Positions 1 through 64,000 of a stretch of 64,000 bases of DNA are shown in pieces. The stretch is taken from contig JANYBY010000119.1 of assembly GCA_025360565.1 (NCBI GenBank), positions 15,610-79,609 on the forward strand. Direction: 5' to 3'. How positions within the stretch are numbered: the first letter of the stretch is position 1; every line of letters starts with the position of its first letter. The stretch is from Bacteroidota bacterium. Its GTDB lineage: Bacteria > Bacteroidota > Bacteroidia > B-17B0 > Aurantibacillaceae. The notes beneath the pieces were generated by a model. The model did no database searches, had not been told where the DNA came from, and worked only from the letters and a program-made list of their open reading frames with translations. Position numbers and translations under genes: made by a program.

Positions 1-2
1 TT

Positions 3-686
3 TCTGTTACCGCCGAAACGCTTTCTCCATCGCAATTTAATCCTATGGGAATAAATCCCCTCGAAAAAATATTGAACGACCTGATCGATTTTGAAGAGCT
101 GCGAAAAATTTCTCCGCCAAAATTATTTGTGTGTGCCACCAATGTAAAAACCTGCGAGGCAAAAGTTTTTGGTCCGCACGAAATAACTTCAAAAGCAATT
201 TTAGCAAGTGCTTGTTTGCCCTATTTATTTAAAGCCGTTGAAATTGATGGGGAATTTTATTGGGATGGCGGCTACATGGGAAATCCGCCCCTGTTCCCGC
301 TTACAGAACATACCGAAGGCACCGAAGATATTTTACTGGTAAAAGTAAATCCATTTGCCATTGCCAAAGTGCCCGAGAACATTGAAGACATTAAAGATCG
401 CGTGAACGAAATAAGTTTTAATTCTTCGCTGGCCCTAGAAATAAAAAACCTAGAATTTATTAATACATTAGTGGACGAAGGAATTACCATGAACGGCAAA
501 TTGAAAAAAATAAATCTGCATTGTTTAAGTGCCGATAAGGTTCTTGGCGACCTTAACCTTTCGAGCAAATTAAATACCACCTGGGATTTTTTAATGCATT
601 TAAAGAACATGGGTTACAAAGCCTGCGATACCTGGGTAAAAGCCAATTACGAAAACATAGGAAAAAGATCAACCATTCATATTTAA
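3..686 (+). CDS. Patatin-like phospholipase family protein (5' partial)
   Basis: DGG motif (WDGGYMGNPP) and 'LASACLP.LF.AVEIDG' typical of patatin/RssA-like proteins. The frame is open from position 3, so the true start lies upstream of the window and ATG 45 is internal. Confidence 0.85.
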   Translation, partial: SVTAETLSPSQFNPMGINPLEKILNDLIDFEELRKISPPKLFVCATNVKTCEAKVFGPHEITSKAILASACLPYLFKAVEIDGEFYWDGGYMGNPPLFPLTEHTEGTEDILLVKVNPFAIAKVPENIEDIKDRVNEISFNSSLALEIKNLEFINTLVDEGITMNGKLKKINLHCLSADKVLGDLNLSSKLNTTWDFLMHLKNMGYKACDTWVKANYENIGKRSTIHI

Positions 687-691
687 AATTT

Positions 692-2383
692 ATGCAGCGA
701 CATTTTGTAAAACCCGATTTTAATGTAACAACGTGGGAATTATTAAAACCGTATTTTGATGAACTTGAATCCCGAAAAATTAATTCAATTGCCGATCTTG
801 AAAAATGGCTCAAGGATAGTTCTGAACTTGGCGCTGTTGTAAGCGAAAATATGGCCTGGCGCTATATTAAAATGACCTGCGATACTGCGAACGCAGAATT
901 GAGAAATAGCTTTAATGATTTTGTGCAGAACATTGAGCCACAAATGGCACCTATAGGGAATGAACTGAACAAAAAATTAATTGGTACTCCGTTTACTTCT
1001 CAACTTACTAAACAAGGATACGATATTTATTTACGTTCGGTAAAAAACGCTATTGAATTATTCCGCGAAAAAAACATTCCGCTTAATACGCAGTTGCAGG
1101 AATTAGAACAGCAATTCGGCGAAATTAACGGCGCACAAAGTATTGAGTACAACGGCGAAAAAATAACCATGCAAAAAGCCTCTGTTTATTTAAAAGACCT
1201 GAACCGAAAAGTGCGCGAAGAAGTATATTATAAAATTCAGGAGAGAAGAGGGCAGGACGAAAACGCGCTGAATGAGCTGTTCACCAAATTAATTCAACTG
1301 CGCCAACAGGTTGCAGTGAACACAGGTTTTAAAAATTACCGCGATTACAAACATCAGTCACTTGGCCGTTTTGATTATACGGTGCAGGATTGTTTAAATT
1401 TTCATGAATCGGTAAAACAACATGCGGTGCCTTTAATTATTGAACACGATAAAAAGCGTAAACAAAAATTAAAACTGGAAGATTACCGTCCTTGGGATAC
1501 CGCGGTGGATGAAGAAGGCAAGCCGCCTTTAAAACCGTTTGCAAGTGCACAAGAGTTAATTGAAAAAACAATTACCTGTTTTAATAAGATAGATCCGTTT
1601 TTTGGCGAGTGCATTAAAACCATGCAAAAGCTTAACCGTCTCGATCTGGAAAGCAGAATTGGCAAGGCTCCCGGCGGCTATCAATATCCGCTGTACGAAA
1701 CCGATGTGCCTTTTATTTTTATGAACTCGGTAGGTTTGCACCGCGATCTGGTTACTATGGTACATGAAGGAGGTCACGCAATACATTCTTTTTTAGATAA
1801 AGATCTTGACCTGGTTGAATTTAAGTCGCCCACCAGCGAAGTGGCCGAATTGGCCAGCATGAGCATGGAATTGATAAGCATGGAACACTGGGATATTTTT
1901 TTTACTGACAAAGAAGAATTAAAACGCGCCAAACGCCAACAGCTGGAAGGAGTGATAGATGCTTTGCCATGGATAGCCGCGGTAGATAAATTTCAGCACC
2001 TGCTTTATTTAAAACCTGAACACACTGTTGCAGAACGTTATGAGATGTGGAACGGATTGATGAAAGATTTTGGAAGTCCTGTAATAAATAATGCAGGACT
2101 AGAAAATTTTGTGAACCGCCGTTGGCAGGTGCAATTGCATTTATACGAAGTGCCATTTTATTATATTGAATATGGTTTTGCACAGCTGGGTGCTATTGCC
2201 ATGTGGCGCCAGTACAAAAAAGATCCAAAACAAGCCATAACAAATTATAAAAAAGCACTTGGGCTGGGTTACACAAAAAGTATTCCTGAAATTTACGAGG
2301 CCGCCGGAATTAAATTTGATTTCAGTCCGGCTTACGTAAAAGAGTTAATGAATTTTGTGAAGGAAGAGTATGAGAAGGTTTGA
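692..2383 (+). CDS. pepF: M3 family oligoendopeptidase F
   Basis: HEGGH zinc motif, downstream E in 'SEVAELASM', and 'HLYEVPFYYIEYG' motif; 563 aa. Confidence 0.9.
   Translation: MQRHFVKPDFNVTTWELLKPYFDELESRKINSIADLEKWLKDSSELGAVVSENMAWRYIKMTCDTANAELRNSFNDFVQNIEPQMAPIGNELNKKLIGTPFTSQLTKQGYDIYLRSVKNAIELFREKNIPLNTQLQELEQQFGEINGAQSIEYNGEKITMQKASVYLKDLNRKVREEVYYKIQERRGQDENALNELFTKLIQLRQQVAVNTGFKNYRDYKHQSLGRFDYTVQDCLNFHESVKQHAVPLIIEHDKKRKQKLKLEDYRPWDTAVDEEGKPPLKPFASAQELIEKTITCFNKIDPFFGECIKTMQKLNRLDLESRIGKAPGGYQYPLYETDVPFIFMNSVGLHRDLVTMVHEGGHAIHSFLDKDLDLVEFKSPTSEVAELASMSMELISMEHWDIFFTDKEELKRAKRQQLEGVIDALPWIAAVDKFQHLLYLKPEHTVAERYEMWNGLMKDFGSPVINNAGLENFVNRRWQVQLHLYEVPFYYIEYGFAQLGAIAMWRQYKKDPKQAITNYKKALGLGYTKSIPEIYEAAGIKFDFSPAYVKELMNFVKEEYEKV
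2303..2383 (+). repeat. Direct repeat copy 1 (last 27 codons of pepF)
   Basis: 81 nt; 73/81 identical to 3338-3418 by manual alignment. Confidence 0.95.
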
Positions 2384-2565
2384 AAAGTGAAGTTGGGGAA
2401 TGAGAGTAATCGAAGAACCATTATGCCGTGCAAGACCGATAGGTTTTCTCGCTGAGGCGCTGCAGACAAGTAGGGAAGAGGTTTTTATAGCGGTTGATGG
2501 TAAAGCTTAGGGGTTAACATTGGAACAAATTTCCTATTCCAACACTTTTTTCGTATCTTTAAAAT

Positions 2566-3093
2566 ATGGACGCGAAAGCAAAATACCATCTTGGCATTGA
2601 AATTGACCGGCTGACAAATAGCATTTTAAATTGCATTTCCGGCGACAGCTTTCCGACCGACGTTCACGTTCTTAGTAAGAGCGACCTTAAGCACATTAAT
2701 AAAAAAAATGCCTGGCTTTTCAATTGGGCGGCCGAAAACAAACTCTCCGACAGGCAGATTTATAAACTAACAATTAGAAATAATCCTGAAATTATTCAAG
2801 GATTAGCGAGTATTAGTGATTTTAACGATCATTATTATTTACATCTTATCGAAAGTGCACCGTTTAATCTTGGGAGAAACAAGCTTTACGAAGGGGTTCC
2901 GGGGAATCTGTTCGCTTTCGCTTGCAAAATATCATGGGATAAAGGCTACCAAGGTTTTATTTCTTTTAGATCCAAAACAAAACTAATTCAACATTATGAA
3001 ATGACCTTAGGAGCAACACATGTAGGTGAGCACAATATGGTGATTTTCCCACATGAAGCGCTAAAACTAATCAAGAAATATTTTCCAACTTAA
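2566..3093 (+). CDS. Hypothetical GNAT-fold-like protein (candidate toxin)
   Basis: 175-aa ORF. 'YLHLIESAPFN.G..KLYEGVPGNLFAFAC..S...G..GFISF.SKT.LI.HY...LGA' resembles the acetyl-CoA-binding region of GNAT proteins. TATCTTTA box at 2554-2561. Confidence 0.6.
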   Translation: MDAKAKYHLGIEIDRLTNSILNCISGDSFPTDVHVLSKSDLKHINKKNAWLFNWAAENKLSDRQIYKLTIRNNPEIIQGLASISDFNDHYYLHLIESAPFNLGRNKLYEGVPGNLFAFACKISWDKGYQGFISFRSKTKLIQHYEMTLGATHVGEHNMVIFPHEALKLIKKYFPT

Positions 3094-3106
3094 ATAAACT
3101 ATTATC

Positions 3107-3280
3107 ATGGGGCACATTAAAGAACCAAAAGGAGTAGATTTTACAGTAGATCCAACGCCATTAACTGACGAGGAAAAGAAGAGAATAAGTGAAATAATTG
3201 CTTACTACAAAGCCACAGGCCGAAAAAAAGTATTTAATAAGGCCTCTCAACAAAAGACTCGCAAACGTTCAGCAGCATAA
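3107..3280 (+). CDS. Small basic hypothetical protein, 57 aa (candidate antitoxin/partner); absent from the supplied ORF track
   Basis: ATG 3107 to TAA 3280, 13 nt after the previous stop. Translation MGHIKEPKGVDFTVDPTPLTDEEKKRISEIIAYYKATGRKKVFNKASQQKTRKRSAA. Confidence 0.75.
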   Translation: MGHIKEPKGVDFTVDPTPLTDEEKKRISEIIAYYKATGRKKVFNKASQQKTRKRSAA

Positions 3281-3337
3281 GCATAGATGCCCGGAAAAGG
3301 CAGCCATTTTTTAGCAAACTTATCTGCCTTCAATGGC

Positions 3338-3418
3338 GCCGGAATTAAATTTGATTTCAGTCCTGCCAATGTAAAAGAGTTAATGGATTTTGTGAAGGCG
3401 GAGTATGAGAAGGTTTAA
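3338..3418 (+). repeat. Direct repeat copy 2 (orphan pepF 3' end)
   Basis: Encodes AGIKFDFSPANVKELMDFVKAEYEKV* versus pepF AGIKFDFSPAYVKELMNFVKEEYEKV*. Confidence 0.95.
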
Positions 3419-3431
3419 CAATAGCTAAAAA

Positions 3432-3513
3432 GTCATCCCGAGGAACGAGGGATCTGTTCTCTTTCGAAAAAGCCTTTCCCCCTAACAGACACTTCGCTAC
3501 CGCTCAGTATGGC
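3432..3513. repeat. Degenerate REP-like inverted repeat
   Basis: GTCATCCCGAGGAACGAGGGATCTG ... CAGACACTTCGCTACCGCTCAGTATGGC resembles GTCAT...ATGAC-type REP doublets. Confidence 0.55.
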
Positions 3514-3521
3514 GTGAAACT

Positions 3522-4022
3522 TTGAAAATGAAAACAAAAGCAATACATATTTTTTTATTTTTCGTAATTATTGCTTTAACAACCTGCAAAAAATATCCTG
3601 AAAATACTTTGTGGTTTACAAACTTTAGCAAAATAAAATTTTTAGACAATGTTCATTTGACAGCCTTTACTGTAAACGGTATTGATAGTTTACAATCACT
3701 AAAAGTTTTTTTTGGATCGCGCAGTGGCTACAAAGATATCAGCCAGGTTTACATTGAAGAAACTTATGATTCGCATTATGGCAATACAGTTGGTGTTTTT
3801 CATGTGCCATATGAGCATATTATTTTGGGCTATAGTTTTTCTAAAAACAAGAAAAACATTTCATTTGGCTTTGTAACACAAGACACCTCAATATTAAAGA
3901 GAAACCTATTTATTGACAATAATCAATGGCAGATAATTAAACTTGATCTCAAGACTGGGACACGAAAAATTAAAAAAACCGTGAATGGCAATACTTACGA
4001 ATTGCAGTTTGAGAAGTTGTGA
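3522..4022 (+). CDS. Hypothetical lipoprotein
   Basis: Hydrophobic N-terminus with lipobox-like 'ALTTC' followed by KK; no family recognised. Confidence 0.7.
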   Translation: MKMKTKAIHIFLFFVIIALTTCKKYPENTLWFTNFSKIKFLDNVHLTAFTVNGIDSLQSLKVFFGSRSGYKDISQVYIEETYDSHYGNTVGVFHVPYEHIILGYSFSKNKKNISFGFVTQDTSILKRNLFIDNNQWQIIKLDLKTGTRKIKKTVNGNTYELQFEKL

Positions 4023-4032
4023 CCGAAATGTG

Positions 4033-4140
4033 GCTTAGGGATGCGAAAGGTTTAGCTCTTTTTGTTCCGCCATTTTCGGCGGACAAAAAAGCCGAAGCGA
4101 AGCGGAGCCTGAAGCAGCCCGGGCCGCAGGCAAGCCCCAA
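4033..4140 (-). other. GC-rich structured repeat-like or ncRNA-like element downstream of ftsE
   Basis: Hairpin TTTTTGTTCCGCC (4059-4071) / GGCGGACAAAAAA (4078-4090) inside a GC-rich segment that starts TTGGGGC and ends ATCCCTAAGC on the - strand. Confidence 0.4.
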
Positions 4141-4155
4141 ATTTCTTTATCCAAA

Positions 4156-4824
4156 TCAATTCGTTTCCGTCACCTTTGCATCCTCAAAAGTAAGTGTGCG
4201 CGATTTGTACTTATTATAAACCATCATATCATGTGTAGCGAGCAGTACGGCCCTTCCGCTTTCGCTCAATTGTTTCAGCAATTTTAAAATTTCTTCCGAT
4301 GTTTCAGGGTCTAAGTTGCCGGTGGGCTCATCGGCCAAAATAATTTCAGGATCGTTTACCAAAGCACGCGCAATGCTTACGCGTTGCTGTTCACCGCCCG
4401 AGAGCTCGTGGGGCATTTTATTTTCTTTCCCTTCTAAACTTACTTTTTTTAATACGTCAATTACCCGTTCTTTTATTTTAGCTTCTTCGCCCCAGCCGGT
4501 GGCTTTCATCACAAATCTTAAATTTTCATAAACGCTCCGGTCACTCAGCAATTGAAAATCCTGAAATACAATGCCGAGTTTACGCCTTAAATACGGTATT
4601 TGCGCCGCTTTTAAATTATTTAAGCTGTAGCCGCAAACAATTCCTGTGCCCGAATTAAGCGGCAGATCGCCGTAAATTGTTTTTAAAAAACTGCTTTTGC
4701 CGCTGCCTGTTTTACCAAGCAGGTAAAGGAACTCGCCCTTTTTTATTTCAACATTTAAACCGCCAACAACCGGGCGCTCCTCCTGAAAAATAGTTACGTT
4801 ATCAAATTTTATAAGGGTGGACAT
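4156..4824 (-). CDS. ftsE: Cell division ABC ATPase FtsE
   Basis: Walker A GKTGSGKS, 'IPYLRRKLGIVFQDFQLL', signature LSGGEQQR, and LADEPTGNLD. Confidence 0.9.
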   Translation of the reverse strand: MSTLIKFDNVTIFQEERPVVGGLNVEIKKGEFLYLLGKTGSGKSSFLKTIYGDLPLNSGTGIVCGYSLNNLKAAQIPYLRRKLGIVFQDFQLLSDRSVYENLRFVMKATGWGEEAKIKERVIDVLKKVSLEGKENKMPHELSGGEQQRVSIARALVNDPEIILADEPTGNLDPETSEEILKLLKQLSESGRAVLLATHDMMVYNKYKSRTLTFEDAKVTETN

Positions 4825-4988
4825 TTAAACGGGAAAACATAAAATTAGAAAAATTGTAACCTGTTAACGCATTTTGCCTTATACCAATATCAACACAAGA
4901 GGGTTAATAACTGCCTGTGCTCATTGCCAAAGCACCCTCATAAGAAAAGTAAATTTAGTGAGATAAATTTTACCACATTTTCACCTTA

Positions 4989-7900
4989 ATGATACACACT
5001 AAAAAGTTAGGCACTTTACTGCTCTCTATTTGTTTATTTACCGTTTCTGTTGCGCAGAAAACTGCAGCTTACATGGATAAGGACGAAGCCTACAAACTCG
5101 GCTTAGACCTTTTTGATAAGAGACAATATGTAAATGCGCAAAAAAATTTCAGCGATTATGTTTCTCAAAGCAAACCGTCTATACAAAGAGCGGAAGCTGC
5201 TTTTTACGCCGCGGCCTGCGCCATTGAACTTTTTAATAAGGATGGTGATTGGCAAATGAAGCAATTCATTGAAAAATATCCTGAGAGTCAAAAAGTAAAT
5301 ACGGCCTGGTTTTACCTTGGCAAATCAAACTACCGAAGAAAAAAATACATTGAAACAATTGAATATTTAGAGAAAGTTGATGTTTATAAATTAGACAAAG
5401 AGCAATTGGCCGAAATGTATTTTAAACGCGGCTACAGTTATTATGTAAATGATCACAGCGATAAAGCAAAGGCGGATTTCGCTGAAATAAAAGATGTGGA
5501 CAATAAATACGCGCACCCGGCAAATTATTATTTTTCGCACATTGCTTACGAAGAAAAAAATTACGAAATAGCTCTTGCCGGATTCAATCGTCTGGTTGGT
5601 AATCCAACTTTTGGAACAGTAGTACCTTATTACATTACACAAATTTATTTTATTCAAGGCAAATTTGATAAAGTAGTTCAAGAAGCGCCCGCTTTATTGA
5701 ACGACAGCGATCATGTGCAAAAAGCAAGCGAAATAAACATGATGATAGGCGAAAGTTATTTTAATTTAAAAGACTACGCCAAGGCACTTCCTTTTTTGCA
5801 TAAAACCGAATTAGCTTCCGATTTACATGCGCAGGGCAATTACGCCTTGGGATATTGCTATTACAAAACCAGCGATTATCCAAATGCAATCAGCCATTTT
5901 GAAAAAGCATCCGACTCATACGATTCTCTCGCTCAAAATGCCTGGTACCATATGGCAGATTGTTATGTAAAACTAAACGATAAGTTAAAAGCCAAGAACG
6001 CGTATTACAGCGCGTACAAAACAAACCTTGATAAAAAAATAACGGAAGATGCTTTATTCAGTTTCGCGAAATTAAGTTATGAGTTAGATTTTAGTCCTTA
6101 TAACGAAGCAGCCACTGCTTTTGCCGGGTATTTAAAAGAATATCCTCAGTCGCCCAGAAAAGATGAGTGTTATAATTTTTTAATTAACGTTTATTCCACC
6201 ACAAAAAATTACGATCTCGCCATTAAGAGCATAGAAAGTTTACAAAGCATTGATCCCATTTTAAAAGTTACGTATCAAAAATTAATTTATTTCAGGGGAG
6301 TTGAATATTTTAATAATGGCAATTTAGATAACGCCGAAAAACAATTTAAAAAATCGCTTGCACAAAATTCCGATTTTAAATTGAACGGGCTTTGTCAGTA
6401 TTGGCTTGGAGAAATTTCGTACAATAGAAAAGATTATACAACCGCTATTAACGCCTGGAAAGCCTTTCAGGTAATGGACGGGGCGGTGCAGCTGAAAGAA
6501 TATATGTTAAGCGATTATGCATTGGGTTACGCGTATTTTTTACGAAAAGAGAACGGCGATTACACAAGCGCGAATATTTCGTTCCGAAAATTTTTATTGA
6601 ATAAAATTGGGCAAGATGAAACAAAAGTGAACGACGCCATTATTCGGGTGGCCGACAGTTATTTTATGAATAACGATTATTTGCAGGCCGGCGAATATTA
6701 TAAACAAGCCATTGATGCCAATAAAATGGATGTAGATTACGCGTTGTACCAAAAGGCACTTTGCGATGGATTAAACAAAAAGTACAACGATAAAATTGAC
6801 GAACTCAAAAAGATAGAAACACGTTATCCCGCTTCAAATTATTTGAGTGCGACCATGAATGAAATTGCCGATACATATTTAAATAATTTAAAGGACGATG
6901 AGAACGCGATAATTTACTACAATAAAATATTAAACAATTATCCTAAGTCCTCTTTCGCCAATAATTGCAATGCCCAATTAGGAAATATTTATTTCAGTAA
7001 AAAGCAAGACGATAAGGCATTTGAATATTACGACAAATTTGTGAAGGCCGACAGCAAAAGTGAAGCCGCTAAGGATGTGTTGGAAGCAATTAAAAAAATA
7101 TACGAGACCAAAGGAGATGTGGAAGGAATGGAAAAATATTTTGCGTCCATAGGTAATCCTTTATCCGAAAATCAATTGGAAAAAGCCTCTTACGCGGCGG
7201 CTTACGACGCTTTCTACGTTCAAAAAAATTGCGATGTTGCTTTACCAAAGTGGGAATCGTATATCGCTAAATTCCCCAATGGAAAATACATAACTGAGGC
7301 GCAATTTATTTCCGCGGAATGTAATTACAGTAAAAATAATTTTGAAAAAGCCCTGCAAGGATATTTGTATGTGATCGGCAAAGGCAGAAGTTTAAACAGC
7401 GAAGTGGCTTACACCAAAGCATCGTACCTATATTATAAGGACAAAAAATACACTGAGGCTTTGCCTTTATTTTTAGCGCTGCAGGATATTGCTGAAACGC
7501 CTTCGAATAAAAGCGCCGGCAAATTCGGCGCAATGCGCTCTTCATTTTATTTAAATCAGTACGAAACCGCTTTAGCAGAAAGTAACAAAGTGTTGAGCAC
7601 CGAAAAATTAACGCCGCAACAAACCAGCGAAGCAAAATACATTAAAGCAAGATCCTTGTACGAAACAAAACGATTGGACGATGCCATGTTAGAGTTTAAA
7701 GCGATGACCAAGACAAGTAAAAATGTTACCGGAGCAGAAGCGTATTATTATGTAGCAAAAATTTTGTTCGCGAAACAGGATTATAAAGAGGTTGAAAAAA
7801 CAGTGAATAAACTGATCAGTTACGAATACAGTAACGATGATTGGAACAACATGGGAATGCTGCTTTTAGCGGATGCCTATTTGGCGAAGGGCGATGAGGC

Positions 7901-8159
7901 AGATGCAAAGGTAATTTTACAAACTATAATTGAAGGAAAACCAAAACAGGAATATATTGACGAAGCTAATAACAGATTAGAAGACCTGAAGGCCAAACAG
8001 GAAGCGAAATTGCAGAAACAACACGAACAGCAAAGCAACGAAATGAAAATAGACGGCAATCCAACAAAAAAAGATGAAGTGTTGTATGATAAAATAAATA
8101 AAGAAGGTTCGGGTAAAGACAGTACACAAACAAAATCAAATATTGAGAAGCCAAAATAA
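4989..8159 (+). CDS. Large exported tetratricopeptide-repeat protein
   Basis: Signal peptide ending ...VAQ, then many TPR-like helical repeats (A.YY.G..Y, Y..A...F) across 1056 aa. Confidence 0.9.
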   Translation: MIHTKKLGTLLLSICLFTVSVAQKTAAYMDKDEAYKLGLDLFDKRQYVNAQKNFSDYVSQSKPSIQRAEAAFYAAACAIELFNKDGDWQMKQFIEKYPESQKVNTAWFYLGKSNYRRKKYIETIEYLEKVDVYKLDKEQLAEMYFKRGYSYYVNDHSDKAKADFAEIKDVDNKYAHPANYYFSHIAYEEKNYEIALAGFNRLVGNPTFGTVVPYYITQIYFIQGKFDKVVQEAPALLNDSDHVQKASEINMMIGESYFNLKDYAKALPFLHKTELASDLHAQGNYALGYCYYKTSDYPNAISHFEKASDSYDSLAQNAWYHMADCYVKLNDKLKAKNAYYSAYKTNLDKKITEDALFSFAKLSYELDFSPYNEAATAFAGYLKEYPQSPRKDECYNFLINVYSTTKNYDLAIKSIESLQSIDPILKVTYQKLIYFRGVEYFNNGNLDNAEKQFKKSLAQNSDFKLNGLCQYWLGEISYNRKDYTTAINAWKAFQVMDGAVQLKEYMLSDYALGYAYFLRKENGDYTSANISFRKFLLNKIGQDETKVNDAIIRVADSYFMNNDYLQAGEYYKQAIDANKMDVDYALYQKALCDGLNKKYNDKIDELKKIETRYPASNYLSATMNEIADTYLNNLKDDENAIIYYNKILNNYPKSSFANNCNAQLGNIYFSKKQDDKAFEYYDKFVKADSKSEAAKDVLEAIKKIYETKGDVEGMEKYFASIGNPLSENQLEKASYAAAYDAFYVQKNCDVALPKWESYIAKFPNGKYITEAQFISAECNYSKNNFEKALQGYLYVIGKGRSLNSEVAYTKASYLYYKDKKYTEALPLFLALQDIAETPSNKSAGKFGAMRSSFYLNQYETALAESNKVLSTEKLTPQQTSEAKYIKARSLYETKRLDDAMLEFKAMTKTSKNVTGAEAYYYVAKILFAKQDYKEVEKTVNKLISYEYSNDDWNNMGMLLLADAYLAKGDEADAKVILQTIIEGKPKQEYIDEANNRLEDLKAKQEAKLQKQHEQQSNEMKIDGNPTKKDEVLYDKINKEGSGKDSTQTKSNIEKPK

Positions 8160-9922
8160 TGGAAAGTGATGTATTAGATATTTCTCCAATTGAAACCCGC
8201 GTAGAAACCGGGAATAAAGAGGAATTAAGCAAAGAGTTTAAACGCAAGTTAGAATGGATCCTGATCTGCTTATTACTTTTGGGATACGTTGTAGTTTCGT
8301 TTGCGCAAACCAATCTTAACGAAATTAATTATGGTGTAATAAGCAGGTTTAAACCAAGCATAAAAGATGCGTTTAAATTTGGCGACCTACCGGAAATTAA
8401 AGACAGTGTAAAACGTTTAAAGGATATTAAATACGGAATTGTAAGTCAGCCATTGTTTCCAAAATACCAGGTGCAGCCCATTGCCCCGGCAAAAATTCAG
8501 AACGAACCTTTAACAAAATTATACCGTTCCTTATTAAAAGTTGGGTACGGCCCAATTTACAATACGCCTTACGGCGAGTTTTGGATAAGTAATACACGAA
8601 ACAGAGATAAGAGTTATGGCGCTCACCTAAAACATTTATCAAGCACCAATCACTTGCAGAACGTGGGTTATGGAGGTTACAGCGATAATGTCGCAAGTGT
8701 TTTCGGAAAACAATTTTATAAAAAGCATACGCTCAGCGGCGAATTTAATTATGAACGTAACGTTATACACTATTATGGTTATGACACTAGCATCAATAAA
8801 ATAAGCGACAAAAATTACACCAAGCAGCGCTATCAATTATTTGAACCAAAATTGCAATTGGTAAGTCATTACACCGACAGCAGTCATATCAATCATGAAA
8901 TAGGATTAAAATATTATAATCTTCAGAACCTGAACCGGGAAGAAGAGAACAATTTTAATTTAAATACTAATTTAAATGGCTTTGTACAAAAAGAAAAAGT
9001 GGGTGTTAATTTTTCTACAGATTATTACAACCATAAACAAAGCCGAGATACGTTAAATGATCTAATAGTAACCCTATCGCCTTATGTTGAAGCGAATGGA
9101 AAAAGATATAAAACCAATCTGACCATTAACACAACACTGGAAAAATTTAAACAAGGGGTAACAGGCTTTTATAATTTTGAAGGGAAGGCGAGTTACGATG
9201 TATATGAAAACATAATCATTCCGTATGTTGAAGGCGGCGGAGGTACAGGAAAAATAATTAAAAACAGTTTCAGAAGTTTAAGCAAAGAAAATCCTTTTGT
9301 TGACAGCTCTTTAAATTACACGAACACACTTCTAAAATATTATGGTGTACTTGGGGTAAAAGGAAATTTAAGCAATAATACGTCTTACGATGCAAAGGCC
9401 AGTTACGCGCAATACGATAGCATGCATTTTTTTGTCATCGATTACAGCAAAACAATTCAAATGAACAATCGCTTTAAGGTGATCTACGATAACACAAGCC
9501 TTTTAACCATTAGCGGACAAATAAAACATCAGCCAAATGCAAAATTAAATTTGATCGCTAAAGGGAATTACTATATCTACAAAACAAAAAACGAAATACG
9601 CGCGTATCAAAAACCCGATTTTGATTTTACATTCTCAGGAATTTATAATTTACAAAGTAAAATTATTTTCAGGATGGATATTTTTGTAATGGGTAATCAG
9701 TGGGCATTATCGCAGGTAACCGACGCGGGCATCACCTCAATTAAGCCGGCACAAATACATGGTTATGGCGACGCGAATATAGAAGTAGAATACCGTTACA
9801 GTAAAATGCTGAGTTTCTTTGTACGCGCTAATAATATTGCCAACCAACGCTATTATCGTTGGGATCGATATCCAAGTCAAAGGCTTGGGTTAATGCTGGG
9901 CTTAACCTTTGTGCCGTTTTAA
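8159..9922 (+). CDS. Outer-membrane beta-barrel protein (TonB-dependent-receptor-like barrel)
   Basis: Alternating aromatic beta-strands, C-terminal 'NNIANQRY..W..YP.Q...MLGLTFVPF' ending in Phe, TAATG overlap with the TPR gene. Confidence 0.75.
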   Translation: MESDVLDISPIETRVETGNKEELSKEFKRKLEWILICLLLLGYVVVSFAQTNLNEINYGVISRFKPSIKDAFKFGDLPEIKDSVKRLKDIKYGIVSQPLFPKYQVQPIAPAKIQNEPLTKLYRSLLKVGYGPIYNTPYGEFWISNTRNRDKSYGAHLKHLSSTNHLQNVGYGGYSDNVASVFGKQFYKKHTLSGEFNYERNVIHYYGYDTSINKISDKNYTKQRYQLFEPKLQLVSHYTDSSHINHEIGLKYYNLQNLNREEENNFNLNTNLNGFVQKEKVGVNFSTDYYNHKQSRDTLNDLIVTLSPYVEANGKRYKTNLTINTTLEKFKQGVTGFYNFEGKASYDVYENIIIPYVEGGGGTGKIIKNSFRSLSKENPFVDSSLNYTNTLLKYYGVLGVKGNLSNNTSYDAKASYAQYDSMHFFVIDYSKTIQMNNRFKVIYDNTSLLTISGQIKHQPNAKLNLIAKGNYYIYKTKNEIRAYQKPDFDFTFSGIYNLQSKIIFRMDIFVMGNQWALSQVTDAGITSIKPAQIHGYGDANIEVEYRYSKMLSFFVRANNIANQRYYRWDRYPSQRLGLMLGLTFVPF

Positions 9923-9989
9923 CAATAGCGGTAATTTAATACCACTTTTAAGGTATTTCCCAGCAAGCACGGTTTACCTAACTTTAAGT

Positions 9990-10226
9990 ATGCCTAATTC
10001 AACATCGTTAGCACTGTTAAAACCCGGTGAATTTGCCATTATCAGATCTTTCAGTAATATTGATCTTTGTAATAAATTAATGGAAATGGGCTGCTTAACG
10101 GGAGAAATAGTTAGTGTAGTAAAAACTGCTCCTTTCGGATGCCCAATATCCATAGGCCTTGGCGGCCACGAGCTTAGTTTGCGCAAACAAGAAGCCGAAA
10201 TGGTTTTAGTTGAACTGGTCCCATAA
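9990..10226 (+). CDS. feoA: Ferrous iron transport protein A
   Basis: 'KLMEMGCLTG...APFGCPI...LSLRKQEA' FeoA motif. ATG 9990 is preferred over the track start at 9909, which overlaps the upstream gene. Confidence 0.9.
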   Translation: MPNSTSLALLKPGEFAIIRSFSNIDLCNKLMEMGCLTGEIVSVVKTAPFGCPISIGLGGHELSLRKQEAEMVLVELVP

Positions 10227-12249
10227 ATTTTTGTCGCCTATAAAAAATAATCAAATAAGGGTTGCTTTAATTGGTAATCCTAACGCCGGAAAATCCAGCC
10301 TGTTCAACGCACTTACCGGTTTAAAGCAAAAAACCGGAAATTACGCGGGCGTTACGGTAGATAAATTTGAAGGACAAACACAGATCCGTGTTAGTGACCA
10401 GGAGTTTAATCTTTCTATTATTGATCTGCCCGGCATTTACAGCCTTAACGCCAAAACAATGGATGAGCAGGTGGCCTGTTCGGCGCTTTTAAATGATTCG
10501 GAAAAAATTGACACGGCTGTTGTTGTTTTAGATGCCTCTAATCTTAAACGAAGCCTGTTAATTGCAACGCAGGTAATTGATCTGAAGTACAAAACGGTTG
10601 TGGCATTAAATATGATGGATGAGGCGGAGAAGCAGAAAATAATGATCGATATTAAAGGGCTTGAACAAACTTTAGGGGTTGAGGTTGTACCTATCAATTC
10701 GCGCGATAAAGTTGGCATCACAAACCTGAAAGAGGCCATAATCAGGGCAAGACAGAGCAACAGTTTTTTTTACGACATCACAGCCTATAATAAAGCCTTG
10801 CCGTTTAATTACCGATCAACTATTTCGGCGAATAATTTTTCTGATGCAAAAAACAATTCAGAGTTTTTTAATAAAGATCAAACTTATCGTTTCAATACTA
10901 TTAATTATCTGACCGCAAAGTATGTAAATAGCCCGAAAAAATTATTGCTTCAGGATATTTCTTCGCGCATAGATAAATATGTTACGCATAAATTTTTTGG
11001 TTATCTGATCTTGCTCATCGTTTTATTTTTAGTGTTCCAATTCATTTTTTATGTTGCCGAATATCCAATGAGCTGGATCGAATCTGCTTTTCTGCAGTTT
11101 CAGCATTTTACGGCCGGCATTTTACCGGCCGGGCAATTAAACGATATGCTTGTAAACGGGGTAATAGCCGGTATTAGCGGGGTAGTGATGTTTGTGCCGC
11201 AGATCGCGCTTCTGTTTTTATTCATTGGTTTTTTGGAAGATTCGGGTTACATGGCGCGTGCCAGTTTTATAATGGATAAACTTATGCGCAAATTCGGGCT
11301 TAATGGAAAATCGGTGATCCCCCTCATCAGCGGCACTGCCTGCGCGGTTCCTTCCATCATGGCCACCCGCACCATCAGCAATTATAAGGAGCGTTTAATA
11401 ACGGTTTTCGTATTGCCGCTTATAAGCTGCTCGGCAAGGCTCCCCGTTTATACATTGATAATTTCTTTGATCTATTCGGGTAATTCTTTTTTTGGGATCT
11501 TTAATATTAAAGGGCTTGTACTAATGGCTATGTATTTGATCGGATTTATTGTAACACTGATAGCCGCCTTTGTGCTTTCAAAAATAATAAAGACAAAAGA
11601 AACTTCTTTTTTTGTAATGGAAATGCCCGTCTACCGTTTACCGCTCTTAAAAAATATTGGCATCATGGTGGTAAGCAAAGTAAAAGTGTTTATAGTTAAT
11701 GCCGGAAAAATTATTTTAGCCATCTCGATCATACTTTGGTTTTTGAGCTCGCATGGCCCCGGCGAAAAATTTACACAAGCTAATTCTCAAATTTCACAAA
11801 TAAAAAATTCGCAAACCAACAAGCAGGAATTAAAACGTTTAAAAATTGAACAGCTCGAAAATTCTTATGTTGGCATTCTTGGAAAATGGATTGAGCCCGT
11901 TATTAAACCAATGGGGTTTGATTGGAAAATTGGCATCGCGCTTATTACATCCTTTGCGGCCCGTGAAGTATTTGTTGGCACAATGGCCACTATTTATGGA
12001 ACGGAAGAAAAAGGAAGCGGCATAAAACAAAAATTAGCGGAAGAAAAAGACGCGAACGGAAAAGCGGTGTATACCACCGCCGTGTGTTGGGCCCTGCTGT
12101 TATTTTACGCCTTTGCCCTGCAATGCATGAGCACGATCGCCACAGTAAAACGAGAAACAAAAAGTTGGAAATGGACTTTTTTACAATTGGTATTTATGAC
12201 CTCTCTTGCATATTTATCTGCCTTTACAGCCTTTCACTTGCTTTCTTGA
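10210..12249 (+). CDS. feoB: Ferrous iron transport protein B
   Basis: G1 GNPNAGKS, G2 NYAGVT, G3 DLPG, G4 NMMD, then multiple TM/gate segments. The exact start codon is uncertain. Confidence 0.95.
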   Translation: MNWSHKFLSPIKNNQIRVALIGNPNAGKSSLFNALTGLKQKTGNYAGVTVDKFEGQTQIRVSDQEFNLSIIDLPGIYSLNAKTMDEQVACSALLNDSEKIDTAVVVLDASNLKRSLLIATQVIDLKYKTVVALNMMDEAEKQKIMIDIKGLEQTLGVEVVPINSRDKVGITNLKEAIIRARQSNSFFYDITAYNKALPFNYRSTISANNFSDAKNNSEFFNKDQTYRFNTINYLTAKYVNSPKKLLLQDISSRIDKYVTHKFFGYLILLIVLFLVFQFIFYVAEYPMSWIESAFLQFQHFTAGILPAGQLNDMLVNGVIAGISGVVMFVPQIALLFLFIGFLEDSGYMARASFIMDKLMRKFGLNGKSVIPLISGTACAVPSIMATRTISNYKERLITVFVLPLISCSARLPVYTLIISLIYSGNSFFGIFNIKGLVLMAMYLIGFIVTLIAAFVLSKIIKTKETSFFVMEMPVYRLPLLKNIGIMVVSKVKVFIVNAGKIILAISIILWFLSSHGPGEKFTQANSQISQIKNSQTNKQELKRLKIEQLENSYVGILGKWIEPVIKPMGFDWKIGIALITSFAAREVFVGTMATIYGTEEKGSGIKQKLAEEKDANGKAVYTTAVCWALLLFYAFALQCMSTIATVKRETKSWKWTFLQLVFMTSLAYLSAFTAFHLLS

Positions 12250-12405
12250 CCCCCGCATAAATGCTATTATCCCCTTGGAGAGGGGATTTACGGCTGAGGC
12301 CACCATTTATATTTTGGAATTCTGCAAATAAATGGCATTTTTGTTGCCCCGCACAAACCGCTTTTAATAAAGGCAATTTGTCTTGTGGAAGCTTAAAATT
12401 TTAAT

Positions 12406-15090
12406 ATGATCACAAAAAAAGTATTTGCGGCTTTAATGTTACTAATTTTAGCCGCCGCTTGCCATACCAATAAAAAACACACAAAGGTTGTAAAAAACGA
12501 CGATCCTGTAATTTTGCTCGATACCATTAGCGTTGTAGCGAATGAAAAACCAAAAAGAGAGATTTATAGCGCCGCTAACACCAAGCTAACCGAGATTATC
12601 CACACACGCCTCGACGTAAATTTTGATTGGGCCAATAGCCGAATGAGCGGAGTGGCCACCCTCGATCTGAAACAACATTTTTATCCCTCGTCAAAATTAT
12701 TTTTAAACGCGAGGGGTATGGACATTGTGAAAGTGGAAGTGTATGAGTTCTTAACCGGTACGGAAACAAGTAAAGATGGGTATAAAAATATACATGCCTC
12801 TGTTCAATCGCCGAGCCAAATTATTTCGGCAAAATATATTTACGAGAACGATTCTTTAAAAATAGATCTTGGTAAGATCTTTACCGGTAAAGAAAAATAC
12901 CGTGTGGTGATCCAATATATTGCTAAACCCAACGAATTAAAAAGTGTTGGCGGTAGCAATGCCATTATGAGCGATAAAGGACTTTACTTTGTAAATCCAA
13001 AAGGGGAAAATCCTTATCTGATGCCTCAGATCTGGACGCAGGGCGAAACCCAATCCAATTCTGTTTGGTTTCCAACGATCGATAGCCCGAATTCAAAAAT
13101 GACACAAGAAATATTTATGACGGTGGATGATAAATATACAACCCTATCTAACGGTTTGCTACTTGACTCCAAAAAAAATGCGAACGGCACACGTACTGAT
13201 TATTGGAAAATGGACGAGCCTCACGCCCCTTATTTGGCCATGATGGCGGTTGGCCAATTTAAAAAAGTAGTGGATGAGCCCTGGAACGGGAAAGAAATAA
13301 GTTATTATGTTGAAAAGGAATACGAGCCACACGCGAAAGGAATTTTTGGAGCTACAAAAGAAATGATCGAGTTTTATTCAAAACGATTAGGTGTACCCTA
13401 TGCCTGGCCAAAGTACGCGCAGGTTGTGGCTCGAGAATATGTAAGCGGTGCGATGGAAAATACAAGCGCCACATTACATGGAGATATGGCAGTGTATCAA
13501 ACAACGCGCGAGTTGCTCGATGGCAAAAATGGAGAAGGCGTTATAGCACACGAATTATTTCACCAATGGTTTGGCGACTTGGTTACTTGCGAGAGCTGGA
13601 GCAATTTGCCACTCAACGAAAGTTTTGCAACCTATGGAGAATATTTATGGGAAGAACATAAGAACGGGCGCGACGCGGCAGATCATCACCACGAGTCAAG
13701 CCGAATGGGCTACATGCGCTCAACTAAAGAAGTGAACATGATCCGTTTTAATGTGGAAGAAAGAGAAGATATGTTCGACGGGTTTAGTTACAGTAAAGGC
13801 GGACAAATATTACACATGCTGCGCAAGGCTGTTGGCGACGATGCTTTTTTTGCTTCCTTAAAAAATTATTTAGAAACAAATAAATTTAAAAGCGCCGAAA
13901 TTCACAATTTACGTTTGGCGTTTGAAGAAGTAACGGGTGAAGACATGAATTGGTTCTTTAACCAATGGTTTTTAAATAAAGGAAGGCCAAAATTAAAAGT
14001 AACGCAAAAATTCAATGAAACTTCTAAAATGATAGAGCTTACGGTGGAACAAAATCAGGATCTGAAAAATACACCGCTTTATAAATTACCAATTGATGTG
14101 GATATTTATTTTTGGGGATTGATAACCCGAACACGTATTTGGGTAACGGAACAAAAACAAACTTTTTTTATGAAAAGCGATGGTAAACCTCAATTGGTGA
14201 ACTTTGATGCCGAACACCAATTGTTATGTGATCTGGATTACGTAAGAACAAATGAAGAAAATTTATTTATGTATAAGGACGCGCCTTTGTACGGCGATAG
14301 AAAAGAAGCCCTGAAACAATTAGAATCAAAAATGGAGGAGGCTACAGTTTTCAATTTATTTAAATGGGTGGCCGAAAACGACAAATATTTTGGATTAAGA
14401 AATTACGCGATGGATAAACTATTTACAGTTTCGAAAGAAAAACTGCCCGAAGTAAAAACCATTTTAATGAACGTGTTTAATAAAGATAGCAAAACAAGAA
14501 CGCGTGCAAAAGCCCTTGGCCTGTTAAACATTAAATTTGGAGCGGATGCAGATGTTGCGCAGTTAAACGAAAAAGCCTTAACCGATGTATCCTACGCTGT
14601 TAACGGAGAAGCGCTGGAAGCCATTTGTAAAAGCAACCCTAAATTGGGAATGGAAAAAGCAAAATTGTTTGAGGGAGAAATGGGAAAAGATTTAATTTTT
14701 CCGATCGCTGAATTGTATGGAAACAATGGGGGAGACGATCAGGTTGCTTATTTTCAGAATACACTTAAATATATGAATGGATTTGAGCTGATGGGTTTTT
14801 TAAACCATTACGCAAAACTGGGCAAACGCTGTAACATGGCCTCTACCGCATTAACGGTTGCAAAAGATCTTGAATTAATTGCAAAAGGCGCAAACCGTTT
14901 TACAAAATACACAGCCCTTAAAGGAATAAAAGATATTTTAAGCGTTTGGGAAGGAAAAGAAAAAACCGCAAAAATAAAATTAGATGCGGCAAAAAGTGAA
15001 AATAAAGAAGCAAACATTTTAGAAAATGAATACAAGGTGATAAACGAAACAAAAGAGGCCCTCTCAAAATCTTATACAGCATTAAAATAA
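12406..15090 (+). CDS. M1 family aminopeptidase (lipoprotein) with HEAT-like C-terminus
   Basis: GAMEN and HELFH-X18-E motifs; lipobox LAAAC. Confidence 0.9.
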   Translation: MITKKVFAALMLLILAAACHTNKKHTKVVKNDDPVILLDTISVVANEKPKREIYSAANTKLTEIIHTRLDVNFDWANSRMSGVATLDLKQHFYPSSKLFLNARGMDIVKVEVYEFLTGTETSKDGYKNIHASVQSPSQIISAKYIYENDSLKIDLGKIFTGKEKYRVVIQYIAKPNELKSVGGSNAIMSDKGLYFVNPKGENPYLMPQIWTQGETQSNSVWFPTIDSPNSKMTQEIFMTVDDKYTTLSNGLLLDSKKNANGTRTDYWKMDEPHAPYLAMMAVGQFKKVVDEPWNGKEISYYVEKEYEPHAKGIFGATKEMIEFYSKRLGVPYAWPKYAQVVAREYVSGAMENTSATLHGDMAVYQTTRELLDGKNGEGVIAHELFHQWFGDLVTCESWSNLPLNESFATYGEYLWEEHKNGRDAADHHHESSRMGYMRSTKEVNMIRFNVEEREDMFDGFSYSKGGQILHMLRKAVGDDAFFASLKNYLETNKFKSAEIHNLRLAFEEVTGEDMNWFFNQWFLNKGRPKLKVTQKFNETSKMIELTVEQNQDLKNTPLYKLPIDVDIYFWGLITRTRIWVTEQKQTFFMKSDGKPQLVNFDAEHQLLCDLDYVRTNEENLFMYKDAPLYGDRKEALKQLESKMEEATVFNLFKWVAENDKYFGLRNYAMDKLFTVSKEKLPEVKTILMNVFNKDSKTRTRAKALGLLNIKFGADADVAQLNEKALTDVSYAVNGEALEAICKSNPKLGMEKAKLFEGEMGKDLIFPIAELYGNNGGDDQVAYFQNTLKYMNGFELMGFLNHYAKLGKRCNMASTALTVAKDLELIAKGANRFTKYTALKGIKDILSVWEGKEKTAKIKLDAAKSENKEANILENEYKVINETKEALSKSYTALK

Positions 15091-15103
15091 AATTCGGAGA
15101 AAT

Positions 15104-15508
15104 ATGAAAGGAGTATTTGCAATTTGTTTTATTTTAGGCAGCTTTGTTTTTATGCGTTGCGATCAACCAAAACCTGAGATTGTAAATAATAAAGCGCTTG
15201 AAGTAGTTGAAAAGTTCAATCAAAAATGCCCTATGATGATCGATTCCGAAACACGAATTGATGGCATTGAAGTTAAAAAGCCGAACACCATTTTATATAA
15301 ATATACTTTAATGAACGTGAGTGTTGAAAATGTTGACACCACCTTATTTGAAGCTGCCTTACGGCCCGGTATTGTTAATACCTTAAAAACAAATCCCGAC
15401 CTGAAAGAAATGCGCGACCTGAAAGCAAATTTTGAATATTATTATAAGGATAAGAAAAATAAATTTATTTATTCTTTCACCATTACACCAATAGATTATA
15501 AATTATAA
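15104..15508 (+). CDS. Hypothetical lipoprotein
   Basis: Signal peptide ending in Cys (FMRC); 'CPMMIDSETRID' motif; function unknown. Confidence 0.7.
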   Translation: MKGVFAICFILGSFVFMRCDQPKPEIVNNKALEVVEKFNQKCPMMIDSETRIDGIEVKKPNTILYKYTLMNVSVENVDTTLFEAALRPGIVNTLKTNPDLKEMRDLKANFEYYYKDKKNKFIYSFTITPIDYKL

Positions 15509-15517
15509 TTCAACTCC

Positions 15518-16213
15518 ATGGCAAAAACAGTAATTGAGAAAATACTTTTTCTCGACATTGAAACGGTTCCTGTAAATTACAAATACAGCGAATTGGATAA
15601 AACATCAAAGGAATTGTGGGATAAAAAATGGCATTTTAATAAAGAGGTTACACCCGAAAAACATTATGAAAAGGCGGGCATCTACGCTGAGTTTGCAAAA
15701 GTGGTTTGCATCGGCGTAGGATTTTATAACGGAAAAAAATTCAGGGTAAAATCCCTCGCTTCAGAGAACGAACAAGAAATCTTAAAACAATTTTCAGAAT
15801 TACTGGCACAGCATTTTAATACAAGCACTCATTTATTATGCGCGCACAATGGTAAGGAATTCGATTTTCCATTTTTATGCCGTCGTTTTTTAATAAACAA
15901 TATGCCTTTGCCAAAAGTATTGCAAATTCAAGGGCTAAAACCCTGGGAAGTAAAACACATTGATACCTTAGATCTTTGGAAATTCGGGGACGTTAAAAAT
16001 TTCAGCTCTTTAAATTTATTGGCGCATGCTTTAGCAATTCCTTCTCCCAAAGACGATATGGACGGAAGTTTAGTGGCCAAAACTTTTTACGAAGAAAAAA
16101 ATCTAAAAAAAATTGAGACCTATTGCAAAAAGGACGTTATCACGCTGGCCCGCGTTTATAAGCGTTTTGAGGGAACAGGAAATCTAAACGATGAAGACAT
16201 TATTTTTGTGTAA
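15518..16213 (+). CDS. PolB-like 3'-5' exonuclease (DEDD)
   Basis: FLDIETV (ExoI), HNGKEFDFPF (ExoII), YCKKDV (ExoIII). Confidence 0.85.
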   Translation: MAKTVIEKILFLDIETVPVNYKYSELDKTSKELWDKKWHFNKEVTPEKHYEKAGIYAEFAKVVCIGVGFYNGKKFRVKSLASENEQEILKQFSELLAQHFNTSTHLLCAHNGKEFDFPFLCRRFLINNMPLPKVLQIQGLKPWEVKHIDTLDLWKFGDVKNFSSLNLLAHALAIPSPKDDMDGSLVAKTFYEEKNLKKIETYCKKDVITLARVYKRFEGTGNLNDEDIIFV

Positions 16214-16225
16214 TTTCGGCCTTAC

Positions 16226-17221
16226 ATGAAAGCCCCCGTTATAGGTATTATTGGCAGCGGAAGCTGGGCAACAGCCCTTGCAAAATTATTTTTAAATAAT
16301 TGTCAAACCCTAAATTGGTTTATAAGGAATCAGGCGGATATTGATCACTTTAAACAAAATCACAACAATCCAAAATATTTAAGCACCGTAAGGTTCGATG
16401 TTTCTAAAATAAATTTTTCGACCTCACTAAACGAAATTATTCAAAAGTCAGATATCATTGTTCTTACTGTTCCTTCAGCTTTTTTAAACAGTACATTTAA
16501 AACAATAAAGCGCGAAGATCTAAAAGACAAAGTAATTTTTTCTGCCATTAAGGGTATTGTTTCCGAGTATAATTTAATAGTGGGCGAGTACTTGAATAAA
16601 ATATACGAGGTGCCGTTTCAAAATATTGGGGTTATAACGGGGCCCTGCCATGCAGAAGAAGTTGCTTTGGAAAAATTAAGTTACCTAACCATCGCCTCGC
16701 AAAACAGTATCAATGCCCAAACCGTTAGTAACCTATTAAATTGCGCGTATTTAAGGTCTACTGTAAGCGATGATATTTATGGAACGGAATATTCGGCCGT
16801 TTTAAAAAATGTAGTTGCCATAGCGGGCGGTATTTGTTATGGCTTAGGCTATGGCGATAATTTTTTAGCCGTTTTAGTAAGCAATTCAATTCAGGAAATA
16901 AAACGTTTTGTGGATGCAGTTCATCCAATAGACCGGGATATAAAAGCTTCGGCGTATTTAGGCGATTTGCTTGTAACCGCGTATTCAAAATTTAGCCGTA
17001 ACCGCACTTTTGGCACAATGATAGGGCAAGGCCATTCGGTTAAAGCAGCGCAAACCGAAATGAAAATGGTGGCTGAAGGTTACTATGCTGTTAAATGCGT
17101 TTTCGAGATCAACAAAACGCATAACGTGCACATGCCAATTACCAACGCGGTGTATCAAATTATTTACAACAATAAAAATGCTGCGGCCGAAATGGAAAGC
17201 TTAACACATTTACTATCGTAA
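16226..17221 (+). CDS. gpsA: NAD(P)H-dependent glycerol-3-phosphate dehydrogenase
   Basis: GSGSWATA, GPCHAEEV, LKNVVAIAGG, GLGYGDN, GDLLVTAYS..SRN and AEG motifs. Confidence 0.95.
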   Translation: MKAPVIGIIGSGSWATALAKLFLNNCQTLNWFIRNQADIDHFKQNHNNPKYLSTVRFDVSKINFSTSLNEIIQKSDIIVLTVPSAFLNSTFKTIKREDLKDKVIFSAIKGIVSEYNLIVGEYLNKIYEVPFQNIGVITGPCHAEEVALEKLSYLTIASQNSINAQTVSNLLNCAYLRSTVSDDIYGTEYSAVLKNVVAIAGGICYGLGYGDNFLAVLVSNSIQEIKRFVDAVHPIDRDIKASAYLGDLLVTAYSKFSRNRTFGTMIGQGHSVKAAQTEMKMVAEGYYAVKCVFEINKTHNVHMPITNAVYQIIYNNKNAAAEMESLTHLLS

Positions 17222-17853
17222 TGAAATATTTCGCGCATACAATATCCGTTCTATTTCATCCCATGTTAATGGTTACTTACGGCTGCCTTTTATTATTTTT
17301 CGGAATAAAAAATACAGTGTTCGAATATTTAACACCCTTTGAAACCAAATGGCGAATTACTCTCATTGTTTTCGCGTTTTCATTCGCCTTTCCGGTATTG
17401 AATATTTTTATTTTATACAAACTAAAACGTTTGCCAAGTTTAATCTTAAGCCAACAACGCGACCGAACATTCCCTTATATAATGACCTCTCTTTTTTATT
17501 TTGGCTTATTTTATCTTTTAAAAGATATTAATATTTGGAATCCCCTTAAACTTTTTATTTTAGGCGGCGGCCTTGGCATTTTATTAAGCGCTTTAATAAA
17601 TTTAAAATTCAAAATAAGCGCACACATGGTTGGTATTGGCGGTTTACTGGGCGCTTTGATCTCGGTTTCATACTTAATAAAATTTGATATGACCTTATTT
17701 TACATAGCAAGCATTATTATTGCAGGGTTAATAGGCACCTCAAGGCTTTATTTAAAAGAACATAAACCATATCAGCTTTACACCGGATTTTTACTTGGTG
17801 TAATTGTGCAAACAGGTTTGTTTTTTGTGTTCGAAAAAGCCAACTTTACATAA
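17221..17853 (+). CDS. Membrane protein, PAP2-like
   Basis: About 6 TM segments with 'KISAHM.G.GG' and 'SRLYL..H' motifs. Confidence 0.7.
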   Translation: MKYFAHTISVLFHPMLMVTYGCLLLFFGIKNTVFEYLTPFETKWRITLIVFAFSFAFPVLNIFILYKLKRLPSLILSQQRDRTFPYIMTSLFYFGLFYLLKDINIWNPLKLFILGGGLGILLSALINLKFKISAHMVGIGGLLGALISVSYLIKFDMTLFYIASIIIAGLIGTSRLYLKEHKPYQLYTGFLLGVIVQTGLFFVFEKANFT

Positions 17854-17862
17854 ATAAAAAAA

Positions 17863-18888
17863 TTGAATTTAGTTACAGGCGCCACCGGCATTTTAGGAAG
17901 TCATGTTGTTTTAAAGCTCTTGCAAAACAACCAACCTGTTGTAGCCTGTAAACAAAAAAACAGCGACCTGAAAAAGATCGAACAATTATTTTCTTATTAC
18001 AACGAACAAGATCTGTTTAAAAAAATTAGTTGGAAAGAGGTAGATGTTTGCGATGTATTTTCTATTGAAGAAGCTTTAGAGGGAGTTGAAACCGTTTATC
18101 ATTGCGCAGGTTTTGTTTCGTTTAATAAAAAGGACAGAAATGAATTATATAAGATAAATGAAAATGGAACATCAAATGTTTTAGCGGCATGCATGCACAA
18201 AAAAATAAGCGCCTTTTGTCATGTGAGTTCAGTGGCCACCATAAATAATTTAGATCATAAAGAACCGCTGGATGAAAATGTTTTTTGGAAAACAGGCGGA
18301 AACGAGAGCGATTACGCTTTGAGTAAATACAACGGCGAGCGCGAAGTGTGGCGCGCAATGGAAGAAGGAATGAAGGCGCTGATCGTAAATCCCGGTGTTA
18401 TTTTATCACCCGGTTTTTGGGATCAAAGTAGCTCTAAGTTATTTGGAAGATGTTATGCCGGAAATAAATATTATACCAACGGCTTGGCACCTTATATTTC
18501 GGCAAAAGATGCAGCCGCAATTATGATCGAATTAATTAAAAAAAAACAATTTGCAAACCGTTACATTTTAGCCGAAGGAAATTATTCGTTTAAAGAAATT
18601 GTAGACAACATTTTAACCAATTTCGGTAAGCCTAAAACATTCATTAACGCCAGTCGCGCACTTTTACAAATTGGCCGTTTTTTCGACTTTATTTCCTCAA
18701 AAATTACCGGAAAAGAACAGCTTTTAAGTGCCGCAATTGTTGAAGCTGCATTCAATAAACAAACCTATTTAAACACTAAGCTTAACACCGCTTTACATTA
18801 TAAATACACTCCAATAACAGAGGAAATTAAAGAGATTTGCAGGTTTTTTGGGCAAGACAGAAGCGTTTTGGGTGTTAAAATACTGTAA
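17863..18888 (+). CDS. NAD-dependent epimerase/dehydratase (extended SDR)
   Basis: TGATGILG, HCAG, HVSS and YxxxK (YALSK) motifs. Confidence 0.9.
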   Translation: MNLVTGATGILGSHVVLKLLQNNQPVVACKQKNSDLKKIEQLFSYYNEQDLFKKISWKEVDVCDVFSIEEALEGVETVYHCAGFVSFNKKDRNELYKINENGTSNVLAACMHKKISAFCHVSSVATINNLDHKEPLDENVFWKTGGNESDYALSKYNGEREVWRAMEEGMKALIVNPGVILSPGFWDQSSSKLFGRCYAGNKYYTNGLAPYISAKDAAAIMIELIKKKQFANRYILAEGNYSFKEIVDNILTNFGKPKTFINASRALLQIGRFFDFISSKITGKEQLLSAAIVEAAFNKQTYLNTKLNTALHYKYTPITEEIKEICRFFGQDRSVLGVKIL

Positions 18889-18977
18889 GCCAATCGCTTA
18901 AACTTTGTCCGAATAAACATTATTTTGGTTTTTGTAAGTAATTTATATATCTTAGTCTATTATTTTACGTATTTAGT

Positions 18978-19595
18978 ATGCACATTGCGATCGCGGGTAA
19001 CATTGGTTCTGGAAAAACAACTTTAACTTCATTATTGGCCAAACATTACAAATGGCACGCCCATTATGAAGATGCAGACGACAATCCGTACCTGAATGAT
19101 TTTTATGAAGATATGCAACGATGGTCCTTTAACCTTCAGGTATATTTTTTAAACAATCGTTTCAATCAGGTACTGGATATCAGAAAAGGAAAACATACTG
19201 TTGTGCAGGACAGAACTATTTATGAAGACGCGTATATTTTTGCGCCAAACCTTCATGCAATGGGGCTGATGACCACAAGGGATTATGATAATTATTTTTC
19301 GTTATTTAAATTAATGGAAGGCCTTGTAAAAGCTCCCGATCTAATTATTTATTTGCGCGCGGGTGTACCAACTCTTGTAAAACAAATTCAAAAACGCGGA
19401 CGTGATTACGAAAATAGTATCAGGTTGGATTATTTAAAAAGATTGAACGAACGCTATGAAGCTTGGAGTACTTCATACGAATCGGGAAAAATATTGGTAG
19501 TTGATGTGGATGATATTAATTTTAGTGAGAGTAAAGAAGATCTCGGAAAAGTTATTCGAATGATCGATGCACAGCTAAACGGCTTATTTAAATAG
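18978..19595 (+). CDS. Deoxynucleoside kinase
   Basis: GNIGSGKTT P-loop, 'QDRTIYED', 'R...RGR..E' lid motif. Confidence 0.92.
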   Translation: MHIAIAGNIGSGKTTLTSLLAKHYKWHAHYEDADDNPYLNDFYEDMQRWSFNLQVYFLNNRFNQVLDIRKGKHTVVQDRTIYEDAYIFAPNLHAMGLMTTRDYDNYFSLFKLMEGLVKAPDLIIYLRAGVPTLVKQIQKRGRDYENSIRLDYLKRLNERYEAWSTSYESGKILVVDVDDINFSESKEDLGKVIRMIDAQLNGLFK

Positions 19596-20170
19596 TGAGT
19601 TTAATATTAAATAAAGAAGAAGAATTCTTCGACTTGTATTTTTCAAAACAAGTTGAGAAGGCAAAAACCGCCGGTGATCTTATATTGGCCTACGATGGTG
19701 TTTTAAATACCGAAACTATTTCGAAATTAGAATCAGAAATTGAAGCAAAGATCTTAGAAAAAGGCTTGCCAAAATCGGTTGTAAAAAAAGTTTTTTTTAT
19801 TTGTGTTGAATCTCTGCAAAACATGCTAATTCATGGACACAAGGATGATGGCGGCGCGCAGCACAACTTTTTTGTTTTATATGCTACGCCTAAGGAAGTT
19901 AAGGTTACCGTTGCAAATCTTATTACCAATACGGTGAAAGAAAAATTAACCCGCGATATGGATAAAATAAATTCATTCGATGATCCTGCACAATTAAAAA
20001 CCTATTATCTTGAGCATTTAGAAAATAATGAGCTTAGTGATAAAGGCGGAGCGGGATTAGGATTTATTACCATTGGCATGAAAAGCGGAAATAAATTAAA
20101 ACCTACCTTTGAACCTATTGGCGACATTCGTTCGCTTTTTTTATTAGAGATCACCATCAACGCGGAGTAA
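19595..20170 (+). CDS. SiaB-family protein kinase (GHKL-like)
   Basis: 'VESLQNML.H' N-box and 'KGGAGLGFITI..KSGNKL' G-box typical of SiaB-like proteins; GTG start overlaps the upstream TAG. Confidence 0.7.
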   Translation: MSLILNKEEEFFDLYFSKQVEKAKTAGDLILAYDGVLNTETISKLESEIEAKILEKGLPKSVVKKVFFICVESLQNMLIHGHKDDGGAQHNFFVLYATPKEVKVTVANLITNTVKEKLTRDMDKINSFDDPAQLKTYYLEHLENNELSDKGGAGLGFITIGMKSGNKLKPTFEPIGDIRSLFLLEITINAE

Positions 20171-20226
20171 CTGAAAGACCTGCAAGGTTTTGTCGGATAT
20201 ATATAGGCCTTGTTGGTTCAGCGAAC

Positions 20227-21006
20227 TTAAACCTTACTTTTTTCTTCCACAAAATTTGTTAGCTCAACAAATTGAGCTACACTTAATTGTTCGGGCCTTT
20301 TTTCAAACAAAGGATGCGTTACCTCAGCAGAGAAAAAAAGCGGTTTAATGGAATTGCGAATTTGTTTTCGCCTTTGGTTAAAAGTTGTTTTAACTACTTT
20401 GAAAAAAAGAACTTCATTACAATCCAATTGTTTCACATCGTTTCTTATAAACCGTACAACGGCGCTTTTTACTTTGGGCTGAGGACTAAAAACATTTTCG
20501 TGAACTGTAAATAAATATTCAATGGTGTAAAAAGCCTGCAACAGCACGCTTAAAATGCCATATGTTTTAGTGCCGGGTTTTTCGGCCATTCGCTGTGCCA
20601 CCTCCTTTTGAAACATACCTACTACAACTGAAACGTTATTTCTGTTCTCCAAAATTCTGAACATGATCTGACTCGAAATATTGTACGGAAAATTACCTAT
20701 CACATTAAATTTGGCGCCGCCTGATTTTTCGAGATCTATTTCCAAAAAATCTCCAAAAATTATCTTATCTTTTTTCTCGGAAAATTCTTTTTTTAAATGT
20801 TCGATCGATTCCTTGTCAATATCTAAAGCAGTAAAATGTTCTAGGTCGTTTATTAAATACTTAGTAAGCACGCCGGTTCCGGGGCCAATTTCAATAAGCG
20901 GAGTAGTTCTGTCTTTTTCGAGCATCGCGTTCACAATTTTTTTTGCAATGTTCTCATCGCATAAAAAATGTTGCCCTAAATGTTTTTTGGCTCTTACAGG
21001 CTGCAC
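20227..21006 (-). CDS. rsmA: 16S rRNA adenine dimethyltransferase KsgA/RsmA
   Basis: KKHLGQHFL, EIGPGTG.LT, GNFPYNISS, F.P.PKV.S motifs. Confidence 0.97.
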   Translation of the reverse strand: MQPVRAKKHLGQHFLCDENIAKKIVNAMLEKDRTTPLIEIGPGTGVLTKYLINDLEHFTALDIDKESIEHLKKEFSEKKDKIIFGDFLEIDLEKSGGAKFNVIGNFPYNISSQIMFRILENRNNVSVVVGMFQKEVAQRMAEKPGTKTYGILSVLLQAFYTIEYLFTVHENVFSPQPKVKSAVVRFIRNDVKQLDCNEVLFFKVVKTTFNQRRKQIRNSIKPLFFSAEVTHPLFEKRPEQLSVAQFVELTNFVEEKSKV

Positions 21007-21008
21007 TA

Positions 21009-22119
21009 TTATTCGTTTGTTTTAGAAGTTTTTTTACCGCCCAATTGCATTAAATACGCCTTTATTAATTCGTCCAGGTTTCCGTTTAAAACACCTTCGG
21101 CATCTGTTATTTTTAATTCGGTGCGCACATCGTTTACCATTTTATAAGGATGTAAAACATAACTTCGTATTTGCGATCCCCATTCAATTTTCATTTTACT
21201 GTCTTCAACCGCTGCTTTTGCTTCGTTGCGCTTTCGCATTTCTAATTCGTATAATTGCGAACGTAACATTTTTAAAGCCCTTTCTTTATTACCGAGCTGA
21301 GATCTTTCCACTTGACAAACAACTACAATGCCCGTTGGCTTGTGAAGCATTTGCACTTTTGTTTCTACTTTATTTACGTTTTGTCCGCCGGCACCGCCGC
21401 TTCTCGAAGTAGAAATTTCCAAGTCGGCAGGTTTAATTTCTATTTCAATCGTATCATCTACAATTGGGTAAACATATACCGAAGCAAAACTGGTATGGCG
21501 TTTGGCGTTCGAGTCAAACGGACTGATGCGCACCAAACGGTGCACGCCGTTTTCTCCTTTCAAATAACCAAATGCAAAATCGCCCTCGATCTGTAACGAA
21601 ACTGATTTTATTCCTGCCGCGTCTCCGGCATTATAATCTAACTCAGAGATCTTGAATCCATTTTTCTCGGCCCACATTAAATACATGCGCATTAACATGC
21701 CCGCCCAATCACAACTTTCGGTTCCACCTGCACCTGAATTTATTTGAAGCACACAACTTAAATGGTCTTCAGGGGCACTGAGCATATTTTTAAACTCAAT
21801 ATCCTCCAGTTTTTTTAAACAATGGCGGTATTCCAGATCTGTTTCTTCTTCGGTAGCATCGCCGCTTTTGTAAAAATCGTAAAGCGTATTAAGGTCGTCG
21901 AGCTGCCTCGAAAGCTCTTCGTAGCCAACGGTCCAGGACTTAACCTGTTTTACCTCGTTTAAAATTTTTTCTGCTTTTTTTGGATCGTTCCAAAAGTTGG
22001 GATCAAGCGTTTTTTCTTCTAAAAGCTCAAGATCGTGTTTCTTTCTATCGTAGTCAAAGAAACCCCCTTAATGCCAGACGGCGTTCGTTTAACTCTTTTA
22101 ATTGGTCGTTTGTAAACAT
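21009..22119 (-). CDS. prfB: Peptide chain release factor 2, translated through a +1 programmed frameshift (about 369 aa)
   Basis: 21 codons ([21 protein letters not shown]) from ATG 22119 to CTT-TGA. The +1 frame continues DYDRKK...FWNDPKKA and is in register with the track ORF containing SPF and GGQ motifs. Confidence 0.95.
22053..22068 (-). promoter_or_regulatory. prfB +1 frameshift cassette
   Basis: - strand reads AGGGGG TTT CTT TGA C, one base different from the classic AGGGGG TAT CTT TGA C. Confidence 0.95.
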
Positions 22120-22182
22120 GATGTAAATGTACACAAAATAATTATACTTACGCTTATATCTCCCCGACCAACACAGTTAAGT

Positions 22183-22272
22183 GCCACTGATTTCGCAAAT
22201 TCACACAGATTTTATTCACAGATATTTTTTTATTTGCTATTGCAATCTGTGAAAATCAGTGAAATCTGTGGC
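22183..22272. repeat. REP-like nested inverted repeat
   Basis: GCCACTGATTTC (22183-22194) / GAAATCTGTGGC (22261-22272), 1 mismatch; inner TTCACAGAT/ATCTGTGAA pair. Confidence 0.65.
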
Positions 22273-22463
22273 AGAGAAATCGGAAATTTGTCGCAATGGA
22301 ATTCTGCTAATTTTTCACCAATCTGAGCGACCTGATTTCACGAACCTATGTTAACTAATCAAATCTGGTTTACTTACAGATTAGTGGAATTTTTTTAAAC
22401 ACAAATTAGTGATTGTTAGTGTAATTCGGGGCAAGAAACTACACGGCAACGCCGTGGGCCCAA

Positions 22464-23348
22464 TTATTTTCTTCCTCTTCTGAACTCAACTTCACCTGCC
22501 TCTTTTGCCGGCCAAAAATAAATATAGGTTAAGATCATAATTAAACCAAAGCTTACAAGGCCCATTACAAACGCGATGTATAAATGCATAAGGATGCCTA
22601 AAATAATAAATGGTTTTTTTATTTTATTAACCCAGATCAACAATGGAAAAAGCAACTGATAGATCAAAACTAAAAAATTAAAGAACACCAGTAAAATTGC
22701 GATACTGTCAATATTGTGCGAAATAAAAGGCAAGGTAAAATGATTTACTTCAGAAGCCATGATCACCGCTTTGCCGTGCCGCCAATCCATATTACCCAAT
22801 TTTGTTATTGCCGAAGTGAAGTAAACAAGACAGATCTGAATGATGACCGCTAATACGCTGAAGTTATGCGCGCAGATCTTCATTTTATTTTTTTTCTCCA
22901 TAAACAAGGGTACAGTGTGGGAAGTGAATTTGTCGGAAATAAAAATATTAAAAAATAATAATTGGTTTAGTAAATAATCTCCGCCGGTTAAGGTGGGATA
23001 AATTTTATTGAAAATATTCAGCACAAAGAACCAGATCAAAAAATCGAACAGCAAATAAATACGGTTTTTAAATAAACTAAAAATACACAAAATGAGCAGC
23101 GGAACAATGAACCATAAACTTGCCCCGGGGCTTTCGCGGTTATAAAGAAAAAAAGCAAGGCTTTTAAAAAAACCGATGTCATACGGATGGCTGTAAACAA
23201 TACTGTTTTGGCCAAATAACAGATTGTAATAAAATAACCAATAACAACATTTAACCAATAAAAAGACATACAACAGCCGTTTAAACCAAACAGATCTTGT
23301 TTTAAAATTAAAATCGGCGAAAAAATATGATAATGCCTTTATAAGCAT
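22464..23348 (-). CDS. HTTM-domain membrane protein
   Basis: Multi-TM protein with 'GGDYLL', 'YFTSAITKL...DW..G.A' and 'HLYIAFVMGL..FGLIM' motifs. Confidence 0.7.
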   Translation of the reverse strand: MLIKALSYFFADFNFKTRSVWFKRLLYVFLLVKCCYWLFYYNLLFGQNSIVYSHPYDIGFFKSLAFFLYNRESPGASLWFIVPLLILCIFSLFKNRIYLLFDFLIWFFVLNIFNKIYPTLTGGDYLLNQLLFFNIFISDKFTSHTVPLFMEKKNKMKICAHNFSVLAVIIQICLVYFTSAITKLGNMDWRHGKAVIMASEVNHFTLPFISHNIDSIAILLVFFNFLVLIYQLLFPLLIWVNKIKKPFIILGILMHLYIAFVMGLVSFGLIMILTYIYFWPAKEAGEVEFRRGRK

Positions 23349-23476
23349 TTATTTGTTTTAGAATATAAATTTAGATGTTTATTTTTATGAAATGGTTCGT
23401 AAGAAGTCTTGATAAATTTGAAGGCGCAATGCATGTGATAATAAAAGTAACAAATAACAGCACATGAAATAATAAA

Positions 23477-24682
23477 ATGTTAGATTTTAATAAAAAATAT
23501 TGGAAATGGATCATTCCCGCGTTATGCGCGCTTTACTGTTTATTTGAAGCGAATGGCAAAGGCGATTTTTATATTTTTTTGTCGGCCGCCGATGACCTGG
23601 GTAAACACGAAAATATTTTTGAAAAAAAGTATGTGGACGGGTATCATTATTATTATTCCGTTTTATTTGCTCTTTTTTTAAAGCCCTTTGCGGCTTTGCC
23701 TTATTTGCCTTTAAAATTTTGCTGGCAATTTTTAAACGCGCTTTTGTTCTTTAATTTATTGCAAATTTTTTATAAAAGCGAACTTGTTTCAAAATTAAAA
23801 AGAAAGGACCTTTTTATTCTTTTGGTATTTATTGTTTCCCTTCGGTTTTTCATCGATAACATTCACCATTCGCAAATTACCATCTTAATACTGTGGTGCT
23901 GCATTAAGGGCTTAACGCTTATTTCGCAGGATAAACCAATAACAGGCGCACTCATCTTGGCAATTGGCGTTAATATAAAGTTATTGCCAATTGTTTTTGT
24001 GCCTTATTTAATTTACCGTGGTTATTTTAAAGCAGCGCTTTTTACTGCCGGCTTTTATATTGCGTTCATGTTTTTTCCATCCTTAATTATCGGGCAAGAA
24101 TATAACATGGCTTTGCTGAAAGAATGGGCCAAATTAATTAACCCAACCAATCAAATACATGTGCTGGATGTGGATGAAAGAAGTTTTCACGGCCTCTCTA
24201 CCTTGTTCTCCACCTTGTTTGTAAAAGATGTGCCCGATGTTTACGCTTTAAAAATTACCCGAAATATTGCGGATGTATCCTTAGAAACCCTTTCAAAAAT
24301 AATTTTAATTACTCGTTTGATCCTGATCGCTTTTACTTTGTATTTTTTAAACTTGAAGTTTTTTGCGAAGGCAAAAACAAATTTTGCGCAATGTATCGAG
24401 CTAAGTTATATCCTGCTTCTCATCCCGCTAATTTTTCCGCATCAGCAGCATTACGCGTTCATTTTTGCCATTCCGGCATTCGCTGTGATCTTGTATACCG
24501 TAATGATAAATAAAGATCAAAAAGCAATAACAGTTTTACTTATTCTTATTGCGCTGGGCTTTAGTTTAAAATTAATTTTAGGGGTATTCGATGACTATTA
24601 TGTACACTTTAAATTAATAACGTATTGCGCCTTGCTGCTGATACCGTTATTGGTGTGGGTGAAAAGAAAGGAAGCGGTTTAA
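23477..24682 (+). CDS. GT87-like (DUF2029) membrane glycosyltransferase
   Basis: N-terminal 'GDF.IF..AA', 'YYYS..FA', 'Q.TILIL', 'IKLLP' motifs and about 10 TM helices. Confidence 0.75.
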   Translation: MLDFNKKYWKWIIPALCALYCLFEANGKGDFYIFLSAADDLGKHENIFEKKYVDGYHYYYSVLFALFLKPFAALPYLPLKFCWQFLNALLFFNLLQIFYKSELVSKLKRKDLFILLVFIVSLRFFIDNIHHSQITILILWCCIKGLTLISQDKPITGALILAIGVNIKLLPIVFVPYLIYRGYFKAALFTAGFYIAFMFFPSLIIGQEYNMALLKEWAKLINPTNQIHVLDVDERSFHGLSTLFSTLFVKDVPDVYALKITRNIADVSLETLSKIILITRLILIAFTLYFLNLKFFAKAKTNFAQCIELSYILLLIPLIFPHQQHYAFIFAIPAFAVILYTVMINKDQKAITVLLILIALGFSLKLILGVFDDYYVHFKLITYCALLLIPLLVWVKRKEAV

Positions 24683-24715
24683 TAATTGTGCCTGTAGTCG
24701 AAACGTGAAATATAT

Positions 24716-24854
24716 CACCCCTGATGGGGTTTAATCGCAAAGCGGGAATTGTTTCTACCGATATTTTACCCCTATGCTGTAATAGAATAAGGCTCCATCG
24801 GAGCCAAATATTGGTAGAAAACAAATAAGATAAAGATTTAAGTGCCGTAGGCAC
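24716..24854. repeat. Cluster of REP-like palindromes
   Basis: ACCCC-TGAT-GGGGT, GGCTCC-ATC-GGAGCC (24791-24805), GTGCC-GTA-GGCAC (24842-24854), plus inverted pair TTTCTACCGATATTT (24752-24766) / AAATATTGGTAGAAA (24806-24820). Confidence 0.65.
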
Positions 24855-24888
24855 GCAATAGATTTTCTATGCTTTGAACAGAAAAAGC

Positions 24889-27123
24889 CTAATAATCGTC
24901 GGCCCTCAGTAATAAAACAGTTCCTTGTTTGTATTCCTGTCCTAACGTTACATCGTTGTTGTAATTAATTATCCAAACGTACACATCTTGCTCGCAACTT
25001 TTGCCGTTAAATCTGCCGTCCCAGCCTTGCGTAAAATCGTTACCGCTGTAAATATGCTGCCCCCATTTATTATAAATATCAAAATGATAATCGGATACGC
25101 CAATGGCCTTTGGCATAAATACATCGTTCATGCCATCTTTATTGGGCGTAAATGTATTGGGGATCCAAAATCTGAACTCCGGTAAAATTCGTATTTCGTG
25201 CCTTGCAGTGTCGGGACAGTTGAACTGATTATTTACAATTTGAACAACTTGGTATTTGCCCGGAGCCATATAAGTATGTATACAATTTATGGCGGTTAAC
25301 GAATTGCCATCGCCAAAATAATAAGTGGCCGAAGTAATATCATCGCTCGAGCGGTTTAAAAAAGTAATGTCGGGATCAAAAATGGTGGTGAGTGTAGGCG
25401 ACCAAATAAAATCTGCTTTTGGCGAAGGGTTAACCGTAATATTTGAAACAGAGGTTATGGCAGTATCAATACACAAACCGCTTGTGGTTGCAATTAAAGT
25501 AACACCATAAACACCCGGCGGAGAAAAAATTTGAACAGGCTGATACGCGTGCGAAGTGTTACCGTTACTGAAAATCCAGGTGTAGTTTAACGGTAATGGG
25601 CTGTAACTGCCGTTGCTGAAAGCCACATGGGCAGGGTCGCACAGGCTGGTAGGTAAATTATTTATTTTTGCAATTGGCCTGCCAACAACACGAATACTGT
25701 CTATCATTGAATCAATACACGTAAGTTGCTTGCCAACTAATTTTACGTTAAATATTCCGGGTACTGTATACGTAACGCCGCTCGGGCTTTTTACTGTTGA
25801 TGTGCTTGGTGTTGCGGCAGGTGTAAAATCCCATTTATAAGTTGCGCCGTTTATATAAATTCCTGTATTGGTAAAACTAAACGAATTTCCTATTAAACAT
25901 TGTTTATCGTAACCTTTAAAACTAACCTTGAGCTGGGGATAAATATAATATAATTTTTTGGAGGTATCGGCGCAAGGCTTGCCGGGATTAGCAATTAGAG
26001 ATACTAAGTATTTTCCGGTATCCTGAAAAGTATACGTTGGATTAAAGACCTGCGATGTATCGGCCAAAGTTCCGTTAACCCCAAAGTCCCAATGATATGA
26101 GAGTGCGCCAACGTTACCAAAACTTTGGTTGGTAAAAGTAATGGTACTGCCTTCGCACTTTTGAATTTGGTCGGCAAAGATACTTGCTACGTTTACAACA
26201 CAAGGTGTTACATTAAATTGAAAATCGCGATAGTGAGTATTAATTAAAATGCCACCTCTAAATTCCTGCACACAAACGCCCACAACATATTGCCCAATTA
26301 AATTTGGCCTTCCGGTTAACATACCTGTAACAGGGTTTACGCTAAACGCGGGATTAGCGGCAATAGGATAACTACCTGAGTAAGTACCCGAATAATTTAC
26401 GGTTGAATAAGTGGGAGCCGTTGCGGCAGTGGGGCAACCGGCAGTGCCCAATGAAGGGCAAGCGGGATCTAATCCCAAAAAAGGCGAATACAACGAATAA
26501 ACCAATTGATCGCCATCAGGATCGGTTGCAGAATGATCGAACGAAAAAGGCAAATTGTTACAAATAAATATTGGCGGAAATTTTTTAAACCTTGGGGAGC
26601 TGTTAACAGCAACTACTTCCGGACCCGGAATTTTTGTAAAATAAGTTGCCCCTTGATCGCCTGGATTTACAAGATTAATAATTGAATTGTTACGGCAACA
26701 ACGTTGATAAACCAAATAGTAACCTCCTAATTTTGGCGGTAAATTTATGGTATAAGTATAAACGCCCTCTTCAACACAAACGCCGCTTGGCGGGGTAATG
26801 CAGAGGTTATTGATGCTTGGTGGAATATTTGTAATAACAGGCAAGCCAATATTAATGGTGGAATCTATCTGTCCGGTTAGTCCGTCAATAACGGTGATGA
26901 GTGCTGTAGGTAAATTTCCGGGATCCGTTCCATCAAAATTGGGGCCACCCGAAGCGCAATCCCTGTAAATTTTAAGTGTGATCCTGTAATTATTTCCTCC
27001 CAAATTATCATAGATCATTTCGCCGCCCACAATGTGTTTTGAATACACACCGCTGCTTAAAAAAATAAAAAATAATATGAATAAAAAGCTCTTTTTCACT
27101 TTGGTTTTACTATGGCAAATCAA
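24889..27123 (-). CDS. PKD-domain protein with gliding-motility-associated (T9SS type B) C-terminal domain
   Basis: 'HIVGGE', 'YQRCCRN', several PKD repeats (WDFG/WIFSNG...Y..PG.Y.V.L), CTD 'IPNTFTPNKDGMND.F...IYNKWG...WDG'. Confidence 0.9.
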   Translation of the reverse strand: MICHSKTKVKKSFLFILFFIFLSSGVYSKHIVGGEMIYDNLGGNNYRITLKIYRDCASGGPNFDGTDPGNLPTALITVIDGLTGQIDSTINIGLPVITNIPPSINNLCITPPSGVCVEEGVYTYTINLPPKLGGYYLVYQRCCRNNSIINLVNPGDQGATYFTKIPGPEVVAVNSSPRFKKFPPIFICNNLPFSFDHSATDPDGDQLVYSLYSPFLGLDPACPSLGTAGCPTAATAPTYSTVNYSGTYSGSYPIAANPAFSVNPVTGMLTGRPNLIGQYVVGVCVQEFRGGILINTHYRDFQFNVTPCVVNVASIFADQIQKCEGSTITFTNQSFGNVGALSYHWDFGVNGTLADTSQVFNPTYTFQDTGKYLVSLIANPGKPCADTSKKLYYIYPQLKVSFKGYDKQCLIGNSFSFTNTGIYINGATYKWDFTPAATPSTSTVKSPSGVTYTVPGIFNVKLVGKQLTCIDSMIDSIRVVGRPIAKINNLPTSLCDPAHVAFSNGSYSPLPLNYTWIFSNGNTSHAYQPVQIFSPPGVYGVTLIATTSGLCIDTAITSVSNITVNPSPKADFIWSPTLTTIFDPDITFLNRSSDDITSATYYFGDGNSLTAINCIHTYMAPGKYQVVQIVNNQFNCPDTARHEIRILPEFRFWIPNTFTPNKDGMNDVFMPKAIGVSDYHFDIYNKWGQHIYSGNDFTQGWDGRFNGKSCEQDVYVWIINYNNDVTLGQEYKQGTVLLLRADDY

Positions 27124-27319
27124 CCATTAAATTAGTTAAAATTTTTCGGATATTCAAAAGGTTTATATAAATGGTCTAATTTGTTCCATATCCGGCGGTT
27201 TATAGCCGAATAATGTAAGTTTTAGCCCAATAAAACCCTCTTAAAGTTTATTAATGAAAACATAGTTGTTTATACTTTAAATCTTTAAAACCAGGGCGTT
27301 TTTTTACTAAATTTGTTAT

Positions 27320-29572
27320 ATGAAGAAATATTTGTTAGCATTTACTTGTATTTTGCTTACACAAGATTGGTACGCACAGCTGTTTGTTGCCCGCGATACT
27401 ATAAGTGTGATAGAAAATGGCTATGTTTTAAAAATGCCTTGGGCTAACGGACTTAATTTTACCAACGTTTCAAACATTGATCTGAATTTAGACGGAAAAA
27501 AAGATATAGTTGCTTTTGATAAGATCAACCAATTCAGCGTTGGGCGTTTCAGGTGTTTTATTAATACCGGCGTTTTGTTAGCAGGGCAAACTACTTATTC
27601 GGCTAATCCCGATCTGAGTTATTATTTTCCGGCAACCGCTAACTGGGCGGTTTGTAAAGATTATGATTGTGATGGGAAGGAAGATCTATTTTGTTCAACC
27701 AGCGCGGGCATTATGGTTTATAGAAATGTAACTATACCCGGTGGAGCACTTACTTTTTCTTTGGCAAAACCCCTTATTAATGATAACTCCATTCCACCCG
27801 CCAATATTTATGCGGCATCAAATGCGGTACCGGGTATTGTGGATATTGATAACGACGGCGACCTGGATATTTTAACCTTTAGCCCTGGAGGCAATTTTGT
27901 AGAATACTACAAGAATCTAAGTAAGGAAACCTACAGCATTTGCGACAGCTTAAATACATTTACGCGAGTTACCGGCTGTTGGGGTAGTATTATTGAATAC
28001 TTCTGCGGTATAAGTCTTAACCAGATATGCGGCTATAAACCCGGCGGAGGAAACGAGGACCCTTTACCAGATCAAAATAGCTTACACTCGGGCTCTTGTT
28101 TAACTTGTTTGGATAGTGACGGGGACCAGGACCAGGATCTTATTATGGGCGATATTTCCTGTAACGTTGTTCAATTCGCGCTTAATGGCGGCACTTCTTT
28201 TTCGGCTAATATTGTTGATACCACAAGGCTTTATCCTAACTTTCCGAACAAAGCAAGCACACAGCAAATTAAATTAAATAATTTTCCATGCGCTTATTAT
28301 GTAGAGGTGAGCGGCGACACTAAAAAAGATCTGATCGCTACTCCTAATATGAATGGCAGCGAAAATTACCAAAGCGTTTGGTATTATAAAAACACAAGTT
28401 TAACCAATACAGTTAACTTTCAATTTGTAAAAAAGAATTTTTTGCAGGATGAAATGATAGAGGTCGGACAAAATTCTTTTCCCGTTTTATTTGATTACGA
28501 TAGCGACGGTAAAAAAGATCTGCTGATAGGCACTTATGGTTATTATAATATAAATACCTTAAACGCGCAATTAACCTTGTACAAAAACACCGGCACCGCA
28601 GCCCAGCCAAGTTACTCGCTCATCACAAGAGATTACGCGAATGTATTGGCGCAAAATTTAAACAACGTTATTCCAACCGTTGGAGATCTTGATAACGACG
28701 GCGATGTAGATATTGTACTGGGCACACAAACAGGGCAATTTCATTGGCTTAAAAATACAGCCGGGGTGGGCGTACCCGCAACCTTTACATACATAAGTAA
28801 CGCCTTTAGTTTGGCTACAAGCCCTACAAGCGTTGCCCCGCCTGCCGCTGCGGCCCCTCAGTTATTTGATATTGATAAAGATGGAAAACTGGACCTGATG
28901 ATAGGCGGGAAGAACGGAAGAATTTGGTTCTACAAAAACATTGGCACGCCAACTGTACCTCAGTTTACATTTGTTACAAGTAGTTTTGGGGGCGTAAACG
29001 TACAAGGTGCTTCTAATTTATACGGGCCCGATGGTTATGCGTCTCCGTTTTTTTACGACGATGCCGGCACCACAAAATTATTGTGCGGTTCGGTTACCGG
29101 ATTGATCAGTTATTATTCGGTCCCATCCTATAGCGTTAATTGCAATTTAATTAATGCCACTGCTAATGGCTTTAACGAAGGTGCCCAATCGGTGCCGTAT
29201 TTTGAAGATGTAAATAACGATGGCAAGCGCGATCTATTTGTTGGCAATGGCGGCGGCGGTTTAAGCTTTTTCTCTTCAAAAGGTCCCGATGTTGGAATAG
29301 AAGAAATAATGCAGAAAAAAAACGAACTTATTTTGTTATTTCCAAATCCTGTAAAACAAACTTTAAATATTACAGTTGATAAAATAGAAGTTGAAAATGG
29401 CACCGTAACCATTACCGATATTTTAGGAAAAGAAATTTTCGCAAAAAACATAAAGTTAAATTCAGAAACAATTGATGTGAATGAATTACAGCCCGGAATT
29501 TATTTTGTAAAAATTATTATTAGTAACAAAGAGCAAACCCTTAGCGTTGTTAAAAAAATAATTAAAGAGTAA
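27320..29572 (+). CDS. FG-GAP/VCBS repeat protein with T9SS type A CTD
   Basis: About 9 DxDxDGxxD-type repeats; CTD 'LFPNPV...DILGK...L..GIYFVKI...KKIIKE'. Confidence 0.9.
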   Translation: MKKYLLAFTCILLTQDWYAQLFVARDTISVIENGYVLKMPWANGLNFTNVSNIDLNLDGKKDIVAFDKINQFSVGRFRCFINTGVLLAGQTTYSANPDLSYYFPATANWAVCKDYDCDGKEDLFCSTSAGIMVYRNVTIPGGALTFSLAKPLINDNSIPPANIYAASNAVPGIVDIDNDGDLDILTFSPGGNFVEYYKNLSKETYSICDSLNTFTRVTGCWGSIIEYFCGISLNQICGYKPGGGNEDPLPDQNSLHSGSCLTCLDSDGDQDQDLIMGDISCNVVQFALNGGTSFSANIVDTTRLYPNFPNKASTQQIKLNNFPCAYYVEVSGDTKKDLIATPNMNGSENYQSVWYYKNTSLTNTVNFQFVKKNFLQDEMIEVGQNSFPVLFDYDSDGKKDLLIGTYGYYNINTLNAQLTLYKNTGTAAQPSYSLITRDYANVLAQNLNNVIPTVGDLDNDGDVDIVLGTQTGQFHWLKNTAGVGVPATFTYISNAFSLATSPTSVAPPAAAAPQLFDIDKDGKLDLMIGGKNGRIWFYKNIGTPTVPQFTFVTSSFGGVNVQGASNLYGPDGYASPFFYDDAGTTKLLCGSVTGLISYYSVPSYSVNCNLINATANGFNEGAQSVPYFEDVNNDGKRDLFVGNGGGGLSFFSSKGPDVGIEEIMQKKNELILLFPNPVKQTLNITVDKIEVENGTVTITDILGKEIFAKNIKLNSETIDVNELQPGIYFVKIIISNKEQTLSVVKKIIKE

Positions 29573-29577
29573 ACGGT

Positions 29578-29619
29578 GGTTGAGCTTGTGGCAGCTGAGC
29601 TTGTCGAAGCGCCGAAACC
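29578..29619. repeat. Nested REP-like elements
   Basis: GGTTGAGCTTGT|CGAAACC is interrupted by a 23-bp insert containing GCTGAGCTTGTCGAAGC. Confidence 0.55.
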
Positions 29620-29810
29620 ATAATATAACAAAACCGTTTTGATGTTAAAGAATTATAGAACTCAAAAAACATATTTGCCCTTTATTTTTTAGTAAAAAAA
29701 GCACTTGCGGCACATTTTTTTTAATACTTTTTTCTTTTCTTTTTCCTTCCTGTTCTAAAAAAGTAGGCAATGTTGTTTATGGGGAATATCCACACGAGAT
29801 CGGAAAAATA

Positions 29811-31148
29811 ATGGTGAACAAGTGCGCTACCAGCGGATGCCATAATGATAAAAGTTATTTGGCCGCTTCAGAATATAATATGACCACCTGGCAAAAATCT
29901 TTTGAAGGAAGTAATAATGGTTCGCCAATAATCCCCTACAGTAGCAAATTTTCTTCGCTGTGCAGTTTTATAAATACGTATTCCGATCTGGGATTGCAAA
30001 ACACCCCGAGCATGCCCCTGTCTAAAACCCCACTTACGCACGATGAGGTTGTATTAATAAAAGATTGGATAGACGCGGGCGCGCCGGATATAAATGGCAA
30101 CGTAATGTGGGGCGATGATCCTTTACGAAAAAAATTGTACGCTACCAATCAGGGTTGTGGTGTGGTTACCGTGTTTGACAGTGAGACGCAGCTTCCAATA
30201 AGATATATTGAAGTGGGAAAAAAAGGAGGCAAGGATACACCGCATCAGATAAGGGTTTCGCCCGATGGTAAATATTGGTATGTTATTTTTATTGCGAGCA
30301 ACCTAATGGAAAAACACCGCTGCAGCGATGACGCTTTTGTAGCAAATATTCCATTAACACCTCTTGCAGCGGGCACAAGTACTGATCCGGCAAATAATGC
30401 TACCAACTGGAATACGTTTATTATTACCAAAGATGGTAAGCGCGCATACTGCGCTTCCTTGTCCGGCTTTCTTTCAGCGGTTGATCTTGAAAATGAAAAA
30501 TTTCTAAATTTTACCGCGGCCGGCAGTTCGCCGCATGGCTGTGCTTTGAGCGCGGATGAAAGTATATTATATGTTGGCGCGCAAACTGCCAATTATGTCA
30601 GCGCGTGGTTAACGGATTTCAGTAACTACAATCCGATTTCTTTAGATGGCGCAAGCCCTTCTCCGACTTTGAGTATTCACGATATTGTTTTATCACAAAA
30701 CGGAACAGACCTGTATGTAACCTGCCAGGGAAGCAACGATGTAAGAATTTTGAATACTTTAACAAATTCGGTAACCATTATTCCTGTAGGCGTTTTTCCG
30801 CAAGAGATAGTTTATTCAAAAAATAAAAAGCAATATTTTGTCAGCTGCCCTGAAGACGCGACAACGTTTCCGGGTTCAAAAGGGGTGATCACAAGAATTG
30901 ATGAAATGACCAATACTCCAACAACTATAAAGTGCGGGTATCAGCCCCACGGCGTTGCGGTAGATGAAAATAAAAATTTATTATATGTATTGTCGCGCAA
31001 TATTTTAACCTCCGGTCCATTGCCGCACCATTCCAGCGTTTGCGGAAGAAATGGCTTTGTAAATTTTATTGATCTGAATACTTTTACTGTTTTACCAAAA
31101 AAATACGAGATGAGTTCCGATCCATACTTTATATTTGCTAGACCCTAA
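29811..31148 (+). CDS. YncE/YVTN-type beta-propeller protein with N-terminal cytochrome-c-like domain (probable lipoprotein; true start upstream)
   Basis: CATSGCH heme-like motif, 'MP....L...LIKDWIDAGA', propeller repeats (PHQIRVSPDGK, PHGCALSAD, PHGVAVD). The frame is open upstream and encodes FFLILFSFLFPSC. Confidence 0.75.
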   Translation: MVNKCATSGCHNDKSYLAASEYNMTTWQKSFEGSNNGSPIIPYSSKFSSLCSFINTYSDLGLQNTPSMPLSKTPLTHDEVVLIKDWIDAGAPDINGNVMWGDDPLRKKLYATNQGCGVVTVFDSETQLPIRYIEVGKKGGKDTPHQIRVSPDGKYWYVIFIASNLMEKHRCSDDAFVANIPLTPLAAGTSTDPANNATNWNTFIITKDGKRAYCASLSGFLSAVDLENEKFLNFTAAGSSPHGCALSADESILYVGAQTANYVSAWLTDFSNYNPISLDGASPSPTLSIHDIVLSQNGTDLYVTCQGSNDVRILNTLTNSVTIIPVGVFPQEIVYSKNKKQYFVSCPEDATTFPGSKGVITRIDEMTNTPTTIKCGYQPHGVAVDENKNLLYVLSRNILTSGPLPHHSSVCGRNGFVNFIDLNTFTVLPKKYEMSSDPYFIFARP

Positions 31149-31567
31149 TGGAAATAAATGAATTACTGACCAAACAACCCATTTTATTAATAGATGGAGA
31201 ATGCGGATTTTGTAACCGCAGCGTTCAATTTTTTTTGAAGCGAGAAAAAAACAAAACAATGCATTTTGCACCCTTAACATCGCAAGTGGGGTTAGACCTG
31301 AGAGCCTATTTTGAAATAGACCCGAAAATAGACAGCATCATTTTAATAAAAGATTATTCGGCCTATATAAAATCATGCGCGGCATTGCGCTTAACCTTGT
31401 ACATGAAAGGCTTGTGGCCAATGATGACGGTTTTTTTGGTGATCCCTCCTTTTTTACGCAACATGGTTTACGATATGATCGCTAAACGAAGAATGAAAAT
31501 TTTCGGGCGGGTGGAAAGTTGCTCACTGATCCCGAAAGAAGATAGGGTGAGATTTTTGGATCTGTGA
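31148..31567 (+). CDS. DCC1-like (DUF393) thiol-disulfide oxidoreductase
   Basis: 'LLIDGECGFCN' and 'RNMVYDMIAKRR..FGR...C'; TAATG overlap with the upstream gene. Confidence 0.9.
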   Translation: MEINELLTKQPILLIDGECGFCNRSVQFFLKREKNKTMHFAPLTSQVGLDLRAYFEIDPKIDSIILIKDYSAYIKSCAALRLTLYMKGLWPMMTVFLVIPPFLRNMVYDMIAKRRMKIFGRVESCSLIPKEDRVRFLDL

Positions 31568-31676
31568 CAAAACCATAGCGCACGGATTTTCTTCCCGTTG
31601 CTTTTTTTACAGGAAATAGTTTTATTACCATTAAACTATTTACTCTTTTCGAAGTCAAAACAAAAACTATTTAAAA

Positions 31677-32459
31677 ATGAAAACAAAACTTACACTTATC
31701 AGTGCCTTGGCATTGAGTATTATTTTAACATCTTGTAAAAAACCGGATGCAGGCCCACAAGGCACTACAGGCGATCCCGGTCCGGCAGGCCCTGTATTAA
31801 CAGGCAATTTAAAGGGCTTTGTAAGCCATTATGATCTTTCAGGTACAAAAATCACCACAAATTTAGCTTCCGATACTGTTTCAATTGATGGTAGCGGCCA
31901 GGTTGCTTATACAGATGCGAACGGAGAATTTACCTTTTCGGGTTTAACAACGGGGGTTTACAATTTAACTGTTAAACGCGGTGGTTATGGCACAAATAAA
32001 ATTCAGAGCGTGCAATTTACCGGTGGCGGCGATACGTATCGCAACACGAATATTTCAAAAACTCCAACTACAAATGTTACCTCATTAATGGCATATGATA
32101 CGGTAATAAGTACCGTAAACTATATTCGTGTAAGAGGCGTGGTGCCTGCAACACCATACGTTCAAAGCGTTATTGTTTATGTTGGAAATCCCGGAAATGT
32201 TGCGGTAAATTCCGGCTCAGCTAATCAAAGTAATTTTTATGTTATAAATGTCGCGGTGAACGGAACCGGATTTAATAAAAATATACCTACCGCAGATTTT
32301 TATGATTTGGGATACACCTCAACGAACACTGCTTACTTTGCGGCATATACAATTGGGGGTAACACGAATGCGTCCAGTTACGCTGATCTGTCAAATAACA
32401 AAACAATTTTTACAGCGCTTGGTTCAACTGCGGTTTTAGCGAATGCGCCGGTTCAATAA
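31677..32459 (+). CDS. Lipoprotein with short collagen-like repeat and carboxypeptidase-regulatory-like domain
   Basis: Lipobox LTSC; five G-X-Y triplets (GPQGTTGDPGPAGPV); 'TDANGEFTFSGL..G.Y.L.V...GY'. Confidence 0.75.
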   Translation: MKTKLTLISALALSIILTSCKKPDAGPQGTTGDPGPAGPVLTGNLKGFVSHYDLSGTKITTNLASDTVSIDGSGQVAYTDANGEFTFSGLTTGVYNLTVKRGGYGTNKIQSVQFTGGGDTYRNTNISKTPTTNVTSLMAYDTVISTVNYIRVRGVVPATPYVQSVIVYVGNPGNVAVNSGSANQSNFYVINVAVNGTGFNKNIPTADFYDLGYTSTNTAYFAAYTIGGNTNASSYADLSNNKTIFTALGSTAVLANAPVQ

Positions 32460-32478
32460 ATGATCTTGATATAAAATA

Positions 32479-32507
32479 AAAAACGGCAGACACTGTCTGC
32501 CGTTTTT
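32479..32507. terminator. Bidirectional intrinsic terminator
   Basis: AAAAA-CGGCAGAC-ACT-GTCTGCCG-TTTTT between convergent genes. Confidence 0.85.
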
Positions 32508-32515
32508 ATTAGATA

Positions 32516-33724
32516 TTATTCTTTCAGGATCTTTTTAGTTTCAATCAGTTTTTCTTCCGAAAAAAATCTCAGAAAATAGATTCCTTTTTCGAGATGAGAA
32601 ATATTTATTTTTTTATCAATAAAGGAATCAAAATTAGTTTCGAAAACAATTTGCCCAAGCAGATCAACCAGTTCTACTTTGCAATTTGTATTGTTGTAGG
32701 AATAATTTACAATTAAAACATCGGCGCATGGATTCGGAAAAATTGAAAAAGTAGCTTTGTTCTCATTTTCGCGGAAGCCCGCGAGTATATCCAGCACCCA
32801 GGTTTCTTTTACTCTTGTAACAGCCGTAACACCGCAGCTGTAATAAAAATTATTTCCGTTTGAACAACACATCCCACCCTTTCTGCCAAATGAGGGTAAA
32901 ACGGGGCCGGCCGAAAACGTATTTGTTGCATCGTCAAAGAACCAGCAATCGTTATGGTAATTATCCAGCGTATCAATACCCCCAAGCAAAACCAATTTAT
33001 TACCGGCGTTTTGCATACCCACATAATACCTTCCTTTGGGCTGCGGAAAATCGGTTACCTTAGTCCAGTTATCGGTACTTTGGCTGTATTTATAAATTTC
33101 TTTTCTAATGGAGCCGGCATTATCTTTTCCAAACATAACATAACCCACGCCGTTTAATGTTGCCGCGCTTGCCCGCCAGCGCCCGCCAAAAGGAAAATTA
33201 TTTTTTTGTGTCCATACATTGGTAATCATATCGTATTCCCACACTTCATCGCTTACCGTGCCGCTTGCAAACCGTCCGCTAAAAACATATGCTTTAGTAT
33301 TTAATGTAAAACTGCTGGCGGCCATTACCGCGCTTCCGGGTTTTGGTGCAACTGTTGTCCATGTATTTGTGGTAACGTCATAACGATAAGTATCGCTGAA
33401 AAGGAGTGCCCCGCTGCCTGAGCCTCCGTGTACAAATAAACAATTAGAATAAGTAAAAGCCACGGCGTATTGCCTTTCAGCGCCTGCGGGCATGGATGCA
33501 ACGGCTGTCCATGTGTTTGTGACAAGATCAAGCGCGTAAAAATCACCGCCCAAAGTAAAACCTGTTCTTAATCCCGAACCAAAATACGCTTTGTTATTTA
33601 TGGTTTTTGCAACACCGTCATCTCTTTCTAAAGCAGGCAGATCGGGCAATTGCGACCATACTTGCGCAAACGCGAAATTTGCAAACGAGGCAAAAAAACA
33701 GAATAATTTTATTTTATCGAACAC
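32516..33724 (-). CDS. Kelch-repeat protein with T9SS type A CTD
   Basis: Repeats with GG...Y/F..D...NTW spacing; CTD 'IFPNPC...DLLGQ...GIYF...KKILKE'. Confidence 0.88.
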   Translation of the reverse strand: MFDKIKLFCFFASFANFAFAQVWSQLPDLPALERDDGVAKTINNKAYFGSGLRTGFTLGGDFYALDLVTNTWTAVASMPAGAERQYAVAFTYSNCLFVHGGSGSGALLFSDTYRYDVTTNTWTTVAPKPGSAVMAASSFTLNTKAYVFSGRFASGTVSDEVWEYDMITNVWTQKNNFPFGGRWRASAATLNGVGYVMFGKDNAGSIRKEIYKYSQSTDNWTKVTDFPQPKGRYYVGMQNAGNKLVLLGGIDTLDNYHNDCWFFDDATNTFSAGPVLPSFGRKGGMCCSNGNNFYYSCGVTAVTRVKETWVLDILAGFRENENKATFSIFPNPCADVLIVNYSYNNTNCKVELVDLLGQIVFETNFDSFIDKKINISHLEKGIYFLRFFSEEKLIETKKILKE

Positions 33725-33749
33725 TTTTTTTAACAGGAAAATTCAATAA

Positions 33750-36017
33750 TTATTGTTTTACTACCACCAATTTTTTTTGTTCAAAGATCTTATCGTTTTT
33801 GTTGATGGTAACGATGTAAACGCCCTCATTAAAATTTGTTGTTTCAATCACGTTTAAAAAATTAGCGTTTATGGTTCCATTTTTAATTACTTTACCAAGC
33901 ACATCCATAATGGAATAAGTTACTTCGCCCAGATCGGAACCATTGTAAAGAATAGTGAAATCGGTATTCGCGGGATTTGGATAAATGGCTAGTTTATTTG
34001 TTTCAAAAACACTTCCCGCAGAAATTATTCCCGACCAATGACTATTGTTACAAACCGAAGCGTCTAATGAAGTTACAATGGCGCCATCTGTAATGTTTAC
34101 AATGCCACCTTCCAACACGGTTAAATTTGTTTCAATGCCTGTTGCTTTGCTATCGAAAAATCGAATACTTGTGTTTTGCCCGGCAATGGTTAATACTACA
34201 CCGGAATGTACAATCACTTTTCCTAAAACATTTTGCGAGCTGTTCCATAATGTATTGGATGTAATATCCATTACATATTGCGGCCCGGCGGTATAAGTGG
34301 TGTGCGTAAAACAATCGTTATAAACTTTGGCCAAATAATTATCATCAAAGTTAGCGCTCGAATTTCCGCTGATAACATAACCGCCCGCTTGCGCCTCAGT
34401 AATTTTATATAAACATTCCTGACGTTTTAAATCACCGGGTTCGGTTTGCCTTGCCCTGTTATCTTCCACATCAAATGTTTTACTCCACTGCGTGCTGCCG
34501 TTTGAAAAATATTTTACGATCAGCGCATCGGTATCCCAATCTTCAAATTGCAGATCGGGACAGCCGGCTAAATAACCTAATTCTATTTGGGTTGGCGGCG
34601 CGTGGTTTGATGTAGGCGGCCGTGTGGTACTTACTGCAACAAAACCACCGTCGGAAGTTTCTTCAACGCCTATTCTCAGGTCGAACGCGTGAATAGGGCC
34701 CATGGGCGAAGGATTTATTCCATCGGCAGCAAGCAAACCGTTAGTATTTATTCGGTAAACAAAACCATTAGCCGAATTATTTCCCGCATGGGCGCAAGTA
34801 TTGCAATCTTTGATTATGGGTACCAGTAATTGTTTTAAACCTTTGTGGTATTTAATTTCGGATATTGTTGAATTAAAATATTGCGGACCAAAGCCCCGAA
34901 GACAGATTGGATTTGAAGGCCAGGTCGAACTAATATTAAAATCATGATCGATGTTCCAGATGTAAGCGTAATTATTATCGTTTGAATTTGTGTTACCAAA
35001 ATAGCAAGTGGTGGCAACTGCATAATTACCTGTTTCATCCATTTCAATTAAAGAATGGCCAATTCCGCCATCTGCATAGCCGTTTATGGAATTTGTGATG
35101 GGTACAAATCCGTTCTGATTCAAGGGCAGCGATAATTTTTTAACCAAATAACCTGTTGAGGGATCTATCTCTAAAAGTAAAGGAAAACCCGCGCTATTAG
35201 CATTAGAAACTGTTTGACCAAATCCTGTAACTATCAAATTACCATTTGAACTTTTAATAATATCGTAACCATAACTTATGCATTCATATGCTGCCAAAGG
35301 AGAGTTTGTGTAATCAAGATAACCGTATAAAGCCTGCCAAACAATAACGCCATCGCTCCGAATTTTTGCAACATATAAATGACTCACGTCATTTTTATAA
35401 CCGGGAGTAACATTAAGATGCGAAAGTGAAAAATTATCGTTTGGATTAGAAGAGGTAGGATTATAACGCAAAAAATTAATTTTATCGCTATAAGGTTTAA
35501 CGCCAAGATGGGCACCTACGACATAAAAATAATCGGGATTAACCGGGTCCTGTATTACTTCTTCGAGAGCGCCAATTGTTTTTGATTTGCAGTAGATCAT
35601 GTTCCCTTGCAGATCATTTAAACCAATATTACCCCTGGCAGGTGTACGTTTTTCTCCGCTATAATCGCGGTCGCCGCAGCCGTCAATTAACGTATCATAT
35701 CTATAAACACTTGGTATTATTGGGTTGTAGGGCGAATCTAACCCTTCGTTAAAAAGTTGTTGTGCGTTGGTATAGGTATCAATTGTACTTACTAAACTTG
35801 TGTAGCCCACTGTTACATAAGAAACATGGGTGCCTTGGGCATTGTAAACATTTTTGTGGCTGTACCACCACTCTTCACCGCTTTGTTCGGCGGTTTGCGG
35901 CAATCCGTTGAGCCCCCTGGGCGAATGTGTGGTTACCCTCCATTCAATTGCCGGAGCAAGCTGGGCTTTTAAAGACCCCGAAAAAATAATGACTAAATAT
36001 AAAAGAGGGTTTTTCAA
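33750..36017 (-). CDS. Secreted hypothetical protein with T9SS type A CTD
   Basis: Signal peptide (..KAQ), propeller-like segments (DGGFVAV, GGYVISG), CTD 'IYPNPA...DVLGK...GVYIV...KKLVVVKQ'. Confidence 0.85.
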   Translation of the reverse strand: MKNPLLYLVIIFSGSLKAQLAPAIEWRVTTHSPRGLNGLPQTAEQSGEEWWYSHKNVYNAQGTHVSYVTVGYTSLVSTIDTYTNAQQLFNEGLDSPYNPIIPSVYRYDTLIDGCGDRDYSGEKRTPARGNIGLNDLQGNMIYCKSKTIGALEEVIQDPVNPDYFYVVGAHLGVKPYSDKINFLRYNPTSSNPNDNFSLSHLNVTPGYKNDVSHLYVAKIRSDGVIVWQALYGYLDYTNSPLAAYECISYGYDIIKSSNGNLIVTGFGQTVSNANSAGFPLLLEIDPSTGYLVKKLSLPLNQNGFVPITNSINGYADGGIGHSLIEMDETGNYAVATTCYFGNTNSNDNNYAYIWNIDHDFNISSTWPSNPICLRGFGPQYFNSTISEIKYHKGLKQLLVPIIKDCNTCAHAGNNSANGFVYRINTNGLLAADGINPSPMGPIHAFDLRIGVEETSDGGFVAVSTTRPPTSNHAPPTQIELGYLAGCPDLQFEDWDTDALIVKYFSNGSTQWSKTFDVEDNRARQTEPGDLKRQECLYKITEAQAGGYVISGNSSANFDDNYLAKVYNDCFTHTTYTAGPQYVMDITSNTLWNSSQNVLGKVIVHSGVVLTIAGQNTSIRFFDSKATGIETNLTVLEGGIVNITDGAIVTSLDASVCNNSHWSGIISAGSVFETNKLAIYPNPANTDFTILYNGSDLGEVTYSIMDVLGKVIKNGTINANFLNVIETTNFNEGVYIVTINKNDKIFEQKKLVVVKQ

Positions 36018-36062
36018 TTATAATTGTTTTATTAAAAATACAAAATATTTATTCCGGAACAT

Positions 36063-36093
36063 AAAAAAAGCCGCTCTTTTTTAAAGGGCGGCT
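36063..36093 (-). terminator. Intrinsic terminator after the DUF5606 gene
   Basis: Stem AGCCGC(C/T)CTTT / AAAG(A/G)GCGGCT followed by a U-tract on the - strand. Confidence 0.7.
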
Positions 36094-36115
36094 GTTAATA
36101 ATCTGCTTTAAAAAA

Positions 36116-36661
36116 TTATGCAGTTCCTGTTTTTCTTACGCCGGTTGTTTTTTTAACACCCGCTATAGCTTTGGCTTTATTAGAATCTTTGCCTGTTTTT
36201 TTAAGAGTTGCTTTCGTTTTATCATCTAAGGCTTTTGCGGCTGTTGCTTTTTCATCTCCGTCTTTCCCTTCTTCTTTTTGTTTCAAATTTCCGGTAGTTT
36301 GCAAGGTATTATACCAGGCAAAAAGTTTGCGCATATTGCTTACATAAACACGCTCTTTATCGTAATCGGGCAAAATCTCGCCAAAATACTTTTCTATCGC
36401 TTTATCGTCTTCTTTGCTGCCAATGGCGGGACCGCCTTTTTCTTTTTCAAATACTGAATTAATAATGTCTTCAATTGGCTTATCATCACCGGTTGTAAAC
36501 ATACTAATATCGCTCAAAGTGGAAACTTTGGTGCTTGAATAAATATTTAAACGTTTTTTATCGGCTAAGCCTTCAACAATAACGCCGTTTTTACTTTGGG
36601 CAACAATTTTAAATAAGCCCGGTTGCCCTGAAATGGAAATAATCCCTGTTAAATCTATCAT
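36116..36661 (-). CDS. DUF5606/DUF6852 family protein
   Basis: 'IISISGQPGLFK', 'LSDISMFT', 'LPDYD.ERVYVSNMRKLF.WYN.L'; basic low-complexity tail. Confidence 0.8.
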   Translation of the reverse strand: MIDLTGIISISGQPGLFKIVAQSKNGVIVEGLADKKRLNIYSSTKVSTLSDISMFTTGDDKPIEDIINSVFEKEKGGPAIGSKEDDKAIEKYFGEILPDYDKERVYVSNMRKLFAWYNTLQTTGNLKQKEEGKDGDEKATAAKALDDKTKATLKKTGKDSNKAKAIAGVKKTTGVRKTGTA

Positions 36662-36798
36662 AAAAATTTTATCTTTATTAGCAAATATAAGTTATTTTTC
36701 GCAATAAAAAAATGACTTTTTATTTAAGCCATATTATACATTAGGATTTTGGTTCGTAATAGAATTGCAAATGTATAATATGGGTTTACCTTGCACAA

Positions 36799-37992
36799 AT
36801 GCCTGAAACCGCCGATATACAACTGACTGAAAGCGAGCTCGAGAGATTTTATTCAAGCTATTTTTCGTATTACAATACTCTAATTAGCCCCCAGCGTACT
36901 ATTTTTGTTGGCAGGTGTTTAAAATTTATTGAATACAAAATAATTTCAGGCGCCGAAGGATTTGAAGTAAACAATAAAGTAAGGGCCATTATTGCGGCAA
37001 GCGCGGTGCAGCTTACGTTGGGGTTAGAGATCTGGGCTCTCAATTATTTTGACACTATTATCATTTATCCGAAGGAGTTTGACAATGTGCCGGGTGGCCA
37101 CATTCGTTTTAAAGGCGAAACAAATTTAAAAGGATATATACGTTTAAGTTGGCAAAGTTTTATTTCGGGTTACGCCATTGGTGATGATAATATTAATTTG
37201 GGATTACACGAATTTACGCACGCTTTAAGATTTAATCCCATAGCAGGCCATGAGCAGGATTATTTTATTGAACATTATTTCGAAGCCTGGATGGCCTCTG
37301 CCATTGAGCCTTTTAACGACATAAAACAAAATAGAAATACAATTTTCAGAAAATACGGAGGCGCAAACATAAACGAATTTTTAAGCGTTTGCATTGAGCA
37401 CTTTTTTGAATCGCCCGACGAAATTAAAGAACATTACCCTTTATTATATTACAGCACCGCCATTTTATTAAATCAACACAAAGAAAGTGGCGTTACAGAA
37501 ATTGGAGTAAGACAAAAATTATTTGAAGAAAAAAACGAATTACTAAAAGCCACAGCCGAACACGAAATGAGTACAAAATTTAAAAGAACATCAACCTTCG
37601 GCATGCTCTTAGTAACGCTTGTACCATTGGTTTATACCGCTTTTGTAACAGGTATTACAAGCGGCGCAGATCTTTTTTTGGTAGCTTTTGCATTTATGGT
37701 TTATTTACGATTTGATTTTTATTTTATTTCGGCGAACATAAAAAACAAACGCCTGTTTCTAACAAAGGGCTTTCTACTTTTTAAAAACCGTACAAAAATA
37801 AATATTCCCTTATCTCAACTGATCAGTTTAAGATTAAACAGCAACGAAGAGAACGATGCGGAATGCGAACTGATCTATTATAATGAAAAGGAAACGTATT
37901 TTTACAGCGAAACCATTCAATCGGATAAAAAACCGGAAAATGATTTTTTAAATGAGCTCATTTCCAACAAAATTGCGGTTTATCGCGGGTAA
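36799..37992 (+). CDS. MtfA-like (M90) zinc peptidase with C-terminal membrane extension
   Basis: 'NLGLHEFTH' zinc motif, 'YG..N..EF.SV..E.FFE.P'; hydrophobic pair near residues 270-305. Confidence 0.8.
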   Translation: MPETADIQLTESELERFYSSYFSYYNTLISPQRTIFVGRCLKFIEYKIISGAEGFEVNNKVRAIIAASAVQLTLGLEIWALNYFDTIIIYPKEFDNVPGGHIRFKGETNLKGYIRLSWQSFISGYAIGDDNINLGLHEFTHALRFNPIAGHEQDYFIEHYFEAWMASAIEPFNDIKQNRNTIFRKYGGANINEFLSVCIEHFFESPDEIKEHYPLLYYSTAILLNQHKESGVTEIGVRQKLFEEKNELLKATAEHEMSTKFKRTSTFGMLLVTLVPLVYTAFVTGITSGADLFLVAFAFMVYLRFDFYFISANIKNKRLFLTKGFLLFKNRTKINIPLSQLISLRLNSNEENDAECELIYYNEKETYFYSETIQSDKKPENDFLNELISNKIAVYRG

Positions 37993-38085
37993 AAATCACC
38001 TAATTTGATTAATTTTCTGCTTTGAAAATAACGGGGTAAACCCTAACTTAGGCTCTCTTTAAAATATATACGATAAAAATATTAT

Positions 38086-39375
38086 ATGAAATATCAGGCA
38101 ATTGACAGCGCGTTATTTATTGAAAACCGTAAAAAGTTTAAGAATAATTTAAAACCAAATTCCTTAGCCGTTTTTGTGAGTAATGATATTATGCCCACCA
38201 ATGCAGATGGTAGCATGGGCTTTAAGCAAAACAACGATCTGTTTTACTTGAGTGGTGTTGATCAGGAAGAAACTATGCTTGTTATTTTTCCGGATGTGAA
38301 AGACGGTAAACACAAAGAAATTTTATTTGTAAAAGAAACGAGCGAACTCATTGCCATTTGGGAAGGCGCCAAATTAAATAAAGAGCAGGCTACCAAAGTA
38401 AGTGGAATTGAGCATATTTATTGGATTAGCGAATTCGAAAAAATAATGCAGGGCTTTTTCTTTCAGGCAGAACATATTTATTTAAATAGTAACGAGCATG
38501 CCAGGTCATCGAATAAAACTGAAACAGCCGAAGTACGATTTAATAAAACAATTCAGGCAAAATACCCATTACATAAATACGAACGCAGCGCGCCAATAAT
38601 GCATAAAATTCGCGCTTTAAAAAGTACGCAGGAAATAGACCTGATTCAACAGGCTTGCGATATTACCGAAAAAGGTTTTAGAAGATTGCTTTCTTTTATT
38701 AAACCCGGTGTTTGGGAACATCAAATTGAAGCGGAATTAATTCATGAATTTTTGTGTAACCGTTCTGCCGGCTTTGCTTACGGCCCGATTGTAGCAAGCG
38801 GCCCAAGTGCCTGTGTATTGCACTATGTTGAAAATAATAGGGAGTGCAAAGCAGGCGATGTAATTTTATTGGATGTGGCTGCTGAATATGCGAACTACGC
38901 AAGTGATATGACGCGCTGTTTGCCCGTAAACGGAAAATTTACAAAAAGACAAAAAGAAGTTTACAATGCGGTACTTAAAGTAAAACGCGGCGCAACAAAA
39001 ATGTTACTGCCCGGACAAACATTTGAAAAGTACAACAAAGCAGTAGGTGAATTAATGACCGAAGAATTATTACAATTAGGATTGATAAAAACAGACGATG
39101 TAAAAAAGCAAAACCCAAATTGGCCGGCCTACAAAAAATATTTTATGCACGGCACCTCGCACTTTTTAGGATTAGATGTGCATGATCTTGGATTTTTTAC
39201 AGAGCCTATGCAAGCGGGAATGGTGTTTACCGTTGAGCCGGGAATATATATTCCACAAGAGGGGTTAGGCATTCGTTTAGAAAATAATGTGTTGATCACT
39301 ACTAAAGGCCAGCAGGATCTGATGAAAAATATTCCGATCGAGACCGATGAAATAGAAGCGTTGATGAATAAATAG
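38086..39375 (+). CDS. pepP: Xaa-Pro aminopeptidase (M24B)
   Basis: 'LLDVAAEYANYASD.TR', 'HGTSHFLGLDVHD', 'TVEPGIY', 'GIRLE'. Confidence 0.9.
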   Translation: MKYQAIDSALFIENRKKFKNNLKPNSLAVFVSNDIMPTNADGSMGFKQNNDLFYLSGVDQEETMLVIFPDVKDGKHKEILFVKETSELIAIWEGAKLNKEQATKVSGIEHIYWISEFEKIMQGFFFQAEHIYLNSNEHARSSNKTETAEVRFNKTIQAKYPLHKYERSAPIMHKIRALKSTQEIDLIQQACDITEKGFRRLLSFIKPGVWEHQIEAELIHEFLCNRSAGFAYGPIVASGPSACVLHYVENNRECKAGDVILLDVAAEYANYASDMTRCLPVNGKFTKRQKEVYNAVLKVKRGATKMLLPGQTFEKYNKAVGELMTEELLQLGLIKTDDVKKQNPNWPAYKKYFMHGTSHFLGLDVHDLGFFTEPMQAGMVFTVEPGIYIPQEGLGIRLENNVLITTKGQQDLMKNIPIETDEIEALMNK

Positions 39376-39413
39376 ATTTAAGAATTATGCAAATTCGTAA
39401 TTCGTAACCCGTT

Positions 39414-40211
39414 TTGGTTAAGGCTTGTCTCTATAAAAAATCGCCTGTTACTTTTTCCGACACAGGAAAGGGCAGGGTAGTAGTTTTATTACATGGATTT
39501 TTAGGCTCTCATAAAATTTGGGAAAAAACCAGTTTAGATCTTTCAAAATCGTACAGGGTAATTGCCATTGATCTGCCTGGGCACGGCGCAACGCCTTGTT
39601 ATGGTTACGCGCATAGTATGGATCTGATGGCAAAATGTGTTAAGGCGGTGATGGATCATTTACGTTTAAAAAAATTTGTGTTGGTTGGCCACAGCATGGG
39701 TGGTTACGCGGCTCTGGCCTTTGCAGATCTTTTTCCCGATTACTTAAACGGCTTATGTTTATATCACAGCAGCGCTTTACCGGATACGGCCGAAAAGAAA
39801 AAAGAACGATTGCGCGCAATAGCCGCGGTGAAGGCCAACAGGGGTGTGTACACAAAAAGCGCCATTAAAAATTTATTTGCCACAAAAAATTTAAAATATT
39901 TAATAGAAGAAATTTTGTTCGCGAATACAATTGCAAAAGGTACAACTAAACAAGGCATTATTGCCGCGCTGCATGGTATGAAGGACAGGCCGAACCGGGA
40001 AATTATTTTAAGCCTCGTTAAATATCCAATAATGATGGTGGTCGGGGAACTGGATAATATTTTACCTTACGAACAATTATTGGCCCAAGCCGAAAAAATA
40101 AAAAGAAAAACCGTTTTGTTTTTAGAGCACGACGGACATTTTGGATTTTTAGAATCGCCCCGCGAAAGCAACAAAGCTTTGAGAAAATTTTTGCGGAAGT
40201 GTTATAAGTGA
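39414..40211 (+). CDS. Alpha/beta hydrolase
   Basis: HGF oxyanion motif, GHSMGG nucleophile elbow, late D and H (GH). Confidence 0.9.
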   Translation: MVKACLYKKSPVTFSDTGKGRVVVLLHGFLGSHKIWEKTSLDLSKSYRVIAIDLPGHGATPCYGYAHSMDLMAKCVKAVMDHLRLKKFVLVGHSMGGYAALAFADLFPDYLNGLCLYHSSALPDTAEKKKERLRAIAAVKANRGVYTKSAIKNLFATKNLKYLIEEILFANTIAKGTTKQGIIAALHGMKDRPNREIILSLVKYPIMMVVGELDNILPYEQLLAQAEKIKRKTVLFLEHDGHFGFLESPRESNKALRKFLRKCYK

Positions 40212-40213
40212 TG

Positions 40214-40963
40214 TTACAAGGTAGAAAGCAGCTTTAAAAAAGCGTCCTTTTTGCGGGAAGCCAAAGGGATACTGGATTTATCGCGCATGATAATGGTGCC
40301 CCCGTCGGCTTTTTTGTAGGTTTCAAAATAATCAATATTAATTAAATGCGATTGATGCGTTCTGAAAAAATTGTATTGCTGAAGCATTTCATCGTACTCT
40401 TTTAAAATTTTAGTGGCTAAAAGTTTTCGCCCGTCAACCAAAATAAAACGCGTGTAATTCCCTTCCGACTCACAGCGAATAATATCTTTTACACTTACCG
40501 CGTGAATATGGTCGCTGCTTTTTAAAATTAATTTTTTTAATTCTTTAGTATGGCTCTGCATGTTGTTGTGCAGGGCATTCATATGTAAACTGATGTTTTT
40601 CTGCTCTAAAGTTTCTTCGGCTTTTTTAATTGCTGATGAAAGCTCTTCCCCATCCACGGGCTTTAAAATATAATCGAGCGCGCTAAACTTAAATGCCTGC
40701 ATGGCAAATTCCTGGTGGGCGGTAATAAAAATAACTTTAAAATTTATTTCATCTATTTTCGATAAGAGGTCAAACCCAGTACCGTCGGGCATTTGAACAT
40801 CTAAAAGAACAATATCCGGGTTATGCAATTCAATAGCTATAATTCCCGACTTAACTGAGTCAGCGCTGCCAACTATTTCAACATTTTTGCAACTTGCTAA
40901 AAGGGTATTTGCAATTACCTCTCTTGCGTTAAGCTCATCATCTATAATAACTACTTTTAACAT
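40214..40963 (-). CDS. LytTR-family response regulator
   Basis: Receiver domain (IIDDE, LDVQMP, ITAH, YILKP) plus LytTR domain 'FFRTHQSHLIN'. Confidence 0.95.
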   Translation of the reverse strand: MLKVVIIDDELNAREVIANTLLASCKNVEIVGSADSVKSGIIAIELHNPDIVLLDVQMPDGTGFDLLSKIDEINFKVIFITAHQEFAMQAFKFSALDYILKPVDGEELSSAIKKAEETLEQKNISLHMNALHNNMQSHTKELKKLILKSSDHIHAVSVKDIIRCESEGNYTRFILVDGRKLLATKILKEYDEMLQQYNFFRTHQSHLINIDYFETYKKADGGTIIMRDKSSIPLASRKKDAFLKLLSTL

Positions 40964-41158
40964 TTCGCGGTTAAATTAAGAATAATTTTTTATACCAAAG
41001 TGAATTATATTTTAGACTTAAAATACGCGGTTATTTTTTGGTTAGGCAATGAAAAAAAGCTTTGCATAGTACCGACTATGGAAAGATTTTTTGAAGCCGT
41101 ATAAGCAAAAAAGAACGAGTAGTTTGGGCTAAAATATATTTCACTTCGGTATTAATCT

Positions 41159-43135
41159 TCAGGCTTCGGGCATAGTAATGCATACTTGTGTACCTCTTGA
41201 AAGCCCTTTTTCATTTTTGAGGTCGGCTATTTTGAGTAAAAATTTTTGTTTGGACTTTTTGTTTAGGATCATTAAACGCTCTTCGGTAATTGTGGTTGCA
41301 AGAGAGGTGTGTTTTTTGCCATGTTGTGCCTTGAGTTTCGCGGCGTTCTCAATTCCTATTCCATTATCTTCTACTATCATTTCTATCATTTTATCTTTTT
41401 GAATAAATTTTAAAACAATATTCCCTTTTCCGTCCTGTTTGTTCATAATGCCATGTTCAATGGCGTTTTCAATAAAGGGCTGCGATAACATGGGCGGAAT
41501 AGAAACAGATTCAACATCAATATTCGGATCGACCTCAATGCTAAAATCAAATTTTTCGTGAAACCGTAATTGCTGTAGTTCCAAATAATATTTAAGAGTG
41601 TCTAATTCTTTTTCAACGGAAACGTATTCGTTTCGGGAATTTTCGAGGATCATGCGCATGAGTTTTGCAAAACTCGAAATGTATTTGGCAACCTCAGCGG
41701 GCTCATGCTTGTAAACGTAATTTTGAATAGCGATCAATGAATTAAAAATAAAATGCGGGTTCATTTGCGAGCGGAATAATTTTTGCTCCACTTCCATTTT
41801 TGTTTGAACGGCCTTTAATTTATTTTGCTGTGCCAATAAAAAGGCAGCTATTAAAATTAAAAGAACAAAACTTGCAAGGCCAAAGATCAAGTACCAGTTC
41901 CGGCTTATTTCCAACTGCTGAATTTTATTTTGCTGGGTGAGTAGTTGAGATCGCTGGGTTAACTTATCAATTTCTTTTTCTTTTTTTTCGGTTTCGTATT
42001 TGGTTTGCATTTCGGTGAGCTGTTTATTTTTATTTAAAGTAAAAAGTGAATCATTTAGAGTTGTTTTTAATTTATGAAACTCCAACGCTTTTTTAAAATC
42101 GCCATTCTTTTCATGGATAATGGAATAGAGTCCGTAACCAAATAACACAAGTTCGGTTGCTTCAGTTTCCTTTGCAAATAGAAAGCCTTTGTTTAAAGCG
42201 TCCATTGCCTTGGTGTAGTTATTTGAATCAATATAGGTAACCGCAATACCAAGGTAATCATCGGCTAAACTATATTTATTTTGTATTTTTTCATGAATCT
42301 CAATAGCTTTAAAATAATACTTTACCGCCAGGCTGTATTTTTTTTTGAATGAGTAGGCGCTCGCAATATTATTGTAGCTAAAGCCTTTTCCAACTGTATC
42401 GTGAAGCTTTTCTCTTACATCTAATGCTAAAAAACAATTGCGTAATTGGTTATCTACATCATCTAGAGAAAAGTAGGCTTCAGAAATATTCTCATAAATT
42501 ACTATCATTGAAACGCTGTCATTTAAAACCTTAAACATTTCCAAGGCCTTAGTAAAATTTTGCAGAGCGGGCGAAAAACTCTTTAATGACATTTGGGTAA
42601 CCCCAATGGTACAATGGTCGGCGGCAATATTTTTGTTATTCCCGGTTTTTTCATCAATTTTTAAAGCTTGCAAAGCGTAGTCAAGAGCTTTTGTAAAATC
42701 ACCAAGAGTATTGTAAACAGAACTTAAATTACATAAGCACATGGACAACATAGTTGTTTTTTTCAGGGTTTTCGCAACTTTAAGCGCTTCGTTATGCCAC
42801 TTTAAAGCCTCATAGTTTTTACCAAGATCTATACTATTAAAAGCTTTTCGATTATAGTTTGCTGCGATATTATAATTGATCCTTTCAATTCTTTTTTCGT
42901 CTTTAATAGATTTGGCAATTTCTAATGCTTCCCGATATAACACTAATCCCTTGTCGGGATCGGTTTTGGAAATTTTTAACGCCTGCGTAATAAGAATTTT
43001 AATTTTAACAGTATCCGCTTTAGCAATTTTGAGTTCGCTGTTCAGATTTTCGAGATTGTTATTTTGGCAAAAGGCCGCGAAAGAAAACAGGAATAAAAAA
43101 TAAGCAAGTGCTTTTTTCATATCTAGGATAGTCAC
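41159..43135 (-). CDS. TPR-sensor histidine kinase 1 (LytS/His_kinase type)
   Basis: Signal peptide, TPRs, single TM, 'RSQMNPHFIFNSL' H-box, 'QPFIENAIEHG', 'DNGIG'. Confidence 0.93.
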   Translation of the reverse strand: MTILDMKKALAYFLFLFSFAAFCQNNNLENLNSELKIAKADTVKIKILITQALKISKTDPDKGLVLYREALEIAKSIKDEKRIERINYNIAANYNRKAFNSIDLGKNYEALKWHNEALKVAKTLKKTTMLSMCLCNLSSVYNTLGDFTKALDYALQALKIDEKTGNNKNIAADHCTIGVTQMSLKSFSPALQNFTKALEMFKVLNDSVSMIVIYENISEAYFSLDDVDNQLRNCFLALDVREKLHDTVGKGFSYNNIASAYSFKKKYSLAVKYYFKAIEIHEKIQNKYSLADDYLGIAVTYIDSNNYTKAMDALNKGFLFAKETEATELVLFGYGLYSIIHEKNGDFKKALEFHKLKTTLNDSLFTLNKNKQLTEMQTKYETEKKEKEIDKLTQRSQLLTQQNKIQQLEISRNWYLIFGLASFVLLILIAAFLLAQQNKLKAVQTKMEVEQKLFRSQMNPHFIFNSLIAIQNYVYKHEPAEVAKYISSFAKLMRMILENSRNEYVSVEKELDTLKYYLELQQLRFHEKFDFSIEVDPNIDVESVSIPPMLSQPFIENAIEHGIMNKQDGKGNIVLKFIQKDKMIEMIVEDNGIGIENAAKLKAQHGKKHTSLATTITEERLMILNKKSKQKFLLKIADLKNEKGLSRGTQVCITMPEA

Positions 43136-43211
43136 AAGTTAATAAAAATATGGGAAATCGTAAAGAAGAAGAAAAAATATAGAGCATCAAAAATTCTCAT
43201 TGTTTTTAAAT

Positions 43212-45152
43212 TTATAATTCAGGCATGCTTATTCGAACTTCAGTGCCTGCGGCAATGCCATCGGCGTTTTTTAAGTCTATAATTTCCAGAGTAAATTTTT
43301 GCTTATTTTGTTTGTTTAAAATAAATAATCTTTCTTCTGTAATTTTGGTTGCTAAGGACTGGTGTTTTTTTTCCCTTAACATTTTGTTGTTTGCGGCACT
43401 TTCTCTTCCTATTCCATTATCTCTTATTAGCATGTCAATTATGTTTTTTTTCTGAACGAATGTAATTGAAATAGCGCCATTTTCATCCGGTTTATTCATA
43501 ATGCCATGTTCTATCGCGTTTTCTACAAAAGGTTGAGAAAACATAGGTGGAATTAATATGGATTCGATATCAATTAATGGATCAACTTTAATTGTAAAGT
43601 CAAATTTATTGGGGAATCGTAATTGCTGTAGCTTCATGTAACATGTAAGGAAGGTGAGTTCATTTTCAATGGTAACAGATTCTTTTCTTGAATTTTCAAG
43701 GGTCATGCGCATCAATTTGGCGAAGCTTGAAATATAATCGGCAACTTCGGAGGGTTGGTGTTTATAAACGTAGTTTTGTATGGCGATTAAAGAATTAAAA
43801 ATAAAATGTGGATTCATTTGCGAGCGAAATAATTTTTGCTCTACTTCCATTTTTGTATGGCTGGCCTTTAATTTATTTTGCTGTGCCAATAAAAAGGCAA
43901 CTATTAAAATTAAAAGAACAAAACTGCCAAGACCCAGGATCAAATACCAATTGCGGCTTATTTCCAGCTGCTGAATTTTATTTTGCTGAGTCAGTATTTG
44001 GGATCGCTGAGTTAATTTAGTGATCTCTTCTTCTTTCTTTGTGGTTTCATATTTGGTTTGCATTTCAACGATCTGTTTATTTTTATCCTCGTTAAACAAA
44101 GTATCATTCAGCATAGCATAAAGTTTTTGATACTCAAAAGCTTTTTTATAATTCCCTTTTTTCTCAAATATATCTACATAAAAACTATAGCAGGTACAAA
44201 CTCGCCGTCTATCTTCCATTTCTCTTGCAATTTTAAGAGCTTGATCAACATTCAAAAGCGCACTATTCAAATCGCCGGTTTCAAAATTAACATTTGCCAC
44301 ATTTGTAAACGCTCCGGCTAAACCCAATAGTTCCTTAGCTTTTATAAAAATGTTCAATGCATTGGTGTAATACTTCAGGGCAGAATCAAAACTTTTTCTT
44401 TTATAAAAAGCATCTCCAATTGTCAAATACGTATAGCCAATACCGATCGTATCGTGAATCATTTCTTTTATTTGCAGCGACATTTGAGCATTTTCCAGTA
44501 GTTCCGGAATCTTGTTTTGCATACTGTATACTGAAGAAATGTTGTCGTATGTGGAGGCAATACGAACACTATCTTTTAATTTTATGAATAATTGTAAGGA
44601 ACTTTTAAAGTTTTTTAAACTAAGCTCATAATTGTTTAATATAAGATGTATTGCTCCAATAGTATTGTAAGCATTAGCAGTTTCAATAATATTTCCAAGC
44701 TTTTCAGATAGTTTAAGCGCCTTCAATGCGTATGCAAGAGAAAGCGGGTAATTTTGTAAATAAAAATAAACAGTAGCCACATCACTCAAGCAAATGGAAA
44801 TAAGCGCTTCCTTGTTAATACGTTTAGCAAGACTTAACGCTTCCAGATCATGAGTTAACGCTTGAGAGTAATTGTTAAGATCACAATAAGCAACCGCAAG
44901 TTGGGTATTTATTTTGCTCATCTTCTCAATATTGTTGGACGATTCAGCCATTGACAATGCTTCTTTAAAGAGGGAGATGGCTTTTTTCGGATCAGAAGCT
45001 AATTCCTTTTGCGCATTTTTGAAAAATATATTTATTTTAACGGTATCAGAAGTGGCAATTTTAAGATCGCTATTCAGTTTTTGAAGTGCACTATTTTGGC
45101 AAAAAAATATTTGGATGGACAATAAAAAATAGAAGAGCGCTACCTTTTTCAT
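43212..45152 (-). CDS. TPR-sensor histidine kinase 2 (tandem paralogue)
   Basis: Same architecture and motifs as kinase 1. Confidence 0.93.
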   Translation of the reverse strand: MKKVALFYFLLSIQIFFCQNSALQKLNSDLKIATSDTVKINIFFKNAQKELASDPKKAISLFKEALSMAESSNNIEKMSKINTQLAVAYCDLNNYSQALTHDLEALSLAKRINKEALISICLSDVATVYFYLQNYPLSLAYALKALKLSEKLGNIIETANAYNTIGAIHLILNNYELSLKNFKSSLQLFIKLKDSVRIASTYDNISSVYSMQNKIPELLENAQMSLQIKEMIHDTIGIGYTYLTIGDAFYKRKSFDSALKYYTNALNIFIKAKELLGLAGAFTNVANVNFETGDLNSALLNVDQALKIAREMEDRRRVCTCYSFYVDIFEKKGNYKKAFEYQKLYAMLNDTLFNEDKNKQIVEMQTKYETTKKEEEITKLTQRSQILTQQNKIQQLEISRNWYLILGLGSFVLLILIVAFLLAQQNKLKASHTKMEVEQKLFRSQMNPHFIFNSLIAIQNYVYKHQPSEVADYISSFAKLMRMTLENSRKESVTIENELTFLTCYMKLQQLRFPNKFDFTIKVDPLIDIESILIPPMFSQPFVENAIEHGIMNKPDENGAISITFVQKKNIIDMLIRDNGIGRESAANNKMLREKKHQSLATKITEERLFILNKQNKQKFTLEIIDLKNADGIAAGTEVRISMPEL

Positions 45153-45196
45153 AGAAAGAATAAGACAAGTTAGGGAGTTTTTAGCACATACAAAAA

Positions 45197-45583
45197 TTAA
45201 TGATTTACCCTTTGGTAATGATAATCAATATGCACCGGACTAAACACAAATTTATAAGCCAAACGGGTTTCGGTTAAAGTATCAATATGTGCTTTAAGAT
45301 TGTTTTTAGTGCCGTCAATATTAAACCAAAATATGGTATCGCCAACAATTTTGTATTTATACCTATAAACAATTGAATTTGGCCCACCTTCAATAACTAT
45401 GCCGCTTTTTAAAAACTGTGATTCAGTATTTTCAGGTGGTTTTGTTATACCCTTCGAAGTGGTAATTGTTCCGACCCCCTTCCATCTACCAATTATTTTT
45501 TTCGAATTATCGTCGCCCTTGTAATAACAATTAATTAAAGTTAATACAAGTACGATCTTAAAACCGGCTTTCAATAAAAACAT
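45197..45583 (-). CDS. Small exported hypothetical protein (lipocalin-like)
   Basis: Hydrophobic N-terminus with Cys, 'IIGRWK', 'Y.I.GDTI', 'I.TLTE..L' pattern. Confidence 0.55.
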   Translation of the reverse strand: MFLLKAGFKIVLVLTLINCYYKGDDNSKKIIGRWKGVGTITTSKGITKPPENTESQFLKSGIVIEGGPNSIVYRYKYKIVGDTIFWFNIDGTKNNLKAHIDTLTETRLAYKFVFSPVHIDYHYQRVNH

Positions 45584-45602
45584 AAAATTATTTTTATAAT
45601 TT

Positions 45603-45640
45603 AAAAACGAAAAGCCCTTCGTTTTTGCGAAAGGCTTTTC
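45603..45640 (-). terminator. Intrinsic terminator after the FG-GAP gene
   Basis: 13-bp stem GAAAAGCCTTTCG / CGAAGGGCTTTTC followed by GTTTTT on the - strand. Confidence 0.75.
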
Positions 45641-45680
45641 TTGTTAATTGTACTTTTAGGCTCTACATACCTAACTGCAC

Positions 45681-47291
45681 TTATTCAACATGAATTATTT
45701 TTTGAGTATAAGTAACCCCGTTTACAATGGATACTAAAAAATAGACCCCTTTACTTTCAACATTTAAGTTGTAAGAATAAGTACCGCTGTCTAAATTTTT
45801 ATTTTCGGTCTTATTAATTAATTGCCCTAAAGAATTAAATAAATTCAATTGAACATTGCAGTTTGAATTTAGCTGAAGTTTTATAGTTGCATGATCAACA
45901 AATGGATTTGGGTAAACTACAATTTCAGCGTTTTTTATTTCTTGTGCATAAATAGCCGTGACTGAGCAAACAGTAACGCTTTGCACAACCATGGTTGCTC
46001 CTTGGCAACCAGTGCCATCACTTCCTGTAACAGTATAAGTTGTGGTAACTGTTGGGCTAATTGCTATTGATGCATTATTAGAAGCGTTGCTCCATGTATA
46101 AGTTGTTGCGCCACCCGCAGTAATTGTTGCTGTTGAGCCCGAACACAACAAGGTTGAAGTTGAACTTGCAGTTACGGTTGGCGCGCTATTAATAAGTATA
46201 GATACGTTAGCGTTTGCCTGATTTGCTGCTACAACATCGGGCTTACCATCATTATTAAAATCACAAATAGATAACCAAGTTGGTGCACCTCCAATTGTAA
46301 AACTGTTTACCGAACCAAAACCTCCTGCGCCATTACCCAAAAAGGTCTGAAGAGAATTGTTTCCGGCAGAAACTACCGCTACATCCTTTTTTCCATCCGA
46401 ATTAAAATCGCCAATGGCCATTCCTCTGGGCGCTCCGGCTGTTACTAAACTTGTGGTAGGTACAAAACTTCCGTTACCGGTACCTAATAATATTGAGATG
46501 CTGTTAGCGCCATTATTGGTTACACTAAGATCGGGTTTACCATCCGAATTAAAATCACCGCATGCAATGCCGCGCGGATTTGTGCTCACCGTAATAGTAC
46601 AGAAGGTGGAGAAAGTGCCTGTTCCCGATCCCAATAAAACAGAAACGTCGGCGCTGTTGTAATTAGCAGTTGCCAAATCCGATTTTCCGTCCGAATTAAA
46701 ATCTCCAACCGCCACTGCATAAGGACTTGTTCCTGTAGAATAGTTAACTGCAGTTAAAAAACTTCCTGTTCCGGTTCCAATTAAAACGGATACAGTCATA
46801 GTACTTCCGTTTGTTGCAACCAGATCCACTTTACCATCTCCATTAAAATCACCTGAGGCAATAGACTGTGGCACTACACCTACAGTAAAATTAGTTACTG
46901 CACCAAATCCACCAATGCCGTTACCAAGTAATACCGCAATTAATGATGCGCTTGCAGGCGCTAAATTGGTTATGGCCAAATCAAGTTTACTGTCTCCATT
47001 AAAATCGGCATTAATTATACCACAAGGCTGTGTGCCCGCTGTAAAAGTTGTAGCTGGCATAAAACTGCCGGTACCGGTGCCTAATAATATACTTACATTG
47101 TTTTGTGCCTGACTGGTTACGGCAACATCTTGTTTTCCGTCGCCGTTAAAATCACCACACGTAGTTCCAAGCGGACTTATGCCGGTTGAAAAAGTTGTTT
47201 GGGGTAAAAAACATATCCCCTGGGCCTTTAGGCTGGTTGCTGAGAACGTACCTAAAAAGGCGATTGCGATCAATTGTAATTGTATTTTCAT
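45681..47291 (-). CDS. FG-GAP seven-repeat protein with T9SS type A CTD
   Basis: Seven (G)DFN(G/S/N)DG/SK.D repeats, Thr-rich Ig-like segment, CTD 'VYPNPF...NSLGQ...GVYF'. Confidence 0.92.
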   Translation of the reverse strand: MKIQLQLIAIAFLGTFSATSLKAQGICFLPQTTFSTGISPLGTTCGDFNGDGKQDVAVTSQAQNNVSILLGTGTGSFMPATTFTAGTQPCGIINADFNGDSKLDLAITNLAPASASLIAVLLGNGIGGFGAVTNFTVGVVPQSIASGDFNGDGKVDLVATNGSTMTVSVLIGTGTGSFLTAVNYSTGTSPYAVAVGDFNSDGKSDLATANYNSADVSVLLGSGTGTFSTFCTITVSTNPRGIACGDFNSDGKPDLSVTNNGANSISILLGTGNGSFVPTTSLVTAGAPRGMAIGDFNSDGKKDVAVVSAGNNSLQTFLGNGAGGFGSVNSFTIGGAPTWLSICDFNNDGKPDVVAANQANANVSILINSAPTVTASSTSTLLCSGSTATITAGGATTYTWSNASNNASIAISPTVTTTYTVTGSDGTGCQGATMVVQSVTVCSVTAIYAQEIKNAEIVVYPNPFVDHATIKLQLNSNCNVQLNLFNSLGQLINKTENKNLDSGTYSYNLNVESKGVYFLVSIVNGVTYTQKIIHVE

Positions 47292-47322
47292 TTTTTTAAG
47301 TTTTAATTATTATTTATACAAC

Positions 47323-47411
47323 CAAAATTATGCCATTCTACAGGGTTACAAGGGTATAATAAATATTCGCCTAGGATAATTAAATATTCGTGGTCAGGTA
47401 TAAGGAATTCG
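47323..47411 (-). promoter_or_regulatory. Promoter A: three 21-bp-period direct repeats plus -7 box
   Basis: - strand units start at 47411 CGAATTCCTTAT, 47390 CGAATATTTAAT and 47369 CGAATATTTATT; TAATTTTG at 47330-47323. Confidence 0.8.
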
Positions 47412-47464
47412 TTATTGCATTTATTTACTCGTCCCTTAAAAAATATTTTTAAAATTTATTTTAT

Positions 47465-47608
47465 TTGGGCGCCTTATCGCGCTTTCACTGCAAGCCCCGC
47501 AGTCTTTTGCTGTGTTGCTATGGCTGCGGTGGCTTCCTCTGGTCGCCTCCTCGCCTAAGCAACCCAACGCAAAATTCTTTCGGGGGCTTTCCGTTCAATC
47601 GCGGGCGC
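47465..47608 (+). other. GC-rich structured repeat-like or ncRNA-like element
   Basis: Nested complementary pairs TTTTGC (47505-47510)/GCAAAA (47569-47574) and GTTGCT (47514-47519)/AGCAAC (47558-47563); starts TTGGGC and contains GCTTTC twice. Confidence 0.45.
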
Positions 47609-47778
47609 GGCATTAGGCTGAAATTCTGGTTGCAAAATTCCGAAGGGTTTTTATCCCCGGATTTTTGAAAATTAACAGTAATAGTGCTAACTACAAAGTA
47701 TTTGAGGGACGACTATTTATACGAAGGGGAGTAAAAGGGAAAAATCTGGAAATTGCTCTGTTTATTTAATGAATTTGT

Positions 47779-47813
47779 AAAAAAAAAGCCCGCGGAATCT
47801 ACGCCGCGGACTT
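47779..47813 (-). terminator. Intrinsic terminator of the 51587-47839 operon
   Basis: - strand AGTCCGCGG-CGTAGATT-CCGCGGGCT followed by a U-tract (A9 at 47779-47787 on +). Confidence 0.8.
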
Positions 47814-47838
47814 CTTAACCCATAGAACATGAAAAGCG

Positions 47839-48498
47839 TTATTTTGAAACAATGATTTTTTTTAAGTAAGACATACCTTGAGAATTCTGAAGTTTAACAA
47901 AATAAACCCCATCTGATAGATCACTCACATTAATTGTTGCGGAATTACCCGATACCTTTTCTGAAAATACTTTTTCGCCTATAGAATTGAATAGGCTTAC
48001 TGAAAGATTTTCAATTTCATTTTTAAAATCAATGGTAAAATAATTTTTAACCGGATTTGGAAATAGTTTAAAACTCTTCGAAAAATTTTCTTCTATTCCC
48101 GTTGCACTCGCGGCAAGTACAACAAGTTTGTGTCCGCCGGGCCCATATCCTCCAAAGGCTGTAGTGTAAGTTCCCGGTGTATTTATGGTTAGCAAAGAGT
48201 AGCCGCCGTTCACCCCTGCATTAAAAGTTGGCGTTCCTGTTGCCACCAATGTTCCGTTGCAATACCAATCTACGATCAAAGGATTTACGATCAGTATACA
48301 ATTACCATCAAAATTAGCACGAATAACCAGGCCACCGGTGTTTGGCAAATATACCGTATCGGCAATATTGTTATATCCGAAGTTAAGGGTACAATTGCCC
48401 GGCACGGCTTGAACACCTCCACAGCCGGCAACATTATTGTTTTGCGCGCTTAAGCCGGTAACGCAAAAACAACCAATGGCAAAAAATAATTTTTTCAT
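47839..48498 (-). CDS. Small secreted protein with T9SS type A CTD
   Basis: Signal peptide (..SAQ), about 110-aa Cys/Gly-rich domain, CTD 'LFPNPV...NSIGE...GVYFVKL'. Confidence 0.85.
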   Translation of the reverse strand: MKKLFFAIGCFCVTGLSAQNNNVAGCGGVQAVPGNCTLNFGYNNIADTVYLPNTGGLVIRANFDGNCILIVNPLIVDWYCNGTLVATGTPTFNAGVNGGYSLLTINTPGTYTTAFGGYGPGGHKLVVLAASATGIEENFSKSFKLFPNPVKNYFTIDFKNEIENLSVSLFNSIGEKVFSEKVSGNSATINVSDLSDGVYFVKLQNSQGMSYLKKIIVSK

Positions 48499-48512
48499 AA
48501 TTATAATTTTTA

Positions 48513-51500
48513 CTATTCTTTAATTAATTTGATCACATTAAAAGATCCTGCGTCTCCATCTTTAGCAATTATCTTCAAAAAATAAATACCATTGCTAAGC
48601 GAAGAAATATTTATTTGCTGTTCGTTTTTGTTAACATCAAATTGGGCTATTTGTTTTAAAACAAATTTTCCGGATGCGTCAGTTATCTCCAATCCAAAAT
48701 CTCTTGCTTTATCTACTGCAATATTAATGGTCAATTTATCATGTGTTGGGTTTGGAAAAACACTGAACGTTAACGCGCCGTTTGCATTTGGTATAATGCC
48801 AAGAATTGGCGATACTATTACGGAAATTGTAGTTGTACCAATACAGCCATTTAATGTTGTGGCGGTTAAAGTATATACTTGCGTAGAGACAGGCGTATAA
48901 CTTACCAGTATACCGGTTAAGTTGCCGGGTTGCCAGGTATAAGTATTAGCACCGCCTCCTGTTAACGATACAGTTGATCCAACAGAAGTTGTTGGCGAAC
49001 TTGCAGTAGCGGTAATTACAGGTGGAGCAATATTAAGAGTTTGATTGGTTAAACTTCCGGGACCAAAACCATTTGTTGACATGAGAGAAACTGTATACGT
49101 ACCATAATTTGCAAAGGAAATGGTTGGGTTTTGTGATACCGGCGTATTAATGGTAACGCCTGCCATTGGTGTTACACTCCAGCTCCAGCTTGTTGGCGAG
49201 TTGGTTGAATTATCGTTGAATAATAACGATGCGGTTAAACTACACGAAACTCCCGCATAATTAAACGCACTCACCGGTGGCGAATTGCTTGGCACAATAT
49301 CTACCTGATAAATACCGCGGCCAAATGTGGATGCTCTTAATTTTACCGGGGAGGCAGGAGAAATTTCAAGATCCGAAATTGATGTATTTGGCAAACCGGT
49401 GTTGTAAAGTGTCCATGAAGCGGCCAGATTATCTATGTAATAAACACCCACATCCATTCCAATATAAATTCTGTCATTTACATTTCCGTTTTCGTATACA
49501 ATACAATTAACAGGAAGATTTGGTAAACCCGCGGTTGTTACCGCTGTCCACGTTGTTCCGCCGGTAATTGTTTTCCATACTTTTGTTCCCGCGGTGTATC
49601 CGCTAAATACGACCCATGCATTGTTGGGATTTGTTGGAGAAACTTTAATATCCATTAATTGTGATGTCCAGAACGGAAGATTGTTGTTGGTAATTGTCCA
49701 CGTTACTCCTGCGTCAATAGATTTAAAAACGCCCGAAGTTCCGTGAATTGCATATATCACTTGATTATTTGAAGGAGCAATACAAAACTCTCGTATGTAT
49801 TGGCCTGCAGTAACCGGTGCCATTGCCCCTTGTGGAGCAAACCAAACGGGAGGTATTCCGGCTGTAGATTTTTTCATTTGCGTTTGCCCCGCATAAAATG
49901 TATTTGCATTTTGTGGATCCTGTTTCCATGGCGATACCCATGCACCCGGACCCGGCGCCCCTGCGGTACAAGTTGTCCAGGCAAGTCCACCGTTGGTCGA
50001 ATAATAATAAGCACCATTTGGCCTCGAGGCAAATAAATTCAGGTCGTTCGTTCTGTCTATAAAACAATCAGAGCCGTCGCTAGATAAACTGGCCGAGTAA
50101 TTTCCATTGTCGTAAATGTTCGAACCGTTATCCTGATGACCGCTAATTAATAAATTGGGAGAGAGAGACGAGAGACCCATTTTCCACATTTGGGCAATGT
50201 TCATAGTTCCGTTTAGATCGTTCCATAATGTGCCGGTGTATTGGCTAAGGCCTCCATCGCAAACATCGTACAAAGTTCCGTTTGGTAAATATTCTAATTC
50301 GTGATGGTCGGCATGAATAAATGGAATCGGACTCATAGTTACAGTATAAGCGCAACCGATATTTGTAAAAGAACTTCCTGAATTTAATGATTTCCATACT
50401 GCTATTCCACCTACCACAACTTCCGCTGCGTTGGTTGGTGAGGAAGCCAGAGCCAGATCATATATTCCCTGACCTTCTGCAGGCATTGGGGTAACACAAT
50501 CAAAACTTAAAATATTTGGAGTGTTGCTCATTAATGAAAAACTTACGCCTGCGTTTAATGAACGATAAATTCCCGTGAAACTCACGTCGTTTGTTTTTAC
50601 AACATACACGCAATTTGGATTTGCAGGTGTAACCGCTACTGCCGATCTTCCGCCGCCTGCAGGAATACCGTTAATTACCTGCACAAATGTTTGACCGGCA
50701 TCGGTTGAAACAGAAAAGCTTGTTCCTGTTGCATAAACTGTGTTTGCACTTGTGGCATTAAATTCAAGATCGTAAGCGTTAGCGGTGCTTACTTGCGGCC
50801 AGCTAATTCCGCCGTTGGTCGTTGTATATATTCCCTGATTTGTAGCGGCAATAATGATCAAAGGATTAACCGGATTAATTATTAATCTTCTCATCATTAC
50901 TAATTGATTTGCTGTAAAGCTTAAGCCTGTTGGGTTCCAGGATGTGCCGGCATTGGTTGAAGTTAAAACACCGCGCGAATAACTTCCGCGCCCTTGAAAA
51001 TTATAAGCATCGCCTGTTGCCAAAAACATATTGTTGGTGTTTAACGGATCTATTGCCAGATCAGAACAGCCAATAACAGCTAGATTATCGGTATTGGTTG
51101 TCCACGACGCGCCGTTGTTTGTTGTTTTCCATAATCCGCCTGCAGGTGCGCCCACCCAAAAAGTTCCGGCTATTGAAGGGTGAAACGTCATAAAATTTAA
51201 TCTGCCTGCTTTTCTTGGTAAACCGTTCTCTGCAAGCCCACTTAAATTGCCCATTGGACCTAACGGTGTCCAGGTGGTTGATACCATTTGGCTTTTGCTT
51301 TGATTTTTTGAATTTGTTTTTAAATAAGCTTCATAATTATCCCACGTTTGGCTTGGAAGCGAAAGATCGCCGCTCGGATAAACGCGGGGTTCCATAAAAG
51401 CCTCCCAACGCCTGAATTGTTTATAGCCTTTACCTTTAACCTTTATGTCTTTATCTTTCCAGTACGCATTAAATTCTTCTTGAATTTTATAAAAATTATC

Positions 51501-51587
51501 TCCCCGTTGCATGGATTGGTTCCAGTTTTGAGAAAAACTACTCATTGCTATAAGAATGATAGTTATAAGTGCTAATTGCTTTTTCAT
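48513..51587 (-). CDS. BNR/Asp-box (VPS10-like) repeat protein with PKD domain and T9SS type A CTD
   Basis: Repeated S/T-x-[ND]-x-G-x-[ST]-W boxes, 'GYKQFRRWE.F.EPR' N-terminal motif, PKD 'DNSTNSPTSWSW', CTD. Confidence 0.9.
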   Translation of the reverse strand: MKKQLALITIILIAMSSFSQNWNQSMQRGDNFYKIQEEFNAYWKDKDIKVKGKGYKQFRRWEAFMEPRVYPSGDLSLPSQTWDNYEAYLKTNSKNQSKSQMVSTTWTPLGPMGNLSGLAENGLPRKAGRLNFMTFHPSIAGTFWVGAPAGGLWKTTNNGASWTTNTDNLAVIGCSDLAIDPLNTNNMFLATGDAYNFQGRGSYSRGVLTSTNAGTSWNPTGLSFTANQLVMMRRLIINPVNPLIIIAATNQGIYTTTNGGISWPQVSTANAYDLEFNATSANTVYATGTSFSVSTDAGQTFVQVINGIPAGGGRSAVAVTPANPNCVYVVKTNDVSFTGIYRSLNAGVSFSLMSNTPNILSFDCVTPMPAEGQGIYDLALASSPTNAAEVVVGGIAVWKSLNSGSSFTNIGCAYTVTMSPIPFIHADHHELEYLPNGTLYDVCDGGLSQYTGTLWNDLNGTMNIAQMWKMGLSSLSPNLLISGHQDNGSNIYDNGNYSASLSSDGSDCFIDRTNDLNLFASRPNGAYYYSTNGGLAWTTCTAGAPGPGAWVSPWKQDPQNANTFYAGQTQMKKSTAGIPPVWFAPQGAMAPVTAGQYIREFCIAPSNNQVIYAIHGTSGVFKSIDAGVTWTITNNNLPFWTSQLMDIKVSPTNPNNAWVVFSGYTAGTKVWKTITGGTTWTAVTTAGLPNLPVNCIVYENGNVNDRIYIGMDVGVYYIDNLAASWTLYNTGLPNTSISDLEISPASPVKLRASTFGRGIYQVDIVPSNSPPVSAFNYAGVSCSLTASLLFNDNSTNSPTSWSWSVTPMAGVTINTPVSQNPTISFANYGTYTVSLMSTNGFGPGSLTNQTLNIAPPVITATASSPTTSVGSTVSLTGGGANTYTWQPGNLTGILVSYTPVSTQVYTLTATTLNGCIGTTTISVIVSPILGIIPNANGALTFSVFPNPTHDKLTINIAVDKARDFGLEITDASGKFVLKQIAQFDVNKNEQQINISSLSNGIYFLKIIAKDGDAGSFNVIKLIKE

Positions 51588-51610
51588 ATTAAGAGGTTTA
51601 ATTCCTATTA

Positions 51611-51700
51611 TAAAATTAAAGAGTTTAAATGTAGGAACGGGGATAGATTAAATATCCGCTTGGGATAATTAAATATTCGTAACCAATAATCAATTATCCG
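51611..51700 (-). promoter_or_regulatory. Promoter B: three 21-bp-period direct repeats plus -7 box
   Basis: - strand units start at 51700 CGGATAATTGAT, 51679 CGAATATTTAAT and 51658 CGGATATTTAAT; TAATTTTA at 51618-51611. Confidence 0.8.
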
Positions 51701-51779
51701 CATCCTAAAGAGGGTGTTATGGCTTTTTGTTGAATGATATTAGGTTAATCAAAAAACAAAAGTGCGGATGGCAGAGTAT

Positions 51780-51868
51780 CGAATTCCTTCAAATTGCAAA
51801 CGTTCATTTATTTTTTCAAGGCGAATATTTATTCTGACATAAAAAACAATAATAACCTGCTAATTTTA
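51780..51868 (+). promoter_or_regulatory. Promoter C: three 21-bp-period direct repeats plus -7 box
   Basis: + strand units start at 51780 CGAATTCCTTCA, 51801 CGTTCATTTATT and 51822 CGAATATTTATT; TAATTTTA at 51861-51868. Confidence 0.75.
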
Positions 51869-51891
51869 GGACATTAATAAAATGTTCAATT

Positions 51892-53853
51892 ATGAGAAAA
51901 TTATTTTTTACAGTAATAAGTATATTAACAGTTACTTTATTTGAAGCCCAGCAAAACCCATATTTTCAATGGGCAAAAGCAGTTGGCGGCACAAATAATG
52001 ATAAAGCCAATTCAATAACACATGATGTATTAGGAAATATCTATATTACTGGCGATTTTGAAGGAACGGTTGATTTTGATCCGGGTCCCGGTACATTTAC
52101 CATGGTTGCAGTAGCTTTTAACGATGTTTTTATTTTAAAATTAGATCCCGTTGGAAATTTTATTTGGGCTAAAAGTTTTGGAGGCGCTGATGGAGAGACA
52201 GGGAAGTCAATAAGCGTTGATGCATTGGGAAATGTGTATACATCGGGATATTATAGACTGACAGTTGATTTTGATCCCGGACCGGGAACGTTCAGTATTA
52301 CATCGGCCGGTGTTGATGATATTTTTATTTCGAAACTTGACGCTTTGGGAAATTTTGTTTGGGCCAAAAGCATGGGCGGAACGATTTACGACTATGGCTA
52401 TTCTCTAACGGTTGACGCTGTGGGGAATGTGTACACTACAGGAAATTTTCAAGGCACTGCCGATTTTGACCCGGGCATAGGAACCTATACTTTGAGTGTA
52501 GTGGGGCCCGGTGATTATGGTTTTATTTCAAAGCTCGACGTGTCCGGAAATTTTGTATGGGCAAAAAGTATTGGAGGCAGCGCTTTCTGTTATGGCAGAT
52601 CTATTTCAGTAGATGTAACAGGAAATGTTTTTTCTACCGGACTTTATGGGGGCATTGTAGATTTTGATCCGGGAGTTGGAACCTATACGTTAAACTCACC
52701 TACCGGGTATGATATTTATATTTTAAAATTAGATGTTTCAGGAAACTTTGTTTGGGTAAAAGGCATGGGGGGTACAGGATACGATACCGGAAATTCTATT
52801 GTACTTGATGGGTCCGGAAATATTTTTACCACAGGGCGTTTTCAAAACACCGTAGATTTTGATCCCGGAGTTGGCACCTATACATTATCGTGTATGGGCA
52901 GTGATGTTTTTGTTTCGAAACTGGATGCTTCCGGAAATTTTGTATGGGCTAAAAATATGGGCGGAACAAATTCAAGTACAGAAGCACAGTGTATAAGTTT
53001 GGATGCATTGGGAAATGTTTATACAACCGGATATTATGATGGAACAACTGATTTTGATCCGGGAGTAACAACGTTTACTTTGGCACCGGTGGGAACGGAG
53101 GATGTTTTTATTTCGAAGCTCACCTCTTCAGGAAATTTTGCCTGGGCCAAAAGCATTGGTTCCGCCGGCTTATTTTCGGGAGGAAACGCGTTGACGGTTG
53201 ATGCTTTGAGCAATGTTTATACAGCGGGGTATTTTCAGGGGCTTACTGATTTTGGAATTGGTCAGGGAAATTTTACGCTAACCGCAAACGGACAATACGA
53301 TGTTTTTGTTCATAAAATTGGGCAATGTATTTTACCAAGCGTTCCCGCAAACGTAACGAGTTTCACAAACCAAAATATTTGCGATGCTAATTCTACTACA
53401 CTCAGCGCCAATTCAACCGGAACAATAAATTGGTATTCAACTCCAACATCCACGGTAGTTTTAGGTTCGGGAACTAATTTTATTACGCCAACTTTATCGG
53501 TAGGTAATTATACTTATTACGCTGAAGCTGCTACCTGCACGGTAAGCGTGGCTCGAACACCAGTTACCGTAACAGCAAACATTTGTTTGGGAGTACAAGA
53601 AAGGATAAATGAGAATGCTGAATTTAAGATCTACCCAAATCCGGTGAATGATCTTTGTACTTTTGATGTTGAATCATTGGTTGCATTGGAAAGTGTAATT
53701 GAGATCGTAAATTCATTGGGGCAAAAAGTGCTGAATGAAAAATTTGAAACGCGGCAAGCCTCTTTTAATTTATCAAAATTATCTCCCGGAATTTATTTTG
53801 CCTCAATTAAACAAGGAGTATTTGTAAAAACGGTTAAGTTGATAAAGGAGTAA
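51892..53853 (+). CDS. SBBP-repeat beta-propeller protein with Ig-like domain and T9SS type A CTD
   Basis: Seven 65-66-aa repeats (DFDPG motif at 52072, 52267, 52462, 52660, 52855, 53050; DFG at 53248), 'WY..PT...LG.G..F.TP.L....TYY' Ig-like domain, CTD. Confidence 0.9.
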   Translation: MRKLFFTVISILTVTLFEAQQNPYFQWAKAVGGTNNDKANSITHDVLGNIYITGDFEGTVDFDPGPGTFTMVAVAFNDVFILKLDPVGNFIWAKSFGGADGETGKSISVDALGNVYTSGYYRLTVDFDPGPGTFSITSAGVDDIFISKLDALGNFVWAKSMGGTIYDYGYSLTVDAVGNVYTTGNFQGTADFDPGIGTYTLSVVGPGDYGFISKLDVSGNFVWAKSIGGSAFCYGRSISVDVTGNVFSTGLYGGIVDFDPGVGTYTLNSPTGYDIYILKLDVSGNFVWVKGMGGTGYDTGNSIVLDGSGNIFTTGRFQNTVDFDPGVGTYTLSCMGSDVFVSKLDASGNFVWAKNMGGTNSSTEAQCISLDALGNVYTTGYYDGTTDFDPGVTTFTLAPVGTEDVFISKLTSSGNFAWAKSIGSAGLFSGGNALTVDALSNVYTAGYFQGLTDFGIGQGNFTLTANGQYDVFVHKIGQCILPSVPANVTSFTNQNICDANSTTLSANSTGTINWYSTPTSTVVLGSGTNFITPTLSVGNYTYYAEAATCTVSVARTPVTVTANICLGVQERINENAEFKIYPNPVNDLCTFDVESLVALESVIEIVNSLGQKVLNEKFETRQASFNLSKLSPGIYFASIKQGVFVKTVKLIKE

Positions 53854-53900
53854 TTTTAATTTTTGAAAGGAATTAAAACTGTAGGTGTTGAGGTAAAAAA

Positions 53901-55163
53901 CTACGGTTGTTTCAAAATAAATTTCCGCAATAAATTTAAAGCCGAACTTGCCGTCATAACAATATTTCGTTGACGGTTATCGCCAAAAATAAATTTAAAG
54001 GCCTGCACTTTTTCTTTGTTGGCAATGGCTATCCAAACCAAGCCCACAGGTTTTTCGGCAGTACCGCCACTTGGCCCGGCAATACCCGAAACCGAAAGCG
54101 CATAATCTGAGTTAAATTTTTTAAGTGTGTTTACCGCCAATTGCTCTACACATTCTTTACTCACCGCGCCAACGGTTAAAAAAAGTTTTTGTTCAACCTG
54201 CAGCAATTCGTGTTTGGCGGTATTTGTGTAAGGAACAATTGCACCTTTAAAAATTTCGGAAGCGCCGGGAATGGAAGTGAATAAAGAAGCAATGTAACCG
54301 CCTGTGCAACTTTCGGCAAGGGCAATAGTTTGTTTTTTATCACGCAACAGATCGCTCACAATTTTTTGCAGAGTAGGGGCTTCCTCTCCGTAATTTTCAT
54401 ATCCAAAAATGTGGTTTTCGATCAAGGCACTTAATTTAATAATTTCTTCATCCACATTTTTTTTAAGCGTGTTCAGGTCAGGCCCAATGGTTGAGAGACG
54501 CAAACGCACCATGCCGGATTGCGGCAAGTAAGCCAATTTAATTTTCTTCGCGGCTAAATTATTTTCCCAATCTTCAATTATTTCGGCAATAGCACTTTCG
54601 CCCATGCCCTGCGTTAAAACTGTTTTGTGATAAATAAACGGAAGCGTATTTTCCTTTTTCAATTTTGGCAAAACTGTTTCTGCCATCATTGCTTTCATTT
54701 CGTAAGGTACGCCCGGCATACTTATAAATACAGTGTCGTTTTTTTTCATCCACATGCCGGGCGCCGTGCCGTTGGGATTAGGAATTACAAAGCAACCCTC
54801 CGGAACAAAGGCCTGCTGTCGGTTTATTTCACCTACCTCACGCCCACGTTTTATAAAAAAAGAAGAAACGATCTTTAAAACGTTTTCATCTAAAATCAAT
54901 TTCGCGTTAAAATAATTTGAAAATGTTTTTTTGGTAATATCATCTTTTGTTGGCCCTAATCCTCCTGTTATAAAAACAATATTGGCTCGGTTAATAGCGG
55001 CATCAAACGCATTTACAATTGCGGTTTCATCATCCGAAACACTTGCCATATGCACTACAGTAATACCCAGCATGTTTAATTCCTGGGCGATCCAAACAGA
55101 ATTGGTATTGGTAATTTGTCCGATCAAGATCTCATCGCCAATAGTTAAAATTTCAGCTTTCAT
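53901..55163 (-). CDS. cinA: Competence/damage-inducible protein CinA (molybdopterin-binding-like plus PncC domains)
   Basis: 'MKAEILTIGDEILIGQ..NTNS', 'TGGLGPTKDD.T', 'AESCTGG', 'SGIAGP.GG...KPVGLV'. ATG 55163 is chosen over the track start. Confidence 0.93.
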   Translation of the reverse strand: MKAEILTIGDEILIGQITNTNSVWIAQELNMLGITVVHMASVSDDETAIVNAFDAAINRANIVFITGGLGPTKDDITKKTFSNYFNAKLILDENVLKIVSSFFIKRGREVGEINRQQAFVPEGCFVIPNPNGTAPGMWMKKNDTVFISMPGVPYEMKAMMAETVLPKLKKENTLPFIYHKTVLTQGMGESAIAEIIEDWENNLAAKKIKLAYLPQSGMVRLRLSTIGPDLNTLKKNVDEEIIKLSALIENHIFGYENYGEEAPTLQKIVSDLLRDKKQTIALAESCTGGYIASLFTSIPGASEIFKGAIVPYTNTAKHELLQVEQKLFLTVGAVSKECVEQLAVNTLKKFNSDYALSVSGIAGPSGGTAEKPVGLVWIAIANKEKVQAFKFIFGDNRQRNIVMTASSALNLLRKFILKQP

Positions 55164-55311
55164 GTTATTTCTAAGTACTGTGTCTTTAATGGTAAAGTTT
55201 GAAAAAATTAATACCAATGGTTATTGGTTTAAATTATCTATTTTTACATAACGCAAAATACCAAAAAAACCGTTTCTGCTCATCCATAAGTAAAGTAAAA
55301 AACAAAAACAT

Positions 55312-56052
55312 ATGAAGAAGATATTAATACTCATTTACATCGTTTCTGCAACAGGTTTGAATGCGCAGTTTAAAGATTTTTTAAAAAAACAAAAGGATAG
55401 TTTAATTAAAAAAGAAAAAGCGATCGTTGCCGGGGATAAAAAACCCGAATTAACCAACGATGAAGTTGTAAAAGGATTAAAAGAAGCCTTAACCATTGGC
55501 ACAAATAATTCGGCGGCCTTAACAAGCAAGCTGGATGGATATAACAAGAACCCCCGCATTTTTATTCCTTGGCCGCAAGAGGCAAAAGACATGAAGGAAA
55601 AATTAATGAAATTGGGAATGGAAAAAAAGATAATAGAATTTGAAACCAGTTTAAACCGCGCCGCCGAAGAGGCCGCGAAAAAAGCCGCTTCCGTTTTTGT
55701 GGATGCGATAACCAATATGAGTTTGCAGGATGGTTTTGCAATTTTAAAAGGGGTTGATACAGCGGCCACCAATTATTTACGCAAAACAACGTATAACCCT
55801 TTACATGATAAATTTATTCCGGTTGTAAAAGAAGCGGTAAATACAGTGAAAGTAACAAGTTATTGGAATCCATTAGTGACTACCTACAATAAAATTCCGG
55901 GCGTTAAAAAACAAAATCCTGATCTTGATGAATACGTTACCAACAAGGCCATTAACGGTTTAATGGTATTGATTGCAGACGAAGAAATGAAAATTCGCAA
56001 AGACCCTTTGGCGAGGGTGACCGATCTGTTGAAAAAGGTTTTCGGGCATTAA
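55312..56052 (+). CDS. DUF4197 family exported protein
   Basis: 'GLKEAL..G', 'NRAAEEAA', 'AIT.MS..D...IL.G...AAT.YL', 'IA.EE..IRKDP.AR.TDLLKKVFG'. Confidence 0.88.
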   Translation: MKKILILIYIVSATGLNAQFKDFLKKQKDSLIKKEKAIVAGDKKPELTNDEVVKGLKEALTIGTNNSAALTSKLDGYNKNPRIFIPWPQEAKDMKEKLMKLGMEKKIIEFETSLNRAAEEAAKKAASVFVDAITNMSLQDGFAILKGVDTAATNYLRKTTYNPLHDKFIPVVKEAVNTVKVTSYWNPLVTTYNKIPGVKKQNPDLDEYVTNKAINGLMVLIADEEMKIRKDPLARVTDLLKKVFGH

Positions 56053-56054
56053 AT

Positions 56055-57590
56055 TTATAAGATCTCTCTCGGAAAAATTTTCCTTGCAGCCGACTTTAAC
56101 TGTTTTTTGGTTCCTGCTTCCGCATCAGGGTTATATTGCAAGGTAGTGTGCCAGCTGTTTTCGGATTTAAATTCTTCTTCCATATTTTTTAAAACACCGG
56201 CTGCTATTTTTTGCGAATTAATTACCGTTATACATTCGCAATTTAAATTAGCACTGCGCGGGTCTAAATTAAAGGTACCTATTACCGTAAGGTTTCCGTC
56301 AATTACCATGGTCTTTGCATGCAGGCCAAAAATGGGCGCGTAATTAATTTTTTTGGGGAGCGCACCTGTCATAACTTTAAAACGTACTGCCGCATCGGGC
56401 CTGAATTCAAATATTTCTACACCCGTTTGCAATAAATTATTACGGCGTGTTTGGTAAGCGCTAAAGGCTTCAAAATTATCGGTTGATGCCAAACTGTTTG
56501 TGAGTATGCGTATTTTTACACCGCGTTTAACGGCAGCACTAAATATATTTTCACTTAAGGATGTGGTTATTAAATAAGGCGACTGAATATCAATTGTATG
56601 TTTTGCTTCCTTCACTAATTTTATTAAAGCGCTTGTGCTAACACCGCCCCCGCCAAGGCCGTGACTGCCGTTGTTCTTCCCCGGCACATCGCTTACAAAA
56701 TTTACGCTGTCAGTCCAAACCAAGTCACCACTGTTTTGTATGGCTTTAAAAGCGTTAGGTAAGTTTGTGATCTTGTCGCGAACCTGAGGCCAAAAATTTT
56801 CGGGGTTACAAGCGTATTGATGCAAACGGTTAAAGCGGTTTGAATCTGTAAAATCAGTTTCTTTTTCAGTTGCCAACTTTGTAACGGGCACACTTAAACT
56901 ATCTTCCCAAAATTGTTCAAACGATTTTTTTACATCGGTTGTAACTTTGCCTAATAACAAAACATCGCGGTCTCTGAAATTATAACGGCGATCGTAATCA
57001 AAATATTCATCGGCAATATTTCTGCCACCGGTAATTACAACTTTATCGTCAACCGTAAATGTTTTGTTGTGCATGCGTTGGTTGGCGCCTCTAAAATCAT
57101 TTTTAAATTTTCCTAACTTCTCATAAATATTTTTACCTAGGTTTACACCCGGGTTATAAATTTTTATCTCAATATTTTTGTGTGAATCCATGGTTAAAAT
57201 TTCGTGAATTCCCGCTTCTACCATAATATCATCCACCAATATACGTACCTGCACACCTCTGTCGGCCGCACGAACCAGGTAATCGCAGGCAATAAGCCCC
57301 ACATTATCGGTGCTAAAAATAAAATATTGTACATCAATTGTTTTTTCTGCGTACTCACATAGCCAGGCACGAGCTACCATGGCGTTGCCTCCGTCTTCAA
57401 GTACATACAGCCCGGTTTTATTTTGCATTTGCTCCGCTACAGGTTCCAGTTCTTTGGTAAGACTAACGCTATCGTTGCGATGTATGGTGGCGCAAAAATC
57501 TTTTTTTTGTTCGGGCACTGTAGGGTTGGTTTCGCTGCAAGCAATTAGCAAAAACACCGGAAGCAAAAAAGAATATTTTTTTAAACTCAT
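56055..57590 (-). CDS. Phospholipase D / cardiolipin-synthase-like lipoprotein (two HKD motifs)
   Basis: HNKTFTVD...GGRNI and HAKTMVID...GTFNLD.RS; lipobox LIAC after ATG 57590. Confidence 0.88.
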   Translation of the reverse strand: MSLKKYSFLLPVFLLIACSETNPTVPEQKKDFCATIHRNDSVSLTKELEPVAEQMQNKTGLYVLEDGGNAMVARAWLCEYAEKTIDVQYFIFSTDNVGLIACDYLVRAADRGVQVRILVDDIMVEAGIHEILTMDSHKNIEIKIYNPGVNLGKNIYEKLGKFKNDFRGANQRMHNKTFTVDDKVVITGGRNIADEYFDYDRRYNFRDRDVLLLGKVTTDVKKSFEQFWEDSLSVPVTKLATEKETDFTDSNRFNRLHQYACNPENFWPQVRDKITNLPNAFKAIQNSGDLVWTDSVNFVSDVPGKNNGSHGLGGGGVSTSALIKLVKEAKHTIDIQSPYLITTSLSENIFSAAVKRGVKIRILTNSLASTDNFEAFSAYQTRRNNLLQTGVEIFEFRPDAAVRFKVMTGALPKKINYAPIFGLHAKTMVIDGNLTVIGTFNLDPRSANLNCECITVINSQKIAAGVLKNMEEEFKSENSWHTTLQYNPDAEAGTKKQLKSAARKIFPREIL

Positions 57591-57617
57591 TGAAAAAAAT
57601 ATGACACCCTTCATTTT

Positions 57618-58454
57618 TTAAAATTGCCTTTGCGCAATTATTTTGCAAAGACTTGTTTTGGGTTCGTTAAAATTATAAGTACCGTTGGCAAAATTAAATG
57701 AGTAAGCATTGTCTTGCCCATATTGTGTGCTGGTCCAATATTTATCTGTACTAAAATTACCTTTTTGGTTTTGAGAACAGTATTTATACAAAGCATCAAG
57801 ATCTAATTCAGTTGGCAAATACCAATCGCTGTAACCATTAAGGTTAAGATTGTAACAGTATTTGGCCGCATAAGAGGCATCGGCGCATTGGGTAACAATG
57901 CTTTCGGTATTTCCTAAACCGTAACCCATGTATCCGGCATCGGCATCATTAATTAAAAAGCCGGGGCAGCCCCATTGTAGGATGATTGTACCTGTTAAAA
58001 TGGCTTCAAGGTAAGTGTAATACATGGGGGCGGGATCTTTATAAAAAATAATTCCACCGGCAGGACCGATGTCTCCTACACGGTACTCGTTATTGGTTGA
58101 AAAACTTTGCTGGTTGCCGTAATATAATGTACCGTTGCTTAAAACTGAATAACCACGCACATAATACGTAGTGTTTGGCACAAGGCCTTCAACAGTAACT
58201 TCCATATCACCCTTACCACTTCCGTCTTCAAGGTTAACATCATCAATGGTGGGGGTATCATGCGTACTGTAGCAAAATCCGCGTTTAGTAATTTTTGTAA
58301 AACCCAGTTTACCGGCAAAGCCTGTAAACGTAGCTCTTGTAGCCATAATAGCTGATACCGCTGAAGTCTTCACCTCGTACCGGTTTTTTTTGCAGCTAGT
58401 AAAACTAAAGATGAATAGGAGTGATAAGAAGCATATAAAATATATAGATCTCAT
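57618..58454 (-). CDS. Lipoprotein with Fn3-like and DUF1566-like domains
   Basis: Lipobox FTSC; 'GL.PNTTYYVR.Y......YG...SF.T'; 'GPAGGIIFY'; 'GYSDWYLPT..L' and 'YWTST'. Confidence 0.8.
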   Translation of the reverse strand: MRSIYFICFLSLLFIFSFTSCKKNRYEVKTSAVSAIMATRATFTGFAGKLGFTKITKRGFCYSTHDTPTIDDVNLEDGSGKGDMEVTVEGLVPNTTYYVRGYSVLSNGTLYYGNQQSFSTNNEYRVGDIGPAGGIIFYKDPAPMYYTYLEAILTGTIILQWGCPGFLINDADAGYMGYGLGNTESIVTQCADASYAAKYCYNLNLNGYSDWYLPTELDLDALYKYCSQNQKGNFSTDKYWTSTQYGQDNAYSFNFANGTYNFNEPKTSLCKIIAQRQF

Positions 58455-58522
58455 TTTATTTATTTTAAGTGATTGTGTAAAGATAATTATTTAAGGTTTA
58501 AAAGGAAACAGCCTAATTTTAT

Positions 58523-59470
58523 TTAATAAAACAAATTAGCATTGCTAAACACATTCAAATACAACTCGGGCTTTTTAATTTTTTGGTTAGATTCGTATAA
58601 ATACTGATTTCCATTCTCATCCAACATAGGTATATGGCAATTGTTGCGTTTAAACCATTTTTTTGGTAAAAAAGCTGCATCGTGAATTAATTTGTTTTGT
58701 ACAAAATTTCGTACTTGTTCGGCATCTACCCCAATATTTGCTTGTGCAATTTGCGATAGGCCCATGTTGTATTTAAACTGTGCGCTTAGTAATCCGTGAG
58801 AATAGTTTGTGTACCGGCCGCCTGTTGTATCCATATAACATCCCGCCGGATAATTTTTTGCATCTCTTACAGTTTTGCCCATTGCCCCTGTCCACATGGT
58901 GCAATTAACTGCCGCCTGAAAAACATTTTTATATTGGTACTGAATTAAAAAAGCGCCGGTTCTAAACCTATCTAACAAAGGTTTTGCCAAAATATCATTT
59001 TCAATGATGAACGAAAAAGAATTAAATTGAAGAGCAATGATCCCTGTTTTTTGCGAGGTTTTTATTTTATTGAAATACAAATTGTACGAATATGAAACGG
59101 AATACGGATAGCCTGTTTGGTTTGAAACGGAATTGAAAAAAGAGTTTTCGGTAGTTTGCCAATTACCATAACCTAAAACCAGCCCCTGAGACAAAACAAA
59201 TTCGGCATGCGGTTTTTTTGGCCCGAGGTTTTTTAAATTCACATACACTCTGGCTTCAGTATTAGCTTGAACAAAATTATTGATATAAAAAAAATTGAAG
59301 TTTAAACCAATTCGCTGAAAATGCGAACCAAAAGCGAAATTACCACCAACGTTAAAGCCGATGTGATCTGTATTGTATAGTATATCCTGTGCTTTAAAGC
59401 AATTAAAAAACAAAAGAAAAAGCGGAATATAGTAAAACTTTAATTTCAACACAGTTTTTTTCGTTGGCAT
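58523..59470 (-). CDS. Exported hypothetical protein with ND/DxxR motif (Ntox23-like or LpxR-like)
   Basis: Signal peptide (..KAQ), beta-rich, 'END.......DRFRTG' and a later 'YSHG'. Confidence 0.5.
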   Translation of the reverse strand: MPTKKTVLKLKFYYIPLFLLFFNCFKAQDILYNTDHIGFNVGGNFAFGSHFQRIGLNFNFFYINNFVQANTEARVYVNLKNLGPKKPHAEFVLSQGLVLGYGNWQTTENSFFNSVSNQTGYPYSVSYSYNLYFNKIKTSQKTGIIALQFNSFSFIIENDILAKPLLDRFRTGAFLIQYQYKNVFQAAVNCTMWTGAMGKTVRDAKNYPAGCYMDTTGGRYTNYSHGLLSAQFKYNMGLSQIAQANIGVDAEQVRNFVQNKLIHDAAFLPKKWFKRNNCHIPMLDENGNQYLYESNQKIKKPELYLNVFSNANLFY

Positions 59471-59609
59471 TTGGACTATTAAATTTCTCTCAAAGCCTAA
59501 AGCTTCTGCGAGAAATATTTTTTAGGCCTCGCGTCTCGACCCGACACCTGACCTAGCACCTCTCGGGCTTGACTCCCTATTATCTAGACTCTTGTTGCCT
59601 TTTTAAAAG

Positions 59610-60134
59610 CTAATGGTTATATTCAATTATTAATTGATGTAACTGCAAATGGTTTAAATTTAATCCCTCAACCGTAATATGTGCTTGTTTGTAATACACA
59701 TTGCGCGCCGTCAATTTTTCTTCTACAAAGGTATTCAGATTTTCTGAAGCCACGTTCTTTAACAGAGGCCTTTTTTGTTTGGATTTTTGTAACCGCTCAG
59801 TTAAAGCAGCCGCGGGCATTTCAATATAAACCAGCAAGCCGGTTTTTTTTACAACGTTTATATTGTCGTTGAAGCAGACGGTGCCACCCCCTAAAGAAAT
59901 TACAAGGCTCTCGTTACTTTTTATTAATTCGTTCAAATAAGTTGTTTCCAGTTTGCGGAACTCTTCTTCCCCTTCATTATCAAAAATAAACTGAACGGTT
60001 TTGTTTTCTTTTACCTGTATATAAAGATCCAGGTCAACAAATGGTTTTTTTAAAATACCCGCTAATTTTTTACCGTGAGTAGATTTGCCGCTGCCCATGA
60101 AACCGCATAAAAAAATATGTTGTACTGCCGCCAT
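59610..60134 (-). CDS. aroK: Shikimate kinase
   Basis: GFMGSGKST, 'GEEEFRKLE', 'SLGGG', 'RPLL'. Confidence 0.95.
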   Translation of the reverse strand: MAAVQHIFLCGFMGSGKSTHGKKLAGILKKPFVDLDLYIQVKENKTVQFIFDNEGEEEFRKLETTYLNELIKSNESLVISLGGGTVCFNDNINVVKKTGLLVYIEMPAAALTERLQKSKQKRPLLKNVASENLNTFVEEKLTARNVYYKQAHITVEGLNLNHLQLHQLIIEYNH

Positions 60135-61114
60135 TATTTTTTTAGCGACAAAGCAAATTCCTTTGCAAAGTAAGTTAGTATAACCGAAGCGCCTGCCCGT
60201 TTAATGCTTAACAGGATCTCGTCGCGTACTTTATCTCCATCGATCCATTTTTTTTGTGCGGCGGCTTTTACCATGGCGTATTCGCCGCTTACATTATACG
60301 CCGCAATTGGCAAAGTAAAATTATCGTTCAGTGTTTTTATAACATCTAAATAACTTAAAGCGGGTTTTACCATTAAAAAATCTGCGCCTTCCATAAGATC
60401 CAGCTCGGCTTCTAAAATGGCTTCTTTGCTGTTGGCAGGATCCATCTGGTATGTTTTTTTATCGCCAAATTTTGGCGCACTGTCCAACGCGTCTCTGAAC
60501 GGGCCGTAAAACGCACTGGCGTATTTAGCGGTATAACTCATTATGGAAACATTCGTAAAATTATTATCATCTAACGTTTCGCGTACTACACCCACTCTTC
60601 CATCCATCATATCACTTGGGCCAATTATATCCGCGCCGGCCTCAGCTTGTACCAAAGCCATTTTTGCTAAAATATCTAATGTCTCGTCGTTTAAGATCTC
60701 TCCGTGTTTTACCAAACCATCGTGTCCATCGCTGCTGTATGGATCCATAGCCACATCCGTCATAATAACAGCTTCGGGAAAATATTTTTTAATTTCTTTA
60801 ATGGTGGCAGGATATAATCCTTTTTTGTTTAAACCTTCAGTTGCTTTTTTATCTTTTAATTTATCGCTTAAACTTGGGAACAAACAAAAGGTATTTAATC
60901 CCAACTTTAAACACGACTCAATTTCTTTTAAGATAAGATCGCCGCTCATTCTGTAAATGCCGGGCATAGAGCTAACTTCGGCCTTTTTATTTTTCCCATC
61001 AATTAAAAATAACGGAAAGATAAGATCATCTGTTGTTACATGATTTTCTCTTACCATATTTCTGATGGCTACGTTCTTTCGGTTGCGGCGCGGACGTTGG
61101 GTTATCTTTGTCAT
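60134..61114 (-). CDS. hemB: Porphobilinogen synthase
   Basis: 'RPRRNR', 'GPSDMMDGRV', 'MSYTAKYASAFYGPFRDA', 'MVKP', 'AYNVSGEY'. Confidence 0.97.
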   Translation of the reverse strand: MTKITQRPRRNRKNVAIRNMVRENHVTTDDLIFPLFLIDGKNKKAEVSSMPGIYRMSGDLILKEIESCLKLGLNTFCLFPSLSDKLKDKKATEGLNKKGLYPATIKEIKKYFPEAVIMTDVAMDPYSSDGHDGLVKHGEILNDETLDILAKMALVQAEAGADIIGPSDMMDGRVGVVRETLDDNNFTNVSIMSYTAKYASAFYGPFRDALDSAPKFGDKKTYQMDPANSKEAILEAELDLMEGADFLMVKPALSYLDVIKTLNDNFTLPIAAYNVSGEYAMVKAAAQKKWIDGDKVRDEILLSIKRAGASVILTYFAKEFALSLKK

Positions 61115-61142
61115 AATGCTTTTAATTTTCTTAATAGCCGTA

Positions 61143-62723
61143 CTAACTTATACTTAAAATAGATTGAAACAACCCAAGGTCATCAAAACTAATGGGCTTA
61201 ACCGCCACTTTTACTTTTACTTTGTTTAAAGCGGCTGCGGTTGCATCGCCCATGGCCACTGCCTTTTGGCCGGGAATCCATTTATTTTTTTCGAAATAGG
61301 CCTGTACATTGCTTGGCGAAGTAAAAACAACAATTTGTGTTTCCGGATCTATTTCCTCACTGTGTTTCATGGTAACGTAAACATTTAAATTAATTACGTT
61401 ATCGCGTTTCGGCATTTGCCATTGTATGCTTTGTAAACTATCTTTCGCAATGGGGAATAAAACTTTGGAGCTGCCAACTTTCGCGGCAAATTGTTTACCC
61501 ACTAATTTGGTGTCGGCATTTTGTCCGATAAAATCGGCTCTATGGCCATGAGCTCTCAATTCCGCGCTGGTGGAGGCGCCCACGCAGCCAAACTTCATAC
61601 CTTTGACTTCGGGTTTTTGACTAAAAAAATATTGTACGGCGTGTTTACTGCTAAAAAATACCCATTCGGTTTTTGCAAACTCTTTAAATTTTATCTGGCG
61701 AAATTCAATTAAACTTTTTCCAACTACATCAAAACCTAAACCTTTTAAAGCTCTTGGCAAATAATCGTTTTCGCGAAAGGTTTTTGTAACAAATACTTTT
61801 TGCGGTTTTATGCCTTTTATTTTATCTGTTATTTCATCGGCCAAACCATCGGTAATGGTGGTTTCAAAATATAACTGTTTGGGTTGTTTGTTCCATTCAT
61901 CGGCCACACTTACCCACACTCTAAATTTTAATCTGTCTTCATCATTTAAGTCGGCATCGCAATAAGCGCCTAATGGTAAATGACAGCCGCCATCGAATAA
62001 ATTTAAAATGGTACGCTCAATATTTATTTTTACGAGTACATCAAAATCGCTTATTGTATCAATTATCGACATTAATTTATCATCGTCGTCGCGTGTTTGC
62101 CATGCTAACACACCCTGAGCGGGGGCAGGCACAAATTCTTCAGGGCTTAATTTTTCGGAATACAGATCCTCAACATCCAACTCCAATCTTTCAACACCCG
62201 CCGTTGCAATTACAATGGCATCGTATTCGCCTTTGCGCAATTTTTCAATACGGGTTGGCACATTGCCGCGCAAGTCTTTTAATTCTACATCGGGCCTAAA
62301 GGCAAGCAGCTGTGATTTTCTTCTTGCTGATGAAGTGCCAACAATAGCGTTCTTTTTTAAATTCCATTTTTGTTTATCATCCACATTTTCTTTTCTGATC
62401 AACATCAGGTCACTTGGATCTTCACGTTTTGAAACGCCGGCAATTAATAAGCCGTAAGGGCTCTCGGTTGGCAGATCTTTATGGGAATGCACCGCAAGGT
62501 CAATTTCTTTTTTTAAAAGGGCTTCTTCCAGTTCTTTTGTAAAAAAACCTTTGCCCTCCATTTTATCAAAACTTGTATTTAATTTTTGCGAATCATCCCC
62601 GGCTGTTTTAATGATTTTTATTTCAACCGTATGGCCTTTTTCTTCCAATAAGGTTTTAGTGTGGTTGGCTTGCCACAATGCCAGTTCGCTGCCCCGGGTG
62701 CCTATAATGATCTTTTGACTCAC
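61143..62723 (-). CDS. hemC: Hydroxymethylbilane synthase fused to a uroporphyrinogen-III synthase (HemD-like) domain
   Basis: 'GTRGSELALWQA', 'AVHSHKD.P', 'GTSS.RR', 'LRGNV.TR', 'GGC..P.G'; C-terminal 'FFSSKHAV..F', 'VGAST', 'FTSPSNV', 'AMG..TA'. Confidence 0.92.
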   Translation of the reverse strand: MSQKIIIGTRGSELALWQANHTKTLLEEKGHTVEIKIIKTAGDDSQKLNTSFDKMEGKGFFTKELEEALLKKEIDLAVHSHKDLPTESPYGLLIAGVSKREDPSDLMLIRKENVDDKQKWNLKKNAIVGTSSARRKSQLLAFRPDVELKDLRGNVPTRIEKLRKGEYDAIVIATAGVERLELDVEDLYSEKLSPEEFVPAPAQGVLAWQTRDDDDKLMSIIDTISDFDVLVKINIERTILNLFDGGCHLPLGAYCDADLNDEDRLKFRVWVSVADEWNKQPKQLYFETTITDGLADEITDKIKGIKPQKVFVTKTFRENDYLPRALKGLGFDVVGKSLIEFRQIKFKEFAKTEWVFFSSKHAVQYFFSQKPEVKGMKFGCVGASTSAELRAHGHRADFIGQNADTKLVGKQFAAKVGSSKVLFPIAKDSLQSIQWQMPKRDNVINLNVYVTMKHSEEIDPETQIVVFTSPSNVQAYFEKNKWIPGQKAVAMGDATAAALNKVKVKVAVKPISFDDLGLFQSILSIS

Positions 62724-62749
62724 AGTTTAAAGTTACCTGAAATTAGAGA

Positions 62750-63994
62750 TTAATCTTTTGAATTTAATAAAACTTCTTTAGCCGTTTTAATGGCCACGGC
62801 GTTGTATTTTTTTTCAACGTACGAAAGTATTTTGTCAAGCACTTCTTTGCTTTGGTGATCGAGCGAATTAATTTCTTTTGCAAAAACTTCGTTTAAGGCT
62901 AAGTCTTTTATGGCTCTAACTTGTTTTGGCACTTCGCCAAAAGCCAATTCAATTTTACGTTCGCGGCGTAGCCAATTGAATTGTTCGGTTTTTGCCTGTA
63001 TTATTTGTTCGCACTTAATAATTTCGTTCTTGCGCAATTGTAAATTTATTTCGGCTTGCTCTTTTAAAGAGTTTATATCTATATAATTTATTTTTATATT
63101 TTCGTTCACTACTTCTTCGTGCACATTAGCCGGCAAACCAAGATCGATCACAATTTTTTTTGTTTGATAATTTTTAATTAAATTATCATAAATATTTTTA
63201 TCGATCAAGGGTTTGTTGGATGCAGTACAAATGATAAGCACATCAAATCCTTTATCGTAAGTAGCCAGCTCGTTAAGGTCGTAAGCATCGCCCTTAAGGG
63301 TTTTGGCCAATTTTTGGGCGTTTGCTAATGTGCGGTTAAACACGGTAAAGTTTGCAAATTTATGTTTTTGCAAATAATTTGCCATGGCTGTATTTGTTTC
63401 GCCACTGCCAATAAAAAGGATCCGCGCATCGTTTTTAATGCCTAATTGTTTTAATTTTCGGTAAGCCAAAGAAACAACGGAAACGGGATTTTTTGCAATA
63501 TCTGTTTTGGTATAAACTTCTTTGGCGGTTTCAATGGTTTGCTTTGTGAGCAAGCGCATAAAATCGCCGGTAAGGCCCAACATATTGCAAAAATCGTAAG
63601 CCTTACGCACCTGGGTAATAATTTCTCTTTCGCCAACAACTAATGAATCTAAGGAAGAAGCCACTTTTAAAATATGGTTAACCCCTTCATCGCCATAAAA
63701 AATTTGAGCGTTTTCAGAAAGGGTATTCGCTTCAATATTTGTAAGAAGGGGATTAACGAACAAACAAATTTCTTTTATCAGAACAGGATTGATCTCGGAT
63801 TTGCAACGAATAAATAATTCAACGCGGTTACAGGTGCTTAAAAAAAGTAATTCCTCAAACCCGAAATGTAATTTTAGTGATTTTAAAAGTTTAGTTTGTT
63901 CTTCGGATGCAAGATGAAGTTTACCAACAAGCTCTAACGCTATGTTTTTATGGGTAAATGCTATGACCTTAAATGCTTCCACGCTATACCGCAA
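62750..63994 (-). CDS. hemA: Glutamyl-tRNA reductase
   Basis: 'LSTCNRVE', 'SLDSLVVGEREI..Q', 'IGSGE', 'NRT...A', 'DLGLP.N'. Confidence 0.95.
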   Translation of the reverse strand: MRYSVEAFKVIAFTHKNIALELVGKLHLASEEQTKLLKSLKLHFGFEELLFLSTCNRVELFIRCKSEINPVLIKEICLFVNPLLTNIEANTLSENAQIFYGDEGVNHILKVASSLDSLVVGEREIITQVRKAYDFCNMLGLTGDFMRLLTKQTIETAKEVYTKTDIAKNPVSVVSLAYRKLKQLGIKNDARILFIGSGETNTAMANYLQKHKFANFTVFNRTLANAQKLAKTLKGDAYDLNELATYDKGFDVLIICTASNKPLIDKNIYDNLIKNYQTKKIVIDLGLPANVHEEVVNENIKINYIDINSLKEQAEINLQLRKNEIIKCEQIIQAKTEQFNWLRRERKIELAFGEVPKQVRAIKDLALNEVFAKEINSLDHQSKEVLDKILSYVEKKYNAVAIKTAKEVLLNSKD

Positions 63995-64000
63995 AGATGG

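What the first reader, a model, noticed from the sequence alone, without database searches (positions are those of the whole stretch)
2303..3418. Two-gene cassette bracketed by a duplicated, diverged pepF 3' end
The last 81 nt of pepF (2303-2383) recur 1035 bp downstream (3338-3418) with 8 substitutions. The reading frame and a stop (TGA vs TAA) are kept, and only 3 of 26 residues change. This pattern fits a donor fragment carrying a relative's pepF 3' end recombining into the gene, restoring it and leaving the other end as a scar. No integrase or transposase is present, so this would be a minimal or decayed island, or a cassette moved in trans or by homologous recombination. Which copy is resident and which is donor-derived cannot be told from this window.
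Basis: partly seen in the sequence, partly recalled or inferred. Interest (0 to 1): 0.68.

Follow-up and report, generated by a model that had tools for sequence, protein, structure and literature searches.

The report
Gene-end relic beside inserted toxin cassette
A 950-base toxin-plus-immunity gene pair with no mobility gene sits just after a peptidase gene in this Bacteroidota genome, and a decaying second copy of the gene's last 27 codons was left behind; this kind of scar is already known, and the same cassette family shows it at other genes in other genomes.

Summary
An 85-nt direct repeat (2302-2386 and 3337-3421, 89% identical, only two copies in the genome) brackets a 950-bp insert. 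Copy 1 is the working 3' end of an M3 oligoendopeptidase ('pepF'). Copy 2 is a relic.

None of 75 other species of the genus, and none of 80 metagenome pepF loci, has the cassette or a second pepF end. In several species pepF and ftsE abut stop to stop, which is the empty site.

The insert carries a 175-aa protein with a GNAT-like fold and a 57-aa partner, a very widespread Bacteroidota pair. The 175-aa domain also occurs on the C-termini of phage MuF-type proteins, so the pair is probably toxin plus immunity.

I found no integrase, transposase, terminal inverted repeats or attC in the insert.

The pattern recurs. 15 of 65 loci of this cassette have bracketing repeats, against 0 of 116 shifted controls. 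Four of them duplicate a neighbouring gene's 3' end. In this genome the PaaB end is duplicated around an IS200-like gene.

This matches the published class 'insertion with long target duplication' (PMC2853133). This scan has already noted the same scar on other DNA (CPR bacteria, DPANN archaea).

I favour import of a relative's pepF end, but not decisively; in-situ duplication stays open.

The parts
692..2383 (+). M3 family oligoendopeptidase gene ('pepF'), 563 aa, intact
   Evidence: TIGR02289 at 551.6 bits (cut-off 442) and Pfam Peptidase_M3. Full-length matches to residues 1-563 in same-genus relatives.
2302..2386 (+). Repeat copy 1: the working last 27 codons of pepF, the TGA stop and 3 further nt
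2387..2528 (.). Left filler of the insert (142 nt). It is not shared with other copies of the cassette and shows no significant fold.
   Evidence: Cassette homology with other loci starts at 2529-2547. Fold z-scores are +1.1 and +0.3. No Rfam match.
2529..2565 (+). Conserved cassette leader with a Bacteroidetes-type -7 box (TATCTTTA at 2554-2561, 5 nt before the ATG)
   Evidence: Conserved with L026, L027 and L002 from 2529. The same GTATCTTTG motif lies before gene A in 15 other loci. Promoter function is inferred.
2566..3093 (+). Gene A, 175 aa: uncharacterised protein with a GNAT-like fold, probable toxin
   Evidence: No hit in Pfam, NCBIfam or PADLOC. 7987 homologues among the 8000 candidates scored; the 120 best listed are 75-88% identical. 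AlphaFold2 model pLDDT 70.6; best Foldseek hits are GNAT acetyltransferases, probability up to 0.96, TM 0.42-0.49. The domain is fused C-terminally to MuF / minor capsid protein 2 in other proteins.
3107..3280 (+). Gene B, 57 aa with a basic tail: probable immunity protein or antitoxin
   Evidence: Found directly after A in 79 of 80 loci. No family hit. The function is inferred.
3283..3336 (.). Right filler of the insert (54 nt), not shared with other cassette copies
3337..3421 (+). Repeat copy 2: relic of the pepF end, frame and TAA stop kept. It carries Y->N at a residue that is Tyr in all 26 relatives inspected.
3426..3459 (.). Short multi-copy REP-like element (GTCATCCCGAGGAACGAGGGATC)
   Evidence: 24-30-nt matches at 93-100% identity on several contigs of relatives.
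3522..4022 (+). 166-aa lipoprotein-like gene, a further lineage-specific occupant of the pepF-ftsE interval
   Evidence: No counterpart in the pepF loci of relatives. The signal peptide and lipobox are read from the sequence.
4024..4142 (.). Multi-copy intergenic repeat of the genus
   Evidence: Dozens of matches at 72-94% identity in this genome and in relatives.
4156..4824 (-). ftsE (ABC ATPase), convergent with pepF. In empty-site relatives its stop abuts the pepF stop.

Best explanation
A 950-bp piece of foreign DNA (2387-3336) entered the convergent pepF/ftsE junction without any dedicated recombinase. It carries a self-promoted toxin-plus-immunity pair: A with a GNAT-like fold, and the small partner B.

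The most likely route is that the cassette arrived on DNA from a closely related, unsampled lineage in which it already lay just after the pepF stop codon.
- On the left, the incoming DNA recombined homologously inside pepF. The working gene end (copy 1) is therefore the donor's.
- On the right there was no homology, because this interval differs between species. The far end of the DNA joined illegitimately 85 nt upstream of the resident stop codon.
- The resident gene end (copy 2) was thereby pushed downstream as a functionless relic, which has since begun to decay (Tyr->Asn).

This geometry is homology-facilitated illegitimate recombination. A Campbell-type single crossover of a small circle carrying 'pepF end + cassette' gives the same product.

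The toxin-immunity pair then favours its own retention.

Shown: the insertion, the empty site, the relic, the lack of mobility genes and of defined ends, and recurrence at other gene ends.

Inferred: the donor origin of copy 1, the recombination route, and the toxin and immunity functions.
For: 1. Insertion and empty site. pepF and ftsE are convergent in relatives and abut stop to stop in L005, L011, L018, L020 and L021. The interval holds different small genes in other species, so a donor would often share no right-hand homology. None of 75 other species of the genus has the cassette at pepF, and no duplicated pepF end was found in the 18 same-genus pepF loci checked. None of 80 metagenome pepF loci has the cassette.

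2. No recombinase and no defined ends. The insert has no family hits. No integron integrase scores over the cut-off, and no tyrosine-recombinase match lies on contig C308. Inverted-repeat scores at the insert ends are at null level in all 10 loci tested. The fillers around the cassette core differ in length and sequence between loci.

3. The repeat ends where similarity between orthologues ends. It ends 3 nt after the stop in the window, at the stop in C384 and in L060, and 15 nt after it in L036, where the orthologues of G087 and G088 also stay similar for about 15 nt. In L033 the 52 nt after the stop differ at 15%, against 5% in the coding part.

4. Both variants look like working alleles. 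The residues that differ, other than Y->N, are MNFVKEEY in copy 1 and MDFVKAEY in copy 2. Both occur in intact orthologues (L151 and L165).

5. Differences between working and relic copies favour third codon positions: 36 of 65 over six loci. This is more than neutral decay of a relic alone would give.

6. In L060 the relic is closer to the sister species G055 (137/146) than the working copy is (133/146). The working copy has 7 unique changes and the relic 3.

7. Two unlinked cases in this genome have nearly the same divergence: 9.9% at the pepF end and 9.2% at the PaaB end. This fits one donor lineage.

8. Recurrence. 15 of 65 loci of this cassette have bracketing repeats of at least 50 nt, against 0 of 56 and 0 of 60 shifted controls. 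Four of them duplicate the 3' end of a neighbouring gene: GH5 cellulase, ExbD, a membrane protein, and a DUF255 protein.
Against: - Copies 1 and 2 are more alike (90%) than either is to any sampled relative (at most 85%). Both end in Val (GTT), where every relative compared has Ile or another ending. A donor would therefore have to be a close lineage that has not been sampled. Simple in-place duplication explains this equally well.
- Polarisation is contradictory. L036 shows 3 changes unique to the relic and 0 unique to the working copy.
- In the window, the sites that can be clearly polarised are 1 against 1.
- The third-position share (55%) lies between the rough expectations for the two models, about 44% and about 80%.
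- No donor arrangement (pepF, then cassette, with no relic) was found anywhere.
- Identity along the gene in L060 shows no block that looks imported.
- Whether this organism takes up DNA is unknown.
Confidence: 0.45

Rival explanations
1. In-place long target duplication. The cassette was inserted at a staggered break or by template switching during replication. This duplicated 85 nt of the recipient's own pepF end at the moment of insertion. The two copies then diverged by about 10%, with the relic evolving freely and the working copy under selection. This is the reading given in the literature for restriction-modification units ('insertion with long target duplication').
For: - The two copies are each other's closest relatives and share derived states.
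- The relic has a change at a Tyr that is otherwise invariant.
- L036 shows more unique changes in the relic.
- There is published precedent with near-identical repeats of 46-423 bp, some overlapping gene 3' ends, and no mobility genes (PMC2853133).
- The nearest sampled species is only 78-79% identical in pepF, so there has been ample time for 10% divergence.
- Short-read metagenome assembly would break at young, identical repeats, which would bias the sample towards old ones (inference).
Against: - The repeat boundary falls 0-3 nt after the stop codon in the three loci where the working copy lies upstream of the insert (window, C384, L060), although 18 to about 490 nt of non-coding DNA were available. 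A random staggered cut would not be expected to do this.
- In L060 the working copy carries more unique changes than the relic (7 against 3), and the relic is nearer to the sister species.
- There is a third-position excess among the differences.
- Two unlinked cases in this genome have equal divergence.
Confidence: 0.3
2. Site-specific integration of a minimal satellite element that carries its own copy of the pepF end, like e14 or phage 21 in icd of E. coli. A recombinase encoded elsewhere would move it in trans. The crossover would lie in the 26 identical bases at the left of the repeat.
For: - The anatomy is the same as icd ... e14 ... icdC: working end, element, then C-terminal pseudogene (PMC13626634).
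- The first 26 nt of the repeat are identical.
- The repeat ends at the stop codon.
- The genome has several tyrosine recombinases on other contigs.
Against: - There is no recombinase in or beside the unit, nor on the 88-kb contig.
- Independent insertions of the same cassette sit at unrelated targets (pepF, GH5, ExbD, DUF255 and a membrane protein). They share no end sequences or inverted repeats, and their repeats run from 76 to 211 nt.
- The other cases have no identical core at the left edge of the repeat: mismatches occur at position 3 in C384 and in L060.
Confidence: 0.08
3. An integron-type gene cassette placed at a secondary (non-attC) site by an integron integrase. The duplication would be a by-product.
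For: - In other genomes the same cassette sits in arrays separated by 110-195-nt imperfect palindromes that begin (T)AAC and end GTT(A). One of two tested folds as a long hairpin, z = -3.3.
- A diverged second copy of the cassette in this genome (contig C423) lies between such repeats.
- The left filler contains GGTTAACATTGG, which resembles the start of those repeats.
Against: - There is no foldable attC-like element at either end of the window's insert.
- No integron integrase scores over the model cut-off in the genome, which is 92% complete.
- Integron recombination is not known to duplicate 85 nt of target (background knowledge).
- That the repeats are attC sites is my inference; it was not tested with an attC model.
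Confidence: 0.05
4. Assembly artefact: a chimeric join of two strains in a metagenome-assembled genome produced the second pepF end.
For: The genome is a MAG of 433 contigs with 3.5% contamination. Reads could not be inspected.
Against: - The copies differ at 8 of 81 bases and share at most 26 exact bases.
- The relic abuts non-pepF sequence on its left, so a truncated pepF end must exist in real DNA.
- The same architecture is seen in independent assemblies, including long contigs, and at a second locus of this genome.
Confidence: 0.03

Closest known systems
Insertion with long (and variable) target duplication of restriction-modification gene complexes (Nobusato et al. 2000, cited as ref. 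37 in Furuta, Abe and Kobayashi 2010, PMC2853133)
   Same: - A small selfish ('addiction') gene unit, absent from related genomes.
- Flanked by direct repeats longer than 30 bp that correspond to a single-copy target sequence, some overlapping a gene's 3' end.
- No transposase or integrase, and the repeat is unique in the genome.
- The mechanism is unresolved.
   Different: - The cargo here is a GNAT-like toxin with a small partner, not a nuclease and methylase pair. The authors' suggestion that the unit's own DNA breakage drives insertion cannot apply.
- The host is a Bacteroidota MAG.
- The copies are 10% diverged and the repeat stops at the stop codon, which I read as a hint of donor origin.
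e14 / phage 21 integration into icd of E. coli (icd ... prophage ... icdC pseudogene)
   Same: The working gene end lies next to the element. A diverged C-terminal fragment pseudogene is left at the far side. The differences between the two are conservative (PMC13626634).
   Different: e14 is a 15-kb prophage with its own integrase and a fixed attachment site. Here the unit is 950 bp with no recombinase, and the cassette family sits at many unrelated gene ends without shared termini.
Homology-facilitated illegitimate recombination in naturally transformable bacteria, and displacement arrays of orphan toxin-immunity modules at Rhs/CDI/T6SS loci (background knowledge, not checked in papers here)
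   Same: There is one homologous anchor and one illegitimate joint. An incoming gene tip plus cassette displaces the resident tip downstream as a relic.
   Different: This route has not been shown for this organism. The displaced gene is a housekeeping peptidase, not the toxin gene itself.
IS1634 / IS1549 insertion sequences, which make long variable direct repeats of 8-514 bp (PMC2266710)
   Same: Long target duplications of variable length, with no accepted mechanism.
   Different: Those are insertion sequences with a DDE transposase and terminal repeats. No transposase or terminal inverted repeat is present here.
MuF-type polymorphic toxins of temperate phages and their immunity genes; GNAT toxins of the TacT/AtaT type
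   Same: The A domain occurs at the C-terminus of MuF / minor-capsid-2 proteins and has a GNAT-like predicted fold. A small gene follows it.
   Different: A is a stand-alone protein with no Pfam acetyltransferase match. The partner gene lies downstream and is not an RHH antitoxin. Neither activity nor toxicity has been tested.

Membership tests
Insertion with long target duplication (Nobusato 2000; Furuta 2010) | The inserted unit is absent from related genomes whose flanks are conserved | tested here: met
   pepF and ftsE are present and convergent in relatives. No cassette lies at pepF in 75 species of the genus or in 80 metagenome loci.
Insertion with long target duplication (Nobusato 2000; Furuta 2010) | Flanking direct repeats longer than 30 bp that align with a single-copy sequence in the empty genome | tested here: met
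   The 85-nt repeat corresponds to the single pepF 3' end of every relative compared.
Insertion with long target duplication (Nobusato 2000; Furuta 2010) | No mobility-related gene in the insert, and the repeat is not a multi-copy element | tested here: met
   The repeat has exactly two copies in the genome.
Insertion with long target duplication (Nobusato 2000; Furuta 2010) | The cargo is a restriction-modification system | tested here: not met
   The cargo is a GNAT-like protein plus a 57-aa protein, with no restriction-modification, Pfam, NCBIfam or PADLOC hit.
Insertion with long target duplication (Nobusato 2000; Furuta 2010) | Both repeat copies derive from the recipient's own target (a true duplication) | tested here: inconclusive
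   The copies are nearest to each other, but polarity tests conflict, and the repeat boundary at the stop codon suggests a donor origin.
Integrase-borne element with gene-end replacement (e14/icd type) | The element encodes, or is moved by, a site-specific recombinase | tested here: not met
   None in the insert or on the contig. Action in trans cannot be tested with these tools.
Integrase-borne element with gene-end replacement (e14/icd type) | A working gene end plus a C-terminal pseudogene relic flank the element | tested here: met
Integrase-borne element with gene-end replacement (e14/icd type) | Fixed attachment site and conserved element ends across insertions | tested here: not met
   The targets differ and the ends are not shared.
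Integron gene cassette | An attC recombination site at the 3' end of the cassette | tested here: not met
   Neither 3281-3340 nor 2387-2530 shows a significant hairpin. No attC covariance model was available, so this test is weak.
Integron gene cassette | An integron integrase (IntI) in the genome | tested here: not met
   The best TIGR02249 match is 113.8 + 87.5 bits in two pieces that lack model positions 178-239; the cut-off is 265 bits. The genome is 92% complete.
GNAT toxin-antitoxin modules (TacT/AtaT/KacT type) | A GNAT acetyltransferase fold with an acetyl-CoA site | tested here: inconclusive
   The model has pLDDT 70.6. The best hits are GNATs, but with E = 0.03 and TM below 0.5. There is no Pfam acetyltransferase hit.
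GNAT toxin-antitoxin modules (TacT/AtaT/KacT type) | An upstream RHH-type antitoxin gene | tested here: not met
   The small gene lies downstream and matches no family.
MuF-type polymorphic toxin C-terminal domain with immunity gene | The domain is found fused to the C-terminus of MuF / SPP1 gp7-like head proteins | tested here: met
   P0200, P0207, P0218 and P0250 carry Phage_min_cap2; P0204, P0228, P0240 and P0243 carry Phage_Mu_F. In each the A domain is at the C-terminus.
MuF-type polymorphic toxin C-terminal domain with immunity gene | Toxicity that is neutralised by the downstream gene product | not testable with these tools
   This needs expression of A with and without B in a laboratory strain.

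The most novel reading that the evidence does not exclude
Small addiction modules (toxin-immunity pairs, toxin-antitoxin pairs, restriction-modification units, even IS200-like genes) may share a general way of spreading that needs no recombinase and is guided by homology. They would travel with the last codons of whatever gene they sit behind, and use that gene end as a portable homology arm to enter the same gene in a new host. The resident end is displaced each time. If so, gene 3' ends would serve as attachment sites supplied by the cargo's previous host, in Bacteroidota as well as in the CPR bacteria and DPANN archaea where this scan saw the same scars.
Probability: 0.15. Interest if true: 0.8.

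Novelty: new member of a known kind. Interest (0 to 1): 0.45.

Why it matters
- It gives a clean, datable example of how a bacterium gains an accessory gene pair with no mobile-element machinery and without damaging the housekeeping gene next to it.
- Together with four parallel cases of the same cassette, and a second case in the same genome, it extends 'insertion with long target duplication' from restriction-modification units to a toxin-immunity family in Bacteroidota.
- The published idea that the cargo's own DNA cutting drives the event therefore cannot be general.
- It flags a very widespread, strongly conserved and uncharacterised GNAT-like toxin family: 7987 homologues were scored, the 120 best listed are 75-88% identical to this protein, and the 80 genome loci fetched span several orders of Bacteroidota. 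The family appears as a free cassette, in arrays that look like integrons, inside a composite transposon, and on phage MuF proteins.
- For annotation, short ORFs such as 3287-3418 are relics of gene ends, not genes.

Tried and rejected
- Exact-pattern scans for either pepF end found nothing in genome contigs or metagenome contigs.
- A protein-guided scan of metagenomes gave 80 pepF loci. The nearest is 83% identical in amino acids, and none has the cassette or the Val ending. No conspecific reference exists, so the two copies could not be polarised in the window.
- Rfam search and terminator scan of 2200-4300 found nothing.
- Terminal inverted repeats at the insert ends, tested in 10 loci, scored at null level. 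A MITE or a transposon moved in trans is rejected.
- attC-like hairpins in the window's fillers were not found.
- Integron integrase: only XerC/D-like matches below the cut-off.
- PDB sequence search, PADLOC and PHROGs gave nothing meaningful for A or B.
- A sliding identity profile of the L060 gene against its sister species showed no imported block.
- A genome-wide search for more gene-end duplications in this assembly found only pepF and PaaB. The other candidates were tandem paralogues, terminators or multi-copy repeats.
- The closest cassette in the genus (G123, L146) has no flanking repeat.


Full report
OBSERVATION

The window holds one outstanding direct repeat: 2302-2386 and 3337-3421, 85 nt, 89% identical, 1035 nt apart. 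A self-comparison of the whole 3.6-Mb assembly finds exactly two copies of this sequence.

Copy 1 is the true 3' end of ORF 692-2383. This is a 563-aa M3 oligoendopeptidase that passes NCBIfam TIGR02289 ('M3_not_pepF') but not the pepF equivalog model.

Copy 2 keeps the reading frame and a stop codon (TAA instead of TGA). It differs at 3 of 26 residues.

Between the copies lie two intact genes: A (2566-3093, 175 aa) and B (3107-3280, 57 aa).

IS IT AN INSERTION?

The window lies on an 88-kb contig of a metagenome-assembled genome (433 contigs, 92% complete).

In the pepF loci fetched from same-genus species (18 loci), pepF matches over its full length in all but one locus, which is cut by a contig end. 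In many of these species it is convergent with ftsE. In L005, L011, L018, L020 and L021 the two stop codons abut or overlap, which is an empty site.

Other species hold different small genes in this interval: lipoprotein-like genes, and in G019 a 'mobile mystery protein A/B'-like pair. It is therefore an insertion hot spot.

No duplicated pepF end occurs in any fetched relative. A search of all 75 other species held for the genus found the cassette in four of them (G123, G024, G112, G005), always on a contig other than the one carrying pepF. Eighty pepF loci from metagenomes, at most 83% identical in amino acids, also lack the cassette.

In this genome the 1772-nt interval between the pepF and ftsE stops also contains a REP-like element, a 166-aa lipoprotein-like gene and a multi-copy repeat.

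THE CARGO

A and B match nothing in Pfam, NCBIfam, PADLOC or the PDB by sequence.

A has 7987 homologues among the 8000 candidates scored; the 120 best listed are 75-88% identical, and the named ones are Bacteroidota. In 79 of 80 fetched genome loci A is followed directly by a B homologue.

An AlphaFold2 model of A (pLDDT 70.6) finds GNAT acetyltransferases as its best structural matches. The match is weak: probability up to 0.96, E = 0.03, TM 0.42-0.49.

More distant relatives carry the A domain at the C-terminus of phage MuF or minor-capsid-2 proteins. That is the known position of the toxin domains of MuF polymorphic toxins (paper listed, not read). I therefore read A and B as a toxin with its immunity protein or antitoxin. 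This is an inference.

DNA conserved with other copies of the cassette spans only 2529-3282. It includes a Bacteroidetes-type promoter box just before A. The 142 nt to its left and the 54 nt to its right are specific to this locus.

NO MOBILITY MACHINERY, NO DEFINED ENDS

Nothing in the insert, or anywhere on the contig, matches a tyrosine recombinase. The best integron-integrase-model match in the genome is a XerC/D-like 384-aa protein, well below the cut-off.

The ends of the insert carry no inverted repeats, here or in nine comparable loci. The window's fillers do not fold as attC-like hairpins. Rfam finds nothing.

THE PATTERN RECURS

In 65 loci of this cassette with enough flanking sequence, 15 have a direct repeat of at least 50 nt immediately bracketing the pair. 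In controls shifted by 2 kb the counts are 0 of 56 and 0 of 60. The repeats are of two kinds.

(i) Multi-copy imperfect palindromes of 110-195 nt. They begin (T)AAC and end GTT(A), and they separate successive small cassettes (L035, L039, L044, L055, L081, L100, and this genome's second, diverged cassette on contig C423). These look like integron-type arrays; that is my inference.

(ii) Locus-specific duplications of the neighbour's 3' end:
- a GH5 cellulase (L033, 211 nt, 92%);
- ExbD (L036, 200 nt, 94.5%);
- a membrane protein (L060, 146 nt, 93%);
- a DUF255 thioredoxin-domain protein (L106, 111 nt, 78%).

In every one of these the copy joined to the gene body is intact. The other copy is a relic beyond the cassette. 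The orientation of the cassette relative to the gene varies.

In L071 the pair sits between two 1.7-kb copies of an IS1182-like element.

In this genome a second, unrelated case exists. The last 76 nt of paaB recur 1315 nt downstream (7 substitutions, frame and stop kept) around an IS200-like Y1 transposase gene. No relative in the genus shares this.

WHICH MECHANISM?

Three geometries give this scar:
(a) in-place duplication of the target at insertion;
(b) import of 'gene end + cassette' from a relative, with a homologous crossover in the gene and an illegitimate joint upstream of the resident stop (or a single crossover of a circle);
(c) site-specific integration of an element that carries a gene end.

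Geometry (c) fits poorly. The targets are unrelated, the repeats run from 76 to 211 nt, no ends are shared and no recombinase is present.

Between (a) and (b) the data are mixed.

For (a):
- The two pepF ends are closer to each other (90%) than to any sampled relative (at most 85%), and they share the Val ending.
- The relic has lost a Tyr that is otherwise invariant.
- In L036 the relic has 3 unique changes and the working copy 0.

For (b):
- The repeat ends 0-3 nt after the stop codon in the window, in C384 and in L060, although 18 to about 490 nt of non-coding DNA followed. In L036 it runs on only as far as the orthologues themselves stay similar.
- In L033 the part after the stop is three times more diverged than the coding part.
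- Differences favour third codon positions: 36 of 65.
- Both residue variants occur in intact orthologues.
- In L060 the relic is nearer to the sister species than the working copy is, and the working copy has 7 unique changes against 3 for the relic.
- The two cases in this genome have almost the same divergence: 9.9% and 9.2%.
- The variable content of the interval means a donor would often lack right-hand homology.

I put (b) at about 0.45, (a) at 0.30, (c) at 0.08, an integron-integrase secondary-site event at 0.05 and an assembly artefact at 0.03.

COMPARISON WITH WHAT IS KNOWN

The structure meets the operational definition of 'insertion with long target duplication', described for restriction-modification units by Nobusato et al. 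(2000) and Furuta et al. (2010). I read the latter (PMC2853133). It describes repeats of 46-423 bp, some overlapping gene 3' ends, with no mobility genes and an unknown mechanism. The difference here is the cargo.

The layout is also that of icd ... e14 ... icdC in E. coli (PMC13626634), but without a prophage or an integrase.

Long variable duplications are also made by IS1634 and IS1549 (PMC2266710). Those are insertion sequences with a transposase, which is absent here.

Earlier notes of this scan describe the same gene-end relics beside toxin-antitoxin cassettes in CPR bacteria and DPANN archaea. They pointed me to the Nobusato and Furuta papers. Other notes had seen this GNAT-like pair in other genomes.

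VERDICT

This is a real insertion scar of a kind that is already known, made without a recombinase. I classify it as a new member of a known kind.

The new elements are:
- the host phylum;
- the cargo, a very widespread and uncharacterised toxin-immunity family;
- the statistical link between this cassette and bracketing repeats;
- the hint, from repeat boundaries at stop codons, that the working gene end may be imported.

The test that would settle it could not be run: reads from the source sample, or a conspecific genome.

Noticed in passing
L138 1597-2987 (= G000 contig C384 9096-10486; outside the window): A second gene-end relic in the same genome. The last 76 nt of paaB, including the stop, recur 1315 nt downstream (7 substitutions, 5 of 7 differing codons synonymous, TGA against TAG). 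They flank an IS200-like Y1 transposase gene. No relative in the genus has this.
   Followed up: partly
L002 1-3468 (= G000 contig C423 17447-20914): A diverged second A-B cassette (59% amino-acid identity) lies next to recA. It sits in a row of small lipoprotein-like genes separated by three copies of a 46-76-nt repeat that resembles the attC-like palindromes flanking the cassette in other genomes. This may be a small integron-like array without an integrase.
   Followed up: partly
L035, L039, L100 (cassette at about 4001-4700 in each): In Ferruginibacter and other Chitinophagaceae genomes the cassette sits in arrays with many copies of 190-nt imperfect palindromes (TAAC ... GTTA) spaced 0.7-1 kb apart. 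These look like chromosomal integron or CALIN arrays in Bacteroidota. No attC model was run.
   Followed up: partly
L071 604-4967: The A-B pair lies between two direct 1.7-kb copies (96.8% identical) of an IS1182-like element, which gives a structure like a composite transposon.
   Followed up: no
G045 contig C29 208440-210625, compared with L060 and L106: In G045 the membrane-protein gene of L060 and the DUF255 gene of L106 are convergent and only about 3 nt apart. In L106 both genes still flank the insertions, and the DUF255 end is the one duplicated. In L060 the membrane-protein end is duplicated, and the DUF255 gene is not seen within about 3.4 kb downstream. The same gene neighbourhood thus seems to have been hit in two species, with different gene ends duplicated.
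   Followed up: partly
L019 2186-3270 (G019, directly after its pepF): A 168-aa and a 195-aa gene that look like the 'mobile mystery protein A/B' (XRE/Fic-like) pair occupy the pepF-downstream hot spot in another species. No duplicated pepF end was found within 1.5 kb.
   Followed up: partly
L023 2980-4280 (G005 contig C131): A remnant with B only (gene A lost) lies between 65-nt direct repeats and is followed by a complete cassette of the second type. This suggests tandem stacking and decay of these cassettes, next to a UvrD-like helicase gene.
   Followed up: no
G000 contig C175 836-1334: A GIY-YIG nuclease-like gene lies between two copies of what looks like a tRNA gene 3' part on the minus strand. 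One copy has an extra 13-nt hairpin.
   Followed up: no
window 3287-3418: The 43-aa ORF that a gene caller might report here is the pepF-end relic read through from an upstream ATG. It should not be annotated as a gene.
   Followed up: yes

What the first reader, a model, noticed from the sequence alone, without database searches (positions are those of the whole stretch)
40214..53853. Candidate self-contained LytTR regulon: two TPR sensors, one regulator, three matched promoters, four T9SS cargo genes
The three promoters each carry three direct repeats at an exact 21-bp period, starting at 47411/47390/47369 (-), 51700/51679/51658 (-) and 51780/51801/51822 (+). All nine units start with CG in the gene's orientation, with consensus CG(A/G)ATATTTA(A/T)T. 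ACGAATATTTAATTATCC is identical in promoters A and B. The proximal repeat lies 39, 40 and 39 bp from a TAATTTT(G/A) -7 box and 78, 71 and 70 bp from the ATG. LytTR regulators such as AgrA, ComE and VirR bind direct repeats about 21 bp apart, and a LytTR gene with two kinases is adjacent. I infer that an extracytoplasmic signal switches on FG-GAP, BNR (plus a small cargo) and SBBP surface proteins together. The motif itself differs from the AgrA-type consensus and I do not recognise it as described.
Basis: partly seen in the sequence, partly recalled or inferred. Interest (0 to 1): 0.8.

Follow-up and report, generated by a model that had tools for sequence, protein, structure and literature searches.

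The report
LytTR operator controlling T9SS cargo genes
Three neighbouring promoters for secreted surface proteins carry the same triple, evenly spaced DNA repeat, and this repeat travels through other genomes together with the adjacent LytTR two-component regulator, so it is very probably that regulator's binding site and defines a small, testable regulon in an uncultured Bacteroidota bacterium.

Summary
Three promoters (A 47411-47349 minus strand, B 51700-51638 minus strand, C 51780-51842 plus strand) each carry three units at an exact 21-bp period. All nine units start with CG. A TAATTTT(G/A) -7 box lies 39-40 bp after the proximal unit.

In the 3.6-Mb genome only these three promoters have this architecture. 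Triples occur only at period 21, and the two other triples are weak and lie inside genes.

Comparative data support the interpretation strongly. Orthologues of the regulator at 73% identity or more occur in only 4 of 185 family genomes (G000 and three others), a fifth has a 57% relative, and two metagenome contigs add more. Wherever the DNA is assembled, the order is the same: sortilin/BNR cargo, FG-GAP cargo, TPR kinase, LytTR regulator. Both cargo genes carry the same three-unit operator.

Ten promoters from five sources keep the period, the CG starts (30 of 30) and the 39-40 bp distance, while the spacers have diverged. Perfect tandem pairs occur only in genomes that have the orthologue. 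Other LytTR genes in this genome sit beside a different 21-bp repeat (ACCACTTA).

The second kinase, the small cargo gene and the SBBP promoter are additions specific to this genome. Binding, activation and the signal remain untested. I class it as a new variant of a known kind and as moderately interesting.

The parts
40214..40963 (-). Response regulator with a REC domain and a LytTR DNA-binding domain (249 aa). The phospho-acceptor Asp54 lies in LLDVQMPD.
   Evidence: Pfam Response_reg E=3e-21 and LytTR 58.8 bits against a cut-off of 22.6. REC alignment to 6m8o. Sequence.
41159..43135 (-). Sensor kinase HK1: signal peptide, about 380 aa of TPR repeats, one TM helix (about 415-437), His_kinase PF06580 and HATPase. 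The real start is probably the ATG at 43120.
   Evidence: Pfam. Hydropathy. H-box NPHFIFNSL and N/G boxes. Its own TTAACTTGTG box lies upstream.
43212..45152 (-). Sensor kinase HK2 with the same architecture. Against HK1 the TPR sensor is 42% identical and the TM plus kinase core 72% identical.
45197..45583 (-). 128-aa ORF with a lipoprotein-like N-terminus (LINC). It has no family match and is absent from the orthologous cassettes.
45603..45638 (-). Intrinsic terminator hairpin plus T-run after the FG-GAP gene. It separates promoter A's transcript from the kinase-regulator operon.
   Evidence: Sequence. An equivalent hairpin is present in all six related loci.
45681..47291 (-). FG-GAP/VCBS beta-propeller protein with a type-A T9SS C-terminal domain (536 aa).
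   Evidence: Pfam FG-GAP_3 E=2e-63 and Por_Secre_tail. TIGR04183. Orthologues 47-53% identical in G123, G127, L145 and L146.
47323..47330 (-). -7 box TAATTTTG of promoter A, 39 bp after the start of the proximal unit.
47349..47411 (-). Operator A: three 21-bp units (CGAATTCCTTAT, CGAATATTTAAT, CGAATATTTATT).
47839..48498 (-). 219-aa T9SS cargo, 14 bp after the BNR gene and so probably co-transcribed from promoter B. A terminator follows at about 47780-47815.
   Evidence: A 35%-identical homologue in G047 has its own two-unit site.
48513..51587 (-). Sortilin-Vps10/BNR plus PKD protein with a type-A T9SS C-terminal domain (1024 aa).
   Evidence: Orthologues 49-62% identical in G123, G127, L145 and L146.
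51611..51618 (-). -7 box TAATTTTA of promoter B, 40 bp after the start of the proximal unit.
51638..51700 (-). Operator B: CGGATAATTGAT, CGAATATTTAAT, CGGATATTTAAT.
51780..51842 (+). Operator C: CGAATTCCTTCA, CGTTCATTTATT, CGAATATTTATT. It is divergent from B, with 79 bp between the two distal units.
51861..51868 (+). -7 box TAATTTTA of promoter C, 39 bp after the start of the proximal unit.
51892..53853 (+). SBBP beta-propeller plus Ig_7 protein with a type-A T9SS C-terminal domain (653 aa). I did not find it next to the cassette in other genomes.

Best explanation
The region is a LytTR-type two-component regulon. Two sensor kinases with predicted periplasmic TPR domains (a lineage-specific duplicate pair) phosphorylate one REC-LytTR regulator. 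The phosphorylated regulator binds head-to-tail to three in-phase direct repeats with core CGAATATTTAWT and a 21-bp period, which is two helical turns. If the -7 box spans -12 to -5, these units lie at about -93 to -40. From there the regulator would activate three sigma-A promoters that have a good -7 box (TAATTTTR) but no conserved -33 element. These promoters drive four T9SS-secreted beta-propeller or surface proteins: FG-GAP, sortilin/BNR with a small co-transcribed cargo, and SBBP. The kinase-regulator operon sits behind a terminator, has its own promoter and carries no repeats, so the circuit is a simple feed-forward switch and not an autoinducing loop. Shown here: the repeat architecture, its uniqueness in the genome, and its co-conservation with the regulator and the cargo genes. 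Inferred: binding, activation as opposed to repression, which kinase feeds the regulator, and the signal.
For: (1) The architecture is exact and unique in the genome. (2) The cassette BNR cargo, FG-GAP cargo, TPR kinase, LytTR regulator is conserved in G123 (regulator 82% identical), G127 (75%), L145 (83%) and L146 (81%). Gene tables show the same order for two further contigs. (3) In an alignment of ten promoters from five sources, all have 3 units at 21 bp, 30 of 30 units start with CG, and the -7 box is at 39 bp (7 promoters) or 40 bp (3 promoters). Information content is 1.15-1.33 bits per column in the cores, 0.4-0.7 in the spacers and 0.28 upstream, which is a phylogenetic footprint. (4) Among 185 family genomes, zero-mismatch tandem pairs occur only in G000, G123 and G127, all of which carry the orthologue. 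(5) 80 loci (1.36 Mb) around regulators at 57% identity or less lack the motif apart from one weak pair. The 57-65% relatives lack both cassette and motif. (6) Other LytTR genes in G000 (C306, C343) lie beside a different 21-bp direct repeat, ACCACTTA. (7) Repeats of 9-11 nt with 11-13 nt spacers are the known LytTR site format (PMC4847170). The position just upstream of a promoter without a -33 element fits an activator. (8) The regulator has the acceptor Asp and both kinases have H, N and G boxes.
Against: G013 has the orthologue (73%) but no detectable motif. Its cargo promoter lies beyond a contig end, so this is uninformative, not contradictory. G047 has a good two-unit site upstream of a homologue of the small cargo, but its best regulator is only 46% identical, so another regulator can apparently use a similar site. 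The cassettes are physically linked, so co-occurrence of motif and regulator is partly one inherited block and not independent events. The motif is AT-rich and in helical phase, which alone could cause DNA curvature.
Confidence: 0.72

Rival explanations
1. The repeats are a real operator, but a different transcription factor binds them: another of the nine LytTR proteins of this genome, or an unrelated factor.
For: There are nine LytTR genes in G000. G047 has a similar two-unit site without a close orthologue.
Against: The motif follows the orthologue across genera and is absent from about 180 family genomes without it. The conserved cassette encodes no other DNA-binding protein. At least two paralogues are associated with a different repeat.
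Confidence: 0.1
2. The adjacent regulator binds the repeats but represses the cargo genes, or acts both ways depending on occupancy of the distal unit.
For: Nothing in the sequence fixes the sign of regulation. Three sites could allow graded or dual control.
Against: The sites end about 27 bp upstream of the -7 box and do not overlap it. The promoters lack a conserved -33 element, as expected for activator-dependent promoters. As general knowledge, not checked here, characterised LytTR regulators at this position (AgrA, ComE, PlnC, YpdB) are activators.
Confidence: 0.1
3. The phased AT-rich repeats are not protein sites. They would be curved-DNA or UP-like promoter elements, or relics of promoter duplication.
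For: The units are AT-rich and spaced at two helical turns. Promoters A and B share an 18-nt identical stretch.
Against: The invariant CG or CGAAT at the start of 30 of 30 units, combined with diverged spacers across five genomes, indicates base-specific selection. Outside the cores, A, B and C are not alike, so recent duplication is unlikely.
Confidence: 0.05

Closest known systems
AgrA / ComE / PlnC-type LytTR response regulators of Firmicutes
   Same: REC plus LytTR architecture. Direct repeats of 9-12 nt at a period of about 21 bp, immediately upstream of the promoter. No universal consensus; each regulator has its own sequence (PMC4847170, PMC6193735).
   Different: There are three in-phase units instead of two, and the distal unit has a diverged sequence (CGAAT followed by a variable T/C-rich tail). 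The promoter is of the Bacteroidota -7/-33 type. No repeats lie upstream of the kinase-regulator operon, so there is no positive feedback. No peptide pheromone or AgrC/ComD-type kinase is present. The targets are T9SS cargo proteins, not bacteriocin, competence or virulence RNA genes.
LytS/LytR-family systems (E. coli YpdA/YpdB and BtsS/BtsR)
   Same: A PF06580 His_kinase is paired with a LytTR regulator. NCBIfam's best match for the regulator is BtsR, at 127.6 bits and below the equivalog cut-off of 246. The regulon is small and local.
   Different: The sensor is a predicted periplasmic TPR array behind a signal peptide with a single TM helix, not a 5TM-Lyt/GAF input. Two kinases are present in this genome.
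Porphyromonas gingivalis FimS/FimR and PorY/PorX
   Same: FimS is a Bacteroidota sensor kinase with TPR repeats; the window's kinases match it weakly (73-86 bits against a cut-off of 600). As general knowledge, not checked here, PorXY links two-component signalling to the T9SS.
   Different: As general knowledge, FimR is not a LytTR regulator, and PorX controls T9SS machinery genes through an ECF sigma factor. Here the predicted targets are a few cargo genes out of at least 150 in the genome, reached through a direct operator.

Membership tests
LytTR-family response regulator | C-terminal LytTR DNA-binding domain (PF04397) | tested here: met
   58.8 bits against a gathering score of 22.6, residues 152-246.
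LytTR-family response regulator | N-terminal receiver domain with a phospho-acceptor Asp | tested here: met
   PF00072 E=3e-21. D54 aligns with the acceptor position in 6m8o.
LytTR-family response regulator | Target sites made of direct repeats of 9-11 nt separated by 11-13 nt | tested here: met
   12-nt cores with 9-nt spacers, giving an exact 21-bp period in 10 promoters. The format is as described in PMC4847170. There are three units, not two.
LytTR-family response regulator | The regulator physically binds these repeats | not testable with these tools
   This needs EMSA or footprinting. Only co-conservation is shown.
LytS/PF06580 sensor kinase | His_kinase (PF06580) dimerisation and phospho-acceptor domain with a conserved His, plus an HATPase domain | tested here: met
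   PF06580 at 77-78 bits in both kinases. NPHFIFNSL H-box, ENAIEHG and DNGIG boxes.
LytS/PF06580 sensor kinase | 5TM-Lyt membrane sensor domain, as in LytS, YpdA and BtsS | tested here: not met
   There is one internal TM helix and an N-terminal signal peptide, and the input is a TPR array. These kinases share the kinase core with the family but not the canonical LytS architecture.
T9SS type-A cargo | C-terminal Por_Secre_tail / TIGR04183 domain plus an N-terminal signal peptide, in a genome with T9SS machinery | tested here: met
   All four proteins score above the cut-offs. N-termini are signal-like. gldM is present and there are at least 150 CTD genes in G000.
agr/com-type quorum-sensing circuit | The regulator's repeats lie upstream of its own operon (positive feedback), and a peptide pheromone gene is present | tested here: not met
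   There are no units upstream of the kinases or the regulator. A terminator and a separate TAACTTGT-box promoter lie there in all six loci. No small peptide gene is conserved in the cassette.

The most novel reading that the evidence does not exclude
The three-unit operator may be a distinct mode of LytTR action, not simply a dimer site with a spare copy. In this reading, three protomers (or a dimer plus a lower-affinity distal protomer on the diverged CGAAT-TCC unit) set a threshold for switching on a dedicated set of T9SS surface proteins. The cassette, patchily distributed across genera, would be a portable sensor-plus-cargo module. Bacteroidota would use such modules to deploy particular beta-propeller surface proteins in response to a periplasmic ligand bound by the TPR domain. 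Some genomes of this genus gave more than 50 matches to the whole regulator, a count that includes other response regulators through the shared receiver domain. If many of these are LytTR systems working the same way, this would point to a large undescribed layer of cargo-specific T9SS regulation.
Probability: 0.25. Interest if true: 0.7.

Novelty: new variant of a known kind. Interest (0 to 1): 0.5.

Why it matters
LytTR regulators are numerous in Bacteroidota, yet my literature searches found no operator or regulon described for any of them, and no link to T9SS cargo. This locus offers a compact, conserved and directly testable case. It has one regulator, a defined 63-bp operator at a fixed distance from a Bacteroidota -7 box, and a handful of secreted beta-propeller proteins as output. 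It also offers a natural comparison of one sensor kinase against two. It would give a first handle on how individual T9SS substrates, out of at least 150 in this genome, are switched on selectively. It would also show how a LytTR activator works with the unusual Bacteroidota sigma-A promoter.

Tried and rejected
(1) Weak motif triples at C21:1498 and C319:3051 lie inside long open frames and are chance.

(2) A two-unit site at C205:1389 has no gene downstream and its box spacing is off, so I did not count it.

(3) A 'conserved second site' (xGAATATTTATTTACnGTAAAyGAAAATGTATT) appears at window 20489-20521 and in G055, G071, G013 and G123. It lies inside a 259-aa ORF that I judged from its sequence to be rsmA/ksgA (not family-searched), so it is a false positive.

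(4) The G013 homologues of the BNR and SBBP cargo genes have no operator upstream. The true neighbour gene runs off the contig end.

(5) Regulator relatives at 57-65% identity (L054, L066, L227) have neither cassette nor motif. L082 (41% identical) has one weak pair that I could not interpret.

(6) Rfam gave no match in 40000-54000.

(7) I tested whether TPR-kinase/LytTR pairs are general in G000. They are not; only this locus has a TPR-type PF06580 kinase.

(9) DNA for several long orthologous contigs (P0005, P0009, P0017, P0019) was not retrievable; only gene tables were returned.
Full report
**Observation**

The window lies in a 3.6-Mb, 433-contig, 37% GC assembly that is about 92% complete.

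- Promoter A (minus strand): CGAATTCCTTAT, CGAATATTTAAT and CGAATATTTATT, starting at 47411, 47390 and 47369.
- Promoter B (minus strand): CGGATAATTGAT, CGAATATTTAAT and CGGATATTTAAT at 51700, 51679 and 51658.
- Promoter C (plus strand): CGAATTCCTTCA, CGTTCATTTATT and CGAATATTTATT at 51780, 51801 and 51822.

The TAATTTT(G/A) box starts 39, 40 and 39 bp after the start of the proximal unit. The ATGs follow at 78, 71 and 70 bp.

The distal units and C2 are diverged.

Pfam and NCBIfam confirm the gene content:
- a REC+LytTR regulator (40214-40963);
- two TPR+PF06580 kinases (41159-43135 and 43212-45152);
- four proteins with type-A T9SS C-terminal domains: FG-GAP, sortilin/BNR+PKD, a 219-aa protein 14 bp behind the BNR gene, and SBBP+Ig.

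**More than chance**

All five exact consensus matches in the window, and 5 of 19 in the genome, are in these promoters.

I built a weight matrix from the nine units and scanned the genome. Triples of sites occur five times at period 21 and never at any other period between 15 and 28. The two extra triples are weak and lie inside long reading frames.

A stricter scan required two good units, a -7 box at the right distance and a gene downstream. It returns only A, B and C. One orphan two-unit site on C205 has no gene downstream.

This is selective, because the genome encodes at least 150 type-A T9SS cargo genes and has gldM.

**Comparative evidence**

This is the main new result. Among 185 genomes of the family:
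- regulator orthologues at 73% identity or more occur only in G123 (82%), G127 (75%) and G013 (73%), besides G000 itself;
- G134 has a 57% relative;
- every other LytTR protein is 50% identical or less.

Two metagenome contigs carry further orthologues: L145 (83%) and L146 (81%). A protein search shows about 22 distinct orthologues at 73% or more.

Wherever the DNA is assembled, the gene order is the same: sortilin/BNR cargo, FG-GAP cargo, one TPR kinase, the regulator. Gene tables give the same order for two further contigs.

Upstream of both cargo genes lies the same three-unit operator. Examples:
- G123 FG-GAP: CGAATATTAAAT / CGAATACTTAAA / CGAATATTTATT.
- G127 BNR: CGAATTCCTGAA / CGGATATTTAAT / CGGATATTTATT.
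- L145 BNR: CGAATCCTTACA / CGAATCCTTGTT / CGAATACACATC.

Ten promoters from five sources are aligned:
- All ten keep the exact 21-bp period.
- 30 of 30 units start with CG, and nearly all with CGAAT.
- The -7 box starts at +39 (seven promoters) or +40 (three promoters).
- Mean information content is 1.15-1.33 bits per column in the three cores and 1.05 in the -7 box. It is 0.4-0.7 in the spacers and 0.28 upstream.

This is the pattern expected of a protein-binding footprint, not of recent duplication.

A family-wide pattern scan found zero-mismatch tandem pairs only in G000, G123 and G127. The hits at two mismatches or fewer elsewhere are of two kinds. Some fall in a coding stretch that I take to be rsmA/ksgA. 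The rest are about as frequent as the reversed-pattern control.

Several negative controls agree:
- 1.36 Mb around 80 more distant LytTR genes lacks the motif.
- The 57-65% relatives lack both cassette and motif.
- Two other LytTR genes in G000 (C306, C343) sit beside a different 21-bp direct repeat, ACCACTTA-N13-ACCACTTA.

**Caveats**

G013 and its close relatives always have a contig break inside the cargo gene upstream of the kinase. Their operator therefore could not be seen, and no motif was found elsewhere in G013.

G047 has a good two-unit site upstream of a 35%-identical homologue of the small 219-aa cargo. Its best regulator is only 46% identical and lies elsewhere in that genome.

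Motif and regulator are physically linked, so their co-occurrence is partly inheritance of one block.

**What is specific to this genome**

The other cassettes have one kinase. HK1 and HK2 are closer to each other than to any orthologue. Against each other they are 42% identical in the sensor and 72% in the TM-plus-kinase part. Against orthologues the figures are 33-35% and 65-68%.

Both kinases keep the H, N and G boxes. Each has a signal-peptide-like N-terminus and a single TM helix between the TPR array and the kinase domain, so the TPR domain is predicted to be periplasmic.

The 128-aa lipoprotein-like ORF, the 219-aa cargo and the divergent SBBP promoter C are not found beside the cassette elsewhere.

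**Mechanism**

Known LytTR sites consist of two 9-11-nt repeats with 11-13-nt spacers and have no shared consensus (PMC4847170; PMC6193735). The flavobacterial sigma-A -7 box TAnnTTTG spans -12 to -5 (PMC9723704).

On that basis the three cores lie at about -93 to -82, -72 to -61 and -51 to -40. All are on one face of the helix. The alignment shows no conserved TTG at -33.

I therefore infer a class-I/II-like activator. The phosphorylated regulator occupies the repeats and recruits RNA polymerase to promoters that are otherwise weak.

In all six loci the FG-GAP gene ends in an intrinsic terminator. The kinase gene that follows has its own conserved TAACTTG(T/G) box and no repeats. The system is therefore not directly autoregulated, unlike agr, com and the LRS systems.

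Binding, the sign of regulation, kinase-regulator pairing and the signal are all inferred.

**Comparison and novelty**

The parts are familiar: a REC-LytTR regulator, a PF06580 kinase core, 21-bp direct repeats and T9SS cargo.

The differences are these:
- a three-unit operator with a diverged distal unit;
- a predicted periplasmic TPR input in place of the 5TM-Lyt or AgrC type;
- coupling to a Bacteroidota -7 promoter;
- no feedback on the kinase-regulator operon;
- an output of selected T9SS beta-propeller proteins.

Literature searches found no described LytTR operator in Flavobacteria or Bacteroidota and no LytTR-T9SS link. I class it as a new variant of a known kind. It is of moderate interest, and its main value is as a clean, testable model.

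Noticed in passing
window 47450-47640 (minus strand), between the small-cargo terminator and operator A: A GC-rich element of about 190 bp in a 37% GC genome. It has at least 12 copies in G000 at 78-93% identity (C306:9773-9962, C276, C390, C193, C78, C24, C343 and others). A similar sequence lies upstream of a BNR-family cargo gene in G013:C116. There is no Rfam match. It could be a MITE/REP-like repeat or a small RNA gene.
   Followed up: partly
G000 contigs C306:10146, C343:10693, C343:15208, C27:5475, C283:1924: A second family of 21-bp direct repeats, ACCACTTA-N13-ACCACTTA. It lies next to two other LytTR regulators (C306:7683-8396 and C343:13799-14551). One site is upstream of a large protein whose C-terminus looks like a type-B T9SS (CHU_C-like) domain; this is by eye and was not family-searched. 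One is upstream of the C343 kinase-regulator operon, and one is upstream of a gldM paralogue (C343:15641-17317). It is probably the operator of those paralogues.
   Followed up: partly
window 45160-45175 and 43140-43160 (minus strand); also L021, L146: The kinase genes are preceded by a conserved (C/T)TAACTTG(T/G) box, i.e. TAnnTTGY, one base shorter than the sigma-A -7 box. It resembles motif SM5 of Flavobacterium psychrophilum, which PMC9723704 groups with motifs most likely under alternative sigma factors. HK1 keeps its own copy, as expected if promoter and kinase were duplicated together.
   Followed up: partly
L022 (G047:C33:174214-174246, minus strand): A two-unit site, CGAATATTTATA-N9-CGAATATTTAAT, upstream of a 227-aa T9SS protein 35% identical to the window's 219-aa cargo. 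That genome's best regulator match is only 46% identical and is not nearby.
   Followed up: partly
window 20489-20521 (minus strand): A sequence resembling two motif units. It lies inside a 259-aa ORF (20227-21006) that I judged from its sequence to be rsmA/ksgA, without a family search (peptide ...TIEYLFTVHENVF...). It recurs in relatives because the protein is conserved, so it is a false positive for motif scans.
   Followed up: yes
window 45197-45583 (minus strand): A 128-aa ORF with a lipoprotein-like N-terminus between the FG-GAP terminator and HK2. It has no family match and is absent from the orthologous cassettes. A TAATTTTA box overlaps its ATG, so the start, or the gene itself, is uncertain.
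   Followed up: no
G013:C54 end (L021 8970-9163) and contigs of P0013, P0017, P0019: In all G013-type genomes the assembly breaks inside the T9SS cargo gene upstream of the kinase. This suggests a repeated or paralogous sequence there. The regulator tree also does not follow genus boundaries: G000 is closer to genus g24 members (82%) than to its congener G013 (73%). The cassette may therefore move laterally.
   Followed up: no
G000 C205:1348-1389 (minus strand): An orphan two-unit site, CGAATATCTACA-N9-CGAATATTTATA, preceded by AGG like the proximal units. No gene lies downstream in that orientation.
   Followed up: partly
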